Shown here: one piece after another, positions 1 to 64,000 of the stretch
Layout of the letters: every line of letters begins with the position of its first letter
How positions within the stretch are numbered: the first letter of the stretch is position 1
DNA from: an uncultured Gemmatimonadales bacterium
Lineage (GTDB): Bacteria > Gemmatimonadota > Gemmatimonadetes > Longimicrobiales > RSA9
Direction of reading: 5' to 3'
DNA: 64,000 nucleotides
Assembly: GCA_963783305.1 (NCBI GenBank)
Contig: CAWAMW010000012.1
Coordinates: 1-64,000 of the forward strand
Notes under the pieces: generated by a model
Seen by the model: only the letters and a program-made list of their open reading frames with translations
Told to the model about the DNA's origin: nothing
Databases searched by the model: none
Program-made: the position numbers and the translations under genes

Positions 1-210
1 CACACCTACGATCCCGAGGCAGACGAGCGTTTCCCGTACCGGGCGTGCCCGAAGTGCGGATCCCAAGAGCTGTACATGGACGTCGATACCGTGGTGGACG
101 GTGAAATGGACGACGGTATTCCGGTCCTCACGGCCACGCATTTCGACAAGATCGTCTGCGATACTTGTGGGTGGTCCAAATCGGTGTTGGATGATCTGCC
201 ACGGGTGTAA
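1..210 (+). CDS. 3' fragment of a hypothetical zinc-ribbon protein (probable cassette gene)
   Basis: Frame +1 is open from base 1 to TAA at 208-210 and reads ...RACPKCGSQ...IVCDTCGWSK... (two CxxC pairs). An attC-like site follows. The ORF track misses it because the start lies outside the window. Confidence 0.6.
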   Translation, partial: HTYDPEADERFPYRACPKCGSQELYMDVDTVVDGEMDDGIPVLTATHFDKIVCDTCGWSKSVLDDLPRV

Positions 211-265
211 TACGAATTCTGGTCGTGCTGAGCCGGTCCAGAGGAGCCATTCGGCCTGGCACCCC

Positions 266-415
266 GCATAACAAACGGTTGGCGGCTACGCGGCCTGCGG
301 CCGCTCCGGAGAACCCGCCGCGGCGTCTCCGAGCTGATGAGGAAGTCGTGGTTTCAAAGGTGCTCGAGCGCCTAAGGTTGTGGCGCGGCGGGTCGCGAAC
401 CTGGAAACGTTATGG
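266..415 (+). mobile_element. attC-like integron recombination site 1 (150 bp)
   Basis: GCATAAC (266-272) ... GTTATGG (409-415), with the internal inverted repeat ACCCGCCGCG/CGCGGCGGGT. It lies between two co-oriented genes and is homologous to 1103-1252. Confidence 0.7.
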
Positions 416-455
416 GCCAGGTCCCCACAGCATTGTTCGCTAAGAGGAGTAGTCG

Positions 456-1080
456 ATGAGCAAGAAGTCCTTCGTCTTCGGAGTGGATCTCGACGGAACC
501 TGCGCGGACTTCTACGGAGGCCTTCGGCCGATTGCGGCTGACTGGCTTGGAGTTGGTCTCGATGACTTGCCGGAGGAAGTCTCATGGGGACTCCCGGAGT
601 GGGGCATCGATGACGCCCCCGGGGGCTATCAGAGGCTGCATCGCTTTGCGGTAACGCAGCGGGATCTCTTTCGGAAACTGCAGCCGATGCCGGGGGCACC
701 GATGGCGTTGAGACGGCTCTCCGAAGAAGGGGTGCGCATTCGTATCATCACTCACCGCCTTTTCATCAAGTACTTCCACCACATTGCCGTTCGGCAAACG
801 ATTGAGTGGTTGGATTCGAATGATATACCGTACTGGGATCTCTGCTTCATGGCAGACAAAGCTGCGGTAGGTGCGGATCTCTACATTGAGGACTCCCCGG
901 AGAACGTGGCCAAGCTGAGAGCAGAATGGTCATCCGACGATCGTCTTCACAAACTCGACCAATCGAGCTTTGGAGGGGCCCAAGGCGAGTGATTGGGATC
1001 AGGTCTTCGAACTGGTGATGGAAGAGGTCACCAGGTGGCGCCAGGCGCATGAAGATGAGGGGGAGTTGGCAGGCGAGTAG
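456..1080 (+). CDS. 5'(3')-deoxyribonucleotidase (NT5C/HAD family), frameshifted near 925
   Basis: HAD motif [17 protein letters not shown], and DLYIEDSP. An alternative frame continues [23 protein letters not shown] to TAG at 1078-1080. Confidence 0.8.
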
Positions 1081-1102
1081 CGCATGGATGGAGGCACCCG
1101 GC

Positions 1103-1252
1103 GCATAACAAACGCCTGCGCCTGGGCGCCCTGCGGCCGCTCCGGAGAACCAGCCGCGGCCGTCTGGCTGCTGGTGAGGGCAGTGAAGGCTCGAAGGCGG
1201 TCGCGCACTGGAGGTTTCGGCGCGGCGGGTGGCCAACATAGAATCGTTATGC
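1103..1252 (+). mobile_element. attC-like integron recombination site 2 (150 bp)
   Basis: Perfect terminal inverted repeat GCGCATAAC...GTTATGCGC. It shares GCATAACAAACG, CCTGCGGCCGCTCCGGAGAACC and GGCGCGGCGGGT with site 1 and has the same length. Confidence 0.75.
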
Positions 1253-1293
1253 GCAATTCGGCCAAGCGTTGAAAAGGAGCTAATCCGTGAGTA

Positions 1294-1950
1294 ATGGAGC
1301 CGGTTGAGTGGTTGACGGTTGGCCTCCTGATCTTCGCCGGAGTCCAGTCGATAGTGCAGATCCGGACGGAGCGGACGCGTCGAGATGAGCGAATTGCTGA
1401 TCGAGAGGAGCGGCTCGAGCGATCGTTTCAGTATGCCTGGGCAGAACACTTTCGCTTTGAGAGTCTGGCCAATGCGTTCGATCGGTTCGATTTGGTCGAA
1501 CTTGCGCTCCTTGACGTGCTAAGGCCTACGACCGTGGTGCCTCATGACGCCGGCAAGTTCATCGAGGCATTGACCGAGGCCGGACGCGAGGCGGGCGTCC
1601 TGGGAGGTGTGACGTTTGGTGTCTTGACAGATCTGGAGCGAACTGTCGGAATCTTCGTGAACTCTGTGAAGGCGTTCTCTCGGGAGATCCCGCCCGGAAT
1701 GCAGGAGAACGCCAAGCCCAATGGGTCCGGGACAATTACGGTCTTGACCTGGATCCGTGGGGAAAGAGACGGTCGAGAACTCACCCGGCAGGTCGCTTTA
1801 CTTAATGTGGGACGCGGCAAGACACAATCCCAAGGCAGCCGAGAGCGGACCCTTCGACTTTTCAATGAATTCGCTTCGGATCTCGCGGCCTCTGCGGTGC
1901 GTGGGCTGTTGGCACGATCACGAGCTGCTGGGGAGGCCTCGGAGGGCTGA
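1294..1950 (+). CDS. Hypothetical membrane-anchored protein (probable cassette gene; likely internal frameshifts in the 3' third)
   Basis: RBS AAGGAG upstream. N-terminal hydrophobic helix WLTVGLLIFAGVQSIVQI followed by a charged helical stretch. An overlapping frame at 1757-1969 suggests indels. Confidence 0.55.
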   Translation: MEPVEWLTVGLLIFAGVQSIVQIRTERTRRDERIADREERLERSFQYAWAEHFRFESLANAFDRFDLVELALLDVLRPTTVVPHDAGKFIEALTEAGREAGVLGGVTFGVLTDLERTVGIFVNSVKAFSREIPPGMQENAKPNGSGTITVLTWIRGERDGRELTRQVALLNVGRGKTQSQGSRERTLRLFNEFASDLAASAVRGLLARSRAAGEASEG

Positions 1951-1974
1951 ACCGCGCATATACCATTAGCAGGT

Positions 1975-2024
1975 CGCCAACAATCACCTGATGCGGCTCG
2001 AGTCCGCATTAGTTAAAGTTAGCC
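1975..2024 (+). mobile_element. Possible short/degenerate attC site
   Basis: CGCCAAC-aatca ... ATGCGG/CCGCAT hairpin ... ttaaa-GTTAGCC. It is only 50 bp, shorter than typical attC sites. Confidence 0.35.
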
Positions 2025-2091
2025 CAGTAACGTAGCCATTCGGCAGCAGCCCCTCGGAAGAGTTCACAGACGCACACTCAACGGAGCCTCT

Positions 2092-3013
2092 TTGAAACGG
2101 GATTGGCGGCTGGACCAACGGTCGTGGCAGGACTTTGAGGCACTGGTCGGGAACCTTTAAGCAAGGTCCTCGGTACAGGCACCGTGGTGTTTTCTGACGG
2201 CCCTGACGGTGGTCGGGATGGACGGTTTTCAGGGGGTCGCGAACAACTTTCCCTCGAGTAGCAGCCCTTGGTGGGGGAATAGGTGATCCAGGCGAAACAC
2301 ACGAGTGACCGTTCCGCTAGCTGTAGTGACGGCGCCTTCTATGGCAACAAGACTAGCGAGCTGCAGGAGCAAGATGTACAAGCTCGCCCGGCTGCGAAAC
2401 GAGGATGGTATCGACTGCTATCTTCTAGTCACCAACCGGGCTCTCACGGCTTCTCGTCACGAGGAACTCAAACGGATCATGAGGGACCAGACGGCCGTGC
2501 CCAACGTGCATCTTGATGGGACGCGAGACGCTCTCTGGCTTTCTCGATCGGCATCCCTTTCTTGCGGAACTTGCGGGCCTGCACCGGATCTTGGGCCCCC
2601 TCCGTTTCGGGTCAAAAGACCTCAAGGAGATCATCGAGGCGTTTGGAGAAGTGGGCTCGGTACCAAACCCAGCCTCCATCATCAAAGACCCGGCAATCGA
2701 AGCGAAGAACAGCAAGAACGACCTCTCCGAGCATTTCGCAATGATCGAGAGTAGATATGCCCCTTACTTTCACCAGGTTCGGACATTCCTCCTCGACCCA
2801 AAGAACGCTCCGCTGGCTCGGCGCTACGAGGTCCTTTCAGCTGAACTCAACGCCAAAATCGTTGCTCGTCGAAATGAGTTTGATCGATTCGACCATGTCT
2901 TCCCCAGTCTCTACGATCGCGCGCTTGAGTTGGCCCGAGCTGAGAAGCAGGGTGACCTAGTCTGGATGTTCCTCCACTTCATGTACTGGGATTGTGATGT
3001 GGGTGAGGTATGA
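2092..3013 (+). CDS. ABC-three-component/Lamassu-like effector: PD-(D/E)xK (Mrr-like) nuclease plus C-terminal domain; frameshifted as sequenced
   Basis: Stitching frames gives WQDFEALV..KVLGTGTVVFSDGPDGGRDGRF..FPS..PW..VIQAKHT (nuclease motif) and a C-terminus ending FLHFMYWDCDVG. TTG start with GGAG RBS. Confidence 0.75.
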
Positions 3014-3254
3014 TCCGACCGACGAAGTTCCTCGATCCCAAGACGGGAGTGCTGAGGGTGGCGGCCACCATGATTGAGACCCTCGATAGCGTTGGACCCA
3101 TGAAGCTTGAGGAGTTCATGAGCCGATCAGCCAAACAGATCCCGCCGAAGGCTTCGGTCAATATCCAGAACGCTCTCGACTGGTCTTTCTAATGGGGATC
3201 GTCGACTACGATTCAACGAGCGACACTATTGTCCGACGCCGGAGCAGCGAATGA
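3010..3254 (+). CDS. ABC-three-component middle component (LmuC-like), frameshift near 3180
   Basis: MIRPTKFLDPKTGVLRVA...NALD then LVFLMGIVDYDSTSDTI in the shifted frame. ATGA overlaps with both neighbours. Confidence 0.7.
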
Positions 3255-5049
3255 AGCTCAGGCGCCTTTACTCCAACCTCCCAAAAGTCTTTCCGGAAAT
3301 CCAGTTCCACGACGGTCTGAATGTGATTTTCGCGAATGTCAAGGAGCCCGAAGACCGGACGCTGGACTCGCACAATCTCGGCAAATCGATTCTGCTTCAG
3401 ATCATTGATTTTCTACTCCTTCGGGGCTGGTCAAGCGGCTTATTCTTGTATGATCATCAAGAGACGTTCGCGGAGTTTGTCTTTTTTCTTGAGGTTGAGA
3501 CCAATCAGGGCACCCGGATCACCGTACGGCGCTCAGTCGCGGCAAACTCCCGGATCCGTATCTACCATGGGCCCGCTGAAGCCGGTGAACTTGTCCAACT
3601 TCCGCAGTCAGAGTGGACCCATCTGCCGTCGAGCTTTCAAGAGGCCAGAAAGGTACTCGACGACTACCTCGCCCTCACCGACTTGGCGCCATGGGATTAC
3701 CGGAAGGGAGTAGTACCTCCTCAGAGGCCAGTCGGACTACGCAGACGTCTTCCAGCTCAAGAAGTTCGCCCAAGGCCGACACAAGGATTGGAAGCCGTTT
3801 ATGGCACACCTTCTCGGGTTCGATCCGCGGCCGGTAGAGGATAAATACGACACAGAGGATGAGCTGGCGGAACTTGAGACCGCGGCTGAAAACCTCCGCA
3901 ACCTGCTCAAGCTAAATGTTGGAGAAGCGGACCGGGTGAGGGGGGCCTTTCAGATTCTCACCCAGGAAATCGAGGCGTCCGAAGAGAGGATTCGCCGCTT
4001 CAGCTACTCGAAGATCAACGCAGGATTAACAAAGGGCTGGTAGCGGACACCGAACAGCGTATTGGGGATATTAACGAACGCCTTTACACCATTGAATTCG
4101 AATCAGCTAAGTTGCGAGAGGCCATCGCGACCACAGAATGACTTTGATCTCGATCGGGTAAAGCGGGTTTTTGAGGAAGCCAACGCGGCTTTGCCCGAGA
4201 CCCTCGTGCGCTCCTATGAAGACTTGATCGAATTCAACCGGGCGCTGACTGCGGATCGAGCTGAGCGGTTCCGGGGACAGGCGGAAAGGCTGGAGCGTGA
4301 GAAGGAAGACTTGCTTGGGCAGGCGAGGGACCTCGACGAAGCTAGGATCGACGCTCTTAGGTCCTTTGAGAGACCGACTCATTCGAGAAGCTGAGGTCGC
4401 TACAGACGCGCCTTGGGGAACGCCGAAGCGAACTTGCCCGGCTCCAGGTAGAGCTAGGTCAACTGGATGCGCTGGGGGGGTGAAGCGCAAAATCGCTGCA
4501 GTCCGCCGCCGCATGAATGAACTGGTCGACTCCATCGCTGAGATGATCAGTCGTGGGAATCACCTCGATAATGTCCTCAGACTGCAGTTTCACGACATCG
4601 TCGAGCAGGTGCTCAACGCGTCCGCAATCCTGGCGATCAGTCTCAACAAAGCTGGCAACCTAGAATTCGAGGCATCGATATTAAGAGGTGGGCTGGGCGA
4701 CGTGCGTTCGGCTGAGGACCAAGGTTTTTCATACCGTCGAATGCTATGTATGGCTTTCGACCTAGCAATGCTTGCTGCGCATAGGAATGGGGGCTTCTAT
4801 CGCTTCGTATACCATGACGGAGCTCTTCGAGTCTCTAGATGATCGAAGGAAGACCCAGTTGATCCAGGTTGTCCAGCAAATGTGTAAAGAGTTCGATCTT
4901 CGCGTACATTCATGACCGCGATCGACTCCGATATCGCCTGAGGCTGCCCGGGGGCGGGCGCTAGAAATATGCAAGGTGATGACTTGATTGTGCGTCGGCT
5001 TCATGATCATGGTCAGCACGGCCGACTCTTGCCGATGCCGACGTTCTAA
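3251..5049 (+). CDS. SMC-like ABC ATPase (DUF2326 / LmuB-like); several frameshifts as sequenced
   Basis: MKLRRLYSN..FHDGLNVI..HNLGKS (Walker A variant), coiled-coil centre, QGFSYRRMLCMAFDLA signature region, FVYHDG (Walker B), C-terminal RRLHDHGQHGRLLPMPTF* ending at 5049. Confidence 0.8.
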
Positions 5050-5111
5050 CGGTGCATCCGATCCCAATGAGCCAGTCGGCGGTGTATGGGGCGGAACGGC
5101 GGACGCACTTC

Positions 5112-5175
5112 CGATAACAAATGTTGCCGGCGGCGTTCGCTTCGCTCACTGCCGCCACCACAAGAGCCGTTGACG
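5112..5175 (+). mobile_element. attC-like site (64 bp)
   Basis: CGATAAC-aaatg-TTG[C]CGGC ... ACCACAA-gagcc-GTTGACG. It has 5-nt spacers, L boxes that pair with G:T on the bottom strand, and an extra C at L'' position 4. Confidence 0.55.
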
Positions 5176-5232
5176 TGAGATGCAGCGGGGGTTTGCAAAC
5201 ATTATCCGATATCCAATGAAACGGAGCAGCGA

Positions 5233-5921
5233 TTGAGATACGGTTGATGCTATTCGCATCGGAGTAGGCTCGCCCGAGTATGGGTTCTCATCGGTGTGGC
5301 GGGTCTGGAGCCACAACAGTAAAGGGGACGTGTACGTCGGTGCGCGTCAGGTTGCTGGTGCGGTTAAGGTGAGTCTGCACAAATCGGGACAGTGCCATCT
5401 CGGCCTAACCCAGCAGCAGGCGCAGGAACAGGGAACTCCAGTGCGAGAAAGGCTCTGGATGAAGTGGCAGCGGCCCGAGCCTGAGCGCGGTCTCTCCATC
5501 CCGTTCTATCTGAGTTTCCCGATTCGTTGGTTAAGCAAGGGGAGGCCCCGAGAGCAAGGGACGGAGCGGAAACCAATTATCTGGATGCATCCAGCGAATG
5601 CCTCCCGGGAATTTAATGGGATGGCGTCTACGATAGACGGATTCGCATTTCTTAGTAAAACACATACTGAAGCAGAGCTTCTTGATCGGCTCCCGCCTAA
5701 ATCCAAACACATGGGAGGGACGAGACTTCGACGCGGTCTGGTGCTCGCTATATTCGCATACCCCTGTCTCGTAGACTGGACCAGAGACGCGACGAGGATT
5801 CCAGCGCGGGTCTTCGCGCCAAGCGTTGCAGCATTGCAGGCGTGGAATGCTAAGTCTAACGGCAGGCTATCGCGGTGACGGTTCTGTATACCTCTGTGAA
5901 ATTGACCCTGACAAGGTGTGA
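5233..5921 (+). CDS. Hypothetical protein (last cassette-like gene; ends inferred across indels)
   Basis: Core ORF 5294-5878. The upstream in-frame sequence reads DAIRIGVGSPEYGFSSVWRVW...DVYVGAR...KVSLHKSG. An alternative frame gives a C-terminus AGYRGDGSVYLCEIDPDKV* at 5921. Confidence 0.5.
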
Positions 5922-6130
5922 GTGGGAATTGTCGGGGGCTGATGCCGGATCGCATGCGATCGGTCGGCGCTTTGCTTGCTACTGAAGCCTGCGTTGATGT
6001 CTCGGAGCCCTGCCGGGACAGGTGGGTCCGCAGGAACAAGGATCGGGGAAAGCGGGTCCCACCAGAGGGGAATGGGAGGCCGAGATGCAGGTGTTCTGCG
6101 TATTCTGGTCAGGGCGAGGGGCTCCCGCCC

Positions 6131-7096
6131 CTACGCGCTCTTCAGCGCCGCCACCAGCTCATCCTTCGTCATCGAGCTCCGCCCGCTGATGTCCTTCTCC
6201 TGCGCCCGCTCGTAGAGCTCCGCCTTGGTGAGCTCTGAGAGGTTCTTGCCCGACCCCCCACTCCGCTTCGGCGTCCGCGCCTCTGCCTCACCCCCCTGGA
6301 GGCTCCGCTTCAGCACGTCCATGAGGTCGATGATGTCGCCCCCTTCGTCGTCGGCGCCCGCGGCGGCCGACGGGGCGGTGCGGACGGCGCCCTGCTTCTG
6401 CTTCGACTTCACGAGCTTCCGGAGCCGGTCGGCGTAGTCGTCGGCGAGCTCGGCCTCGTCCAGCTCCTCCTCGGTGAGCTTGCCGATGGCCTTGCGCATG
6501 GCCTTCTTCCGCGCGGCGGGGACCTTCGGGCGGTCGGGGAGGTCGATGCCCTCGACGCTGCGGATCTCGTCGTGGAATCGGAGCGTCTCGGCGCGGAGGA
6601 TCCCGTTCTCGGCCAGGATGGCGATGAGGTACTCCTTGGTCCGCATGACGAAGGTGGCGATGCCGGCGCGGCCGGTGTCCTCCATGACGGCGGCGAGGAG
6701 GCGGTAGGCCTTGGTGGACTCGCCGTCGGGGGTGAGGAAGTAGGCGCGCTCGAAGAAGCGGGGGTCGAGCTGGTCGGCGGGGACGAAGCGTCGCAGGTCG
6801 ATGTCCCGGGTCTTCTCCGGCTCCAGCGACTCGAGCTCGCCCTCGGTCACGATCACGTACTCGTCCTTCTCGATCTCGTAGCCCCGCACGATGTCGTCCC
6901 GGGAGACCTCCTTGTCGGTCTCGGGGTCGTAGTACCGGCGGGCCAGGGGAGTGCCGTCGTCGTCGAGCATCCGGAGCGACACGCCGCTCGGCCGGTTGGC
7001 CGGGAAGAGCCGGACGGGGATGCTGACCAGCCCGAAGCTGATGGTGCCCGACCACATGGACCGGGCCCGGACCGCGCGCTCGTCGACCTCAGGCAC
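6131..7096 (-). CDS. ku: Ku NHEJ protein with C-terminal Rho-N/HeH-like extension
   Basis: RSMWSGTISFGLVSIPVRLFPA, DIVRGYE, YFLTPDG, IIDLMDVLKRSL, with tail LSELTKAELYERAQEKDISGRSSMTKDELVAAL. Confidence 0.95.
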   Translation of the reverse strand: MPEVDERAVRARSMWSGTISFGLVSIPVRLFPANRPSGVSLRMLDDDGTPLARRYYDPETDKEVSRDDIVRGYEIEKDEYVIVTEGELESLEPEKTRDIDLRRFVPADQLDPRFFERAYFLTPDGESTKAYRLLAAVMEDTGRAGIATFVMRTKEYLIAILAENGILRAETLRFHDEIRSVEGIDLPDRPKVPAARKKAMRKAIGKLTEEELDEAELADDYADRLRKLVKSKQKQGAVRTAPSAAAGADDEGGDIIDLMDVLKRSLQGGEAEARTPKRSGGSGKNLSELTKAELYERAQEKDISGRSSMTKDELVAALKSA

Positions 7097-7868
7097 TCTT
7101 CCGCTCCTTCGCCGCCGCGATGCTCGCCTCGAGGCTGGCCGCCAGGTCGCCGGCCGCCCGCTTCTTCTCCGGTTGGCGGAACTCGAGGGTCTTCCCCTCG
7201 GCCTTGGCCTCCACCAGCTCCATGACCCGGGCCCGGTACTCGTCCTCGTACGCCTCGGGGTCGAAGTCGTCGGCCAGCGCCGCCACCAGCTGCTCGGCCA
7301 TCTTCAGCTCCTGCTTCTCCGGCGCACGCCCCTTCGGCGCCGGGAGCGCGCTCGCCGGGATGACCTCCTCGGCGTGCCGGAGCGTGATCATCATGAGGTA
7401 GTCGTCCTCGGCCCGGAGCGCGCCGATGTACTCCTTGTTCCGCATGGTCCACCGGGCCAGCCCCTCCTTGCCCTCGGCCTTCAGCGCGTCCACCAGCGCG
7501 TAGTACGCCTCCGCGTCGCCATCGGGGCCCAGGTGGTAGGGACGGTCGTACCAGGCGTGAGTGATGACCGACGGGTCCATGAACCGCGTCACCTCGATGT
7601 CCCGCGACTTCTCCGGCTGCAGCTCCTCGAGCTCCTCGTCCTCCAGGACCACGAAGACGCCCTCCTCCAGCTGGTACCCCCGCTGGACGTCGCCGTAATC
7701 CACCACGTCGCCGGTGGAGGGGTTGACCATGCGCTGCTTCACCGGCCGGCCCGTCTTCTCGTGCAGCAGCCGGAACCGCACCGTCCGGTCCTCCACCGCG
7801 GAGTACAGCTTGACCGGGACCTCCTCGCCGCCGAACCGGATCACGCCCTTCCACATCGCGCGCGCCAT
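7089..7868 (-). CDS. ku: Second Ku protein (core only)
   Basis: MARAMWKGVIRFG..VPVKLYSA, VQRGYQ, YHLGPDG, YEDEYRARV, DLAASLEASI. Overlaps the downstream ku by 8 bp. Confidence 0.93.
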   Translation of the reverse strand: MARAMWKGVIRFGGEEVPVKLYSAVEDRTVRFRLLHEKTGRPVKQRMVNPSTGDVVDYGDVQRGYQLEEGVFVVLEDEELEELQPEKSRDIEVTRFMDPSVITHAWYDRPYHLGPDGDAEAYYALVDALKAEGKEGLARWTMRNKEYIGALRAEDDYLMMITLRHAEEVIPASALPAPKGRAPEKQELKMAEQLVAALADDFDPEAYEDEYRARVMELVEAKAEGKTLEFRQPEKKRAAGDLAASLEASIAAAKERKSA

Positions 7869-7869
7869 G

Positions 7870-8061
7870 TCAGTCCTCCGGATCCGGCGCGCACGCGGGA
7901 CACCACGCCTCGGATGTCTCCCGGATCACCAAGTAACACAGGGCGCAGACCTCGCCATCACACCCCACGCACCGGTAGCTGATATCCAGGGTGTGCGGCT
8001 GCTCACAGACGCCGCAGCGTCCCTCGTCCGTCCGAACCCTGATCCTGCCCGCTCTCTCCAT
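7870..8061 (-). CDS. Small 8-cysteine zinc-finger-like protein
   Basis: 63 aa with CGVC, CVGC, CALC and CPAC. Its stop codon is 1 bp from the ku start codon. Confidence 0.6.
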   Translation of the reverse strand: MERAGRIRVRTDEGRCGVCEQPHTLDISYRCVGCDGEVCALCYLVIRETSEAWCPACAPDPED

Positions 8062-8143
8062 GAGCTACCCGGCGCCCGATTCGCTTCCTTCGGTTCTTCG
8101 TTCCTTCGTTCCTTCGATCCCGGCTGTTCCTCGTTCGCGTCGT

Positions 8144-9517
8144 CTACTGCGACGTCGTGAACTGCTCCTCCTCCGTCGACCCCGCCATGGCGCCCGTGCT
8201 CGCCTCGCCGTGCGACAGCGTGTTCAGCACAAGGTCGAAGTAGTTGCCGCCCACCTCGCGCTGGTGCTTGGCCGCCGTGTACCCCTTCTCCTCGAGCTGG
8301 AACTCCCGCTCCTGGACCCGGACATAGGCGGTCATGTCGTGCGCCTCGTACTCACGCGCCAGCTCGAAAGCGCCCAGGTTGAGCAGGTGCCAGCCCGCCA
8401 GCGTGATGAACTGGTAGCGATAGCCCATCGCCCCGAGCTCCCGCTGGAATTTCGCGATGGTGGCGTCGTCCAGGTGACGCTTCCAGTTGAACGACGGCGA
8501 GTTGTTGTACGCCAGGATCTTGTCGGGGTACTGCTCGTGAACGGCCTCGGCGAAGCGCCGGGCCTCGTCCAGGTCGGGCGTCTTCGTCTCACACCAGAGG
8601 ACGTCCGCGTAGGGTGCGTAGGCGAGGGCGCGGGCGATTCCGGCCTCGAGGCCCGGCCGGACGCGGAAGTACCCCTCGGCCGTGCGCTCGCCGGTGAGGA
8701 ACTCGTGGTCCCGCTCATCGATGTCGCTGGTGAGCAGCGTGGCGGCTTCGGCGTCCGTCCGCGCGAACAGGACGGTGGGTACGTCGAGCACGTCGGAGGC
8801 GAGGCGGGCGGCGCTGAGCACGCGCTCGAACTGCGAGGTCGGCACCAGGACCTTGCCCCCCATGTGGCCGCACTTCTTCTCCGCCGCCAGCTGGTCCTCG
8901 AAGTGGACCCCCGCGGCGCCCGCGTCGATGTAGTTCTTGGCCAGCTCGTGGGCATGGAGCGGGCCGCCGAAACCGGCCTCCGCATCGGCGACGATCGGCG
9001 CCATCCACTGCGTCTGGACCTTCCCCTCGTTCTCGCTCCACTCGATCTGGTCGGCGCGCTTCAACGCGTTGTTGATGCGCTGGACCAGGGTGGGGCCGCT
9101 GTTGCTCGGGTAGAGGCTCTGGTCGGGGTAGGTCTCCAGGGAGAGGTTCATGTCTCCCGCGACCTGCCACCCGCTGAGGTAGATGGAGCGGAGCCCCGCC
9201 CGGACCATCTGCACCGCCTGATTGCCGGTCAGGGCGCCGAACGTGCGCACCGGCTCAGCGCCGAAGCGGATCATTTCCCAGAGCCGCTCGGCCCCCAGTC
9301 GCGCCACGCTGAAGTCCTGGCGGATGGATCCACGCAGGCGCACCACCTCGGCCGCGCCGTACGGACGCTCTATGCCCTTGTAGCGGTCCGTCGCCCAGCG
9401 CGCCTCCAGCTGCTTGACCTGCTCGGCAAAGCTCGCGATCGCCCGGTCCTCTGCCTGCGGGATCGTCCGCTCCGCCCGGCCTTCGCCCCAGTGACTCTCG
9501 TGTCGCATCTCTTCCAT
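8144..9517 (-). CDS. aceA: Isocitrate lyase
   Basis: [11 protein letters not shown] catalytic motif, [19 protein letters not shown]. Confidence 0.97.
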
Positions 9518-9533
9518 GATTCGCTCGTCTCTC

Positions 9534-11120
9534 TCAGTCCAGTTTGTCGTAGCCGGGAAGGGTCAGGAACCCCACGAAATCGTCGTTCAATACCAGGTCG
9601 TCCAGGAGCTCGGCCGCCTCGGCCAGGTGACCGTTGTCCCGATCCTCCGCCCGCAGTCGGTCCAGCTCCTCGGTCCGGATCTGCTCGTACAGGCTGCCGC
9701 TCATGGTGCGGCCGTCGGCGAGCTCGACGCCGTTGAAGCGCCACTGCCAGAGCTGCGATCGCGAGATCTCCGCGGTGGCGGCGTCCTCCATGAGGTTGTT
9801 GATGGCCGCCGCGCCCCAGCCGCCGAGCCAGGCGTCGAGGTACTGTAGCGCCACGGACACGTTCTGTCGCACGCCCGCCTCCGTCACCTCGCCCGGCGTC
9901 TGGTCGAGGGAGAGGAGCTCGGAGGCGGGTATGTCCACGTCCTCGCGCAGTCGGTCCTTCTGATTCGGGCGTCCATCCAGGACCTCCTCGAACGCATCCC
10001 GGGCCACCGACTCCAGGCCGGGGTGCGCGATCCAGGTGCCATCGAACCCGTCGCGGCTCTCCCGCACCTTGTCCTGCTTCACCGCCTCGAACGCGCGCTC
10101 GTTGACCGCCTCGTCCCGACTCGGGATGAACGCCGCCATCCCGCCCATCGCGTGGGCCCCACGCCGATGGCAGGTTTTGACCAGCAGCTCCGTGTACGCC
10201 CGCATGAACGGCACAGTCATCGTCACTTCGCCCCGGTCCGGGAGCACGAAATCGCTCCGGTGGCGGAACTTCTTGATGGCGCTGAAGATGTAGTCCCAGC
10301 GCCCGGCGTTGAGGCCGGCCATGTGATCGCGCAGCTCGTAGAGGACCTCGTCCATCTCGAACGCCACCAGGATGTTCTCGATCAGGACCGTGGCCCGGAT
10401 CGACCCCTGCGGCACACCCACCTCGTCCTGGGCGAAGACGAAGACGTCGTTCCAGAGCCGCGCCTCCTGGTGGTTCTCGAGCTTCGGCAGGTAGAAATAG
10501 GGGCCGCTCCCGCGCTCCAGCAGCGCCCGGGCGTTGTGGAAGAAATAGAGGCCGAAATCGAAGAGGCTCGCCGAGATCGGGTCACCATCCACCTCAACGT
10601 GTTTCTCCGTCAGGTGCCAGCCCCTGGGGCGCACCAGCAGCGTCGCGACTTCGTCCTCCAGCCGGTACTCCTTCCCCTCGGCGGTGGTCAATTCGATGGT
10701 GCCCCTCACCGCATCCTGGCAGTTGCCCTGACCGGCCACCACGTTCTCCCACGTGGGCGACAGCGCGTCCTCGAAATCCGCCATGAAGACATCCGCGCCC
10801 GAGTTGAGCGCATTGATCATCATCTTGCGTTCCACCGGGCCGGTGATCTCCACCACCCGCTTCTGCAGGTCCGGCGGTGTGTCGGCCACTCGCCAGTCGG
10901 TCTCCCGGACCTCCCGCGTCTCGTCCAGGAAATCGGGCATCTCGCCCCGCTCGATCCGGCCCGCGCGGGCTTCCCGCTGGAGGAGCAGTTCACGACGCCG
11001 CGGCTCGAATTGATCGTGAAGATCGCGCAGGAACCGCAGGGCGTCAGGGGTCAGGACTCGCTTGGAATCGGCCAGCTCGGCACCGTGTACCGTTATGCGG
11101 TCTGGGGTGGCGTGGGCCAT
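9534..11120 (-). CDS. aceB: Malate synthase A
   Basis: [50 protein letters not shown]. Start taken at MAHATPD. Confidence 0.96.
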
Positions 11121-11253
11121 GGGTGTCGTCGTCTCCCGTTTCTGTGAGCAGCGTGGTCCGCGGGCGGTCCGGCGATTGGAGCAGGCCGGACGACTGCCGG
11201 CCACGATCGTTCGAGTGGCCATTCGCTCTCGGCCGCGGACGGCGCCCGGCCAA

Positions 11254-11269
11254 TGCACTCCCTGTGCCA
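11254..11269 (-). promoter_or_regulatory. Putative sigma54 (-24/-12) promoter for aceB-aceA
   Basis: Minus strand TGGCACAGGGAGTGCA (GG-N10-GC), about 130 bp upstream of the aceB start. Confidence 0.55.
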
Positions 11270-11416
11270 CCCCATGGTCATGCGCTGCAACCGTATTTAG
11301 CTTTCGGCGCAGGCCATACCTCGTTGGCCGAGCCCTGGCCCGAGGGGCCGGCCCGGCGCGCTGGGCACGCAAGGTGCCGTCGGCTCCGATGTACACGAAT
11401 GATTCCGGAGGACTGA

Positions 11417-12232
11417 GTGAAGACGATGGGCAATGCCGTAGTGATTGCCTCGCTGCTGTTCAGCGCCGCGTGCGCTTCGGCAGGACAGGCGGGTGGGGAT
11501 CCGTGGCCGGCCGCCACGTCGGGACCTGTGAAGCCGGATCCGCCGGCCACCCCGGCCGCCCCGGCCACCCCGGCCGATGCGCCCCCCGGACCCCGGGGCG
11601 ACAGCGCCGCATGGATGCTCGCGCTCACCGAGGAGGGGGAGAGGATCGTCGTCTCCCGGGAGGAGCGCCGGCTGTGGCTCATGGACGGCGACTCCGTTCT
11701 GTTCACCGCTCCGGTGGCCGTGGGACGCGACACGATTTTCCGGTACCGGGGCAAGTCCTACGATTTCAGCACGCCCAGCGGCCGCATGTCCGTCCAGGAC
11801 AAGGAGACCGCGCCCCAGTGGGTACCGCCGGACTGGCACTATTTCGAGAAGGCGGCGGAGGATGACCTCGAGCCGTACCAGCTGAAGAACGACAGCCGGG
11901 TCGAGCTCTCCGATGGCACCGTGATCGAGGTGCGCGGCGGAGACGTGGGGCGCGTCAATCAGTTCGGCAACTGGCTCGCGTTCAAGCCGGGTCGCGAAAT
12001 CATCTTCGACGACATGATCTTCATCCCGCCGTACGGGTCGCCCCAGCGCCGGATCCCCGACATCCTCGGAACCCACCGGCTCATCCTGGGCGACGGCTAC
12101 CTCATCCATGGCACGCCGGACGTCGACTCCATCGGCGAGTACGCCAGCCACGGCTGTGTGCGCATGTTCAATCAGGACATCGAGTGGCTGTACGGAAAGG
12201 TCGACGCCGGTGTGCTGGTCTACGTCTACTAG
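11417..12232 (+). CDS. L,D-transpeptidase (YkuD family), probable lipoprotein
   Basis: [24 protein letters not shown]...[12 protein letters not shown]-terminal signal ending SAAC. Confidence 0.9.
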
Positions 12233-12376
12233 CCGCTTCGCACACCGTGCGACAAGCGGGGGGCACACGCGTTCTGTGACGAGTGCGCTTCTGAACTCCC
12301 GCACGCGCGGCGGTGTAATCGGGGGCGGCGGCGCAGTCGAGCGAAACGCGGATGACCCTGCACGCGGGAGCCATGC

Positions 12377-13300
12377 ATGCTGATCGGCAGGCCGAGCGAC
12401 ATTCCCTCCTCCGAGATCACCCCGGAAAGGGACTATCTGAACCGGCGCCAGTTCATGGAGAAGGGCGCCCGCGGGCTCGTGCTGGCGGCCGCGGCGCCTA
12501 CGGCGGTGCTCGCGGCGTGTGACTCTGCCAACGGGGAGTCGGTCCAGCAGGAGCCCACTCCGTATGATCTGGTTACCACCTACAACAACTTCTACGAGTT
12601 CGGAGTGGGGAAGGAAGACCCGTCAGAGCGGGCCCACCTGTTCAATCCACGGCCCTGGACCGTGGAGGTGAGCGGGCTGGTGGACCGACCGGGTGAGTAC
12701 GCCCTGGACGACTTCCTGAAGCCCCACGCCATCGAGGACCGGGTCTATCGCCTGCGGTGCGTGGAGGCCTGGTCGATGGTGATCCCGTGGCGGGGGGTTC
12801 CGCTGGCGGGGGTGCTGGAGCGAGCCCGACCGCGCCCGTCGGCGCGATTCGTGGAGTTCACGACCGTCTATCGGCCTTCGGAGCTCCCGGGCCAGCAGCG
12901 GCCCATCCTGGACTGGCCGTACGTGGAAGGGCTCCGCCTCGACGAGGCCATGCACCCGCTCACCCTGCTCGCCACCGGCCTCTATGGCCGCGACCTGCCG
13001 AACCAGAACGGCGCGCCGCTTCGACTGGTGGTGCCGTGGAAGTACGGCTTCAAGAGCATCAAGTCGATCGTCCGGATCCGGCTGACCGACGCCATGCCGG
13101 TCAACACGTGGCAGAAGATGCAGCCGAGGGAGTACGGCTTCTACGCCAACGTCAATCCTAAGGTCGACCACCCGCGCTGGAGCCAGGCCCGGGAGCGCCG
13201 CATCGGAGAGCTCCGCAAGCAGCCGACACGCATCTTCAACGGGTATGGAGACCAGGTCGCCCACATGTACGAGGGGATGAACCTGGCGAAGTGGTACTGA
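12377..13300 (+). CDS. msrP: Protein-methionine-sulfoxide reductase catalytic subunit
   Basis: SEITPE..YLNRRQF (Tat signal), [35 protein letters not shown]. Confidence 0.96.
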
Positions 13301-13337
13301 GGCGCCCCGGCAGGGAGGCGGGGGGGAAGGGGAGTCT

Positions 13338-13943
13338 GTGGCCTCGCTGACGCGCCGGATCCTCCTGCTGAAGGCGCTCGTCTGGGTTGTCGGGCTGCTG
13401 CCGCTCATGCGGGTGGCGTGGTGGCTCAAGGACGGGCTCTACGGCCTCGGGGCGAACCCCATCGAGCGCGTTCTGCACCACGCCGGGTGGTGGACGCTCG
13501 TGCTGCTCCTGGGCACTCTCCTGATCACCCCGCTCCGCCGGATCACAGGGCTGAATGAGCTGGCCAGGCTCCGGCGTCCGCTCGGGCTTTTCGCATTCTT
13601 CTGGGGGACCGTCCACCTGGCGCTCTACGTGGGCCTGGACCAGCTATTCGCGTGGAGCTACATCGCCGAGGACGTGGTGGAGCGGCCGTTCATCACCGTG
13701 GGCTTCGCGGCGTGGCTCCTGCTCCTCCCGCTGGCAATCACCTCGACCCGAGGATGGATCCGCCGCCTCGGCCGGCGCTGGACACGGCTTCACCAGGTGG
13801 TCTACGCCGCCGCCGTTCTCGGGATCGTGCACTACTACTGGCGCGTGAAGGCGGATACGCGCGAGCCGCTGATCTTTGCGGCGGTATTCGTGGCGCTCAT
13901 GGCGCTGAGGATGCGCTGGACCGGACGAAAGCAGGTGGGCTGA
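13338..13943 (+). CDS. msrQ: MsrP heme-binding membrane subunit
   Basis: LGANPIE, LLITPLR, RRPLGLFAF, LAITS, WTRLHQVVY. Directly follows msrP. Confidence 0.93.
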   Translation: MASLTRRILLLKALVWVVGLLPLMRVAWWLKDGLYGLGANPIERVLHHAGWWTLVLLLGTLLITPLRRITGLNELARLRRPLGLFAFFWGTVHLALYVGLDQLFAWSYIAEDVVERPFITVGFAAWLLLLPLAITSTRGWIRRLGRRWTRLHQVVYAAAVLGIVHYYWRVKADTREPLIFAAVFVALMALRMRWTGRKQVG

Positions 13944-13961
13944 GGCAAGGCCGGCCTTCCC

Positions 13962-14000
13962 GAAAAAACGAAAGCCCCGCGCGCGTCGCGCCGGGGCTTC
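13962..14000 (-). terminator. Intrinsic terminator (U-tract on minus strand; probably bidirectional)
   Basis: AAGCCCCG/CGGGGCTT stem with an adjacent A6 run, between convergent genes. Confidence 0.65.
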
Positions 14001-14044
14001 TCGGTTCGGCAACTCTGCCGGAGCTACTCGTGCTGCGGTGCCGC

Positions 14045-14161
14045 TCAGATCCCCCAGATCACCGGGATCATGAGTGCCGCTACCGTGCCCACGAAGGCCG
14101 CCAGAGTGGCCGTGGCCTGGGCTGCGAACCGGAGCGTTGCCTTCGTCCTCAACGTTTCCAT
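14045..14161 (-). CDS. Small (38 aa) membrane peptide
   Basis: METLRTKATLRFAAQATATLAAFVGTVAALMIPVIWGI. AAGGTG upstream and a minus-strand terminator downstream. Confidence 0.45.
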   Translation of the reverse strand: METLRTKATLRFAAQATATLAAFVGTVAALMIPVIWGI

Positions 14162-14358
14162 GTGCCTGAACTTCACCTTTCGATCTATGGCAGGGCTCTT
14201 CTCGGAGCTTTCTTCCTGGTGGACCCTACGGGGCACCGGCCCCGAGTGTTTCACGGCTCCATAACCTTGGACACTGCGGCTTCGGGAAAGGTTGCCTGAA
14301 ACCCGGCCCACGCGTGCACCGTACGGTGGTTACGACTCCAACAGAAGAGGATGCGACC

Positions 14359-14631
14359 GTGGAAGAACTGATCCCCATATTCCTGTTCATCGTCATCGGC
14401 GGCGTGATGATTCTGCGGCCCGTGACCAAGAAGCTGGGGTTGCTCATCGAGGCGCTCGCCAAGGAGCGCATGGCGCGCACTGCCCCCGACCCGACGCTCG
14501 ACCAGGCGCAGCTGGTCCGGATCACCGGTGCGCTGGAGCAGCTGAATACGCGCATGGATCACATCGACGACCGGATCGGCTTCATGGAGCGGCTCCTCGA
14601 GGATCGGCCCCGCTCCCGCCTCACCGGGTGA
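14359..14631 (+). CDS. Small single-TM coiled-coil protein (PspB-like architecture)
   Basis: GAGG RBS and GTG start. TM segment ELIPIFLFIVIGGVMIL, C-terminal RMDHIDDRIGFMERLL. Confidence 0.7.
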   Translation: MEELIPIFLFIVIGGVMILRPVTKKLGLLIEALAKERMARTAPDPTLDQAQLVRITGALEQLNTRMDHIDDRIGFMERLLEDRPRSRLTG

Positions 14632-14972
14632 CGGTGCCCGACCCCCTCGCGGGGTGAGGGTTCGCGCTGCCGACCGACCCTGAAACCGCCTGACCCGGCT
14701 CGCCGCCGCGCCGGCCGGCCGCCGATTGTTCCGGCGCAGCCTACGCCCCTGACTCTCTACGATCCGGGGCGTTTTCCATGCTCGGCGGCCGGAGCAGGGG
14801 AACGCTCCGGAAACATCTCTCGGCGCCTCGTGTACGACAGCCTGGATACCCGATACCGGGTGGTCGTGAGAGTGTGGGATCAGCTCTTGCAATACGGCCA
14901 CCGATCCCCCACGGTCCGAGCATTTCCGCCGGGCCGAACAGGGAACGAGGCCGGTCGTAGGGGGCAGTTGGC

Positions 14973-15001
14973 TTGCTGGCGGGGAAGGGCCGCAATAGTA
15001 T
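14973..15001 (+). promoter_or_regulatory. Putative sigma70 promoter for the TPR gene
   Basis: TTGCTG-N17-TAGTAT. Confidence 0.4.
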
Positions 15002-15142
15002 GGGCTGTTTCCCGCACGACCCAGGCCTCACGGCGTTCACGCGTCGAACCCTGACCGCGGTGCGGGGGTACCATCTTTTCGAGGCGACAACGGAGCGGCC
15101 GGCTGTCGCGAGTGGCTTCTTCCAGAGCGGAGACCCTGGAAC

Positions 15143-16939
15143 ATGAATCAACTAGTTGAGAGACGGAGCATGTGGGTCGCGCTGACCTTCGCTTTCCTGC
15201 TGAGTGGCGTGGGTGTGAGCCCGGCGTCGGCGCAGGATGAGGGTGCGGGTGAGCGGATCACGATCATGGTGCCGGACCTGGCACCTCGGCAGGGCGCGGA
15301 TGACGACTTCGGCCAGGACGTGTCGAAGGAGCTGCGCGGTCTGATCGGTGACCTGCACACGCACCAGACGGTGTCGAGCGGCGACATGAAGGACGCGCGT
15401 CGTGAACTCAAGCTGAGCCATGAAGAGCTGTACGAGTGCATCAAGGCCCGTCAGCTGGCCATGCGCAAGAACTGGGGTCTCGTGCTCTGTGGCGAGTACC
15501 AGGCGCTGGGCGGCGGTCAGGTTCAGGTGGACGCGAAGTTCGTGGGCGCCTCCAACGGCAGCGAGTTCGCGGTTCCGCAGTTCAAGGTGAGCGAACGCGA
15601 CCCGAAGCAGGCGGCGCAGACGATCCTCCAGACGTTCGATCGCTGGCAGACCCAGCTCCGCCACACGGTGTTCTGTCAGCAGTACATGGAGAGCGATTCC
15701 TGGGACCGCGCTCTGGAGAACTGCAACACCGCGCTGGAGATCAACCCGAACTCCGCGGACGCGCTCTACATGAAAGCGTTCATCCAGCGGGAGACGGACC
15801 AGCCGGAGGCGGCGCTCGAGACGCTGGAGAAGCTTCTCGATATCGACCCGATCAACGAGAACGCGCTGAAGCTGGCGGGGATCGTGGCCACCGAGGCCAC
15901 CATGCCGGTGCGGGCGCGTGAGTACTTCGACCGCTACATGGAGCTGAACCCCGGCGACGTGGGAGTCCGACTGACGATCGCGACGGACATCGCCAACGCG
16001 GGGGACCCGGGCTCTGCGCTGTTGATCGCGCAGGAGGGTGCCGATCAGGTGGCGCAGGACACGACCGGCGAGGACATGACGCTCACCACCTACATCGGGC
16101 ACTTCGCCGCGCAGGCCGCCGGACAGGCGGAGGCGGCGGTGTTCAACGGCGGTGAAATGGTGGTCGATCCCCACGGCAACCCGGTGGACTCTTCGACCGT
16201 GCGTCGATACTACGAGACCGCCGCCGACGCCTACAAGCGGGTGTACGAAGTGCAGGCGGATTCGACGGAGCCGCAGATCCTGGAGCGACTGATCATCGCG
16301 GAGTTCAAGCTTGGCCGGTACGATGACGCCGTGTCGCTGGGTGAGCGGGCGGTCAAGCTGGCGCCGGAGAACGCGGCAATGTGGGATGCCTATTCGCGTG
16401 CACTCCAGGAGGCCGGGCGGGCGCGCGAGGCGCTGGCCGCTATGCAGCGGGCGCAGGAGATGGGCGGCGGCTCGGCGGGTCTGACGCAGCGCCGGGCGAC
16501 ACTCCAGCTGCAGATGGGGAACGCGCAGCAGGCCGTGGCGTCGCTGGTCGAGGGGGTCGGGTCGGGCGAGATCGACCCGTCGAACGCCTTCAACATCGTG
16601 TTCCGGACCGCCTACGTGGAGAACTTCCAGAAGGGGCGGCTGGAGCCGGCGTACGACCTGCTCGAGGCGGCGGGTCCGCTGGCACAGACGGAGCAGGATC
16701 GGCTGACGCGCAACTTCTGGCGCGGGTACATCCGGTTCGAGCAGGCCAAGTCCGCCCATGAGCCGATGACGGCTGCGTCGGCCCAGAGGGCGAAGCCGCT
16801 CTTCGAGCGCGCGCTCGAGCTCTTCCGCGCGGCCCAGGGGTACGAGAAGTACCACGCCTCGGCCAACGTGCCGCAGCTGATCGAGAACGCGCAGCGGTTC
16901 ATCCAGATCGAGGAAGCGCTGATCAAGCGCGGGCAGTAG
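15143..16939 (+). CDS. Secreted tetratricopeptide-repeat protein
   Basis: Signal peptide ending ASA-Q and multiple TPR-like repeats (ALEINPNSADALY, LLDIDPINENAL, AVKLAPENAAMW). Confidence 0.85.
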   Translation: MNQLVERRSMWVALTFAFLLSGVGVSPASAQDEGAGERITIMVPDLAPRQGADDDFGQDVSKELRGLIGDLHTHQTVSSGDMKDARRELKLSHEELYECIKARQLAMRKNWGLVLCGEYQALGGGQVQVDAKFVGASNGSEFAVPQFKVSERDPKQAAQTILQTFDRWQTQLRHTVFCQQYMESDSWDRALENCNTALEINPNSADALYMKAFIQRETDQPEAALETLEKLLDIDPINENALKLAGIVATEATMPVRAREYFDRYMELNPGDVGVRLTIATDIANAGDPGSALLIAQEGADQVAQDTTGEDMTLTTYIGHFAAQAAGQAEAAVFNGGEMVVDPHGNPVDSSTVRRYYETAADAYKRVYEVQADSTEPQILERLIIAEFKLGRYDDAVSLGERAVKLAPENAAMWDAYSRALQEAGRAREALAAMQRAQEMGGGSAGLTQRRATLQLQMGNAQQAVASLVEGVGSGEIDPSNAFNIVFRTAYVENFQKGRLEPAYDLLEAAGPLAQTEQDRLTRNFWRGYIRFEQAKSAHEPMTAASAQRAKPLFERALELFRAAQGYEKYHASANVPQLIENAQRFIQIEEALIKRGQ

Positions 16940-16960
16940 GACCGATCGCGGGCCGCTCAG

Positions 16961-16998
16961 AAAGCGCCGGCGGAGCTGAGGCTCCGCCGGCGCTTTTT
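16961..16998 (+). terminator. Intrinsic terminator (bidirectional)
   Basis: AAAGCGCCGGCGGAGC-tgag-GCTCCGCCGGCGCTTTTT. Confidence 0.85.
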
Positions 16999-17027
16999 CT
17001 ATGGCACGTCGCGAACCCGCAGTCAGG

Positions 17028-17906
17028 TCACGGCACCATGAGCGTCAACGGTGAGTCCAGCAGGGAGTAGCGGAAGCGGTTGCCGTGGATCGGCTCTCCG
17101 TCCACGTTCACTGACAGGTCCTCGTCCGACTCCACCTCCAGCACTTCCGTCCGGAAGTACAGCACCTGCGGGTTGTCCAGGTGCGTGCCCGCGCGCAGGT
17201 CCGGCAGCAGCGCTACGAAGTCCATCCGCGGCATGGCCGGGACGATCATCACGTCCAGCTGACCATCGCCGAGTTCCGCCCGGGGCGTCAGCATGCTTCC
17301 CCCGCCCGTACGCTTTGCGTTGCCCACGGCGAACAGCATTACCTCCCCCTCGAAAGCTTCGCCAGCCGGCGTCGTGAAGCGGGCGAACGACGGACGCAAC
17401 TCGGAGAACTTCTTCACCCCCGTAATCACGTACGCCCATGGGCCCAGGAGCCGCTTCGCTTCCGATGGCGTCTCCTCCGTGGCCGTAGCGCCGAACCCTC
17501 CCGTCGACACGTTTACGAAGTGACGCTCGTTCAGCCGCGCCACGTCCACTGGCCTCGGTGTCCCCTCCGCCGCCACCCGGAACGCCTCCGGGATCGTTCG
17601 GGGGATCTCCATCCCGATCGCGAAATCGTTCGCCGTCCCCGTGGGCACAATGCCGAGACGGCCCGCCCAGCCCGCTTCGAGCGCGCCGTTCACAACCTCG
17701 TTGACCGTGCCATCGCCCCCGGCCGCGATGATGAGATCCGCCCCGGACTCGCCGGCCGCGCGGGCGAACCGCGTGGCATCCCTCTCCTCGAACGTGAGGC
17801 GGGGCCATACCTCGTGACCCTCCCGCCGCAGCACGGCCACCTCCTCGCGTATCACGTCCAGTCCCTCCATGCCCTCCCGCGGGCGGATGATCACAGCGAT
17901 CTGCAC
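17028..17906 (-). CDS. YegS/DAGK-family lipid kinase
   Basis: AAGGDGTVNEVVNG, PTGTANDFA, NVDGEP. Confidence 0.92.
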   Translation of the reverse strand: MQIAVIIRPREGMEGLDVIREEVAVLRREGHEVWPRLTFEERDATRFARAAGESGADLIIAAGGDGTVNEVVNGALEAGWAGRLGIVPTGTANDFAIGMEIPRTIPEAFRVAAEGTPRPVDVARLNERHFVNVSTGGFGATATEETPSEAKRLLGPWAYVITGVKKFSELRPSFARFTTPAGEAFEGEVMLFAVGNAKRTGGGSMLTPRAELGDGQLDVMIVPAMPRMDFVALLPDLRAGTHLDNPQVLYFRTEVLEVESDEDLSVNVDGEPIHGNRFRYSLLDSPLTLMVP

Positions 17907-17988
17907 GGCTCTCCCTGGGGTTCGGTCTCGCGCTCCGCGCGGGTCTCATGGCGCTGAGCGGCCTTATACGGCAGCACGTGTGCCTCGT

Positions 17989-18004
17989 TGCGCAGACCGT
18001 GCCA
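17989..18004 (-). promoter_or_regulatory. Possible sigma54 promoter for the lipid kinase
   Basis: Minus strand TGGCACGGTCTGCGCA (GG-N10-GC); the -12 box is imperfect. Confidence 0.35.
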
Positions 18005-18080
18005 GAAGCCAAGTGGGGCCGCGGTGGGGTGGGAATGGGGCCGGTGTGGTGCGGAATGGGTGGCCGCGCGTGGAGGAGTC

Positions 18081-18150
18081 TTGACATTCAATGGGGCGGA
18101 AACCTAGCTTGGTGGAGATAAGTGGGGAGAAGTGGGAGGGAGTGGGGATA
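18081..18150 (+). promoter_or_regulatory. dcw promoter with MraZ-binding repeats
   Basis: TTGACA-N18-TAGCTT followed by four GTGG(A/G) repeats at 10-bp spacing (18112, 18122, 18132, 18142). Confidence 0.8.
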
Positions 18151-18180
18151 CGAGCCTCGCAGGACGCAGGGACGGCCGCA

Positions 18181-18612
18181 GTGTCGACCTTTCTCGGGAG
18201 CTACACCTATACGCTGGACGATAAGGGACGGGTCAGCCTACCCGCCCCCTTCCGTCGTGATGCGGAGGATCAGCGATTCGTGCTGCTCCAGGTGGAGGAT
18301 CCGGCGCTGGCGCTGTATCCGGAGCGGGCGTGGCGGGAGGTGGAAGATCGTCTGAGGAACCTGCTGAGGAACGACCCGAAGGCGCGGCGCTGGGTGATGG
18401 GCGTGCTGGCGAGCGCTGTGGAGGTGTCGCCGGACTCGCAGGGTCGGATTCTGGTTCCATCGAAGTTGCAGGAAGCGGCGCGGCTGGAAGGCCAGGTGCT
18501 GATGGTGGGGATGATCGATCGGGTGGACCTGTGGAACCCGGCGGACTTCGAGGGGGCGGTGGAGGGGAAGGAGGAGGAGTTCGAGCGGTACGCCCCGCAG
18601 ATCTTCCGGTGA
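18181..18612 (+). CDS. mraZ: Division/cell wall cluster repressor MraZ
   Basis: FLGSYTYTLDDKGRVSLPAPFR, DSQGRILVP. Confidence 0.95.
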   Translation: MSTFLGSYTYTLDDKGRVSLPAPFRRDAEDQRFVLLQVEDPALALYPERAWREVEDRLRNLLRNDPKARRWVMGVLASAVEVSPDSQGRILVPSKLQEAARLEGQVLMVGMIDRVDLWNPADFEGAVEGKEEEFERYAPQIFR

Positions 18613-18660
18613 GTCGGGGGAGGCGGGGGTGAGAGAGGGGAACCGCGGTGGGCCCGGTCG

Positions 18661-19587
18661 ATGAGCGACGGGTATCACACCCCGGTGCTGGTGGAGGAGG
18701 TCGTCCGTCTGCTGAAGCCCCGACGAGGTGGTGTGTACTTCGACGGAACGCTCGGGGGCGGGGGCCACAGTGAAGCGGTCCTGGAGTCCGGTTCTGAAGC
18801 GCGCGTGATTGCGGTGGACCGTGACCCGGAGGCGCGGGCGGAGGCCCGGGAGCGCCTGGCGGGATACGGGGAGCGATTCGAGGCGCGGGAAGGGGATTTC
18901 GCGGACGTGGCGGAGCGCCTTGATGTCGAGCTGGCGGGAGCATTGCTCGACCTGGGCGTTTCGTCGCATCAGATCGACGCGGCGCGGCGGGGATTCACGT
19001 TCCGTGAGGGCAGTCCGCTGGACATGCGGATGGCGGCTGGACCGGGTGGCGGAAAGACAGCGGCGGACATCCTGAACCGATATGAGGAGGCGGAGCTTCT
19101 GCGAGTGCTCTGGGACTACGGAGAGGAGAAGCGGGCGCGTCCGATCGTGCGTCGAGTGCTGGAGCGGCGAACGGAGCGGCCGTTCGAGACGAGCGATGAT
19201 CTCGTCGCGGTGCTGGAGGACGTATACCGGCACCGTCTGGCGCCGCAGGACAAGGCGCGGGTGTTCCAGGCGTTGCGGATCGAGGTGAACGAGGAGCTGG
19301 CGTCGCTGGACCGGGCGCTGCCGGCGTTGCGGGAGGCGCTGGCGGTGGGGGGTGTGCTTGTGGTGATTGCGTATCACTCGCTGGAGGACCGGCGGGTGAA
19401 GAACGCGTTCCGGGAGTGGAGCCGTGCCTGTGTGTGTCCCCCCGACCTGCCGGTGTGCAACTGCCGTGGAGAGCGTCTGGGCGAGACGCTCACGCGGAAG
19501 GTGGTTCGGCCGACGGCGGACGAGATCGAACAGAACCCGCGGTCGCGCAGCGCCCGGCTGCGCGCATGGAGGAGGGAGTACGCATGA
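18661..19587 (+). CDS. rsmH: 16S rRNA m4C1402 methyltransferase
   Basis: HTPVLVEE, DGTLGGGGHS, DLGVSSHQ, HSLEDRRVK, NPRSRSARLR. Confidence 0.97.
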   Translation: MSDGYHTPVLVEEVVRLLKPRRGGVYFDGTLGGGGHSEAVLESGSEARVIAVDRDPEARAEARERLAGYGERFEAREGDFADVAERLDVELAGALLDLGVSSHQIDAARRGFTFREGSPLDMRMAAGPGGGKTAADILNRYEEAELLRVLWDYGEEKRARPIVRRVLERRTERPFETSDDLVAVLEDVYRHRLAPQDKARVFQALRIEVNEELASLDRALPALREALAVGGVLVVIAYHSLEDRRVKNAFREWSRACVCPPDLPVCNCRGERLGETLTRKVVRPTADEIEQNPRSRSARLRAWRREYA

Positions 19588-19916
19588 AGAGGCGGATACC
19601 GGTCATACGGACTGCGCTGCTGTTCGCGCTGCTGCTGAGCTCTCTGACGCTGGTGGTGTGGCGGCAGAGTCAGGCACTGGCCGTACAGCGCGAGCTGGAG
19701 TCCGTGCGGCGCGAGCGGGTGGTGGAGGAAGCGCGGCGCGCGGCGCTGGCGCGGCGCGTGGAGCTGTTGGAGAGCCGAACGCGGGTCTCGGCGGCCGCTC
19801 GAGACCGGTTCGGAATGCGGCTGCCGTCGGGTGACGAGATCGTGATCCTGCCGTTGAGCGAACCGCCGCCGGGGGTGGCTGTGAGCGCTGTCGCCCTGGG
19901 AGCGGGCGAGGGATGA
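19584..19916 (+). CDS. ftsL: Cell division protein FtsL-like
   Basis: Lies between rsmH and ftsI; TM helix plus coiled coil; ATGA overlaps. Confidence 0.75.
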   Translation: MKRRIPVIRTALLFALLLSSLTLVVWRQSQALAVQRELESVRRERVVEEARRAALARRVELLESRTRVSAAARDRFGMRLPSGDEIVILPLSEPPPGVAVSAVALGAGEG

Positions 19917-21874
19917 CCCAGCACGGCGCGCTCCACGCCCGTCGTCGCCGCGTGCTGCTGGCGTCGCTTCTGCTGGGAGGCCTCGGCCTCCTGGGCCGGG
20001 GCTTCCAGCTGCAGGTGTTGCAGGCGGCGGCGTGGGAGGGGCGTGCCGCGCGTCAGCAGCGGGAGCAGATCACTCTGCCATCGGAGCGGGGGACGATCTA
20101 CGACCGGAACGGTATCCCGCTGGCGGCCACGCGGGAGGTGATCCGGGTGGCCACGGCCCCGCGAGAGATCGCCGAGCCCGAGGCCGTAGCCGAAGCGCTC
20201 CGGGAGGTGCTGCGTCTGGATCGGAGCGGCGTGCGGCGGGCGATGGACCGAAGCCGTCGCTGGGTGGTGATCGCCGGTCGATTCGATCCGGTGGTGCAGG
20301 CCTCGCTCGAGCATCTGAACGGAGTGCACCTCGAGCGCCTTCTGGAGCGATTCCATCCGCATGCGGAGCTGGGGCTGGAGGTTCTGGGCCTTACCTCGCT
20401 CGAGGGGCATGGGCTGAGCGGGCTCGAGCTGGAGCTGGACTCACTCCTGTCGGGCGAGGACGGGTACGCGGTGATCCGGCGCGATGCCCATGGCGACGCG
20501 ATTCCGGGCGCGCTGATCCCGGTGAAGGAGCCTCGAGCGGGTCATGACGTCTATCTGACGCTGGACCTGGGGCTCCAGGAGATCGCGGAAGAGGCGTTGC
20601 GGTCGGCACTGGCGGAGCACGATGCGGAGGGCGGGGACCTGATCTTCGCAGACCCGCGTACGGGGGAGGTTCTGGCCGCGGCGAGTGTCCGGCGGGACGG
20701 CAGCCGGCACTGGCGGGGCGTAACGGACCCGTACGAGCCGGGGTCGACCATGAAGCCGTTCATCATGGCCGCGCTGCTGGATCGGCATCGGGCCTCCCTC
20801 GCCGACTCCGTGTTCGCCGAGAACGGCTACTACCGAGAGGGTCGCCGGGAGATCCGCGACGTGCACGGGTATGGCTGGCTGACGGCCGGAGAGGTGCTGC
20901 GGTACTCGTCGAACATCGGGATGGTGAAGCTTTCGGGCCGGCTCCAGCGGGAGGAGCAGTACGGCGCGCTGCGTGAGTTCGGTTTCGGCACGCCCACCGG
21001 CGTCCGCTACCCCTCGGAGTCGGGGGGCCGGTTGACGCGACCGGAGGGCTGGTCCGCCTACTCGCAGGCGAGCATGGCCATGGGCTACGAGCTGTCGGTG
21101 ACGCCGCTGCAGATGACGATGGCGTACGGCGCGCTGGCGAACAACGGCCTGCTCATGGAGCCGCACGTCGTCCGGGAGGCGCGCACGCCGGAGGGGCGGC
21201 GCCTGCCGCTCGGTGAGCCCCGGGTGATCCGTCGCGCGGTGGGCGCGGAAACCGCCCGTATCGTCGCGGACGCACTGGCCGACGTGGTCCAGGAGGGGAC
21301 GGGGAAGCGTGCGGGGATGGGCGCGTTCAGCGTGGCGGGGAAGACGGGCACCGCGCGGATGTTCGAGGGCGGTGTCTATCGCACGGACGCGTACACCGCG
21401 TCCTTTGCGGGCTTCTTCCCGGCGCGGGACCCGCAGCTGGTCTTCCTGGTGAAGCTCGACCGGGGATCCGAGTACGGGGGCAGCGTCGCGGCGCCGGTGA
21501 CGCGCGCCACGCTCGCGGCGGCTCTGGCGGCCCGGAACACGCCTCTGGACCGTGGCGCCGTGGCGCGGGCGATGCCGGCGCCGACGCCCCGGCCCATGGC
21601 GGCATTGGAGGCGGGACCCTGGCTGCCGCCGGCTCCGGGCCCGTTCCTGTTCCGGCTGGAGTCGGGAGCGCCGGGGCAGGCGGCTGGGGAGGCGGAGCGG
21701 GTGGTACCCGACGTGGCCGGCATGAGCGTGCGGGACGCGGCGGCCGCGCTTCACGCGGTGGGACTCTCGGTCGGGATCCATGGGTCGGGCAGAGTGCGGG
21801 GCAGCACTCCGTCTGCCGGATCACGGGTGGGCGCCGGGACGCTGGTGGAGCTGGCGCTGGAGGCGATCCGATGA
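19913..21874 (+). CDS. ftsI: Class B penicillin-binding protein with PASTA domain
   Basis: RGTIYDRNG, EPGSTMKP (SxxK), SSN, GKTGTA, C-terminal VPDVAGMSVRDA. Confidence 0.93.
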   Translation: MTQHGALHARRRRVLLASLLLGGLGLLGRGFQLQVLQAAAWEGRAARQQREQITLPSERGTIYDRNGIPLAATREVIRVATAPREIAEPEAVAEALREVLRLDRSGVRRAMDRSRRWVVIAGRFDPVVQASLEHLNGVHLERLLERFHPHAELGLEVLGLTSLEGHGLSGLELELDSLLSGEDGYAVIRRDAHGDAIPGALIPVKEPRAGHDVYLTLDLGLQEIAEEALRSALAEHDAEGGDLIFADPRTGEVLAAASVRRDGSRHWRGVTDPYEPGSTMKPFIMAALLDRHRASLADSVFAENGYYREGRREIRDVHGYGWLTAGEVLRYSSNIGMVKLSGRLQREEQYGALREFGFGTPTGVRYPSESGGRLTRPEGWSAYSQASMAMGYELSVTPLQMTMAYGALANNGLLMEPHVVREARTPEGRRLPLGEPRVIRRAVGAETARIVADALADVVQEGTGKRAGMGAFSVAGKTGTARMFEGGVYRTDAYTASFAGFFPARDPQLVFLVKLDRGSEYGGSVAAPVTRATLAAALAARNTPLDRGAVARAMPAPTPRPMAALEAGPWLPPAPGPFLFRLESGAPGQAAGEAERVVPDVAGMSVRDAAAALHAVGLSVGIHGSGRVRGSTPSAGSRVGAGTLVELALEAIR

Positions 21875-23379
21875 GCCCGCGGGCCCCCACCGGCATCGCC
21901 CTTTCCAGGGTGGTGGAGTGTCTGGCGCAGGAGGGGCTCGTGCGCCAGGCGCCAGCGGAGGACGTGGAGCTGACGGGCGTAACGGCCGACAGCCGTGCCG
22001 CGGCGCCGGGGGATCTCTTCTGCGCGTGGTCGGGTCACGCTGCGGACGCCCACGAGTATGTCGCCTCCGCCATCCAGGCGGGGGTGCGAGCGGTGCTGGT
22101 GGAGCGCCCGGTGACGGACGCGGTTCCCCAGGTGATCGTCACCGCCGGCCGACCGGCTGCCGCGTTGGCCGCCCACGAAATCATGGGGCGGCCTTCGGAG
22201 TCGCTGATCCTCGCGGGGGTCACGGGGACGAACGGGAAGACCACGACCGTCTGGATCCTCCGTCACCTGTTGACGGCGCGCTGGCGCACGGCGTCGCTGG
22301 GCACCGTGGGCGCCGTCACGGAGGACGGCGTACCGCTTCCCGGCACCGCGAATCTCACGACTCCCGGGGCGGTGGGAATGGCCGAGACCATGCGCGCATT
22401 CGCCGATCGCGGGACGGAGGCTGTGGCGATGGAAGTCTCGTCTCACGCGCTGGACCAGTCTCGCGTGCACGCGCTCCGGTTCTCCGTGGCGGCGTTCACG
22501 AACCTGACGCGGGACCACCTGGACTACCACGGCTCGTTCGAGCGCTATCGGGCGACCAAGCGTGAGCTGGTGGAGCTCCTGCGGCCGGGGGGGACCGCCG
22601 TGATCAACGCCGATGAGTCGGCGTGGGACGGACTCGAGCGCCGGGCCCCGAATGCACTCCGCTTCGCCCTCGAAGATGGGCCCGGCGCCGCCGGTGCCGA
22701 TATCGTGGCGAGCGAAATCTCACACTCCGTGGAGGGGTCCTCTTTCGTCATGCGGACGCCGCGTGGCGCAGCCGATGTCCGCCTCCCTCTTCTGGGGGCG
22801 TACAACGTGCAGAACGCTCTCACCGCGGCCGCCGCCTGCCTCGCCCTCGGGCTCGAGCTTGAGGAGGTGGTCCACGAGCTGGGTCGCGCCCCGCACGTGC
22901 CGGGGCGACTGGAGCAGGTGGCGGACCGTCCCTGTCGCGTGGTCACCGACTACGCGCACACGCCGGACGCGCTGGAGCGGGTGCTCAGCGCGCTGAAGGC
23001 GGTAACCCCCGGTCGGCTCATCGTGGTGTTCGGCGCGGGCGGCGACCGTGACCGTGGCAAGCGTCCGCTGATGGGAGAGGTTGCGGCTCGGCTGGCCGAT
23101 GTGGCGGTCGTGACGTCGGACAATCCGAGGACCGAGGACCCGGACGCCATCATCGACGAGATCCTGGCCGGGATGGACGGGGCCGCGGCGGTGGTGGAGC
23201 GGGTCACGGACCGACACGAGGCGATCCGGTACGCGCTGGATCTCGCGGAGCCCCGGGACGTGGTGCTCCTCGCCGGCAAGGGACACGAGACCTATCAGGT
23301 GGTAGGCACGGAGACGAGAGCGTTCGACGAGCGTCAGGTGGTACGGGAGTGGCTGGAAGCGAAAGGGGCGGCAGGATGA
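21871..23379 (+). CDS. murE: UDP-MurNAc-Ala-Glu:meso-DAP ligase
   Basis: GVTGTNGKTT, MEVSSHALDQ, DYAHTPDAL, DNPR (meso-DAP-type motif). Confidence 0.96.
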   Translation: MSPRAPTGIALSRVVECLAQEGLVRQAPAEDVELTGVTADSRAAAPGDLFCAWSGHAADAHEYVASAIQAGVRAVLVERPVTDAVPQVIVTAGRPAAALAAHEIMGRPSESLILAGVTGTNGKTTTVWILRHLLTARWRTASLGTVGAVTEDGVPLPGTANLTTPGAVGMAETMRAFADRGTEAVAMEVSSHALDQSRVHALRFSVAAFTNLTRDHLDYHGSFERYRATKRELVELLRPGGTAVINADESAWDGLERRAPNALRFALEDGPGAAGADIVASEISHSVEGSSFVMRTPRGAADVRLPLLGAYNVQNALTAAAACLALGLELEEVVHELGRAPHVPGRLEQVADRPCRVVTDYAHTPDALERVLSALKAVTPGRLIVVFGAGGDRDRGKRPLMGEVAARLADVAVVTSDNPRTEDPDAIIDEILAGMDGAAAVVERVTDRHEAIRYALDLAEPRDVVLLAGKGHETYQVVGTETRAFDERQVVREWLEAKGAAG

Positions 23380-24785
23380 GCCGCTGGACGGAGCAGCAGG
23401 TACTGGATGCGCTGGAGCTGGCGATCCCGGAGGAGCGTGGGAACGGTCAGGGATCCGAAGCGTCGCAGTACGCGTCCGTGAGCACCGACACCCGCGCGCT
23501 CGAGGAGGGATCTCTCTTCGTGGCGCTTCGGGGCGAGAACTTCGACGGTCACGCCTTCCTCCAGCAGGCGCGTGAACAGGGCGCGCGCGGTGCGGTGGTG
23601 GACAGCATCCCCGAGGACGCGCCGCCACTCCGCTATTACCGCGTGCCGGACACCCTCACCGCACTCGGTCGTCTGGGTCGTTACCGCCGTCGCGCGGTGG
23701 GCGGCAGGGTGGTGGCCATTACGGGCACCAATGGGAAGACGACCACGAAGGAGATGACCCGCGCGGTACTCTCGACCCGCTACCGCACCCACGCCACCTC
23801 GGGGAACCTCAACAACCTGGTGGGTGCGCCCCTTACGCTGCTGGATGCGCCCGACGATGCGGAGGCGCTGGTGGTGGAGATCGGCATGAACGTACCGGGC
23901 GAGATCGCGCGCCTGGCGGAGATCGTGGAGCCGGAGGTGGGTGTGGTTACGGCGGTGGCGGAGGGGCACCTGGAGGGGATCGGCACACTCGAGGGGGTGC
24001 TTCGGGAGAAGACGTCGCTCCTTTCCCGCATCCGGGCGGGCGGCCTGGCGATCGTGGCGGACGAGCCCGCGGCCTTGCCGGAGCGCGCCCGGTCCCTGAC
24101 CCGGAGGGTCCAGGTCGCCGGCTGGAGCGATCGGGCCGACGCCGGCCTGCGTGCGGAAGACCTCCGCATCGACGCGGACGGTCGCGTTCGGTTCCGCTGG
24201 CAGGGTCGTGACGTGGGTCTGCCTTTCGGGGGCCGGGCGCACGTCCGGAACGCGCTGATCGCCCTTGCGGTGGGGCTCGAATGGGAGGTGGACCCGGACG
24301 CGGCGGTGGCGGCGCTGGAAGCCATGTCCCCGCCCAACATGCGTGGCGAAACGCACCGGCACGGGGAGCTGACGGTGATCGCGGATTGCTACAACTCGAA
24401 CCCGGGCAGCCTGGATGCGGCCGTGGACACCCTGGTGCACATGCCCCGGCGTGGCGGACGTGTGGTGGTAGTGGGGTCGATGCTGGAGCTGGGGGCGCGG
24501 AGCGAGGCGCTGCATCGGGATCTGGCGAGGCGGATCGCCGACGCCAATGTGGACCTGATCGTCGCGACGGGTCTGTTCGTTCCGGCGTTTGCGCCGCTCG
24601 GTGAGGAGCTCGGGAACCGGGTGATCGCTGCGGAGGATCCGATGGACACGCTGGAGCCGCTCCTGGAACGACTGAGCGGCGACGAGGTGGTCCTGCTCAA
24701 GGGGTCGCGGGGGATGGAGCTGGAGCGGCTCCTGCCTCCACTCGAGGAACGGTTCGGCGGGGAATCCGCAGGGGAGGCCGGCTGA
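23376..24785 (+). CDS. murF: UDP-MurNAc-tripeptide:D-Ala-D-Ala ligase
   Basis: ITGTNGKTTTKEM, GNLNNLVG, DCYNSNP, LLKGSRG. Confidence 0.96.
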   Translation: MSRWTEQQVLDALELAIPEERGNGQGSEASQYASVSTDTRALEEGSLFVALRGENFDGHAFLQQAREQGARGAVVDSIPEDAPPLRYYRVPDTLTALGRLGRYRRRAVGGRVVAITGTNGKTTTKEMTRAVLSTRYRTHATSGNLNNLVGAPLTLLDAPDDAEALVVEIGMNVPGEIARLAEIVEPEVGVVTAVAEGHLEGIGTLEGVLREKTSLLSRIRAGGLAIVADEPAALPERARSLTRRVQVAGWSDRADAGLRAEDLRIDADGRVRFRWQGRDVGLPFGGRAHVRNALIALAVGLEWEVDPDAAVAALEAMSPPNMRGETHRHGELTVIADCYNSNPGSLDAAVDTLVHMPRRGGRVVVVGSMLELGARSEALHRDLARRIADANVDLIVATGLFVPAFAPLGEELGNRVIAAEDPMDTLEPLLERLSGDEVVLLKGSRGMELERLLPPLEERFGGESAGEAG

Positions 24786-24786
24786 G

Positions 24787-25890
24787 ATGCTCGAGCACTT
24801 TCTGGTACCGCTGGCCGACCATCACATCGTTTTCAACCTGTTCCGCTACATCACGTTCAGGGCGGCCGGGGCGATGGCGACGGCGCTCCTCGTGTCCTTC
24901 GTGCTGGGACCGTGGATCATCGCGCGGCTGCGGACGCTCCGCGTCGGGCAGATCGTGCGGGAGCTGGGGCCGCAGGAGCACCTGGCGAAGGCGGGCACGC
25001 CCACGATGGGCGGCGTGCTGATCATCGTGGCCGCCACGGTCTCGACGCTGCTCTGGGCGGACCTGACGAGCGCGAACGTGATCATCGCGCTCGTCGTGCT
25101 GCTCTGGACCGGCGCGCTGGGGTTCATCGACGACTACCTGAAGGTGGTGCGGAAACGCACCGAGGGTCTGGTTGCCAAGTACAAGCTGGTGGGGCAGGGG
25201 CTCATCGGGTTCCTGGTGGCCCTCGCGCTTCTGCTGTTCCCGATCATGGACGAGCCCACCTGGACCATGGTGCCTTTCTTCGCCGAGTGGCACGTGGATT
25301 TCCTCTGGTGGGCGTTCATTCCGTGGGTGATGATCGTGCTGGCCGGGAGCTCGAACGCGGTGAACCTGAGCGACGGGCTGGACGGCCTGGCGTCGGGTCT
25401 CTCGGCCATCGCCGTGGCGACCTTTGCGGTCTTCGCGTACGTGATCGGCCGCGTGGACACGTCGGCATACCTGGGTGTCAGCTACATCCCCGGCGCGGGT
25501 GAGCTGGCGATTTTCTGCGTGGCCCTGGCCGGCGCCGCGCTGGGCTTCATGTGGTTCAACGCGCACCCGGCCGAGGTGTTCATGGGAGACACCGGGTCGC
25601 TCGCGCTCGGCGGCGCCATCGGGGCCGTGGCCATCCTGCTCAAGATGGAGTTCCTCCTGATCGTGGTGGGTGGCGTCTTCGTCCTGGAGGCGGTGTCGGT
25701 GATCACGCAGGTGGGATTCTTCCGCTACACGCTCGCGCGGACCGGCACCGGGCGCCGGCTCTTCCGCATGGCGCCGCTGCATCACCATTTCGAGCAGCGC
25801 GGCTGGGCGGAGAGCAAGGTCATCATCCGGTTCTGGATCCTGGGCATCCTGTGTGCTCTCGCCGCCTTCAGCACCCTGAAGATCCGATGA
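24787..25890 (+). CDS. mraY: Phospho-MurNAc-pentapeptide transferase
   Basis: KAGTPTMGG, NAVNLSDGLDGL, FMGDTGS, MAPLHHHFE. Confidence 0.97.
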   Translation: MLEHFLVPLADHHIVFNLFRYITFRAAGAMATALLVSFVLGPWIIARLRTLRVGQIVRELGPQEHLAKAGTPTMGGVLIIVAATVSTLLWADLTSANVIIALVVLLWTGALGFIDDYLKVVRKRTEGLVAKYKLVGQGLIGFLVALALLLFPIMDEPTWTMVPFFAEWHVDFLWWAFIPWVMIVLAGSSNAVNLSDGLDGLASGLSAIAVATFAVFAYVIGRVDTSAYLGVSYIPGAGELAIFCVALAGAALGFMWFNAHPAEVFMGDTGSLALGGAIGAVAILLKMEFLLIVVGGVFVLEAVSVITQVGFFRYTLARTGTGRRLFRMAPLHHHFEQRGWAESKVIIRFWILGILCALAAFSTLKIR

Positions 25891-27275
25891 GCGCTCCTGG
25901 ACGCGTGGGTGTGATCGGACTCGGCCGGAGCGGCCGCGGGGCGGCGAAGCTCGCCCTCACCTCGGGGAGCGCCGTGTTCGCGTCCGATGCCGGGGACTCA
26001 GACCCGGTGCGGGCGACGGCCGCGGAGATCCGCCGGCTGGGCGGGGAGGCGGAGACGGGCGGCCATACCGTGGAGCGGCTGGCCGAATGCGACCTGATCG
26101 TCCTGAGCCCGGGCATCCCGCCGAACGCGGGCGTCCTGAAAGACCCGCGCCTGGCCGACGTGCCGTGGACGAGCGAGCTGGAGTTCGCCGCCGCGCATCT
26201 GGATGTTCCGGTGATCGCCGTGACGGGCACCAACGGCAAGACCACGGTCACGGCGTGGGCCGCCCATATGCTGAAAGCCACGGGCATGGATGCGGTGGCG
26301 GCGGGGAACATTGGCACCGCCCTGAGCGAGGTCGCGCTTCGAGACCCTCGTCCCGACTGGGTGGTGGTGGAGGCCAGCTCGTATCAGCTGGGGCGCGTGG
26401 AGCGCTTCACGCCCCGAGTGGGTGTCGTTACGAACCTGGCACCCGATCACCTCGACCGGTACGAGAGCGTGGAGGCCTACTACGGCGACAAGGCACATTT
26501 GTTCGACAACGCTTACCGCGACAGCTGCTGGATACTGAACGCAGAGGACGACGATGTGCTGGCGCTGGCTGGGAATGCACCCGGGCGCCGCTTCTACTTC
26601 CGTACGGCCAGCACTCCCGCGGCGGACGAGATGGGCGGGTGGGTGGACCGGGACGGTCGGCTGCTGATGCGCCTGGAGGGCGACGACCATGTCCTGGTGG
26701 ACTCGGGGGAGCTCCAGCTTCTGGGGGAGCACAACCGCGCCAACGCGCTGGCCGCCGCGCTGGCGGCGTACGCGGCCACGGGGGACCTGGAGGCCATCCG
26801 GCAGGGGCTGCGGACGTTCGTCCCGATGCGGCACCGCCTGGAACCTCTGGGCGAGGTTGACGGGGTCTTGTGGGTGAACGACTCCAAGGCGACGAACGTG
26901 GCCTCGACCCGGGTGGCGATCCGGAGCATGGAGCGGCCGACCGTGCTGCTTCTGGGTGGCCGTGCGAAGGGGGAGGACTACGGCGCGCTGGCGGACGTGG
27001 TCGGGGAGCGGGTGCGGGTGGTGGTGGCGTTCGGGGAGGCGGCGGCGCAAATCGAGGCGGAGCTCGGCGACGGGGTGCGGGTGGTTTGCGAGGCCGGCGC
27101 GTTCCGGACGGTAGTGTCCTGCGCGCGGGATCTGGCGCGGCCGGGGGACGCGGTCCTGCTGGCGCCGGCCTGCGCCAGCTTCGACATGTTCCGGGACTAT
27201 GAGGACCGCGGTCGCCAGTTCACGGCGCTGGTGGACGAGATGGCGGCGGGGCGGTTGGAGGTGCCTCGTGGCTAA
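25887..27275 (+). CDS. murD: UDP-MurNAc-Ala:D-Glu ligase
   Basis: GLGRSG, TGTNGKTT, NDSKATN, APACASFDMF. Confidence 0.96.
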   Translation: MSAPGRVGVIGLGRSGRGAAKLALTSGSAVFASDAGDSDPVRATAAEIRRLGGEAETGGHTVERLAECDLIVLSPGIPPNAGVLKDPRLADVPWTSELEFAAAHLDVPVIAVTGTNGKTTVTAWAAHMLKATGMDAVAAGNIGTALSEVALRDPRPDWVVVEASSYQLGRVERFTPRVGVVTNLAPDHLDRYESVEAYYGDKAHLFDNAYRDSCWILNAEDDDVLALAGNAPGRRFYFRTASTPAADEMGGWVDRDGRLLMRLEGDDHVLVDSGELQLLGEHNRANALAAALAAYAATGDLEAIRQGLRTFVPMRHRLEPLGEVDGVLWVNDSKATNVASTRVAIRSMERPTVLLLGGRAKGEDYGALADVVGERVRVVVAFGEAAAQIEAELGDGVRVVCEAGAFRTVVSCARDLARPGDAVLLAPACASFDMFRDYEDRGRQFTALVDEMAAGRLEVPRG

Positions 27276-28506
27276 GCTCGGGATCGCCGGGGGCCGGAGT
27301 GGCGCGACCGCCCGCATATCCCCGTCGTATCCGACGGAGCGGGCGGTTCAGGATCCGAGTCGTCTCGGCAGTGGATGGGAGGGTGGAGCCGTCCTGCTGC
27401 TGACGACCGTTCTGGTCTCGGTGGGGCTGGTGATGGTGTACAGCGCGAGCGCCGTAATGGCGCAGAGCCAGGGGCTCGCGCCTCACTACTTCCTCCTGCG
27501 GCAGATGTCGGGGGCGGTGATTGGGCTGGGCGTGCTGATCGTGGCAGCCCAGCTCGACTACCGGCGGCTCCGAGTGCTGGCGTGGCCGATTCTCGCCGTG
27601 GCGGCCGTCATGCTCCTGCTTACGGTGCTGCCCGGCACCGAGTCGTTGGCGCCGCGCTCGAACGGAGCTCGTCGTTGGCTGCTGATCGGGCCAGTGGGGG
27701 TGCAGCCGTCGGAGCTGGCGAAGCTCGCGCTGCTGATCTGGACCGCCTCGATCGTGGTGAAGAAGCAGGGCCAGCTCCGGAGTCTGAGCGAGGGGCTGCT
27801 ACCCCTGCTGCTGGTCTGGGGCGCCGTAGCGGGGCTGGTGCTGATCCAGCCGGACCTCTCCACCGCTGCGCTGATGCTCCTGCTGGTGGCGCTGGTGGCG
27901 TACGCGGGGGGTGCCCGGCCGGGGCATTTCATCGCGTTGGCGGTGCTGGCTCTCCCGTTCGTCTGGTCGCAGGTGGCGCGTGTGGCGTATCGGATGGACC
28001 GCGTCACCGCGTTCCTCGATCCGAACGCGGACGTGGCCGACCTCGGCTACCAGATCAACCAGTCGCTGATTGCCCTGGGGAGCGGTGGTGTGCTGGGCCG
28101 CGGCTTCGGCCGAGGCCAGCAGAAGTTCGGCTTCCTGCCGGAGCCCCACAACGATTTCATCATCGCGATGATCGGTGAGGAATGGGGGTTCCTGGGCGTG
28201 GCCGGGTTGACGGTGTTCTTCATTGCGTTCGCCCTGATCGGCTATCGCATCGCCCGTGGCGCCACGGACCTGTTCGGTTTCCTGCTGGCGGTGGGGATGA
28301 CCAACTTCATCGTAGTGCAGGCGTTCCTGCACACGGCCGTGAACCTGGCCGTGGTCCCACCGACGGGGATCACGCTCCCGTTCATCTCGTATGGCCGATC
28401 CAGCCTCATTACGTGCCTGGCCGCGGCGGGGATCCTCATCAGCGTGGCCCGGATCAGTGAGCGGCGGGATCAGGCGCTCGCCCGAGCGCGCGGGAGGACT
28501 CCATGA
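27268..28506 (+). CDS. ftsW: SEDS peptidoglycan polymerase FtsW
   Basis: NGARRW, QPSELAK, LPEPHNDFI, LPFISYG. Confidence 0.95.
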   Translation: MAKLGIAGGRSGATARISPSYPTERAVQDPSRLGSGWEGGAVLLLTTVLVSVGLVMVYSASAVMAQSQGLAPHYFLLRQMSGAVIGLGVLIVAAQLDYRRLRVLAWPILAVAAVMLLLTVLPGTESLAPRSNGARRWLLIGPVGVQPSELAKLALLIWTASIVVKKQGQLRSLSEGLLPLLLVWGAVAGLVLIQPDLSTAALMLLLVALVAYAGGARPGHFIALAVLALPFVWSQVARVAYRMDRVTAFLDPNADVADLGYQINQSLIALGSGGVLGRGFGRGQQKFGFLPEPHNDFIIAMIGEEWGFLGVAGLTVFFIAFALIGYRIARGATDLFGFLLAVGMTNFIVVQAFLHTAVNLAVVPPTGITLPFISYGRSSLITCLAAAGILISVARISERRDQALARARGRTP

Positions 28507-29630
28507 GCAGGACCGTGATATTCGCCGGCGGCGGCACCGGCGGACACCTCTATCCGGGGCTGAACATCGCCGCGGCGATGCGCGAGCTGCGCCCGGAAGT
28601 GGAGACGCTGTTCGTGGGAGCGCGGCGTGGGGTCGAGGCGCGCGTGCTTCCGGAGAAGGGTGTTCCGCACCGGCTGCTGCCGCTGCTGCCGCTCCATCGC
28701 GAACGGGTGTGGCGCAACTGGAAGCTGCCGTTCGCCATGATGTCGAGCGGGTGGGGCCTGGCCGCGCTCACGGTCCGGAAGCGCCCGGCGCTGGTGGTGG
28801 GCACCGGCGGCTACGCGAGCGGTCCCGCCTGCGCGTGGGCGCTTCTTACGGGCGTCCCGATCGCGCTCCAGGAGCAGAACTCCTATCCGGGGCTCACGAC
28901 GCGCTGGCTGAGCCGGTTCGCCGACCAGGTGCACCTGGGGTTCCCGGAAGCCGAGGAGCACCTGCGGCCGGGGAAGCGGACGGAGGTGGTGGAGCACGGG
29001 AATCCGATCCAGCCGCCGAAGCCCGTGGACCGTGCGGTAGCCCGGCAGCAGTTCGGGCTCTCCGCGGGTGCGACGGTGGTGCTGGTGGTGGGTGGGAGCC
29101 AGGGGGCGCGGGCGGTGAACGAGGCGCTGGCGGGCGCGCTGGAGCGGGTCGCCGCGGGCCAGGCCCAGCGCCCCTCGTCGCTGGAGATCCTGTGGGCGAC
29201 GGGCCCCACTCAGCTGGAGAGCGTGCAGGAGCGTCTCGCGCCGGTGGACGTGGGCGGCTGGGTGCATACGGTGGGCTACATCAACGACATGCCGGCGGCG
29301 CTGGCAGCCACGGACGTGGCCATCTCGCGGGCGGGGGCCATGGGCACGGCCGAGCTGCTGGCGTGGGGGATCCCGTCGATCCTGGTGCCGCTGCCGACGG
29401 CCGCGGCCGACCATCAGACGCACAACGCGCGGGCGCTGGACCGGTTCGGGGCGGCGGTGTCGCTGCCCCAGGCGGAGGCCACTCCCGAGCGCCTCTGGAC
29501 GGAGCTGGTGGGGCTCGCGGGCGATGAGGAGCGGCGACTGACCATGGCGGCACGCGCCCGAGATCGGGCACGGCCGGAGGCGGCGAAGAAGATCGCCCGG
29601 GACCTCCTGCGGATCGTGGAGGGATCATGA
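28503..29630 (+). CDS. murG: Lipid II GlcNAc transferase
   Basis: AGGGTGGHLYP, GGSQGA, SRAGA, HQTHNA. Confidence 0.96.
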   Translation: MSRTVIFAGGGTGGHLYPGLNIAAAMRELRPEVETLFVGARRGVEARVLPEKGVPHRLLPLLPLHRERVWRNWKLPFAMMSSGWGLAALTVRKRPALVVGTGGYASGPACAWALLTGVPIALQEQNSYPGLTTRWLSRFADQVHLGFPEAEEHLRPGKRTEVVEHGNPIQPPKPVDRAVARQQFGLSAGATVVLVVGGSQGARAVNEALAGALERVAAGQAQRPSSLEILWATGPTQLESVQERLAPVDVGGWVHTVGYINDMPAALAATDVAISRAGAMGTAELLAWGIPSILVPLPTAAADHQTHNARALDRFGAAVSLPQAEATPERLWTELVGLAGDEERRLTMAARARDRARPEAAKKIARDLLRIVEGS

Positions 29631-31054
29631 GCGACTATCTCTCCGCGGCGGAAGCGGCTGAACTCGACCTGCTGGCCCTCGCGCAGAAGGGTCCCATCCA
29701 CTTCATGGGGATCTGCGGCGCGGGGATGTCGGCGCTCGCGGAGTACGTGGCGCGGTCGGGTGGCGAGGCCACGGGGTGTGACGTGAAAGCGTCGTCGGCG
29801 CCGCCCGCTCTGGGTGCCGCGGGCGTGGAGGTCCGGAGTGGTCATGACGCCTCGCACGTGGAGAATGCGCGCGCCGTGGTGGTGACGTCGGCGGTCCGGG
29901 CGGACCACCAGGAGCTGGTCGAAGCGAGACGCCGTGGCATCCCCGTGCTGAAGCGCGGCGCTGCGCTGGGAGCGCTGGTGAATCGTGGGCGGGTCATCGC
30001 CGTGGCGGGCACGCACGGCAAGACGACCACGACCGGCATGATCGCAACCACGCTGGCGGCGGCCGGTCTGGACCCGACGGCGTTCGTGGGTGGTCGCATG
30101 CCGAGCTGGCGGGGTGGATTGCGTGCGGGGAGTGACCTCTACGTGGTGGAGGGCGACGAGTACGACCGATCGTTCCTCTCGCTCCGTCCCGAGATCGCGG
30201 TCGTCACGACGCTCGAGCCGGATCACATGGAGATCTATGGCGACCTGGATACGCTCTACGACGCGTTCGTCGCCTTCCTCGACCCCGTCCCGGCGGACGG
30301 TCTGATCGCGCTCTGTCTGGATGACGCTGGCGCAGCGCAGCTCGCCGCCCGGCTGCCCCGGGAGCGGGTGCTGACCTACGGTCTGGGCGAGGACGCGGAC
30401 CTGCGCGCGGTGAACCTGCAGCCGGGGGCCGCGGGGACCGCTTTCGACGTGGTGCGAAAGGGCAAATCGCTGGGCGCGTTCCGGCTGGCGGTGCCCGGTC
30501 GGCACAACGTACAGAACGCGCTGGCCACGCTGGCGGCCTCTCTGCACGCCGGCGCGGAAATCGGTGCCGTGCGAGAGGCGCTGGGTGAGTTCCGGGGCGT
30601 GGAGCGCCGGTTCCAGGTGCTGGGTGAGGCCCGCGGGATCACCGTGGTCGACGATTACGCCCATCACCCCACGGAGGTGGAGGTGACGGTTGCGGCGGCC
30701 CGGGAGCGGTATCCGGGGCGGCGGATCGTGGCCGCGTTCCAGCCGCACCTGTACAGCAGGACGCGCGACCACTGGCGGGCGTTCGGCCGTACGCTGGCCG
30801 CGGCCGACGCGGTGTGGGTGACGGACGTGTTCCCCGCGCGCGAGCCGCCGATCGAGGGCGTGACGGGAGAGCTGGTGTCGAGCGCCGCCCGGCAGGCGGG
30901 CGCGACGGTGGTGTACCGGGAGCAGATCGAGGGGCTGGCGGAGGCGCTTGAGGAGTGGCTGAAGCCTGGCGATGTATGTCTGCTCATGGGTGCGGGGGAC
31001 ATCGACGCCCAGGCGCATGCGCTGAAGGCCCTGCTCGCGGGGGGTGGCGAGTGA
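29627..31054 (+). CDS. murC: UDP-MurNAc:L-Ala ligase
   Basis: GICGAGMSALA, GTHGKTTTT, DDYAHHPTE, FQPHLYSRT. Confidence 0.96.
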   Translation: MSDYLSAAEAAELDLLALAQKGPIHFMGICGAGMSALAEYVARSGGEATGCDVKASSAPPALGAAGVEVRSGHDASHVENARAVVVTSAVRADHQELVEARRRGIPVLKRGAALGALVNRGRVIAVAGTHGKTTTTGMIATTLAAAGLDPTAFVGGRMPSWRGGLRAGSDLYVVEGDEYDRSFLSLRPEIAVVTTLEPDHMEIYGDLDTLYDAFVAFLDPVPADGLIALCLDDAGAAQLAARLPRERVLTYGLGEDADLRAVNLQPGAAGTAFDVVRKGKSLGAFRLAVPGRHNVQNALATLAASLHAGAEIGAVREALGEFRGVERRFQVLGEARGITVVDDYAHHPTEVEVTVAAARERYPGRRIVAAFQPHLYSRTRDHWRAFGRTLAAADAVWVTDVFPAREPPIEGVTGELVSSAARQAGATVVYREQIEGLAEALEEWLKPGDVCLLMGAGDIDAQAHALKALLAGGGE

Positions 31055-31791
31055 CGCGGGCGCGGCAGCGCTGGCTCCGGCGCCTGGGATTCGTGTCGGC
31101 GTTCGTCACGGTGGGGGTGGCCTGGGTGTACGCCCCGGACGCGCTCCGCGAGGTGGAGCTCTTCCGGGTGCAGCAGGTGGAGGTGGTCGGAACGCGTTTC
31201 CTCGAGCCGTATGCGGTGGTGCGTGCGGCGGGGCTGGACGCCGGGTCGAGCATCTTCGACAACGCGGCCGCCTGGAGCGCGGGCGTGCGCACGCTGTCGA
31301 TGGTGGAGGAGGTCCGCATCCGGCGGATCTACCCGTCGAAGGTGCTGCTCGAAGTGCGTGAATCGCAGCCGGTGGCCCTCGTGGCGGGGCGCACGCTCCG
31401 GCCGGTGGACGCCCAGGGCCGACTGCTGGAGCTGGATCCGGCGGGCGCCGCTCTGGACCTGCCGATCGCCACCGGAGTGCGGCTGGACGGCGGACGCGTG
31501 GCCGACGGTCCTTCGGCGGCCGCGGTCAGGACGATCGCCGCACTGCTGTCGGGCTTTCCGGACGTGGCTGAGCGGCTGTCGCAGGTAGAGCTGATTGCCG
31601 GTGACCTGAGACTGACGTTTCGGGGTGAAGCGCCGGTGGCGCTGATCTCTGCGGCGGCCACACCGCTGGAGCTGACGCAGCTGAAGCTGGCGCTGGCCGA
31701 CCTGTCGGCCCGTGGGGAGTTGGGGAAGGCGCGTACGATCGACGTCCGCTTCCGTGATCAGGTGATTGTTTCGTTCCCAGACAAATCGTGA
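31051..31791 (+). CDS. ftsQ: Cell division protein FtsQ/DivIB
   Basis: TM helix, POTRA-like FRVQQVEVVG, C-terminal IDVRFRDQVIV; located before ftsA. Confidence 0.85.
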   Translation: MTRARQRWLRRLGFVSAFVTVGVAWVYAPDALREVELFRVQQVEVVGTRFLEPYAVVRAAGLDAGSSIFDNAAAWSAGVRTLSMVEEVRIRRIYPSKVLLEVRESQPVALVAGRTLRPVDAQGRLLELDPAGAALDLPIATGVRLDGGRVADGPSAAAVRTIAALLSGFPDVAERLSQVELIAGDLRLTFRGEAPVALISAAATPLELTQLKLALADLSARGELGKARTIDVRFRDQVIVSFPDKS

Positions 31792-31795
31792 TTCG

Positions 31796-33019
31796 ATGAT
31801 GAGCACGTTCGTCGTGGCAGGGCTGGATATCGGCAGCACGAAGACCTGCGCCGTCCTCCTGGAGGTGACGGTGGAGGAGGGTCGCGCGCCGGCGTATCGG
31901 GTGCTGGGCGTGGGGCAGTCGCGGTCCGGGGGGATCCGGCGGGACGTGGTCACGGACCTGGAGGAGACCACGGAGTCGGTACGGGGCGCCATGAAGGAGG
32001 CCGAGCTCATGGCGGGGGTGCGGGCCGACCGCGTGTTCGCCGGGATCGCCGGCAACCACATCGACGCCAACATCTCGACGGGGGTGGTCGCGGTGGGGGG
32101 CGGTGAGATCGGGCCCGGCGACGTGGATCGGGTGCACGAGGTGGCCCGGGCGGTGGTGGTGCCGAGTGACCGGGAGGTGCTCCACGTCCTGCCCCAGGAG
32201 TACCGGGTGGACGGTCAGGGAGACATCCGGGATCCCGTGGGGATGGCCGGGACTCGACTGGAGGCGGAGGTCTACATCATTACGTGCAGCTCGCCGGCGG
32301 CGGCGAACCTGAGGAAGGCCGTGGGCCGCGCGGGCTACAAGGTGGAGGCGTTCGTCCATGAGCCGGTGGCCACTGCGCGGGCGGTGCTGACCCCGGATGA
32401 GCGGGAAGTGGGCATCGCGATGGTGGATCTGGGCGCCGGGACGACGGAGCTGGCGGTGTTCCGGGAAAGCAAGACGCAGCACCTGGCGGCGATCCCGTGG
32501 GGTGGTGCGGCGATCACGAACGACCTGGTGAAGGGGCTCTCGATCCCGTTCGCCGAGGCGGAGCGGGCGAAGGAGCGCTATGGCGTGGCGTCGGCGCAGA
32601 TGGTGGATCCGCGGGAGACGGTGGATCTGCCGGGCCCGAGCCCGGATTCCCGGCGTGAGGTCGCCCGTGAGCTGATCGCGCACATCATCGAGCAGCGCCT
32701 GGACGAGGTGCTGGAGCTGGTGGTGACGGAGCTCGAGCGGGCGGGCGAGTACGAGGGGCTGGGCGCGGGAGTGGTGCTCACGGGCGGCGGATCGGAGCTC
32801 ACGGGCGCGGTGGATGTAGCGCACCACGTGTTCGGTATGGCGGCGCGTGTAGGCACACCGGGCACGGACCTCGGCGGGCTGGCGGACGCAGTGCGGAAGC
32901 CACGCTTCGCCACGGCCACCGGGCTGGCGCTCTTCGGCGCCGAAACGCGGTTGTCGGGGGGCGGTGGAGCGCCGGGCACGCTGGGCAAGGTCGCGCAGTG
33001 GCTGCGGGAGTTCTTTTGA
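31796..33019 (+). CDS. ftsA: Cell division protein FtsA
   Basis: GLDIGSTK, VDLGAGTT, VVLTGGGS, amphipathic C-terminus WLREFF. Confidence 0.96.
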   Translation: MMSTFVVAGLDIGSTKTCAVLLEVTVEEGRAPAYRVLGVGQSRSGGIRRDVVTDLEETTESVRGAMKEAELMAGVRADRVFAGIAGNHIDANISTGVVAVGGGEIGPGDVDRVHEVARAVVVPSDREVLHVLPQEYRVDGQGDIRDPVGMAGTRLEAEVYIITCSSPAAANLRKAVGRAGYKVEAFVHEPVATARAVLTPDEREVGIAMVDLGAGTTELAVFRESKTQHLAAIPWGGAAITNDLVKGLSIPFAEAERAKERYGVASAQMVDPRETVDLPGPSPDSRREVARELIAHIIEQRLDEVLELVVTELERAGEYEGLGAGVVLTGGGSELTGAVDVAHHVFGMAARVGTPGTDLGGLADAVRKPRFATATGLALFGAETRLSGGGGAPGTLGKVAQWLREFF

Positions 33020-33117
33020 GGGCGGCCTTCGGCCGTGGGAGGCTCGCTGCGCTCGCGGAGGGTGGCCTTTGGCCCCGGGGGGCTCGCTGCGCTCGCGGAG
33101 GGCGGCCTTCGGCCGCG
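33019..33117. repeat. REP-like tandem repeat (about 2.5 x 40 bp)
   Basis: Units GAGGG(C/T)GGCCTT(C/T)GGCC-N-GGCTCGCTGCGCTCGCG. Confidence 0.8.
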
Positions 33118-33268
33118 GACAAGACGGAAGCAGTGCCGGGGGGAGCGGACCGGCTGGCGATAGATGGTCGCGGCAGGATGGGCGGCCGGATGGACAGGAT
33201 GACATTGGATTTTGCACCGGGGTCCCCGGCGATGGTGCCGGCACTCCATCAACCCAGGGAGGGTTTCC

Positions 33269-34603
33269 ATGATGATCTTCGAGTTTGAGGAAGCGGCGGC
33301 GCAGAACGCGCGGATGAAGGTCGTCGGGATCGGCGGAGGTGGCGGGAACGCCGTGAACCGCATGATCGACGAGGACCTGGACGGCGTCGAGTTCATCAGC
33401 GTGAACACGGACGCGCAGGCGCTCAAGCAGTCGAAATCGCAGCTCAAGATCCAGATCGGGAAGAAGCTCACCCGGGGGCTCGGGGCGGGCGCGCGTCCGG
33501 AGATCGGGCGGCAGGCGATCGAGGAGAGCCGGGACGAGGTACGGCGCTCGATGGAGGGGGCGGACCTGGTGTTCGTCACGGCCGGCATGGGCGGTGGGAC
33601 CGGCACGGGCGCGGCACCGGTCATCGCAGAGATGGCGCGGGAGATGGGCGCGCTCACGATCGGTGTGGTGACGCGCCCGTTCATGTTCGAGGGTCGCAAG
33701 CGGATGCGGCAGGCGGAGCAGGGGCTACAGGAGCTCCGGCGGACGGCCGATACTGTGATCGTGGTGCCGAACGAGCGGCTGCTGAGCGTGGTGGGGAAGG
33801 GCACGTCCTTCCGGGACGCGCTGAAGAAGGCCGACGAGGTCCTGCTCCATGCGACGCGTGGGATCAGCGATCTGATCCACGTGACCGGCGAGGTGAACGT
33901 TGATTTCGCCGACGTACGGACGGTCATGGCGAGCCGGGGCCCGGCTCTCATGGGCACCGGTCAGGGGCACGGGGAGAACCGGGCGGTAGACGCGGCGCAG
34001 GAAGCCATCTCCAGTCCGCTCCTCGACAACGTCTCGATCTCGGGCGCACAGGGTGTGTTGATCAACATCACGGGGGGCATGGACCTGACGATCGACGAGG
34101 TGACGACGATTGCGTCGATCATCCAGGAGGCGGCGGGCGAGGAAGCGGAGATCATTTTCGGTGCTGTGCATGCCCCGGATTGCGAGTCGGAGGTGCGCGT
34201 GACGGTGATCGCCACCGGCCTGATTACCGATGAGGAAGCCATGATGCCTCGCTCGAACGGCGTGCTGCGGCCGAGCTTCGCTCGCCCGGAACGCGCAATG
34301 GCCACGGCCCCGTCGGGCGGAAACGGCTACGGCGGCTTCAGCGGGTCGAAAGGGAACGGCGGTGGGAACGGCAGTGCGCCGACCCACGGCAACGGCAACG
34401 GCAACGGCCGTGCGAGCGGGTACGGTCGCGAGTCGGTCCAGAGCGCGCCGTCCATGAGCATGCGCTCGGCGCAGGCCGGCGGCTCTGGCGACCGGGAGTA
34501 CGCGGAGGCGGTGCCGTTCCCCCGGCCGCCCGAGCGCCCCCTTGCGCGCAACCAGCTCACTGACCTAGACATACCGACATTCATTCGCCGACAGATGGAC
34601 TGA
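33269..34603 (+). CDS. ftsZ: Cell division protein FtsZ
   Basis: [26 protein letters not shown]-terminal [11 protein letters not shown]. Confidence 0.98.
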
Positions 34604-34622
34604 CGGAGTCCCAGAGAAATCG

Positions 34623-35894
34623 ATGAAGATCCGAATCCGAGTGGCGCTGCTCGGCCTGCTGGCTTTGTTGGCCGTGGGTTTTGCGGTCGAGCAGCCAACC
34701 GTCGTCCTGGACCCGGCGGGCAACGCGCCGACGCTGAATCCGGTGTACGCCTCACCGGTGGAGGCGGTCGAATCGCACGTGCTCCGCAGTGGGGAGAGTC
34801 TGTCGGAGGTGTTCGAGAGAGCGCATCTGGCCGGCTCGGATTTGAGCGGACTGGTCCTGTCGCTGCGGGAGTTCGTGGATCCCCGGCGAATCCTGCCGAA
34901 CACTTCGGTGCAGGTCCGGCAATGGGCAAACAATGGCCGGCCGCGGGCGGTGGACGTGGTCCTGAACGCCGACAGCACAATGCGGATGCATCGGCGGTCG
35001 GTGGGCTGGTACGGGGAGATCATGCTCACGCCGACGGTGGTGGATACGGTGGCGATCGGGGGCATGCTCGGGGCCGGTGGGAGCCTGTACTCGGCCGTGA
35101 TCGGCCACCCCGGGCTCAAGCTGCCGCGGAAGGAGAAGGAGGCGCTGGTCTGGCAGCTGGCGCATATCTACGGGTGGGAGCTCGACTTCGCCCACGACAT
35201 GCGCGCGGGGGACACGTACCGGGTGGTGTATGAGCGGGAGGCGCGCCCGGACGGAACTTCGCGCGCTGCGAAGGTGCTGGTGGCCGAGATCGTCACGCAA
35301 AGCCGGACTCTGCCGGCGGTCTTCTTCGACCCGCGCGGCGACGGCGGCGACTACTACAATGCGGAGGGGAAATCGCTGAAGCTGGCGTTCCGCCGGTATC
35401 CGGTGGATTTCCCGCGGATCACCTCGAACTTCAACTGGCGGCGCTACCACCCCATCCTGAAGCGTGAACGACCGCACCTGGGCACCGACTTCGGCACCGG
35501 CCGCGGCGCGCCCGTGCTGTCCACGGCGGACGGCGTGATCGCAGCGGCGGGATGGGATGGCGGCTATGGCAACCTGGCCAGGATCAACCACGGAAACGGG
35601 TACGAGACGCGCTACGCGCACCTGAGCCGGTTCGCTCCAGGGATCCGTCGCGGGACCCGGGTGAAGCAGGGTCAGGTCATCGGCTACTCCGGGGACACCG
35701 GTCTGGCTACCGCGCCCCACCTGCATTACGAGATGCGGCATCACGGGAAGCCGGTGAATCCGCGCACGGTGCGGCTCCCCGCCGCCCCGCCGGTGCCGCC
35801 CGAGCACATGCCGATCTTCCGGACGCTCACGGCGCAGCGGGTGGCCCTGCTTCAGGCGCTGGACGTGTCGATCACCGGCGCTCTCGCGGAGTAG
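34623..35894 (+). CDS. M23 family peptidoglycan DD-endopeptidase (MepM-like)
   Basis: HLGTDFG (HxxxD), YAHLS, PHLHYE (HxH). Confidence 0.92.
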   Translation: MKIRIRVALLGLLALLAVGFAVEQPTVVLDPAGNAPTLNPVYASPVEAVESHVLRSGESLSEVFERAHLAGSDLSGLVLSLREFVDPRRILPNTSVQVRQWANNGRPRAVDVVLNADSTMRMHRRSVGWYGEIMLTPTVVDTVAIGGMLGAGGSLYSAVIGHPGLKLPRKEKEALVWQLAHIYGWELDFAHDMRAGDTYRVVYEREARPDGTSRAAKVLVAEIVTQSRTLPAVFFDPRGDGGDYYNAEGKSLKLAFRRYPVDFPRITSNFNWRRYHPILKRERPHLGTDFGTGRGAPVLSTADGVIAAAGWDGGYGNLARINHGNGYETRYAHLSRFAPGIRRGTRVKQGQVIGYSGDTGLATAPHLHYEMRHHGKPVNPRTVRLPAAPPVPPEHMPIFRTLTAQRVALLQALDVSITGALAE

Positions 35895-35973
35895 ACTTCA
35901 GCTCTTCCCGATCGGCCATGGACCGGAGCGCCCGGGTGTAGTAGACCTACCGGGGCGCTCTTGGTTTTTGTGG

Positions 35974-36114
35974 GGGTGGCTCGGCTGACGCCTCGCAGGG
36001 TGGCTCGGCTGACGCCTCGCAGGGTGGCTCGGCTTTGCCTCGCAGGGTGGCTCGGCTTTGCCTCGCAGGGTGGCTCGGCTTTGCCTCGCAGGGTGGCTCG
36101 GCTTTGGCCTCGCA
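35974..36114. repeat. Tandem repeat, 6 x 23-24 bp (GGGTGGCTCGGC-N-GCCTCGCA)
   Basis: Six contiguous near-identical units with no spacers. Confidence 0.9.
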
Positions 36115-36198
36115 GGGGTTAGGTTGGAGGTGGGGTGGAGGGGAGAGGCGGTGGGAGCGCTGTCGGGGACGATGAAACGGGGAAGGAATCGAGGTAGA

Positions 36199-37134
36199 GT
36201 GGCCAAGGGAAGACTGTTCAGGACGGGTGAGGAAAGGAAGAGCCTCTGGCAGCGCGTGAAGGACGTGGCGCTCACGGATGTGGGCGTGGTCATGCGGGGC
36301 GGGCTGGACCACGATTCGCTGGAGCGGCTGGAAGAGCTGCTGCTGGCGAATGACTTCGGGGTGAAGGCCACGCTTCGGCTCGTGGACCACGTGGAGAACC
36401 TGACGCGGACAGGGAAGGTGGCGACGGAGGCGGAGCTCCGGGGGGCTGTGGAGGACGAAATCCACCGGATCCTCGTCGCCGGCCAGTCCGAGGCCGAGCT
36501 CCACCTGCCGCCCCGGGGTGAGCTGGCTGTCGTGCTGGTGGTGGGCGTGAACGGAGTCGGGAAGACCACGACCATCGGGAAGCTGGCTCGACGGCTTGGG
36601 CGCGAGCGGGATCGGATCCTCCTGGCCGCCGGCGACACGTTCCGGGCGGGCGCCATTGACCAGCTGCGGATCTGGGCGGAGCGGTCGGCGACGGAGTTCG
36701 TGGGCGCGCACCCGGGAGCCGACCCGGCCTCCGTCGCGTTCGATGCCGTCGATGCCGCGCGGGCGCGTGGCTGCGACACGCTCATCGTGGATACCGCGGG
36801 CCGGCTGCATACGCAGGGCGACCTGATGCAGGAACTGTCGAAGGTCGGCCGGGTGATTGCCCGGAAGGTGGAGGGCGGACCGCACGAGACGCTGCTGGTC
36901 CTCGATGCCACCGTGGGCCAGAACGCGCTCCGCCAGGCGCAGCAGTTCAACGACGCGCTGGAGCTCACCGGGATCGTGCTCGCCAAGCTGGACAGCACGG
37001 CGAAGGGCGGTGTGATCGTGGCGCTGAAGGAGGAGCTGGATCTGCCGGTGAAGCTGGTGGGGACAGGGGAGGGCCTGGACGACCTGGAGCCGTTCGACGC
37101 GAGGCAGTTCAGCCGGGATGTGCTGGAGGGGTAG
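36199..37134 (+). CDS. ftsY: SRP receptor FtsY
   Basis: GVNGVGKTTTIGKLA, DTFRAGA, DTAGRL, KLDSTAKGG. Confidence 0.96.
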   Translation: MAKGRLFRTGEERKSLWQRVKDVALTDVGVVMRGGLDHDSLERLEELLLANDFGVKATLRLVDHVENLTRTGKVATEAELRGAVEDEIHRILVAGQSEAELHLPPRGELAVVLVVGVNGVGKTTTIGKLARRLGRERDRILLAAGDTFRAGAIDQLRIWAERSATEFVGAHPGADPASVAFDAVDAARARGCDTLIVDTAGRLHTQGDLMQELSKVGRVIARKVEGGPHETLLVLDATVGQNALRQAQQFNDALELTGIVLAKLDSTAKGGVIVALKEELDLPVKLVGTGEGLDDLEPFDARQFSRDVLEG

Positions 37135-37150
37135 GGCCGGCCTGAGGCCG

Positions 37151-37220
37151 GCGGGAGGGCGCGCTTTGCGCGCGGGGCGCTCGCTTCGCTCGCGGGAGGG
37201 CGCGCTCCGCGCGCGGGGGG
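37151..37220. repeat. REP-like repeat related to 33019-33117
   Basis: Two GCGGGAGGGCGCGCT..GCGCGCGGGG units separated by CTCGCTTCGCTC. Confidence 0.65.
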
Positions 37221-37274
37221 CCCTCTTGCCGCACCTCTTTGCTGCGGGGGGGGCCGCGATGGGGTGCGTGCGCC

Positions 37275-39365
37275 GTGACTGGTAACGCGTTTCTGCTCGA
37301 TCGGCCCGCCCAGTACCTGAAGGGGGTGGGACCGCGACGGGCGGAGCAGCTGGATCGGTTGGGGATCCGGTCGTCGAGGGACCTGGTGCTGCACGTGCCG
37401 CGTCGCTACGAGGACGCGAGCACGGTGGCGCCGATCTCGTCGCTGGAGGTGGGCATGGACACCACCGTCATCGGGGAGGTGGTGAGCAAGGGCGTGCTGC
37501 CCACGCGGAAGGGGCTGCGGATCTTCCAGGCGGTGATCCGGGACGCCAGCGGGCTGATCGAGTGCTCATGGCCGGGGCAGCCGTTTCTCGACCGGAGCAT
37601 CCAGAAGGGGGACCGGCTGCTGGTCACCGGACCCGTGCGCTTCTTCCACGGCCGGCAGGTCCAGCCGAGGGAGCACGTGGTGCTCGACTCCGGCGATGTT
37701 CCGGGCGAGGCGGGGCGAGTGCTTCCCCTTTATCCCTCCACCGAGGGGCTATCCCAGCGGATCCTCCGGAATATCCTGGATGCCAACCTGGACCGCTTGC
37801 TGCCGCTGTTCGATGACCAGGAGCCATTTCCACCAGAGCACCTGGAGCGCGTAGGGGTGCCGCAGCTCCGGCGGGCACTGGAGTCGCTTCACCGGCCGCC
37901 ATCGATCGCGGCGGCGGAGGAGGGGCGGCGGCGACTGGCGTACGGGGAGCTGTTCTTCGTGCAGCTGCTCCACGCGCGTGCCCACCACCTGGCGACGGCG
38001 GAGCGGGAGGGGATCCGGTTCGAGCGCACGAACGAGCTCCTGCGGCCGTTCCACGAGTCGCTACCGTATGAGCTGACGGAGGCGCAGAAGCGAGTCGTCC
38101 GGGAGATCGTCGGGGACATGACGTCGGGGCGGCGGATGAACCGGCTGCTCCAGGGCGATGTGGGATCCGGGAAGACGGTCGTGGCGGTGCTGGCCATGCT
38201 GCTGGCGGCGGAGTCCGGGTACCAGGCGGCGTTGATGGCCCCGACGGAGCTGCTGGCGGAGCAGCATGATCGGAACGTGCGGGAGATGGTGGAGGGGCTG
38301 GGGCTGAACGTCGTGCTGCTCGTGGGGCGGCAGGGTGGATCTGAGCGTGCGGCCGCACGCTCGGCGGTGGCGAGCGGCGCCGCGCGGCTGGTGATCGGGA
38401 CGCACGCGCTGATCCAGGAGGGGGTGGAGTTCAGGCGTCTGGGTCTGGTGGTGGTGGACGAGCAGCATCGCTTCGGAGTCCGGCAGCGCATGGCGCTGGC
38501 GGAGCGCGGGTCGGGAGGCGCCGAGCCTGACGTGCTGGTGATGAGCGCGACGCCGATTCCGCGCTCGCTGGCGCTGACGCTGTACGGCGACCTGGACGTG
38601 AGCGTCATGGACGAGCGCCCGCCGGGTCGCCAACCGGTGAGGACGGCGCTCCGGGACGATCGGACCGCGTCGAAGGTGTGGGAGTTCATCCGCGAGCAGG
38701 CGGTGGCGGGGCGGCAGGCGTACGTGGTCTACCCGCTGGTCGAGGAGTCGGAAAAGGTGGACCTGAAGGCTGCCACGGCCGAGTACGAAAAGCTGTCGAC
38801 GGAGGTCTTTCCGGAGCTGCGGGTGGGGCTGATGCACGGCCAGATGCCGGGGCAGGAGAAGGACGCGGTGATGCGATCCTTCGTGACGGGAGAGACGCAG
38901 GTGCTCGTCTCCACCACGGTCATCGAGGTGGGCATCGACGTGCCGAACGCCACGGTCATGGTGATCGAGCACGCCGAGCGGTTCGGGCTCTCACAGCTCC
39001 ACCAGCTCCGGGGCCGCATCGGCCGCGGCGCCGAGGAGAGCTTCTGTGTGCTGATCGCGGGTGGCGGCCCCGACTCCATGGAGCGGCTCCGGGTCCTCAC
39101 GGAGACCGACGACGGGTTCGAGATCGCGCGGGCCGACCTCAGGCTCCGCGGGATGGGCGATCTTTTCGGCGCCAAGCAGCACGGTCTTCCAGACTTCCGC
39201 TTCTTCGACCCGGAGCGCGATGAGGCGCTGCTCCTCACCGCCCGGAACGAGGCGTGGCGAGTCGTGCAGTCCGATCCGGAACTACGGCAGCCGGAGCACG
39301 CCCGCTACCGCGACGAGCTGGTGCAGCGTCACGGTGAGCGGGCGAAGATGTACGAGATCGGCTGA
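37275..39365 (+). CDS. recG: ATP-dependent DNA helicase RecG
   Basis: [38 protein letters not shown]. Confidence 0.97.
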
Positions 39366-40892
39366 TCAGCCGCCGCCGAGCATCTCCCGGACGCGGGCGC
39401 GGCCCTCCTCCGTCCACTCCGGCGCCGCAGCACTGCTGGCAATGGAGCGCGCCAGGTAGAACGCCAGCCGGGTGACGCGCGCGGCCTTGTCCGTGTCGAT
39501 CGCCGCCGGCTCGTCCGACGGCTTGTGGTAGTCGTCGTGCTCGCCGGTGGTGAAGAAGACGGCCGGGATGCCGCGCTGGATGAACGGCAGCTGGTCGCTC
39601 CGGAAGAAGTACATTTCCTCCGGCTTCGGATCGAGGATGACGGTGAGGCCCAGCTCCGGGTGCTCCGCCAGGATCTGCTGGAGGGTTCCCTCGATGGTGG
39701 TGTACTCCTGGCCGATCCCGATCAGCGTGTCCGGAAGAGGATCCCGCCCGACCATGTCCATGTTGATATTGGCCACGACCGCGCTCAGGTCGAGGGTGGG
39801 GTTCTCGACCCACGCCGCCGAGCCCAGCAGCCCTTTCTCCTCGCCGCTCACCAGCAGGAAGACGACCGACCGCGCCGGTGGCGTCTCCAGTGCCGCGAAC
39901 GCTTCCGCCAGCTCGAGCACTGCGGCGGTGCCGGACGCGTCGTCATCGGCGCCGTTGAAGATGGAGTCGCCGGTCTCATCCGGGGCCCCGACGCCGACGT
40001 GGTCGAAGTGGGCCGTGATGACGATGTAGGTGTCGCTGAGCGCCGGATCGGAGCCGCGGAGCATCCCGACCACGTTCGGCGGCCGCTGAGTCGCCTGGGT
40101 CCGCTCCCCGGAGATGACCAGCGGCCGCTCTCCGAGGGCCACGCTCTCGCCGGCGGCCTGGAGCGACGCGAGGTCGTGGCCGAGGTCGGCGATGAGCCGG
40201 CTCCCGGCGTCGTGGGTGATCCCGACCACCGCGATGGGCGCCTGCTGCTGTGCGGTGGTGGGGGCGAGCTGGGCCACGGCGTCGGCGGGGAACCCGGGCG
40301 CCATGATGATCACCACTCCGGCCGCGCCGCTCATCATGGCGGGCTGCAGCGAGGCCATCAGCCGCTGCTGCCACTCCTGATTGAGCTCCGTGCCCGGGTG
40401 CTGGTAGACGAGCACGGCGCCGCGGGCGTCGGCGGAGGGAGCCGTGGCCTCGCCGGCGATCCCCATGTACCGGACCGGCGCTTCGACGGGCTGTGGTGGT
40501 GGGACCATGAAGTAGTCCACGCCATAGACCGGCTCGGTGTCGGTGCCGGCCACGTGAACGGTGGTCTGCTCCGGCACGAGCGTGGTGATCGTGAGATCGT
40601 AGCGATCGATGAAGGTGCCATCCTCGCCGGCGGGCTCGATACCGGCCGTGCGGAGCTGGCTCGCCAGGTAGGTCGCGGCCTGCTCGAGCTCGGGGCTCGG
40701 GGTGTCGCGTCCCGCCATGGAATCATGGGCGAGGACGCCGATCTTCTGGCCGATGTCCTCGGCGGTGATGGTCATGGCGGCGGCGCGGAGGCCGTCTTCC
40801 GGAGCGGGCGCAGCGGGCGCGGAGACGCCACATCCGGCCAGGGCGGGAATGAGGAGGACCGCGAGGTGCGGCCGGCGGATGGCGGATATCAT
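39366..40892 (-). CDS. M28 family peptidase lipoprotein (PA domain)
   Basis: Lipobox LAGC, AHFDHVG, NGADDDASG, GEEKGLLGS, RSDQ, YHKPSD. Confidence 0.9.
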   Translation of the reverse strand: MISAIRRPHLAVLLIPALAGCGVSAPAAPAPEDGLRAAAMTITAEDIGQKIGVLAHDSMAGRDTPSPELEQAATYLASQLRTAGIEPAGEDGTFIDRYDLTITTLVPEQTTVHVAGTDTEPVYGVDYFMVPPPQPVEAPVRYMGIAGEATAPSADARGAVLVYQHPGTELNQEWQQRLMASLQPAMMSGAAGVVIIMAPGFPADAVAQLAPTTAQQQAPIAVVGITHDAGSRLIADLGHDLASLQAAGESVALGERPLVISGERTQATQRPPNVVGMLRGSDPALSDTYIVITAHFDHVGVGAPDETGDSIFNGADDDASGTAAVLELAEAFAALETPPARSVVFLLVSGEEKGLLGSAAWVENPTLDLSAVVANINMDMVGRDPLPDTLIGIGQEYTTIEGTLQQILAEHPELGLTVILDPKPEEMYFFRSDQLPFIQRGIPAVFFTTGEHDDYHKPSDEPAAIDTDKAARVTRLAFYLARSIASSAAAPEWTEEGRARVREMLGGG

Positions 40893-41037
40893 GGAGCGTC
40901 TCCGGATTTCTAAGGATCGGGTGCACGAGCGTGTCGACGTTACCAGATGTCGGGGGCGCGGACAACGCCCCACGTTGACGACGGCCGCCCGGGCGGCGCA
41001 TCTTGCCGGTCCTTCTGGAGCGGAACAGTGAGAGGCG

Positions 41038-42336
41038 ATGTCGAGCATGGTCGAGGTGCGGGACCTGAAGGAGCACGTGGGGGCGGAGGTCACCATCGCG
41101 GGGTGGGTGGAGACCACGCGGTCGCACGGCAAGGTCGGTTTCGTCGTGGTACGGGACGGGACGGGCGTCGTGCAGTGCGTGGTGCTGAAGAAGGCGGTGG
41201 GCGACGAGACGTGGGAGGTTTTCTCCGGGCTCACGCAGGAGACGACGGTGCGGATCACCGGCGGCGTCCAGCAGGACGACCGGGCGCCCGGCGGCTTCGA
41301 GCTGACGCTCTCGGCCCTCGAGGTCATTTCCGCGCCCGTGGAGGAATACCCGATCCAGCCGAAAGAGCACGGCGTCGAGTTCCTGCTGGACAACCGCCAC
41401 CTGTGGCTCCGGAGCGCGCAGCAGCGCGCCGGGCTCAGGATCCGCGACGAGGTGGAGAAGGGGATCCACGACTTCTTCTACGACCGCGGCTTCGTCCGCA
41501 TCGACACGCCCATCCTCTCGGGCGCCATCGGGGAGAGCGCGGGCACCCTGTTCGAGACCGACTACTTCGGCGAGAAAGCCTACCTCGCGCAGACGGGCCA
41601 GCTGTACGTGGAAGCGGCGGCGGCGGCGTTCCGGAAGGTGTACTGCTTCGGGCCCACGTTCCGGGCGGAGAAGTCGAAGACGCGGCGGCACCTGACGGAG
41701 TTCTGGATGGTGGAGCCGGAGGTGGCGTTCGCCGACTCCGATGACAACATGCGTCTCCAGGAGCAGTTCGTTTCCTACCTGGTGCAGCGCGCCGTGGAAA
41801 ACTGCACCGGGGAGCTGGCGGTCCTGGAGCGGGACCCGAAGGCGCTGGAGAACGTGAAGCCGCCGTTCCCGCGAGTGAGCTACACGGAGGCGGTGGAGTT
41901 CCTCCGGAAGGAGGGTCACGAGATCGAGTGGGGCGACGACCTCGGGGCGCCGCACGAGGCGGCGATCAGCGCCCAGTACGACCGCCCGGTCTTCGTCTAC
42001 AACTACCCGAAGGAGGCGAAGGCCTTCTACATGAAGGAGAACCCGGAGGATCCGCGCACGGTGCTGTGCGATGACCTCCTGGCGCCGGAAGGGTACGGGG
42101 AGATCATCGGCGGGAGCCAGCGCGAGGACGACTACCACAAGCTGGTGGAGCGGATCCGGGAGGAAGGGCTGCCGCGTGAGCCCTACGAGTGGTACCTGGA
42201 TCTCCGGAAGTACGGCGGGTTCCCCCACTCGGGCTTCGGCCTCGGCCTGGAGCGGACCGTGGCGTGGATCACCGGCAAGCGACACATCCGTGAGTTCATT
42301 CCGTTCCCGAGGATGATCAACCGGCTGTATCCGTAG
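41038..42336 (+). CDS. asnS: Asparagine--tRNA ligase
   Basis: YLAQTGQLY, FRAEKSKTRRHLTEFWM, PHSGFGLGLER. Confidence 0.96.
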   Translation: MSSMVEVRDLKEHVGAEVTIAGWVETTRSHGKVGFVVVRDGTGVVQCVVLKKAVGDETWEVFSGLTQETTVRITGGVQQDDRAPGGFELTLSALEVISAPVEEYPIQPKEHGVEFLLDNRHLWLRSAQQRAGLRIRDEVEKGIHDFFYDRGFVRIDTPILSGAIGESAGTLFETDYFGEKAYLAQTGQLYVEAAAAAFRKVYCFGPTFRAEKSKTRRHLTEFWMVEPEVAFADSDDNMRLQEQFVSYLVQRAVENCTGELAVLERDPKALENVKPPFPRVSYTEAVEFLRKEGHEIEWGDDLGAPHEAAISAQYDRPVFVYNYPKEAKAFYMKENPEDPRTVLCDDLLAPEGYGEIIGGSQREDDYHKLVERIREEGLPREPYEWYLDLRKYGGFPHSGFGLGLERTVAWITGKRHIREFIPFPRMINRLYP

Positions 42337-42548
42337 GGTGGCGAGGCCGCTTCGCGGCCTCGCAGGGTGGCCGCTTCGCGGCAGGGTGGCTCGGCGTTGC
42401 CTCGCAGGGTGGCTCGGCCTTCGGCCTCGCAGGGTGGCCGCTTCGCGGCAGGGTGGCTCGGCCTTCGGCCTCGCAGGGTGGCCGCTTCGCGGCAGGGTGG
42501 CTCGGCCTCTGGCCTCGCAGAGTGGCTGCTTCGCGGGCAGGGTGGCCG
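42335..42548. repeat. BIME-like mosaic repeat (about 10 GCAGGGTGGC cores with alternating mini-hairpins)
   Basis: Alternating GGGTGGCCGCTTCGCGGCA and GGGTGGCTCGGCCTTCGGCCTCGCA; same family as 35974-36114. Confidence 0.9.
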
Positions 42549-42551
42549 GCT

Positions 42552-43979
42552 TCAGCCGATCCCCTCCTCCACGATGGCCTCTGCCGCCACCTCCTCGGCG
42601 AGCGCCTGGTCTCCGGTGAGAGCGGGCTTCTTCCAGCGGCCGAAGGCCATCCAGGCGGCGCCGGCGAGCGCGGAGAGGACGTACGAGGCCGGGTGGGCCC
42701 ACCAGATGCCAGCCGCTCCCAGCGGAGTGCGGACCGACAGGATCCACGCGACCGGGAAGAGGAAGACCCAGACGCTGAGGACGGTCATGACCAGGGCGAG
42801 CATGGTGTTGCCCGCGCCGCGGAACACGCCGCCGATGGTAATGGCGAAGCCGAGGAACCCGAACGACCAGGCCAGGATGCGGAGGAAGTGGGCGCCCTCG
42901 GCGACGACGGCGGCGTCGTCCTTGATGAACGCGGCCACGATGGGCTCGGCGAAGGGGAAGACGAGGGCCCCGGCGGCGCCGAGGACGAGGAAGGCGACGA
43001 GGAGGGAGAGGCGGGCGGTGGCATCGACGCGCTCGTCCTTGCCGGCACCCACGTTCTGTCCGACGAGGGTGGAGGTGGCCATGGCGAGGCCGAGGGCGGG
43101 GATCACGAAGAAGCTGAGAATCCGGCTGCCGATCCCGTAAGCGGCGATGGTGACGGTGGGGTACCCGGCGACGAGGGTGGCCATGAGCGCGAAGCCGAGG
43201 CCGCGGGTCGTCTGTTCGAGGGCGGCGGGTCCGCCCAGGCGGAGCATGCGGCCGAGGAGGGGGAAGTCCGGGGCCAGGAGGTCGCGGACCCGGAGTCGTA
43301 TGGCCTGCTTGCCGGAGAAGAGGAGCGCGAGCCCGATGATGGCGGCGATCCCCTGGGTCAGGACGGTGGCGGCCGCGGCGCCGGCGACGCCCATGGCGGG
43401 CACCGGTCCCCAGCCGAGGATGAAGAGCGGGTCGGCCGCGAAGTTGAGGAGGACGGTGACCAGGACGACGACGAACGGTGTGACCACGTCACCGACCCCG
43501 CGCATGAGGGACTGGTAGACGAAGTAGATGAAGAGGAAGGCGAGGCCGAGGAAGGAGACCTCGAGGTAGGCCACGGCTCCCTGGAGCACGGCCCCCCTTG
43601 CTCCCATGAGGGCCATGATGCTCCCTGCGCCGAAGTAGCCCACCACGCTCAGCACCACGGACACGGAAATGATGGCCAGGAGCGTCTGGCCTGCCACGTG
43701 GTCCACCTGCGCCTGATCGCCGCGCCCCCGGTTCTGCGCCACGAGGATGGCCCCGGCCACGCTGAGCCCGCCGCCCAGGGAAATGAGGACGAAGATGACG
43801 GGGAAGGAGAGGCTGACGGCGGCCACGGCCTCCGCCCCGATCCGGCCCAGCCAGAACGTGTCGGTGAGCTGGTAGACGGTCTGGAGGACGTTGGCCAGCG
43901 AGATGGGGATGGCGAGGGCGAAGAGGGCGCCGATGATGGATCCCTCGGTGAGGTCGCGCCCGCCCGGGCCACGCCTCAT
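42552..43979 (-). CDS. MATE family efflux transporter
   Basis: DLTEGSI..LAIPI, MRGVGD..TP, MGVAGAAAAT; about 12 hydrophobic segments. Confidence 0.92.
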   Translation of the reverse strand: MRRGPGGRDLTEGSIIGALFALAIPISLANVLQTVYQLTDTFWLGRIGAEAVAAVSLSFPVIFVLISLGGGLSVAGAILVAQNRGRGDQAQVDHVAGQTLLAIISVSVVLSVVGYFGAGSIMALMGARGAVLQGAVAYLEVSFLGLAFLFIYFVYQSLMRGVGDVVTPFVVVLVTVLLNFAADPLFILGWGPVPAMGVAGAAAATVLTQGIAAIIGLALLFSGKQAIRLRVRDLLAPDFPLLGRMLRLGGPAALEQTTRGLGFALMATLVAGYPTVTIAAYGIGSRILSFFVIPALGLAMATSTLVGQNVGAGKDERVDATARLSLLVAFLVLGAAGALVFPFAEPIVAAFIKDDAAVVAEGAHFLRILAWSFGFLGFAITIGGVFRGAGNTMLALVMTVLSVWVFLFPVAWILSVRTPLGAAGIWWAHPASYVLSALAGAAWMAFGRWKKPALTGDQALAEEVAAEAIVEEGIG

Positions 43980-44797
43980 CCGGTGCTCTCCCGTTCCTCC
44001 CGCTTCACTTCCTGCCAGAGCGCTTCCATGGCGTCCAGCCCCGACGACTCCAGCACCATCCCGCGCTCCCGGGCCAGCCGCTCCAGCGCCTCGAAGCGGC
44101 GGGCGAACTTGGCGTTGGCGCCGTTCAGCGCCAGCAGGGCGTGGGCGCCGGCCAGCCGGCTCAGGTTGACGACCGCGAAGAGCAGGTCCCCGAGCTCCTC
44201 CTCGAGCTCCTCTTCCGCCGCCGCCTGCGCGCCAGATCCGGACCCGCATCCCCGCAACGTGTCCATGGCCAGCCGCACTTCTTCCATCTCCTCGGCCACC
44301 TTGGCGAAGGCGCCGGTGGCATCGTCCCAGTCGAAGCCCACGGCGGCGACACGGTCCTGGATCCGGTGGGCCCGGCTGAGGGGATCGAGACCGCGGGGCA
44401 CCCCCTCCAGCAGACTGCCGGGCGTGTCACCCGTGTCCTGGTTGCGCTCCTTTGCCTTCAGCGCCTCCCAGTCCTCCTGGTCACCGAGCCCGTAGAGGTG
44501 GGGGTGGCGACGGCGCATCTTCTCGACGACGGTGTCTGCCACCGTCTCGGCGTCGAATGCCGCGCGCTCCTCGCCAAGTACGAGCTGAAAGGCGACGTTC
44601 AGGAGGAGATCGCCGAGCTCGGAGCGGAGCGCGTCATCATCGGCAGCGGTGATGGCCTCGGCGGTCTCGTGGGCCTCCTCGAGGAGGTACGGTATGAGGG
44701 AGCGATGCGTCTGGGCGGCATCCCAGGGGCAGTGAGCCCGGAGGAACCGGACCAGGTCCATGACGCGGTCGAGGGCGTCTGATTGCTTGTCGTTCAC
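43976..44797 (-). CDS. mazG: Nucleoside triphosphate pyrophosphohydrolase MazG
   Basis: CPWDAAQTH, LLEEAHE, ELGDLL (twice), RRHPHL, KFARRF. Confidence 0.95.
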   Translation of the reverse strand: MNDKQSDALDRVMDLVRFLRAHCPWDAAQTHRSLIPYLLEEAHETAEAITAADDDALRSELGDLLLNVAFQLVLGEERAAFDAETVADTVVEKMRRRHPHLYGLGDQEDWEALKAKERNQDTGDTPGSLLEGVPRGLDPLSRAHRIQDRVAAVGFDWDDATGAFAKVAEEMEEVRLAMDTLRGCGSGSGAQAAAEEELEEELGDLLFAVVNLSRLAGAHALLALNGANAKFARRFEALERLARERGMVLESSGLDAMEALWQEVKREERESTG

Positions 44798-44812
44798 GGG
44801 GCGTCTATACTA
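44783..44812. promoter_or_regulatory. Overlapping divergent promoters for alr and mazG
   Basis: Plus strand TTGCTT-N17-TATACT. Minus strand TAGTAT 9 nt before the mazG GTG (possibly leaderless). Confidence 0.45.
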
Positions 44813-44829
44813 TTCGATCTTTACGGGTT

Positions 44830-45984
44830 ATGGCAATCATAGACACGCGCGCATGGATCGAGGTGGACCTCGACGCCCTGCGCGCGAATTACGAGACGGT
44901 GCGCCAGACGGTGGGCGCAGGCACGGTCATCGTGCCGATGGTGAAGGCGGACGCCTACGGAGTGGGCGCCGCCCGGGTCGTGCGCGCCCTGGAGCCGCTG
45001 GGACCGTGGGGGTACGGCGTGGCCACGGCGGTGGAGGGAGCATCGCTCCGGGCCTACGGCGTGACGCGACCCGTGCTGCTGGCGGGGCCGCTGCCGGGGG
45101 CCGATGTGCACGTGGCGGCCCGGGCGGGACTGACCGCTTCCATCTCGTCGCTCGACGGGCTGGACGCGTGGGTGGCGGCGGCACGGCGAGTGGGTGACCG
45201 ACTGGACTTCCACGTCGACGTGGACACGGGCATGGGCCGGACCGGCTTCGACTGGCGGGAGCGCGAGAGCTGGGCGGCGGGGGTGCTCGAGCGATGCGGC
45301 GAGTGGGTGCGATGGACGGGCGTGTTCACGCATTTCCACAGCGCGGACGCGCCGGACCCCGCCAGCGCGAGCGTGCAGTGGGAACGTTTCGATCGCACCC
45401 TCGTACAACTCCCCGTGCCGCGGGAGACGCTGCTGGTACACGTGGCAAACAGTGCCGGGTCGCTCCGATTCCCGCAGTACGGAGCCGACGCGGTTCGCCC
45501 TGGCATTTTCCTGTATGGCGGCAACCCCGCGCCGGACGTGGCGGGAGTGCCGACGCCGGCGCCGGTGGTGAGCGTGCGCTCGCGGCTGGCGCACGTGCGC
45601 GACGTGCCGGCGGGGAGCACGGTCGGGTACGGTTCCACGTATGTGGCGGATCGCCCGGAGAAGTGGGGGACGGTGTCGGCGGGGTACGCGGACGGGATCC
45701 CGCGGATCCTCGGGAACCGGGGCCACGCGCTGGTGCGGGGTCGGAGGGTGCCGATGATCGGGCGGATCAGCATGGATCTGATCACGGTGCGGCTGGACGG
45801 TGTTCCGGAGGCGGAGCGGGGGGACGTCGTGACGCTCATCGGGGCCGACGGCGCCGAGCGGATCACGGTGGACGAGGTAGCGCAGCAGGCGGAGACGATC
45901 GGGTACGAGATCCTGGTGTCGGTCGGCAGCAGTCGGCTGCCCCGGGTCGAGCGAACGGAAGAGACGGAAGGCGAGAGAGCATAA
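44830..45984 (+). CDS. alr: Alanine racemase
   Basis: VKADAYG, DTGMGRTG, VRPGIFLYG, GYADG, GRISMD. Confidence 0.96.
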   Translation: MAIIDTRAWIEVDLDALRANYETVRQTVGAGTVIVPMVKADAYGVGAARVVRALEPLGPWGYGVATAVEGASLRAYGVTRPVLLAGPLPGADVHVAARAGLTASISSLDGLDAWVAAARRVGDRLDFHVDVDTGMGRTGFDWRERESWAAGVLERCGEWVRWTGVFTHFHSADAPDPASASVQWERFDRTLVQLPVPRETLLVHVANSAGSLRFPQYGADAVRPGIFLYGGNPAPDVAGVPTPAPVVSVRSRLAHVRDVPAGSTVGYGSTYVADRPEKWGTVSAGYADGIPRILGNRGHALVRGRRVPMIGRISMDLITVRLDGVPEAERGDVVTLIGADGAERITVDEVAQQAETIGYEILVSVGSSRLPRVERTEETEGERA

Positions 45985-47271
45985 ATGCGGCGGACACTGA
46001 TCCACGGCCTCGTGCTGGCACTGGGCGCGGGTATGGCGGGCTGCACCGATGAGGTGCCGACGGCGGTCGGCGGCGACCTGATCGGGGTGGGATACAGGAC
46101 GTATGAGGTGGTGCTGGACGCCGCGACGTTCCTGGAGGCGGACACCACGTACACCGGCCTCGGCAGCCTGAACTTCGCGCCGTTCGGGCTGGCGGCGAAC
46201 GCGTTCGGGGACGAGCTCTTCGCGCACACGCTCATCCGGATCCGGCGTCCGACGCAGGTGACCTACCAGAAGGACGGGGCGACCGTCACCGACACCGCGT
46301 TCACGGTCGTGGGCGGAACGCTCACAGTGATCGTGGACAGCCTGTCGGAGTCGTCCGGCCCGGTGGACCTCGAGCTGCTGGAAGTGACCGAGAGCTGGGA
46401 CGCCAGCACGGTGACGTGGGAGGAGCGCTTCGACACCGCGGGCGTGAGCGAGCCATGGCAGGAGCCGGGCGGGAGCACCGACGCGCTGCTGGGGAAGAGC
46501 CTCGGCCTGAGCGGGGATACCCTCCGGCTCGTGCTGGACTCGGCGGCCGCCGCGGTCTGGGGCGATTCCGTGTCCGCGTTCAATGGCGGTCTTATCCGGA
46601 TGGCGACGGTGGGGGCTCGGATCCGGATGGAGTCCGTACAGTTCGCGTTCGATGTTCGTCCCGAGGGTGCGGACACCGTCGTCACCGGGGGGAGCATCAA
46701 CAGCCGGGCGATCGTGGCGACACCGGAGCCCTCCGCGGCGCCCCAGTCGGAGATCCGCGTAGGCGGAGTCCCCGTCTGGCGAACGGTGCTGAACTTCCGG
46801 CCGATGGACGAGATCATGATCCCGTGCGCCCCGGGCAGCGGGACGTGCGAGCCGGTCGCGCTTTCGAAGGTGGAGGTGAATCTGGCGGCGCTGCTCCTCG
46901 AGCCGGTGCAGGTTCTCGCTCGCCGGATCGAGAAGCCGCTCGGAATCGAAGGCCGAGCGGTGCTGCGGGCGCCCGGCGTCCCTGTAACGCGGTCGGCGCT
47001 GAGCCCCGTCATCGGGGGCACTCCCACGGGCATCGATCCCGACCTCTTCACGGCGGACCCGGAAGAGCCAGGACGGGTGGCGATCCCCATCACCGCGTAC
47101 GTACGCCAGAACCTGGATCCCCCCGGCGACGGGGACCCGGTGCTGTGGCTGGCGCTCCTCGCTCAGCTGGAGCAGGTCGCGCCGCTCTTCGGCTACGCAG
47201 CCTTCGCATCGATCGAGTCCGACAACCCACCACAGCTGCGGCTCGTGGTGACGGTTCCGACGCAGGAGTGA
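45985..47271 (+). CDS. Hypothetical lipoprotein (DNRLRE-like motif)
   Basis: Lipobox MAGC; VTESWDASTVTWEE resembles the DNRLRE-domain motif. Confidence 0.7.
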   Translation: MRRTLIHGLVLALGAGMAGCTDEVPTAVGGDLIGVGYRTYEVVLDAATFLEADTTYTGLGSLNFAPFGLAANAFGDELFAHTLIRIRRPTQVTYQKDGATVTDTAFTVVGGTLTVIVDSLSESSGPVDLELLEVTESWDASTVTWEERFDTAGVSEPWQEPGGSTDALLGKSLGLSGDTLRLVLDSAAAAVWGDSVSAFNGGLIRMATVGARIRMESVQFAFDVRPEGADTVVTGGSINSRAIVATPEPSAAPQSEIRVGGVPVWRTVLNFRPMDEIMIPCAPGSGTCEPVALSKVEVNLAALLLEPVQVLARRIEKPLGIEGRAVLRAPGVPVTRSALSPVIGGTPTGIDPDLFTADPEEPGRVAIPITAYVRQNLDPPGDGDPVLWLALLAQLEQVAPLFGYAAFASIESDNPPQLRLVVTVPTQE

Positions 47272-47275
47272 CGCA

Positions 47276-48490
47276 GTGATCCTTTCGCAACACATCCGAC
47301 TCGCGGCTCTGGCCGCGGTGGTGGGGCTCCTGCCGGCGATGCCGGCGACGGGGCAGTCGCTCACATCGATCCGTGGACTCGGCTATCCCATGATGGCCAC
47401 GGATGCGCGCACCGAGGCGCTGGGCGGCCTCGGTCTCGGGTTGAAGGGGCTCTCATCGCCGCTGACGAATCCCGCGTCCGCGGCGGGTGTGCTGCGGCCT
47501 GGTGCCGTGGTGGCCGTGACGGCGGTGGAGCAGACCGCGGCCATTGGAGGCGAGGACGCCAGCTTCGGCGCGACCCGTTTCCCGCTGATCCGTGCGTATT
47601 ACCCCATGAATGGCGTGGTCCTGACCGCCGGGTACGGCGGCTACCTCGACCAGTCGTGGGGCGTGGAACGAACGGGCGTGCAGGACGCCGGGGGAACCAC
47701 GGTGGCGTTCCGGGACTTCGTGCGGTCGGTGGGCGGGATCGGGCAGTTCCAGCTGGGGGCGGCGGTGCCGATCGGGGCCCGGCTGGCGCTGGGAGGCGCC
47801 GTAGGGGCGTACACCGGCGACCAGCGGCTCCAGTTCCAGCGGCTGTTCGACAGCACTTCTCTGGGTCCGCTGGAGCGATTCTCGGAGACCCGTACCGTGA
47901 AGTACTTCGCCCCGATGGCCCAGGTGGGGGTGCGCTGGGACCCCGCCCCGATGCTGCGTGTCGGAGCGAGCTTCACGTGGGCGGGCACGCTGAGCGCCGA
48001 CTCGGCATCCGGACCCGCCGTGAGCCGGGAATACGACCTCCCACTTCAGGCGGCGGCGGGTGCGAGCGCGTACCTGTCGCCGGGGCTGCTGGCGACCGTC
48101 TCCGGCCGGTGGAGCGGGTGGAGCTCCGTGGGCGGTGTCCCGGGGACGGCGCTGCAGGGCGGCGCTGTCGCAGCCGGGCATGACACGTGGGAGGTGGGCG
48201 GCGGGCTGGAGCTGGACAACCCGGCGAGCCGCGCGGTGCGGAGCTTCCCCATCCGCGTGGGCGCCCAGTACCGGCAGCTGCCGTTCACCTTCAGCAACGA
48301 GCTACCGACCGAATGGTTCATCGGCGGCGGGGTCGGCATGCGTATCGGCGCCACGCCAGAGAATCCGCTCGTGCGGGCGGACCTGACGGTGCAGCGGGGA
48401 GAGCGGACCGCTCTCATCGACGGTACCACCGACGAGCTTACCGAAAGCGCCTGGCGCTTCTCGCTCTCGCTGTCAGTGTTCGGAAATTGA
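47276..48490 (+). CDS. Outer-membrane beta-barrel (FadL/OmpP1/PorV-like)
   Basis: Signal peptide, ARTEALGGLG...NPASAA hatch-like motif, alternating beta strands, terminal FSLSLSVF. Confidence 0.7.
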   Translation: MILSQHIRLAALAAVVGLLPAMPATGQSLTSIRGLGYPMMATDARTEALGGLGLGLKGLSSPLTNPASAAGVLRPGAVVAVTAVEQTAAIGGEDASFGATRFPLIRAYYPMNGVVLTAGYGGYLDQSWGVERTGVQDAGGTTVAFRDFVRSVGGIGQFQLGAAVPIGARLALGGAVGAYTGDQRLQFQRLFDSTSLGPLERFSETRTVKYFAPMAQVGVRWDPAPMLRVGASFTWAGTLSADSASGPAVSREYDLPLQAAAGASAYLSPGLLATVSGRWSGWSSVGGVPGTALQGGAVAAGHDTWEVGGGLELDNPASRAVRSFPIRVGAQYRQLPFTFSNELPTEWFIGGGVGMRIGATPENPLVRADLTVQRGERTALIDGTTDELTESAWRFSLSLSVFGN

Positions 48491-48501
48491 CCCGATCCAA
48501 C

Positions 48502-49998
48502 ATGGTGATGCCCCCGGAGCGCGATCATCGTCGTCGCAAGGCATACGTCGAGACGTACGGCTGCCAGATGAACATCAGCGATGGCGAGCTGATGGCGGGG
48601 ATACTGGCGTCCAGCGGGTACGCGGTGGCGGGGTCGCCGGAGGAGGCGGACGTGATCCTGGTGAACACGTGCGCGATCCGTGAGCACGCGGAGCAGCGCG
48701 TGCTCGGCCGTGTGGGGGAGCTGAACCGCCTGAAGAAGGCGAACCCGGAGCTGGTGCTCGGCGTCACGGGCTGCATGGCGCAGCGACTGGGAGAAGAGCT
48801 GCTGGAGCGGGCGCCCTACGTGGACCTGGTGATGGGGCCGGACGGCTATCGCAAGCTTCCCGAGACCCTGGCGGCGCTGCGACCGGGCGCACCGGTGGTG
48901 GTGGGCGCGGCGGAGAAATCCCCTGCCTCCGGGGAGACCGGTGCGGGGTCGCGGTCGGAGCTGCCGGTGCTCTCGTCCGAACTGGTGGAGCAGGCGAGTG
49001 CGGCGGCGCAGGGTGGGGATCCGAAGCGGCTGGCGGTCCTCGGCTTCGAGCCGCACGAGAACTACGAGGGTCTGGAAGTTCGTCGCACGGCGGAGGTGAG
49101 CGCGTGGGTACCCGTCCAGCGAGGCTGCAACTACCGGTGTACGTACTGCATCGTGCCGTACGTGCGGGGCTCGGAGAAGAACCGGGCGCCGGAGCAGGTG
49201 CTGGACGAGGTGCGGCGGATCGCCGCGTCGGGCGTTTCGGAGGTGACGCTGCTGGGGCAGACGGTGAACTCCTACCAGCACGGGGACTGGCCGTTCCCGC
49301 GTCTGCTTCGCGCCGTGGCCCGGGTGGACGGAATCCGGCGTGTGAGGTTCACGTCGCCGCACCCCAACGACGTGAGTCCGGAGCTGATCGCCGTCATGGC
49401 GGAGGAACCGGCGGTCTGCCGTCAGCTGCACCTCCCGGTGCAGTCGGGGTCGGACCGGGTGCTGAAGCGGATGGTGAGACGTTACACCGTGGAGCGGTTC
49501 ATGGCGATCGTCGAGGAGCTCCGTTCGGCGGTGCCGGACCTGGCCCTGTCGACGGATGTGATCGTGGCCTTCCCGGGGGAGACAGAGGCGGAATACCAGG
49601 CGACGCTGGACCTCATGCGGGAGGTGCGGTTCGATGACGCGTACCTCTACCGCTACTCGCCCCGCGATGGGACGCCGGCGACACGGCTACCGGAAGCGGA
49701 ATTCGTCCCGGACGCGGTGGGGCAGGGGCGGCTGGAGGGGCTCATCTCGGTGCACCGCTCGATCCAGGCGGAGATCAACCGGTCGGAGGTGGGCCGGGTG
49801 GAGGAAGTCCTGGTGGAGCGCGTGGCGAAGAGCGCCGGAGACATGCTGGGCCGGACCGAGCGCAACAAGGTGGTGGCGTTCCCCGGCGACCCGTCGCTCG
49901 TCGGCTCCTACGCCCATGTCCGGCTCGAGGACACGACGGGTGCCACGTTCATGGGCCGCCGGACCAGCGGGAACGCGGAGGGCGCCCGGGTGGCCTGA
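48502..49998 (+). CDS. miaB: tRNA-2-methylthio-N6-dimethylallyladenosine synthase
   Basis: TYGCQMN, NTCAIRE, GCMAQ, GCNYRCTYC, HLPVQSGS, TRAM domain. Confidence 0.96.
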   Translation: MVMPPERDHRRRKAYVETYGCQMNISDGELMAGILASSGYAVAGSPEEADVILVNTCAIREHAEQRVLGRVGELNRLKKANPELVLGVTGCMAQRLGEELLERAPYVDLVMGPDGYRKLPETLAALRPGAPVVVGAAEKSPASGETGAGSRSELPVLSSELVEQASAAAQGGDPKRLAVLGFEPHENYEGLEVRRTAEVSAWVPVQRGCNYRCTYCIVPYVRGSEKNRAPEQVLDEVRRIAASGVSEVTLLGQTVNSYQHGDWPFPRLLRAVARVDGIRRVRFTSPHPNDVSPELIAVMAEEPAVCRQLHLPVQSGSDRVLKRMVRRYTVERFMAIVEELRSAVPDLALSTDVIVAFPGETEAEYQATLDLMREVRFDDAYLYRYSPRDGTPATRLPEAEFVPDAVGQGRLEGLISVHRSIQAEINRSEVGRVEEVLVERVAKSAGDMLGRTERNKVVAFPGDPSLVGSYAHVRLEDTTGATFMGRRTSGNAEGARVA

Positions 49999-50032
49999 GT
50001 CGGTGCTCGCCCCCGCCCGCAGGACGGGCTGA

Positions 50033-52405
50033 GTGCGGGCGCCGCTCGTCACGACCGTGGCGGTTTTCGCAGCCGGCATCGCGCTGGGCCTGCAGCGTCC
50101 CATCCCCACCGGGGGTGGGACGCTTTGCATCATGGCCGCGATGGCCGGGCTGGCAGCGCTCTGGCTCCTGGGTGCTCGGGCGACTCTGGTCGTGCTGCTG
50201 CTGGCCGGCGGCCTGCTCGGCACCGCGACCCGCACCGCCGCCTCGCGCTCCTGCGCCAGCTGGATCCCCGACGACACGCCGCTGGAGGTTGTGGGGGTGG
50301 TGCGGCGGGTGGGGGCGCCGGGGGCCGCGGGAACCGATCGACTGCGCCTCCGGATCGACAGCGCGGGAGTGGCCGGCGGGCCGCGGGGCGCGCGGGGGGT
50401 GCCGCTGCTGGCGTGTGCGGCCGAGGTGCCGGCGCGGTGGGAGGGCGGAGTACAGGCGGGTTTGCGCGTGCGAGCGAGGGGGCGCTGGTGGAGCCCGCCC
50501 GGGTCCCGGTCGGGTTTGACCCGCCCGGGTACTCTCCTCCTGGACACGCTGGTCGTGTTGCCGGGAAGGGTGAAGCGGCGGCCCGGCGCAGTGCTCCGGG
50601 GGGCGGGGCTGGCGCGAATCGAAGCGGTGTTCCCGCGGCACGCCGCACTGGTGTCATCGCTGCTCCTGGCCCGGCGGGATGGGCTCGACAGGGAGGTGCG
50701 CGACCGGTATGCCCGTGCGGGCCTCAGCCATCTCCTGGCGATCTCGGGTCTTCACGTCGGCCTGGTCGCGGGGATCCTGCTGCTGGCGGCGCGGGCATTA
50801 CGCATCGGGAGAGTGAGGGCGCCCGTCGTCGCGGCGGCGGGGACGGTGGCGTACGTGGCGCTGCTGGGAGCGCCCGATTCCGCCGCGCGGGCCGCGCTCC
50901 AGATCGTACTGGTACTCGCCGCCCGCGCGCTCCAGAGGCCCACGCGGACGGAGGCGCTCATCGCGGCCGCGGCGTTGGCGCTCCTGGCCATCGATCCCGG
51001 CGCGCTCGCCCGGCCGGGCTTTCAGCTGTCGTTCGCCGGCGTTGCGGGGATCCTGGCGCTGCGCCGCCCACTCCTCGCCCGGCTCGCCCCTCTGGCGAAG
51101 GCAGCGATCGGGGGCAGGGTGAGCGCCCGGCCGTTGGGGCGATGGCTCGCGGACGGCGTTGCCACCAGCGTGGCTGCGACGGTGGCGACCGCGCCGATCG
51201 TGGCGTGGCACTTCGGAAGGGTCGCGCCGGTGGGGGTGGTGGCCAACCTGATCGCGATCCCCCTGCTGACCGCCGCCGTGCCGGCGCTGGCGCTGGCGCT
51301 GGCGGCGGGCACACTGTGGCTCCCCGCGGGTCGGTTCCTCGCCGGTGGGGGAGAGCTGCTCCTGGACATGCTGGACCGCACCGCGGCCGTGGCCGCGGGG
51401 CTACCGTATGCGACGGTGGCGGTGGTGCCCGGGTCCGCCTTCGTGCTGACGGCGGCCGTGGCGGCCGGGTATGCGGGATCGCGCCGTCTGGGCAGCGTGC
51501 GGCCCGCGGTGCGGGGGGTGGTGTGGGCATCGGCGGCGGCCGCGGTCCTGATGGTGGCGCCGCTGCGAGCCGCCGGGGACCGCGTGGAGATCCACCTCAT
51601 AGACGTCGGGCAGGGCGACGCTATCGGGATCCGCTCGCCCGGCGGCCGCTGGGTGGTGGTGGACGCCGGTCTCGCACGAAACGACTACGACGCGGGCGAG
51701 ACACGGGTGGTGCCGTATCTGCGCGCGAGAGGCGCGCATCGGATCGAGGGGCTGGTGGTGACGCACGCCGACGCCGACCACATCGGCGGCGCGGGGGCGG
51801 TCCTGCGATCACTGCGCCCTCGGTGGGCGGGCGGACCGGCGGTGGTGGTGGGAAAGCCGCAGTACCTGGCGCTGCTGCATCAGGCCCGGTCGGCGTCGGT
51901 GCCGTGGGTCGCGGTGCGACAAGGAATGGAGCTGACGGTCGATGGCATGACCCTGAGCTTCCTCTTCCCGGGCGGCGGCGACGTGGACGTGGAGGACGCC
52001 AACGACGCGAGCGTGGTGCTGCGGGTCGCATACGGCGAGTTCGCGGCGCTGCTCACTGGGGACGCCCCGGCCCGCGTCGAGGTGGCACTGGTGGAGCGGC
52101 TCGGGACGGGGCTGGACGCAGACGTGCTGAAGGTGGGGCATCACGGGAGCAGCACGTCCACCACGCCCGCTCTGCTCACGGCGACCGGGGCGGGCACCGC
52201 GCTCATATCCGCGGGGCGCGGGAATCGCTATGGTCATCCGCACGCCGACGTGCTGGCACGACTCCAGCAACGGGGGGTTCGAGTGTACCGAACGGATCGG
52301 CACGGCACCGTGGTGGTGCGCGCGGGGGCCGATGGCGTGCTGCGGGTAGAGACGGAGCGCGTGTCGGGACCGGGGTCGGGAAGCGGACCGGGGTCTGGAA
52401 GCTGA
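50033..52405 (+). CDS. comEC: DNA internalisation competence protein ComEC/Rec2
   Basis: GLSHLLAISGLHVG, GFQLSF, DVGQGDA, THADADH, LKVGHHGS, YRTDRHG. Confidence 0.93.
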   Translation: MRAPLVTTVAVFAAGIALGLQRPIPTGGGTLCIMAAMAGLAALWLLGARATLVVLLLAGGLLGTATRTAASRSCASWIPDDTPLEVVGVVRRVGAPGAAGTDRLRLRIDSAGVAGGPRGARGVPLLACAAEVPARWEGGVQAGLRVRARGRWWSPPGSRSGLTRPGTLLLDTLVVLPGRVKRRPGAVLRGAGLARIEAVFPRHAALVSSLLLARRDGLDREVRDRYARAGLSHLLAISGLHVGLVAGILLLAARALRIGRVRAPVVAAAGTVAYVALLGAPDSAARAALQIVLVLAARALQRPTRTEALIAAAALALLAIDPGALARPGFQLSFAGVAGILALRRPLLARLAPLAKAAIGGRVSARPLGRWLADGVATSVAATVATAPIVAWHFGRVAPVGVVANLIAIPLLTAAVPALALALAAGTLWLPAGRFLAGGGELLLDMLDRTAAVAAGLPYATVAVVPGSAFVLTAAVAAGYAGSRRLGSVRPAVRGVVWASAAAAVLMVAPLRAAGDRVEIHLIDVGQGDAIGIRSPGGRWVVVDAGLARNDYDAGETRVVPYLRARGAHRIEGLVVTHADADHIGGAGAVLRSLRPRWAGGPAVVVGKPQYLALLHQARSASVPWVAVRQGMELTVDGMTLSFLFPGGGDVDVEDANDASVVLRVAYGEFAALLTGDAPARVEVALVERLGTGLDADVLKVGHHGSSTSTTPALLTATGAGTALISAGRGNRYGHPHADVLARLQQRGVRVYRTDRHGTVVVRAGADGVLRVETERVSGPGSGSGPGSGS

Positions 52406-52418
52406 CGGGAGTCGTGGC

Positions 52419-52793
52419 ATGATCGGCATGATCAGTACGGCCGCTCGCCTGCTGGGCGGCGCGAAAGTGGAGACGCCCCTGTCTCTCCCGAAGGGGGTGG
52501 AGGTACGCCGGGCGCGCCTGGTTCCGCGTGTTGCGGGCTGGCTGGCGGGAATGGATGGCCCCGCCGCGGCCGTCACGCTGGGTCGGGTGATCCTGGTGGG
52601 ACCCACCGTGAGACCGAGCGAGCGGCTCCTGCGACACGAGCTGGCCCACGTCGCGCAGTGGGAGCGTCAGCCGCGCGCCTTTCCTTTCCGGTACATTGCT
52701 GCCCATATTCGGCAGGGATATCGGGATAACGCGTACGAGGCCGAGGCTCGGGCAGCCGAGAGCGGGCGAAGCGAATCGGGAGAAGGGGAATGA
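52419..52793 (+). CDS. DUF4157-like HExxH protein
   Basis: AVTLGRVI, LLRHELAHVAQW, YRDNAYEAEAR. Confidence 0.75.
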   Translation: MIGMISTAARLLGGAKVETPLSLPKGVEVRRARLVPRVAGWLAGMDGPAAAVTLGRVILVGPTVRPSERLLRHELAHVAQWERQPRAFPFRYIAAHIRQGYRDNAYEAEARAAESGRSESGEGE

Positions 52794-53818
52794 CTTCACG
52801 ATCCGTCATCACCATTGGCAGGCACATCATCGATCAGGAGCGACTGCATCCTGAGGCCACCGGCGCGCTGAGCGACATCCTGTACACCATGGCTCTCGCC
52901 GGGAAGCTCATCGCCCGGGAAGTGAGCAAGGCGGGCCTGGTGGACATCCTGGGGATGACCGGCGACACCAACGTGCACGGCGAGGCGGTCAAGAAGCTCG
53001 ACGAATTCGCCGATGATGTCATCTTTGCCGCGTTCGACCACACGGGGCTGCTCTGCTGCATGGCGTCGGAGGAGCACGAGGCGGTACGGGATATCCCGCA
53101 GAAGTTCCCCACCGGGAAGTACTCGCTGCTCTACGACCCGCTGGACGGATCGTCGAACATCGACGCGAACGTCTCCATCGGCACGATCTTCTCCGTCCAC
53201 AACAAGGTCTCGGAAGTGGCGCGGGGGTGCGAGGAGGACTGCCTGCAGAAGGGGGAGAACCAGGTGGCCGCCGGCTACATCCTCTACGGCTCCTCCACCA
53301 TGCTGGTGTATACCACCGGCAGCGGCGTGCACGGGTTCACGCTCGATCCGTCCATCGGGGAGTTCCTGCTGAGCCATCCCAACATCACCATCCCGAAGCC
53401 GGGCCGCCGGATCTACAGCGTGAACGAGAGCTACTACGCCGGCTGGTCCAGCGGGCAGAAGCGTCTCGTGGATCACCTGAAGGCGCTGGACGGCGGGAAC
53501 GGCGACGCGTTTTCCAGCCGCTACATCGGCTCCATGGTGGCGGACCTGCACCGGACCCTCCTGTACGGCGGACTCTTCATGTACCCGGCCGACTCCGAGA
53601 GCCCCAAGGGGAAGCTCCGGCTCCTTTACGAGGGATCGCCGATGGCCATGATCGTGGAGCAGGCGGGGGGCCGGGCGACGGACGGCGAGCGCCGGCTCAT
53701 GGAGATCGAGCCGACGAGCCTGCACCAGCGGACCCCGGTCTACATCGGGTCCACTGAGTACGTGGATCTGGCGGAGGAGTTCCTGTCGCAGGAAGAGGCG
53801 GTGGCGCCGGCGAGCTGA
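52790..53818 (+). CDS. fbp: Fructose-1,6-bisphosphatase class 1
   Basis: DPLDGSSNIDAN, RYIGSMVAD, GKLRLLYE. Confidence 0.97.
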   Translation: MTSRSVITIGRHIIDQERLHPEATGALSDILYTMALAGKLIAREVSKAGLVDILGMTGDTNVHGEAVKKLDEFADDVIFAAFDHTGLLCCMASEEHEAVRDIPQKFPTGKYSLLYDPLDGSSNIDANVSIGTIFSVHNKVSEVARGCEEDCLQKGENQVAAGYILYGSSTMLVYTTGSGVHGFTLDPSIGEFLLSHPNITIPKPGRRIYSVNESYYAGWSSGQKRLVDHLKALDGGNGDAFSSRYIGSMVADLHRTLLYGGLFMYPADSESPKGKLRLLYEGSPMAMIVEQAGGRATDGERRLMEIEPTSLHQRTPVYIGSTEYVDLAEEFLSQEEAVAPAS

Positions 53819-53842
53819 CGCCCCGCCGGCGCGGAGCCCGCC

Positions 53843-55039
53843 TCAGCCTGCGGCCTGGCAGTCCTCTTCCGGGTTCCGCTCCGTCGTCACCCTGATGGTG
53901 CCGTTCGCGTCCACCCGAAGCTCGATATCGCCGTGGACGTTCGTACAGTACGTGCGGGTGTTGCTCCGGCTCATGATCCTGGCCAGCGCGTTGTAGAGCG
54001 GGTGGGTCTCGCCGTTGGCGCTGATGAGCGCGACCTCGGGATCGGTGTGGTCCAGCCAGGAAGAGGCGCCGCTCGAGCCCACATCGAAGATGGCGTTGTT
54101 GGCCCCGTGGTGCCCCACCTTCAGCACGTCCACCTCCCCGGTCAGGGCGCTGAAGTCCTGGCGCCAGCGGCGGTTCGCCTCACGCTCCCCGTCCCCCGTC
54201 ATGAACATGGAGAAGGCGTCCCGTGTCACGGCGGCGCCGAGGGAGCCCTCGTTCAGCTCGTGGCCGTCGGCGTTCGGATCGTTCAGGTAGCTGTCCAGGG
54301 GCGGCAGCAGTGTGATCACGGTTCCATCATCGCCGCTCAGCGGCACGGTCAGGAGGTTGGCGGGCACGATCACGGTGTCCGCCCGTGCGTGCGCCTGATC
54401 GATGACACTTGTGTAGCCGCTGTAGTAGCGACTCTGCCCGTTGTAGATGAACCGCGCTACATCCAGCGACGCCAGCACGGCCGGCATCCCGTTGAAGTGA
54501 TCGCTGTGGGCGTGGGTCAGCACCAGCGCTTCCAGGCTTTCGACCCCCAGCGCCTGCAGTCGCTGGGCGACGTGGTCGGGATCGCTACCATCGACGCCGG
54601 CGGGCCCCGCATCCACGAGAACGTGGCGCTGGAACCCCTCCGCCGAGTCGGTCAGAAGGATGGCGTCGCCGCCGCCCCCCGCGCTGTTGTCGCCGAGGTC
54701 GAACATGCGCACGATGAGAACGCCGCCCTCGGGGACCTCGATGCGAAAGCCGACGGTGCGGGACGAGGCGGCCTCGCCGACGCGCGCTTCCACGATGAGG
54801 GTGTGATCGCCGAGCTCGGCCACCGTGGAGCCGGATAGGAACGGGGTGCCGTCGAGGGTGGCGCTGTAGCTGCCCCGATCGACCTCGACCGAGACCATCA
54901 CGGGTTCCGTGTACACGCCGCCCTCCTCGACCCCCGTAACGGAGATGGCCGGTGGGGTGGGCGGCTCGCTCGGGGAGCCCTCCGAGCAGCCGGCCAGCGC
55001 AACGCCGATGAGCAGCGCGACGGTTCGCCAGTCAGCCAT
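53843..55039 (-). CDS. Lipoprotein with Ig-like domain and ComEC-type metallo-beta-lactamase (nuclease-like) domain
   Basis: Lipobox LAGC; GGGDAILL, LTHAHSDH (HxHxDH), LKVGHHG, YCTNVHGDIEL. Confidence 0.85.
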   Translation of the reverse strand: MADWRTVALLIGVALAGCSEGSPSEPPTPPAISVTGVEEGGVYTEPVMVSVEVDRGSYSATLDGTPFLSGSTVAELGDHTLIVEARVGEAASSRTVGFRIEVPEGGVLIVRMFDLGDNSAGGGGDAILLTDSAEGFQRHVLVDAGPAGVDGSDPDHVAQRLQALGVESLEALVLTHAHSDHFNGMPAVLASLDVARFIYNGQSRYYSGYTSVIDQAHARADTVIVPANLLTVPLSGDDGTVITLLPPLDSYLNDPNADGHELNEGSLGAAVTRDAFSMFMTGDGEREANRRWRQDFSALTGEVDVLKVGHHGANNAIFDVGSSGASSWLDHTDPEVALISANGETHPLYNALARIMSRSNTRTYCTNVHGDIELRVDANGTIRVTTERNPEEDCQAAG

Positions 55040-55165
55040 GAATTTTGCCGGTCCCATTCAGCTACTCCTCTACGATGCGCAAACGCCTGGTTCCCCGCAC
55101 CTGCAGCGATACGGATCCCCCAGTGTAACGCCACTGGTGGAGGCGCGGCACCCATCCGCATGCGC

Positions 55166-55195
55166 TTGACTGTGGGCGAATGGAGCCAGTACAAT
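55166..55195 (+). promoter_or_regulatory. Putative sigma70 promoter of the lipoprotein-lipoprotein-TBDR operon
   Basis: TTGACT-N18-TACAAT. Confidence 0.55.
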
Positions 55196-55285
55196 TCGGC
55201 CCGGCAAGCCGGTGGGCTCGTGCGCCCGGCAGCCGGAAACACCAAGGTGTCAGGCTACCACAACCAGCTCGTTCTAGGAGTCCCG

Positions 55286-57172
55286 ATGTCCCGGCGAATC
55301 TTGCGTCTGCTGCTGATTGCTGCAGCACTTCCCGCCCTCTCCGCCTGTGATGGCGATACCACGGGTCCCGATGTCGGACCCTCCTCTCTCACCGTGCGCG
55401 CATACGTGGACGCGGACGGTAGCGGCACGTTCGACACGGGGGACACCCCCCTGGGCGGCGAGACGATCCTGCTGACGGGCCCCACCGGCAGCTCTGGGCC
55501 AATGGTCAGCCGCTCGGCCACGACAAGCGCGGAGGGTCTGGCCACGTTCGACGGTCTGGAGCCGGGCAGCTACTCGCTGTCGTATGATGGGGATGTGCCG
55601 GCCGGCGCGACGCTGGCAGGACCCACCACACCCGTGGTGGTGGCGCAGACGGTCCAGCAGGCGCTCGAGACGGAGTTCCGGTTCGTGAGCTTCCCCGGCG
55701 GGATCGCCGGCGTGCTGTACCGCGACGAGAACGCCAACGGTGTGTTCGACGAGGGGGACACGCCGGCGCCGGGGATCCCGGTGGCGGTGTACGCCGGCGC
55801 GTCGGCGGAGGGCGAGCCGGTGGCCGAGACGACCACGAGCCCCGGGGGCGCCTACGAGTTCGACGGCCTGCGGCCCGGCACCTACACGGTGGTATTCTCG
55901 CCGTTCCCGACCATGGAGCTGGAGGGCGGAAGCTCGATGACGGTGACGGTGGGAGCGGACGCGGTATCCACACCGTCGGTGGAGTTCACCGGCAACCTGC
56001 TGAGCCCGATCGCCGAGGCGCGGGCGCTGGCCGAAGCCGACGACAGCGTCGTGGTGGCGGTGGAGGGGACGGTGGCGTGGCAGCCCTCGTTCTCGGATGA
56101 CCTGTTCATTCAGGACGAGACCGCCGGGATCCAGGTGTATGCCGCGGCCGCGGACGTGCGGGATCTCGGCCTGGTGCCGGGCGATCGTGTGATCGTGGTG
56201 GGCGAGGTGGACCTGCGGTTCGGTGAGCCCCAGATCACGAACGTGTCGGCGCTGATGGTGCAGGGGAGCGGGGACGCCCCCACTCCGGTGCCGACCACGG
56301 CCGAGTCGATCAACGCGGGCGCGGTCGGTCACCAGCTGGTGTCGGTGGAGGGCGCAACGGTAACTGCGGTGGAGGTCCTGCAGTACGGCAACCAGTTCGT
56401 CACCCTGACCAATGCCGCCGGCAACGAGTTCGGCGTGTATGCTGACAGCCGGACTGGCGTGGAGGCCGCGCTCTGGACGGTGGGCGGCGTGTACGACGTC
56501 ACGGGCGTCGTCGGCTTCGACAGCCGATACGCGTACGCCAACCGGATCGAGGTCCGGGGCACCGAGGATGTGGTGCCGGGCGACCAACCGATCAGCATCG
56601 CCGAAGCGAAGGCCGCGGAGGCCGGTACAGAGGTGTCCATCGCGGGGACGGTGATCGCCCAGCCGTCGTTCGGGGACGAGCTGTTCATCCAGGACGCGAC
56701 CGGCGGGATCCAGATCTACGCCCGCGATGGAGACGTCCGCACGCTTGGCCTGGAGCCGGGCGATGTGGTGCGCGTGACGGGCACCACGGAAGACCGGTTC
56801 GGTGAGCGCCAGCTCACGAGCGTAACGTACCTGGCGGTGATCGGCAGCGGGGCCGCTCCGACGCCGACCGTCGTGACGCCGGCGGAAATCGCGTCCGGTG
56901 ACCAGGTCCACCAGCTCGTGACGGTGGAGGGCGCCACCGTGCTGGAGGTCGATACCAGCTGGAACACCTTCGGGAACCAGCTCGTGCGCCTGCGGGCCCC
57001 GAACGGCGAGGAGTTCGGCGTCTACGTGGACAGCCGGACCGGCGTGGAGGCGGACGCCTGGACGGTGGGCGCGGTTTACGACGTGACGGGCGTGATCAAC
57101 TACGACAGCCGCTACGATCCCTTCAGCTACCGAATCTGGGTGAGAGGACCTGGCGATGTGGTGGCGAACTGA
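55286..57172 (+). CDS. Lipoprotein: two SdrD-B-like domains plus duplicated OB-fold modules
   Basis: AGGAG RBS; lipobox LSAC; YVDADGSGTFD and YRDENANGVFD loops; two copies of IAEA...V.GTV..QPSF.D.LFIQD.T.GIQ.Y...L.PGD.V.V.G. Confidence 0.8.
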   Translation: MSRRILRLLLIAAALPALSACDGDTTGPDVGPSSLTVRAYVDADGSGTFDTGDTPLGGETILLTGPTGSSGPMVSRSATTSAEGLATFDGLEPGSYSLSYDGDVPAGATLAGPTTPVVVAQTVQQALETEFRFVSFPGGIAGVLYRDENANGVFDEGDTPAPGIPVAVYAGASAEGEPVAETTTSPGGAYEFDGLRPGTYTVVFSPFPTMELEGGSSMTVTVGADAVSTPSVEFTGNLLSPIAEARALAEADDSVVVAVEGTVAWQPSFSDDLFIQDETAGIQVYAAAADVRDLGLVPGDRVIVVGEVDLRFGEPQITNVSALMVQGSGDAPTPVPTTAESINAGAVGHQLVSVEGATVTAVEVLQYGNQFVTLTNAAGNEFGVYADSRTGVEAALWTVGGVYDVTGVVGFDSRYAYANRIEVRGTEDVVPGDQPISIAEAKAAEAGTEVSIAGTVIAQPSFGDELFIQDATGGIQIYARDGDVRTLGLEPGDVVRVTGTTEDRFGERQLTSVTYLAVIGSGAAPTPTVVTPAEIASGDQVHQLVTVEGATVLEVDTSWNTFGNQLVRLRAPNGEEFGVYVDSRTGVEADAWTVGAVYDVTGVINYDSRYDPFSYRIWVRGPGDVVAN

Positions 57173-57194
57173 GGCACGAACCCAAGGCGTGGTG

Positions 57195-58238
57195 ATGAAG
57201 CATATGAACGATCAGATGAGTGGTCGCGTCCGGCGTTGGGCGGTGGCCCTGGCCGCCGTGAGCGTGCTGGCCGCGTGCGATGACGACGTGGCGCCCCCGA
57301 CGGCCATCGAGGGGACGGGCTCGGTGGAGGGCCTGCTCTTCTACGACGCGAACCGGGATGGGCTGTTCGACCCCTCGGCGGGGGACGAGGCGCTGCCGGG
57401 CGTTCAGCTGGTCCTGCGGCAGCGCGGGACCGAGGACGTGCTCGCGGGGGGCACGGCGGTCACGGGAGACGACGGCCGGTTCTCCATGACCGGCGTGCCG
57501 CTGGGGACGCACGAGCTTTTCGTGAACGAGAGCACGGCTCCCGAGTTCGCAACCTTCTGTAGGAACCCCATCCCGGTTTCCGTCTATCGCAACGAGACGC
57601 AGTTCGAGGATGTGGACGCGCGTCAGAGCTGCCTGGTCACGATCGCCGTGGCCGAGGAGCAGCCGCTGGGCGAATACGTGACGGTCTCGGGGATCGTGGT
57701 CTCCGGGTCAGGCATGATCCGGCCGGGGTACATCCACATCGAGGACGAGTCGGGCGGCGTGCGGCTGTTCGACTACGCGCTGGACGACCTGGGCCTGGAG
57801 GTAGGGGACCGGCTCGAGGCCTCGGGGACGCTCGCGGCGTACGGCGGCGACTTCCAGATCACGGGGATCACGGTGAACGCGGTGGAAGAGGACGCGGCGG
57901 ACCCGCAGCCGACGCTGGTGACGACGGCCGAGATCTCGGAGGCGGGGCTGGATGGCAAGGACCCACTGCTGGGTCGGCTGGTGAAGGTGGAGGGAGCCGA
58001 GCTGGTGAGTGAGTTCGGCGCGGACGGCATGCACTATCGCAACGCCCTGATCGACACGGGTGAGGGCGCGACGATCGTCCGTCTGGAGGAAGCGGTGGGC
58101 GCCGGCACTCCCGAGATCGAGGCGCTGATGACGGTGGGCAGCTGCTACGACATAACGGGCGTGACGGGGACGTTCAGCCAGGAAGGGCAGATCTTCCCGC
58201 GCACGCCGGCTGACATCGTGGAGGTCGCATGTCCGTAA
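57195..58238 (+). CDS. Lipoprotein: SdrD-B-like domain plus OB-fold module
   Basis: Lipobox LAAC; FYDANRDGLFD; TIAVAE..VTVSGIV..IHIEDESGGVRLF..LEVGDRLEASG; QIFPRTPADI. Start codon uncertain. Confidence 0.78.
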   Translation: MKHMNDQMSGRVRRWAVALAAVSVLAACDDDVAPPTAIEGTGSVEGLLFYDANRDGLFDPSAGDEALPGVQLVLRQRGTEDVLAGGTAVTGDDGRFSMTGVPLGTHELFVNESTAPEFATFCRNPIPVSVYRNETQFEDVDARQSCLVTIAVAEEQPLGEYVTVSGIVVSGSGMIRPGYIHIEDESGGVRLFDYALDDLGLEVGDRLEASGTLAAYGGDFQITGITVNAVEEDAADPQPTLVTTAEISEAGLDGKDPLLGRLVKVEGAELVSEFGADGMHYRNALIDTGEGATIVRLEEAVGAGTPEIEALMTVGSCYDITGVTGTFSQEGQIFPRTPADIVEVACP

Positions 58239-58273
58239 AGGGTGATGGAGCTCGTACATCTCTGGAAGGTTCA

Positions 58274-61200
58274 ATGATGCACTTCAGATATATGGCCAGG
58301 TCGCTGGCACGAATGGCCGTTGCGGCGGCCGCGCTGCTGCTGGCGCCCATGGCGCTGCAGGCGCAGAACGCCACTACCAACGGTCAGATCCGGGGCACGG
58401 TGGCCGGCCCGGCGGGGCAGCCGGTGCAGGGCGTGGCGTTGACCGCGGTCAACGAGGGCACCGGCCTCACCCGCAGCACGCTGACGGGCGAGAACGGTCG
58501 ATACATGCTCCACCTGCTGCCGCCGGGGAGCTACACGGTCCGGGCGGAGATGATCGGATACCGCACGGACGAGGTGCCGGGCGTACAGGTGGCGATCGGC
58601 CAGACCTCCACGGTGAACGTGAACCTGGAGGAGGAGGCCGTGGGTCTCGAGGGGATCCGGGTCCTGGTGGACCGTGAGCGGATCGATGTCTCGGATGCCT
58701 CCGTGGTGGACCTGGTCTCGCGGCAGCAGATCGAGGAGCTGCCGGCGCTGGGTCGCGACTTCACCGACTTCATCAACCTGAGCGGACTCGTGGCGCCGGA
58801 CCCGGGCGAGACGACCGGGGGACAGTTCTCGATCGGGGGTCAGCGCGCGTCGCAGACGAACCTGCAGATCGACGGCGTGGACGCGAACAACGCCTTCTTC
58901 GGTGAGAACCGGGGCGGATCGCGGATCCCGTTCGTCTTTTCGCTGGAGTCCATCGAGGAGTTCCAGGTCATCACGAACGGGTACGACGTGGAGTACGGCA
59001 ATTACTCCGGCGGGATCGTGAACGTGGTGACTCGGGGCGGTACGAACGAGCTGCACGGGAACGTGTACGGCAACTACCGCAGCGATGCGCTCACCGGCCG
59101 GGGGTTCCTGGCGGGCGAGCAGGTGGAGGAGTACAGCGTCGGCCAGTTCGCCGGCCGGCTCTCCGGCCCGATCATGGAGGACAAGGCGTTCTTCTCGATC
59201 TCGTTCGACGGTCAGCGCCGGCGCGAGCCGCAGCTGCCGCTCACGGTGGCGCAGTACACGACGGGCGAGGACGCGGAGCCGGGCATCGCGGCGGAGGTGG
59301 AGGACTTCTTCCAGATCCTGGAGAACCAGTACGGGATCCAGAACCCGGCCTCGGGCTTCGAGCCGTTCCAGACGACGAACGACGTGCTGTCGATCTTCGG
59401 CCGCATCGACTGGAACATCACGCCGGACCACCGGCTCTCGGTCCGGCACAACTACGCGAACTACAAGAACGACCGCGAGTTCTCGCCCGGCTACGACTAC
59501 TACTACGGCTCGTCGCGATCGGAGAACCTCTCGGACCTGTCGAACTCGTTCGTTACGGAGCTCCAGTCGATCCTGGGCACGAACACGTTCAACGTGTTTC
59601 GCTTCCAGTACGCCACGGAGGAGCGTCCGCGCCAGGGGAGTGAGCTCCGGCCGGCGCTGATCACGCGGCTGTCGAACGGCGACCTCATCGGGTACGGCGG
59701 GACGTTTGTGGCGTTCCACAACAACCTCAACGAGCGGAAGCTGCAGTTCATCGACAACTTTACGCACATTGTCGGGGACCACAGCCTGAAAGTGGGCTTC
59801 AACGGCCTGCTGACCACGGCGGAAAACTGGTTCCTGCCGCCGTTCACCGCTCCGTGCGGGCGTGGCAGCCAGGGCGCGGGCGTATTCTGCTTCGACGACC
59901 TGGAGGCGCTGGCCGCGGGCACACCGTCCTCGTACGTCTTCAACGTCAATCAGGGCGAGGACCTGGTGCCGTACAGCGAGGTGCAGGTCAGCGAGATCGG
60001 CGTGTACGTGCAGGACGAGTGGCAGGTGTCGCCGAAGCTCACGGCCACGCTCGGTCTGCGGCACGACCGCCAGGACTTCCGCGATGACCCGGAGCGGGTC
60101 ATCGACGTGGAGCGCGCCTTCGGCTACCCGACGGGTACGGCGCCGCAGGACAACAACAACATCTCGCCCCGGCTCAACCTCGCCTACGACGTGTATGGCG
60201 ACGGTCGGTCGGTGGTGCGCGCGGGCGCCGGCTACTTCTTCGGCCGCGTGCCGTACGTGCTGGCGGGCAACGTGGAGGGGAGTCAGCGGCCGGTCTACAC
60301 GCTGAACTGCTCGGGCTCCGTGAGCGAGGGCGACCCGGACGCGCCGCCCACGCCGCTGAACTACGGCGACTGGTCGAATCAGGGCTACGACAATCCGACC
60401 GCGTGCCGGAGCGGGTCGTCGCTGAGTGGTGTTCCCACGTACGCGGTGTGGAACCCGGACTTCGAGTATCCCGAGACGTTCAAGGCGAACGCGGGGTTCG
60501 AGACGATGCTGGGCGACCGGACGCGCCTGTCGACCGACCTGATCTTCTCGCAGAGCACCAAGCTGTACACGGTGCGGAACCTCAACCTGCGGGGTGTGCA
60601 GTTCCAGCTGGAGAGCGAGGGCGGCCGGCGCGTGTTCTCGCCGCGGGCGACGTTCAGCCCTTCGGGGGGCAATACGGAATCGGCGCGACTGTACACGGAT
60701 CTGGGCGATGTGTACGTCAACTACAACGACGGGCGCGCCCGGTCGATGGTGGGCACGCTCGAGCTGAGCCACAAGCTGGCGGAGAACACGACGTTGCGCG
60801 GGTCGTACACGCTCACCCGCTCGCAGGACAACTCGTCCTACTCGTGCTGCACGGCCAACGCGGGCTACACCAGCCCGAACGTGGGGCTTTACGGCCCCAA
60901 CGAGATCGGCGGGATCGGCGATGATGACAAGTCGTGGGGGACCAGCGACTTCGAGCGCCGTCATACGTTCATTCTCTCCGGCCAGACGGAGCTGCCGTAC
61001 GGCTTCAAGGTGAGCGGGATCTGGCGGGTCCAGAGCGGCCGTCCGTTCACGCCGGAAGTGGGCGGTGACCTGAACGGTGACGGCGTGTCGTACAACGACC
61101 GCCCGTTCATCTTCTCGCCGGATGCGCTGCCGCTGCCGGCGGGGTCGGAGGACCAGCGGGAGCTGTATCGGAATCTGCTGGCAGACAACGATTGCATCGG

Positions 61201-61582
61201 CGACTACGAGGGCCAGATCGTGCCTCGCAACACCTGTCGGACGCCGTGGTCGAACATGCTGGACATGCGGCTGACGAAGGAGTTCCCGACGCTCGAGGGT
61301 CAGCGGGCTGAGCTGCAGGTGGATCTGTTCAACGTGCTGAACGGTGTGAGCCAGATCTTCTGCAGCGACGACGAGTTCGCGGAAGACCCGACCGGCGGCG
61401 TGTGCGGCCTGGGTCGTTTCACGAGCGTGAGCGGCTCATCGAGGAACATCTTCAGGCCGGCCGGATTCGCTGATGACGCGGTCACCTACACGGTGTCCGA
61501 CAGCTTCGGCCGTGAGGGTGTCGTCGGCTCCAACCTCCTGCTCCAGTTCCAGGCGCAGATCGGGTTCAAGTACTACTTCTAA
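58274..61582 (+). CDS. TonB-dependent receptor with N-terminal carboxypeptidase-regulatory-like domain (Oar-like)
   Basis: Signal peptide, GQIRGTV..LPPGSYTVRAE, IEELPALGRDF, SIEEFQVITN..EYG..SGGIVNVVTRGGTN, YVQDEWQV, C-terminal QIGFKYYF. Confidence 0.92.
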   Translation: MMHFRYMARSLARMAVAAAALLLAPMALQAQNATTNGQIRGTVAGPAGQPVQGVALTAVNEGTGLTRSTLTGENGRYMLHLLPPGSYTVRAEMIGYRTDEVPGVQVAIGQTSTVNVNLEEEAVGLEGIRVLVDRERIDVSDASVVDLVSRQQIEELPALGRDFTDFINLSGLVAPDPGETTGGQFSIGGQRASQTNLQIDGVDANNAFFGENRGGSRIPFVFSLESIEEFQVITNGYDVEYGNYSGGIVNVVTRGGTNELHGNVYGNYRSDALTGRGFLAGEQVEEYSVGQFAGRLSGPIMEDKAFFSISFDGQRRREPQLPLTVAQYTTGEDAEPGIAAEVEDFFQILENQYGIQNPASGFEPFQTTNDVLSIFGRIDWNITPDHRLSVRHNYANYKNDREFSPGYDYYYGSSRSENLSDLSNSFVTELQSILGTNTFNVFRFQYATEERPRQGSELRPALITRLSNGDLIGYGGTFVAFHNNLNERKLQFIDNFTHIVGDHSLKVGFNGLLTTAENWFLPPFTAPCGRGSQGAGVFCFDDLEALAAGTPSSYVFNVNQGEDLVPYSEVQVSEIGVYVQDEWQVSPKLTATLGLRHDRQDFRDDPERVIDVERAFGYPTGTAPQDNNNISPRLNLAYDVYGDGRSVVRAGAGYFFGRVPYVLAGNVEGSQRPVYTLNCSGSVSEGDPDAPPTPLNYGDWSNQGYDNPTACRSGSSLSGVPTYAVWNPDFEYPETFKANAGFETMLGDRTRLSTDLIFSQSTKLYTVRNLNLRGVQFQLESEGGRRVFSPRATFSPSGGNTESARLYTDLGDVYVNYNDGRARSMVGTLELSHKLAENTTLRGSYTLTRSQDNSSYSCCTANAGYTSPNVGLYGPNEIGGIGDDDKSWGTSDFERRHTFILSGQTELPYGFKVSGIWRVQSGRPFTPEVGGDLNGDGVSYNDRPFIFSPDALPLPAGSEDQRELYRNLLADNDCIGDYEGQIVPRNTCRTPWSNMLDMRLTKEFPTLEGQRAELQVDLFNVLNGVSQIFCSDDEFAEDPTGGVCGLGRFTSVSGSSRNIFRPAGFADDAVTYTVSDSFGREGVVGSNLLLQFQAQIGFKYYF

Positions 61583-61604
61583 TCGCAGCAGGGTCTCAGG
61601 GCTG

Positions 61605-61641
61605 AAAAGGCCCCCACCGCCAATGGCGGTGGGGGCCTTTT
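61605..61641 (+). terminator. Intrinsic terminator (bidirectional)
   Basis: AAAAGGCCCCCACCGCCA-a-TGGCGGTGGGGGCCTTTT. Confidence 0.85.
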
Positions 61642-61750
61642 CACGTCCGCGCCGGAGGGCGTCCCTATCCCCCACGCGAGGCCCTCTCTTCATCACCGCA
61701 GGGCGGAGGTTTCCGGCTCGCCCACCGACACCCTCGCTGCGGTGGATGAA

Positions 61751-61782
61751 GAAGCCCCCGTCGCTCCGGCGACGGGGGCTTC
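61751..61782 (-). terminator. Hairpin, probable terminator for ppdK-add
   Basis: GAAGCCCCCGTCGC-tccg-GCGACGGGGGCTTC. Confidence 0.65.
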
Positions 61783-61825
61783 CTAGGTGGCGGGTTCGAA
61801 CCGCCGCTGGGGCGCCGCGCGGGCG

Positions 61826-62905
61826 CTACGCCAGGCGAGTGGCTCCCGCGTCGGCATCCTCCGCCCGGTACCTGGCGGACAGGGCGCGGATGCGCTCGGA
61901 CATCTCCGCCACCAGCGCCTGCTTCTCCTTGTGCGGGAGGAACGCGCTCTCGAATCCGTAGAGGGAGATGCGGGTGAGCTCCTCCCAGGTGAAGTCCAGG
62001 TGCTGATGAGCGCGCCAGTACTCCTCCGTCACGGTGGTGGCGCTCATGAGGCGGTTGTCGGTGTTGAGGGTCACCACGAGGCCCTCGTCGTAGTAGAGTC
62101 GGACCGGGTGCTCATCCAGGCTCTCCACGGCCCGGGTCTGGACGTTCGATGTCATGCAGATCTCGATGGGGATCCGGAAATTGTTCACGTAGTCCATGAG
62201 GTCCGGGTCCTCGAAGAGCCGGGTCCCGTGGCCGATCCGGTTGGCGTTGCAGTAGTGCAGCGCCTGGTGGATCGATTCCGGGCCGTACGCCTCACCCGCG
62301 TGAATCGTGGCCGCGATGTTGGCGTTCCCCACGCGGTAGAACGCCTCCCTGTGCATCTTGGCGGGGTTATTGTACTCCGCGCCCGCCAGGTCGAAGGCGA
62401 GGACCCCATCGTTCTTGAACTGGACGGTGAGGTCGGCCAGGTCCATGGAGGTGTGTGGGCTCATGTTCCTGATGCCGCAGATGATGATCCCGGTCCGGAT
62501 GTCGTACTGCTCCTCGGCGCGGCGCAGGCCGCGGAGCGGAGCGGCGACGGCCTCTTCGAGCGTGAGGCCACCCTGGACGTTGAGGACGGGGGAGAACCGG
62601 ACCTCCATGTAGCGCACGTTCTCCGCGGCCGCGTCTTCGGCCATCTCGAACGCGATCCTCTCCAGCGACTCGGCGTCCTGCATGACGCTGAGGGTGATGT
62701 CGAAGCGCGAGAGGTAGTCTACGAGGTCTCGTGCTTCCTGGACATGCATGTAGTCCGCGAGCGCCTCGGGATCCCGGGTGGGGAGGGTCGTGCCACGCTC
62801 GTCGGCGAGCTCGATCAGTGTTACCGGCCGGACCGACCCGTCGAGGTGGACGTGGAGGTCTGTCTTCGGCAACCCGTGCAGACGTTCCCGTGTTACGCGT
62901 ACCAT
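61826..62905 (-). CDS. add: Adenosine deaminase
   Basis: LPKTDLHVHLDG, DLAGAE, HAGE, RIGHG, LNTDN. Confidence 0.93.
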   Translation of the reverse strand: MVRVTRERLHGLPKTDLHVHLDGSVRPVTLIELADERGTTLPTRDPEALADYMHVQEARDLVDYLSRFDITLSVMQDAESLERIAFEMAEDAAAENVRYMEVRFSPVLNVQGGLTLEEAVAAPLRGLRRAEEQYDIRTGIIICGIRNMSPHTSMDLADLTVQFKNDGVLAFDLAGAEYNNPAKMHREAFYRVGNANIAATIHAGEAYGPESIHQALHYCNANRIGHGTRLFEDPDLMDYVNNFRIPIEICMTSNVQTRAVESLDEHPVRLYYDEGLVVTLNTDNRLMSATTVTEEYWRAHQHLDFTWEELTRISLYGFESAFLPHKEKQALVAEMSERIRALSARYRAEDADAGATRLA

Positions 62906-62921
62906 ACCGTCTCCGCTTCTT

Positions 62922-64000
62922 CTATCCGACCGTCTCGAGGCGCTGGGCCTCCCGCGATTTCGTGTCCCCATCGTACAGGGCGGCCTGCGCTGCCGCCAGC
63001 CGCGCCACGGGGACGCGGAAGGGCGAGCAGGAGACGTAATCGAGTCCCGTGTCGTGGAAGAAGCGGATCGAGTTGGGCTCGCCGCCGTGCTCACCGCAGA
63101 TTCCCACCTTGAGGTCGGGTCTCGTGGCGCGCCCCTTTCGGGTGCCGAGGGAGACCAGCTGCCCCACGCCCTCCTGGTCGAGCACCTGGAACGGATCGCT
63201 GGGCAGGATCTCCTGATCGATATAGAGCGGCATGAAGGAGCCGGCGTCGTCGCGTGAGATGCCGAACGTGGTCTGCGTGAGGTCGTTGGTGCCGAAGGAG
63301 AAAAACTCGGCGGTCTCCGCGATCCGATCGGCCGTCAGGGCGGCCCGGGGCAGCTCGATCATGGTACCCACGAGGTACTCGACCTGGCGATCTGCCTCCT
63401 GGAAGACCTCCTTCGCCACCTCCCGGATGATCTTGTCCTGGGCGCGCAGCTCCTCGACGGTGCTGACCAGCGGGACCATGATCTCCGGCAGCACGTCCAC
63501 GCCGTCCGCCGCGACCCGTACCGCGGCCTCGAAGATGGCCCGGGCCTGCATGCGCGTAACCTCGGGAACCGAGATGCCCAGGCGAACGCCCCGGTTGCCG
63601 AGCATGGGGTTCGTCTCGCGGTGGCGCGCCACCTCCGTCCGGATCTCATCGACGTCGCGCCCCGACGCGTCCGCCAGCTCCTGAATCTCCTCCTCCTCGT
63701 GCGGGAGGAACTCGTGCAGCGGCGGGTCGAGGAGCCGGATGGTTACCGGGAAGCCGTCCATGGCGCGAAAGATCCCCTCGAAGTCCTCCCGCTGCATGGG
63801 AAGGATCTTCCGGAGCGCGTGCTCCCGGTCCTCGGGCTTCCGGGCCAGAATCATCTCGCGGACCGCCCGGATCCTCTCGTCTCCGAAGAACATGTGCTCG
63901 GTACGGCAGAGGCCGATCCCCTCGGCGCCGAACTCCCGGGCCTTCGCCGCGTCGCCCGGCGTGTCGGCGTTGGTGCGGACGCCCATGGTCCGGAAGCTGT
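62922..64000 (-). CDS. ppdK: Pyruvate, phosphate dikinase (3' part; truncated by the window edge)
   Basis: [52 protein letters not shown]. Confidence 0.96.

Follow-up and report, generated by a model that had tools for sequence, protein, structure and literature searches.

A four-gene cassette of OB-fold lipoproteins, a TonB-dependent transporter and an exchangeable nuclease-type enzyme in Gemmatimonadota: a probable scavenging system for extracellular nucleic acid

Extracellular DNA represents a large pool of organic phosphorus and nitrogen in soil and sediment, and Gemmatimonadota, which are common in both, are poorly understood. Here, the question is whether a locus within a 64,000-nucleotide stretch of DNA (the window) from an uncultured Gemmatimonadales bacterium serves to use nucleic acids from outside the cell. 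The window covers positions 1 to 64,000 of contig CAWAMW010000012.1 (assembly GCA_963783305.1), which is contig C12 of genome G000 in our numbering. The first-pass annotation, made from the letters alone, had proposed a DNA-utilization locus in which surface lipoproteins with OB folds capture the polymer, a metallo-beta-lactamase (MBL) lipoprotein clips it, a TonB-dependent transporter (TBDT) imports the oligonucleotides and adenosine deaminase salvages the purines.

Genes and proteins of the locus

The conserved unit consists of four genes, the MBL lipoprotein being divergent from LP1, LP2 and the TBDT, which follow each other in this order. An ORF check of the window confirmed all gene positions given before, and the features are as follows:

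50033..52405, plus strand: comEC, in a miaB-comEC-(eCIS_core)-fbp run left of the cassette
53843..55057, minus strand: MBL lipoprotein, with a second possible start (ATG) at 55039
55166..55195, plus strand: sigma70-like promoter candidate TTGACT-N18-TACAAT (10/12), about 90 bp before LP1
55286..57172, plus strand: LP1, lipoprotein of 628 aa (Pfam/NCBIfam matches)
57195..58238, plus strand: LP2, lipoprotein (Pfam matches, predicted model)
58274/58277..61582, plus strand: TBDT of the PF25183 (OMP_b-brl_4) family, 1101 aa (Pfam matches)
61599..61647, no strand assigned: hairpin with an A run before and a T run after it
61826..62905, minus strand: add, adenosine deaminase (TIGR01430 above cut-off)

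The distance of comEC, put at about 1.5 kb, is 1437 bp from the comEC end to the MBL stop, and add is located downstream of ppdK. An own promoter and terminator had been assigned to the operon. The promoter site is present, but one such site was found versus 1.0 expected in shuffled sequences, so that it is the position that supports the candidate. The hairpin was missed by the terminator scan, yet it folds at -47.5 kcal/mol and likely terminates transcription in both directions in the gap that separates the receptor from add; more hairpins are present in the same gap at about 61690-61783. Rfam gave no matches in 50000-64000, word counting upstream of LP1 in 20 loci revealed neither a shared operator nor a Pho-box-like motif, and no RNA holder was found among the listed public runs.

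The MBL protein displays a lipobox (LAG-C), a beta-sandwich stalk (mature residues 15-83) and a metallo-beta-lactamase domain of the ComEC/Pce clade, and is predicted to be a nuclease or phosphodiesterase. Lactamase_B reaches 34.6 bits, and the ComEC-type models of Pfam/NCBIfam match weakly only. The predicted model (120 rows, pLDDT 92) is closest to the nuclease domain of ComEC (9ic4; Z 30.0, rmsd 2.7, 258 residues, 27% identity), followed by Pce (Z 25.8) and RNase J (Z 17.8). Invariant in 120 MBL sequences are HxHxDH, N246, D266, GHH (H293-H294) and HP (H329-P330). The motifs HAHSDH and GHHG, taken by the first-pass annotation as a ComEC-type active site, are indeed intact; motif II, however, is not of the ComEC type, which is HxDxDH in the ComEC study (PMC8579336) and HADADH in the window's own comEC, but matches Pce/CbpE. 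The Asn at motif III, the bridging Asp, GHH, HP, the H725 equivalent and the metal ligands of ComEC are kept, while A296 aligns to the substrate serine S728 and the aromatic pin loop is missing, with ANGxxHP instead of NNFGHP (for serine and pin loop, PMC12455585). The domain carries a net charge of -7.8 per 100 aa, versus 0.0 for the ComEC domain of the same genome. Since few members of the family carry the acidic post-cysteine motif (8/119 MBL versus 42/94 LP2 sequences), the MBL protein may act in the periplasm. Stand-alone ComEC-like MBL lipoproteins are currently annotated as 'competence protein'.

For LP1 and LP2, the proposed combination of SdrD-B-like stalks with OB modules was confirmed by Pfam/NCBIfam and by the predicted folds. 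LP1 contains two SdrD_B and two DUF5689 stretches (71.9 and 46.3 bits, both above cut-off; DUF5689 46.3 bits against a cut-off of 28.6), and one of its OB pairs shows 59% identity to the other; it also exceeds the BOF and stress-OB cut-offs. LP2 has one SdrD-B/CnaB stalk and one OB pair, for which DUF5689 stays below the cut-off of 28.6 (20.3 bits). As noted earlier, catalytic domains are lacking: none was found in LP1 by Pfam/NCBIfam, and neither lipoprotein contains a nuclease domain. The suggested kinship with ExeM-type OB modules holds for the modules of LP1 (NF033681, 44.6 bits, residues 448-549, i.e., the OB part only), but the match is far below the cut-off of 300 for the whole ExeM/NucH model. 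Related OB modules are shared with the extracellular nucleases ExeM/NucH and YhcR, which in contrast to LP1 and LP2 have a nuclease domain.

The predicted LP2 model (94-row alignment, pLDDT 95.9) displays a CnaB/SdrD-B domain, with Z 13.5 and 13.3 against such structures, and two OB folds. The first OB fold matches best the p204 HIN-dsDNA structure (Z 11.9, rmsd 2.4, 87 residues), followed by RPA (Z 11.7); YgiW, MCM and tRNA-synthetase domains tie at Z 11.1 among the OB matches, and the Foldseek list includes POT1, RPA, CST and p202-dsDNA (4jbm). In the prediction, the repeats come out as OB folds in tandem whose nearest matches are DNA-binding ones. A strong negative net charge marks the OB pairs (-8 to -13 per 100 aa; median of the genome's lipoproteins -4.8; DdbD-like L177 +1.3). 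Together with the acidic MBL domain this makes it less likely that long duplex DNA is tightly bound; at best, short or cation-bridged substrates would fit.

The receptor, predicted at about 1100 aa and found to have 1101, consists of a CarboxypepD_reg N-terminal extension, a Plug and the PF25183 domain (244.9 bits), a family without a close solved structure whose members presumably are those labeled 'Oar-like'. Its closest named relatives are from Gemmatimonadota. A complex prediction of the barrel (268-1101) with the N-terminal domain of LP2, the plug and the OB pair being outside the model, scored 0.01. The locus does not fit a SusCD-type polysaccharide utilization locus with a SusC/SusD pair and glycan enzymes: Pfam/NCBIfam revealed no SusD, SusC or CAZyme family match on the four genes.

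Distribution of the cassette and exchange of its enzyme

Loci were collected by a receptor search in 151 genomes of the order, a scan of genome contigs and an LP2 search in 401 genomes of the phylum, and the neighborhoods were mapped with a gene caller trained on each genome. This yielded 24 cassette loci, identified by receptor or LP2, whose receptors are 45-59% identical. LP2 lies directly before the receptor in all 24, although the contig end in G009 leaves just a fragment of it, and LP1 precedes LP2 wherever the contig extends far enough; LP2 is likely a DdbD/SusD-like partner of the receptor. The cassette is present in 18/401 genomes (17 detected through LP2 at E<1e-45; the eighteenth is G009, where it is split over two contigs) and is conserved across the class Gemmatimonadetes. 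In a FastTree phylogeny of 79 full-length, de-duplicated receptors, from which the broken L144 receptor was excluded, the 23 cassette receptors form one clade (support 1.0) with an MBL and an Endonuclease I subclade.

The enzyme is exchanged between these subclades. Full-length MBL orthologues (E<1e-100) occur in 7/401 genomes, always divergent from LP1. Endonuclease I was detected in just nine of the 401, eight of which are cassette genomes without the MBL gene; there it is the only copy found and is located downstream of the cassette receptor, adjoining it in seven and 4.7 kb away in G360. None of the 401 genomes has both enzymes. Within family f5, Endonuclease I is present in 8/9 cassette genomes versus 0/84 others. 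In two of the three remaining cassette genomes, G390 and G421, the contig breaks off within LP1; the third, G476, has an intact cassette that lacks both enzymes. Counted over the 24 loci, 19 carry the MBL gene (11, one cut by a contig end) or Endonuclease I (8); four of the other five are cut on the MBL side and the fifth is that of G476. In L003 the MBL start is cut. The eight Endonuclease I loci belong to one family and three genera and, as kin, are not independent, so that they may reflect one single event.

Furthermore, Endonuclease_NS lies behind the MBL gene in G035 and G131, and a gene with a 5'-nucleotidase domain is found beside the G441 cassette. An independent metagenome scan with the MBL profile, covering 5 of 64 parts, gave five close relatives; two are cut, and the three with upstream DNA all show divergent LP1-LP2. 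The neighborhood check suggested at the outset thus came out positive: nuclease genes accompany the receptors of this clade. Outside Gemmatimonadota, where the range was only sampled, DUF5689 clusters of Myxococcota (Atlas) represent leads.

Adenosine deaminase and comEC had been included as parts of the system. The converging position of add was confirmed, but cassette membership was not borne out for either gene: both adjoin the cassette in only three of the 24 loci (G000, G006 and G009; comEC also in the metagenome locus L223), and the same add/fbp slot is occupied by PF25183 receptors without lipoproteins. Nine such receptors face add (G126, G062, G087, G033, G135, G015, G003, G078 and G002), in most cases with a double 5'-nucleotidase nearby and in some with NupC; for the sister receptors of 39-40% identity this context rests on G078 and G002, both unpublished genomes. 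This indicates that the cassette occupies a slot for nucleotide salvage, in which add and comEC are its neighbors rather than its members. Shorter MBL relatives are near add as well (9/10 loci), and several of these loci additionally contain genes for 5'-nucleotidase, nucleoside phosphorylase and NupC as well as phoB/phoR-like genes.

Known systems and alternative explanations

The first-pass annotation did not recognize the architecture as a named system. However, ddbABCDEF, the DNA-utilization locus of Bacteroides thetaiotaomicron (Sharan et al., PNAS 2025, PMC12478041; bioRxiv 10.1101/2025.03.18.642099), is of the same kind. Loci of the ddb type, which cells require to deplete and metabolize exogenous DNA, combine a DdbC-homologous TBDT as their anchor with a DUF5689 lipoprotein and nucleases, and the nuclease content differs between subtypes (PMC12478041). 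Both systems have a TBDT, one or more DUF5689 tandem-OB lipoproteins next to it and a second non-catalytic lipoprotein, and they share the match to p202 (4JBM), which was reported for DdbD (PMC12478041). As to the exported nucleases of ddb, the MBL protein is nuclease-like by fold only, and related cassettes carry Endonuclease I or Endonuclease_NS. The cassette further differs in its phylum, in having its lipoproteins upstream of the receptor and on SdrD-B stalks, and in its single enzyme, a ComEC-clade MBL or Endonuclease I, whereas the ddb-like locus L177 has Endonuclease_NS.

The receptor is also different. As proxies for DdbC (WP_008762511.1), 13 DdbC-like receptors were chosen by DUF5689 adjacency, seven of them with a DUF5689-like neighbor within the DNA retrieved. 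BLASTP against two DUF5689-adjacent Bacteroidota receptors, which do not match PF25183, gave E>=0.5, and the profile-profile alignment to the proxies is confined to residues 48-270, i.e., N-extension and plug (E 4e-11), with SusC-like receptors matching more strongly (E 9e-18). An identity with DdbC was therefore rejected, on the proxies rather than on DdbC itself. The Prevotella/Hallella receptor matches L005 and L006 were discarded as ddb-like loci, since DUF5689 sits elsewhere there.

Regarding the enzyme, the ComEC nuclease domain is the closest fold, and in ComEC it has an OB fold and a channel as working partners (9ic4; PMC8579336, PMC12455585). The MBL protein, on the contrary, is stand-alone, not fused to a Competence channel domain, carries its own stalk, has His for Asp in motif II and Ala for S728, and has its OB folds on separate proteins. 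Pce/CbpE, the teichoic-acid phosphorylcholine esterase (2bib, 1wra), shares HxHxDH, but the MBL protein lacks choline-binding repeats and is a Gram-negative lipoprotein tied to a TBDT. This opens the possibility that non-nucleic phosphodiesters, i.e., head groups of teichoic acid or phospholipids, cyclic nucleotides or NAD-like compounds, are scavenged with a Pce-like esterase. The motif and the high Pce score, the missing serine and pin loop, the acidic surfaces, and the phoB/phoR-like, pstS and phoD genes near shorter MBL relatives and sister receptors would all fit. Nevertheless, Endonuclease I replaces the MBL gene in eight relatives, the tandem OB folds resemble DNA binders and the ComEC domain outranks Pce by 4 Z units, which makes this explanation unlikely.

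A second alternative arises from Riemerella anatipestifer, in which a DUF5689 lipoprotein and a TBDT are needed for transformation (PMC8459023). In RA0C_RS04915/RS04920 a PF13620-bearing outer-membrane protein is likewise found beside a DUF5689 protein, but this transformation pair consists of DdbC/DdbD homologues, whereas the cassette receptor has no detectable DdbC homology in its barrel and falls outside this family. If the cassette were the outer-membrane step of natural transformation, it would hand DNA to ComEC, and G000 does encode comEC and dprA. However, the patchy distribution (18/401), a comEC adjacency which is rare and explained by the slot, and the tight linkage to degradative nucleases render this quite unlikely.

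As a control, the weak matches of LP2 define a second, distant sister cassette, with a receptor 22-26% identical and one stalk-plus-OB lipoprotein downstream, which is also present in the same genome (G000:C13). Within about 3 kb of 22 such loci (a main set of 102 proteins, plus others), no nuclease family was found (0/22); instead, they lie in exopolysaccharide/exosortase clusters with VanZ in 14/22 and polysaccharide deacetylase in 13/22. This indicates that the nuclease link is specific to the cassette clade, and also that the module of OB lipoprotein and PF25183 receptor is not specific for nucleic acid. An envelope role, in which receptor and lipoproteins bind or export a polysaccharide or a protein, and the product of the nuclease-type gene restructures matrix eDNA instead of providing food, could appeal to these clusters, to the YgiW/BOF-like OB matches and to the M. 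xanthus TBDT Oar, which secretes a protease (PMC11658791), but it is very unlikely, as the exopolysaccharide-linked receptors are a separate clade without nuclease neighbors and the sister receptors of the cassette clade lie by add and 5'-nucleotidase.

Proposed function and implications

Taken together, the cassette probably allows the cell to feed on DNA or RNA from outside. The analysis establishes the order of the genes, their domains, the predicted folds, the grouping of the receptors in one clade and the replacement of the MBL gene by an unrelated Endonuclease I among relatives; the function of each part is inferred. The original proposal is supported in part: for its core idea, OB lipoproteins, TBDT and nuclease-type enzyme acting on outside nucleic acid, the fold and co-occurrence checks turned out favorable. 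Against the scavenging function stand the acidic OB modules and MBL domain, the YgiW/BOF-like matches, G476 with neither enzyme, the module shared with exopolysaccharide clusters, the Pce-like features of the MBL protein, the possibly single Endonuclease I event and the fact that no UshA-type 5'-nucleotidase was found in G000, a genome that is 96% complete.

Mechanistically, LP1 and LP2 would be lipid-anchored at the surface and hold nucleic-acid fragments via OB pairs raised on CnaB-type stalks, with LP2 acting as the partner of the receptor. The TBDT would then import oligonucleotides into the periplasm, and the MBL lipoprotein would cut them down to nucleotides, either at the cell surface or in the periplasm. 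A NupC-type transporter would next take up the nucleosides, and Add would salvage them. G000 encodes NupC (contig C15) and a second nuclease lipoprotein of the lamin-tail/Endonuclease_NS type (contig C6), which could supply fragments.

This kind of system is already known from ddb, and the new elements are the PF25183 receptor and the ComEC-clade MBL enzyme. A literature search covering few subscription papers found no published account of this Gemmatimonadota cassette. More tentatively, it may represent a second, independently assembled class of nucleic-acid importers, built from a PF25183 receptor instead of DdbC, OB lipoproteins and a swappable nuclease, with the MBL lipoproteins as a new family of scavenging nucleases. 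The MBL form would then rebuild at the outer membrane the division of labor of ComEC, in which the OB fold holds, the MBL domain cuts and the channel passes the product. If this is true, the large uncharacterized TBDT family PF25183 would gain a substrate and the stand-alone ComEC-like MBL lipoproteins a role, and DNA-utilization loci would have arisen more than once.

Nuclease and lipoprotein variants

At an Ignavibacteria MAG locus (L004:9917-15808), the PF25183 receptor is followed by a DUF4397 protein and then by a fusion of DUF5689 with an EEP nuclease, a third nuclease family adjoining these receptors. In Prevotella and Hallella (loci L005/L006:9977-14808), a lipoprotein with BACON and OB-like domains follows the PF25183 receptor. 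The mature LP1 orthologues have lengths of about 600, 790 and 970 aa, which suggests the presence of 2, 3 or 4 OB pairs.

Elsewhere in the source genome, on contig G000:C6 (L221:6370-9381, minus strand), a lipoprotein of 1003 aa harboring lamin-tail, Endonuclease_NS and FIMAH domains represents a candidate surface nuclease. Furthermore, shorter stand-alone ComEC-type MBL genes (L199-L208; 36-42% to the MBL of the window) are often followed by DUF3006 and cluster with add, a double 5'-nucleotidase, nucleoside phosphorylase, NupC and phoB/phoR-like genes.

Other features of the window

1-6000: GC 55-60% vs. 69%; no genes called by the genome-trained gene caller
6131-7868: two tandem Ku-like genes following this stretch, recognized by eye
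52419-52793: small gene with an eCIS_core domain between comEC and fbp, retained in several relatives

A distant sister cassette

A second, distant cassette consists of a PF25183 receptor followed by a single SdrD-B and OB lipoprotein, and its receptors form a clade apart from those of the main cassette.

Loci of the distant sister cassette
G000:C13, about 12300-16800 (L154): source genome
L152, L156-L166, L168-L176: other loci

Among the neighbors at all these loci no nuclease genes were found. The surroundings are clusters of the exopolysaccharide/exosortase type, with genes for VanZ, a polysaccharide deacetylase (DUF3473), PEP-CTERM and asparagine synthase, and the sister cassette possibly functions in EPS-related transport.
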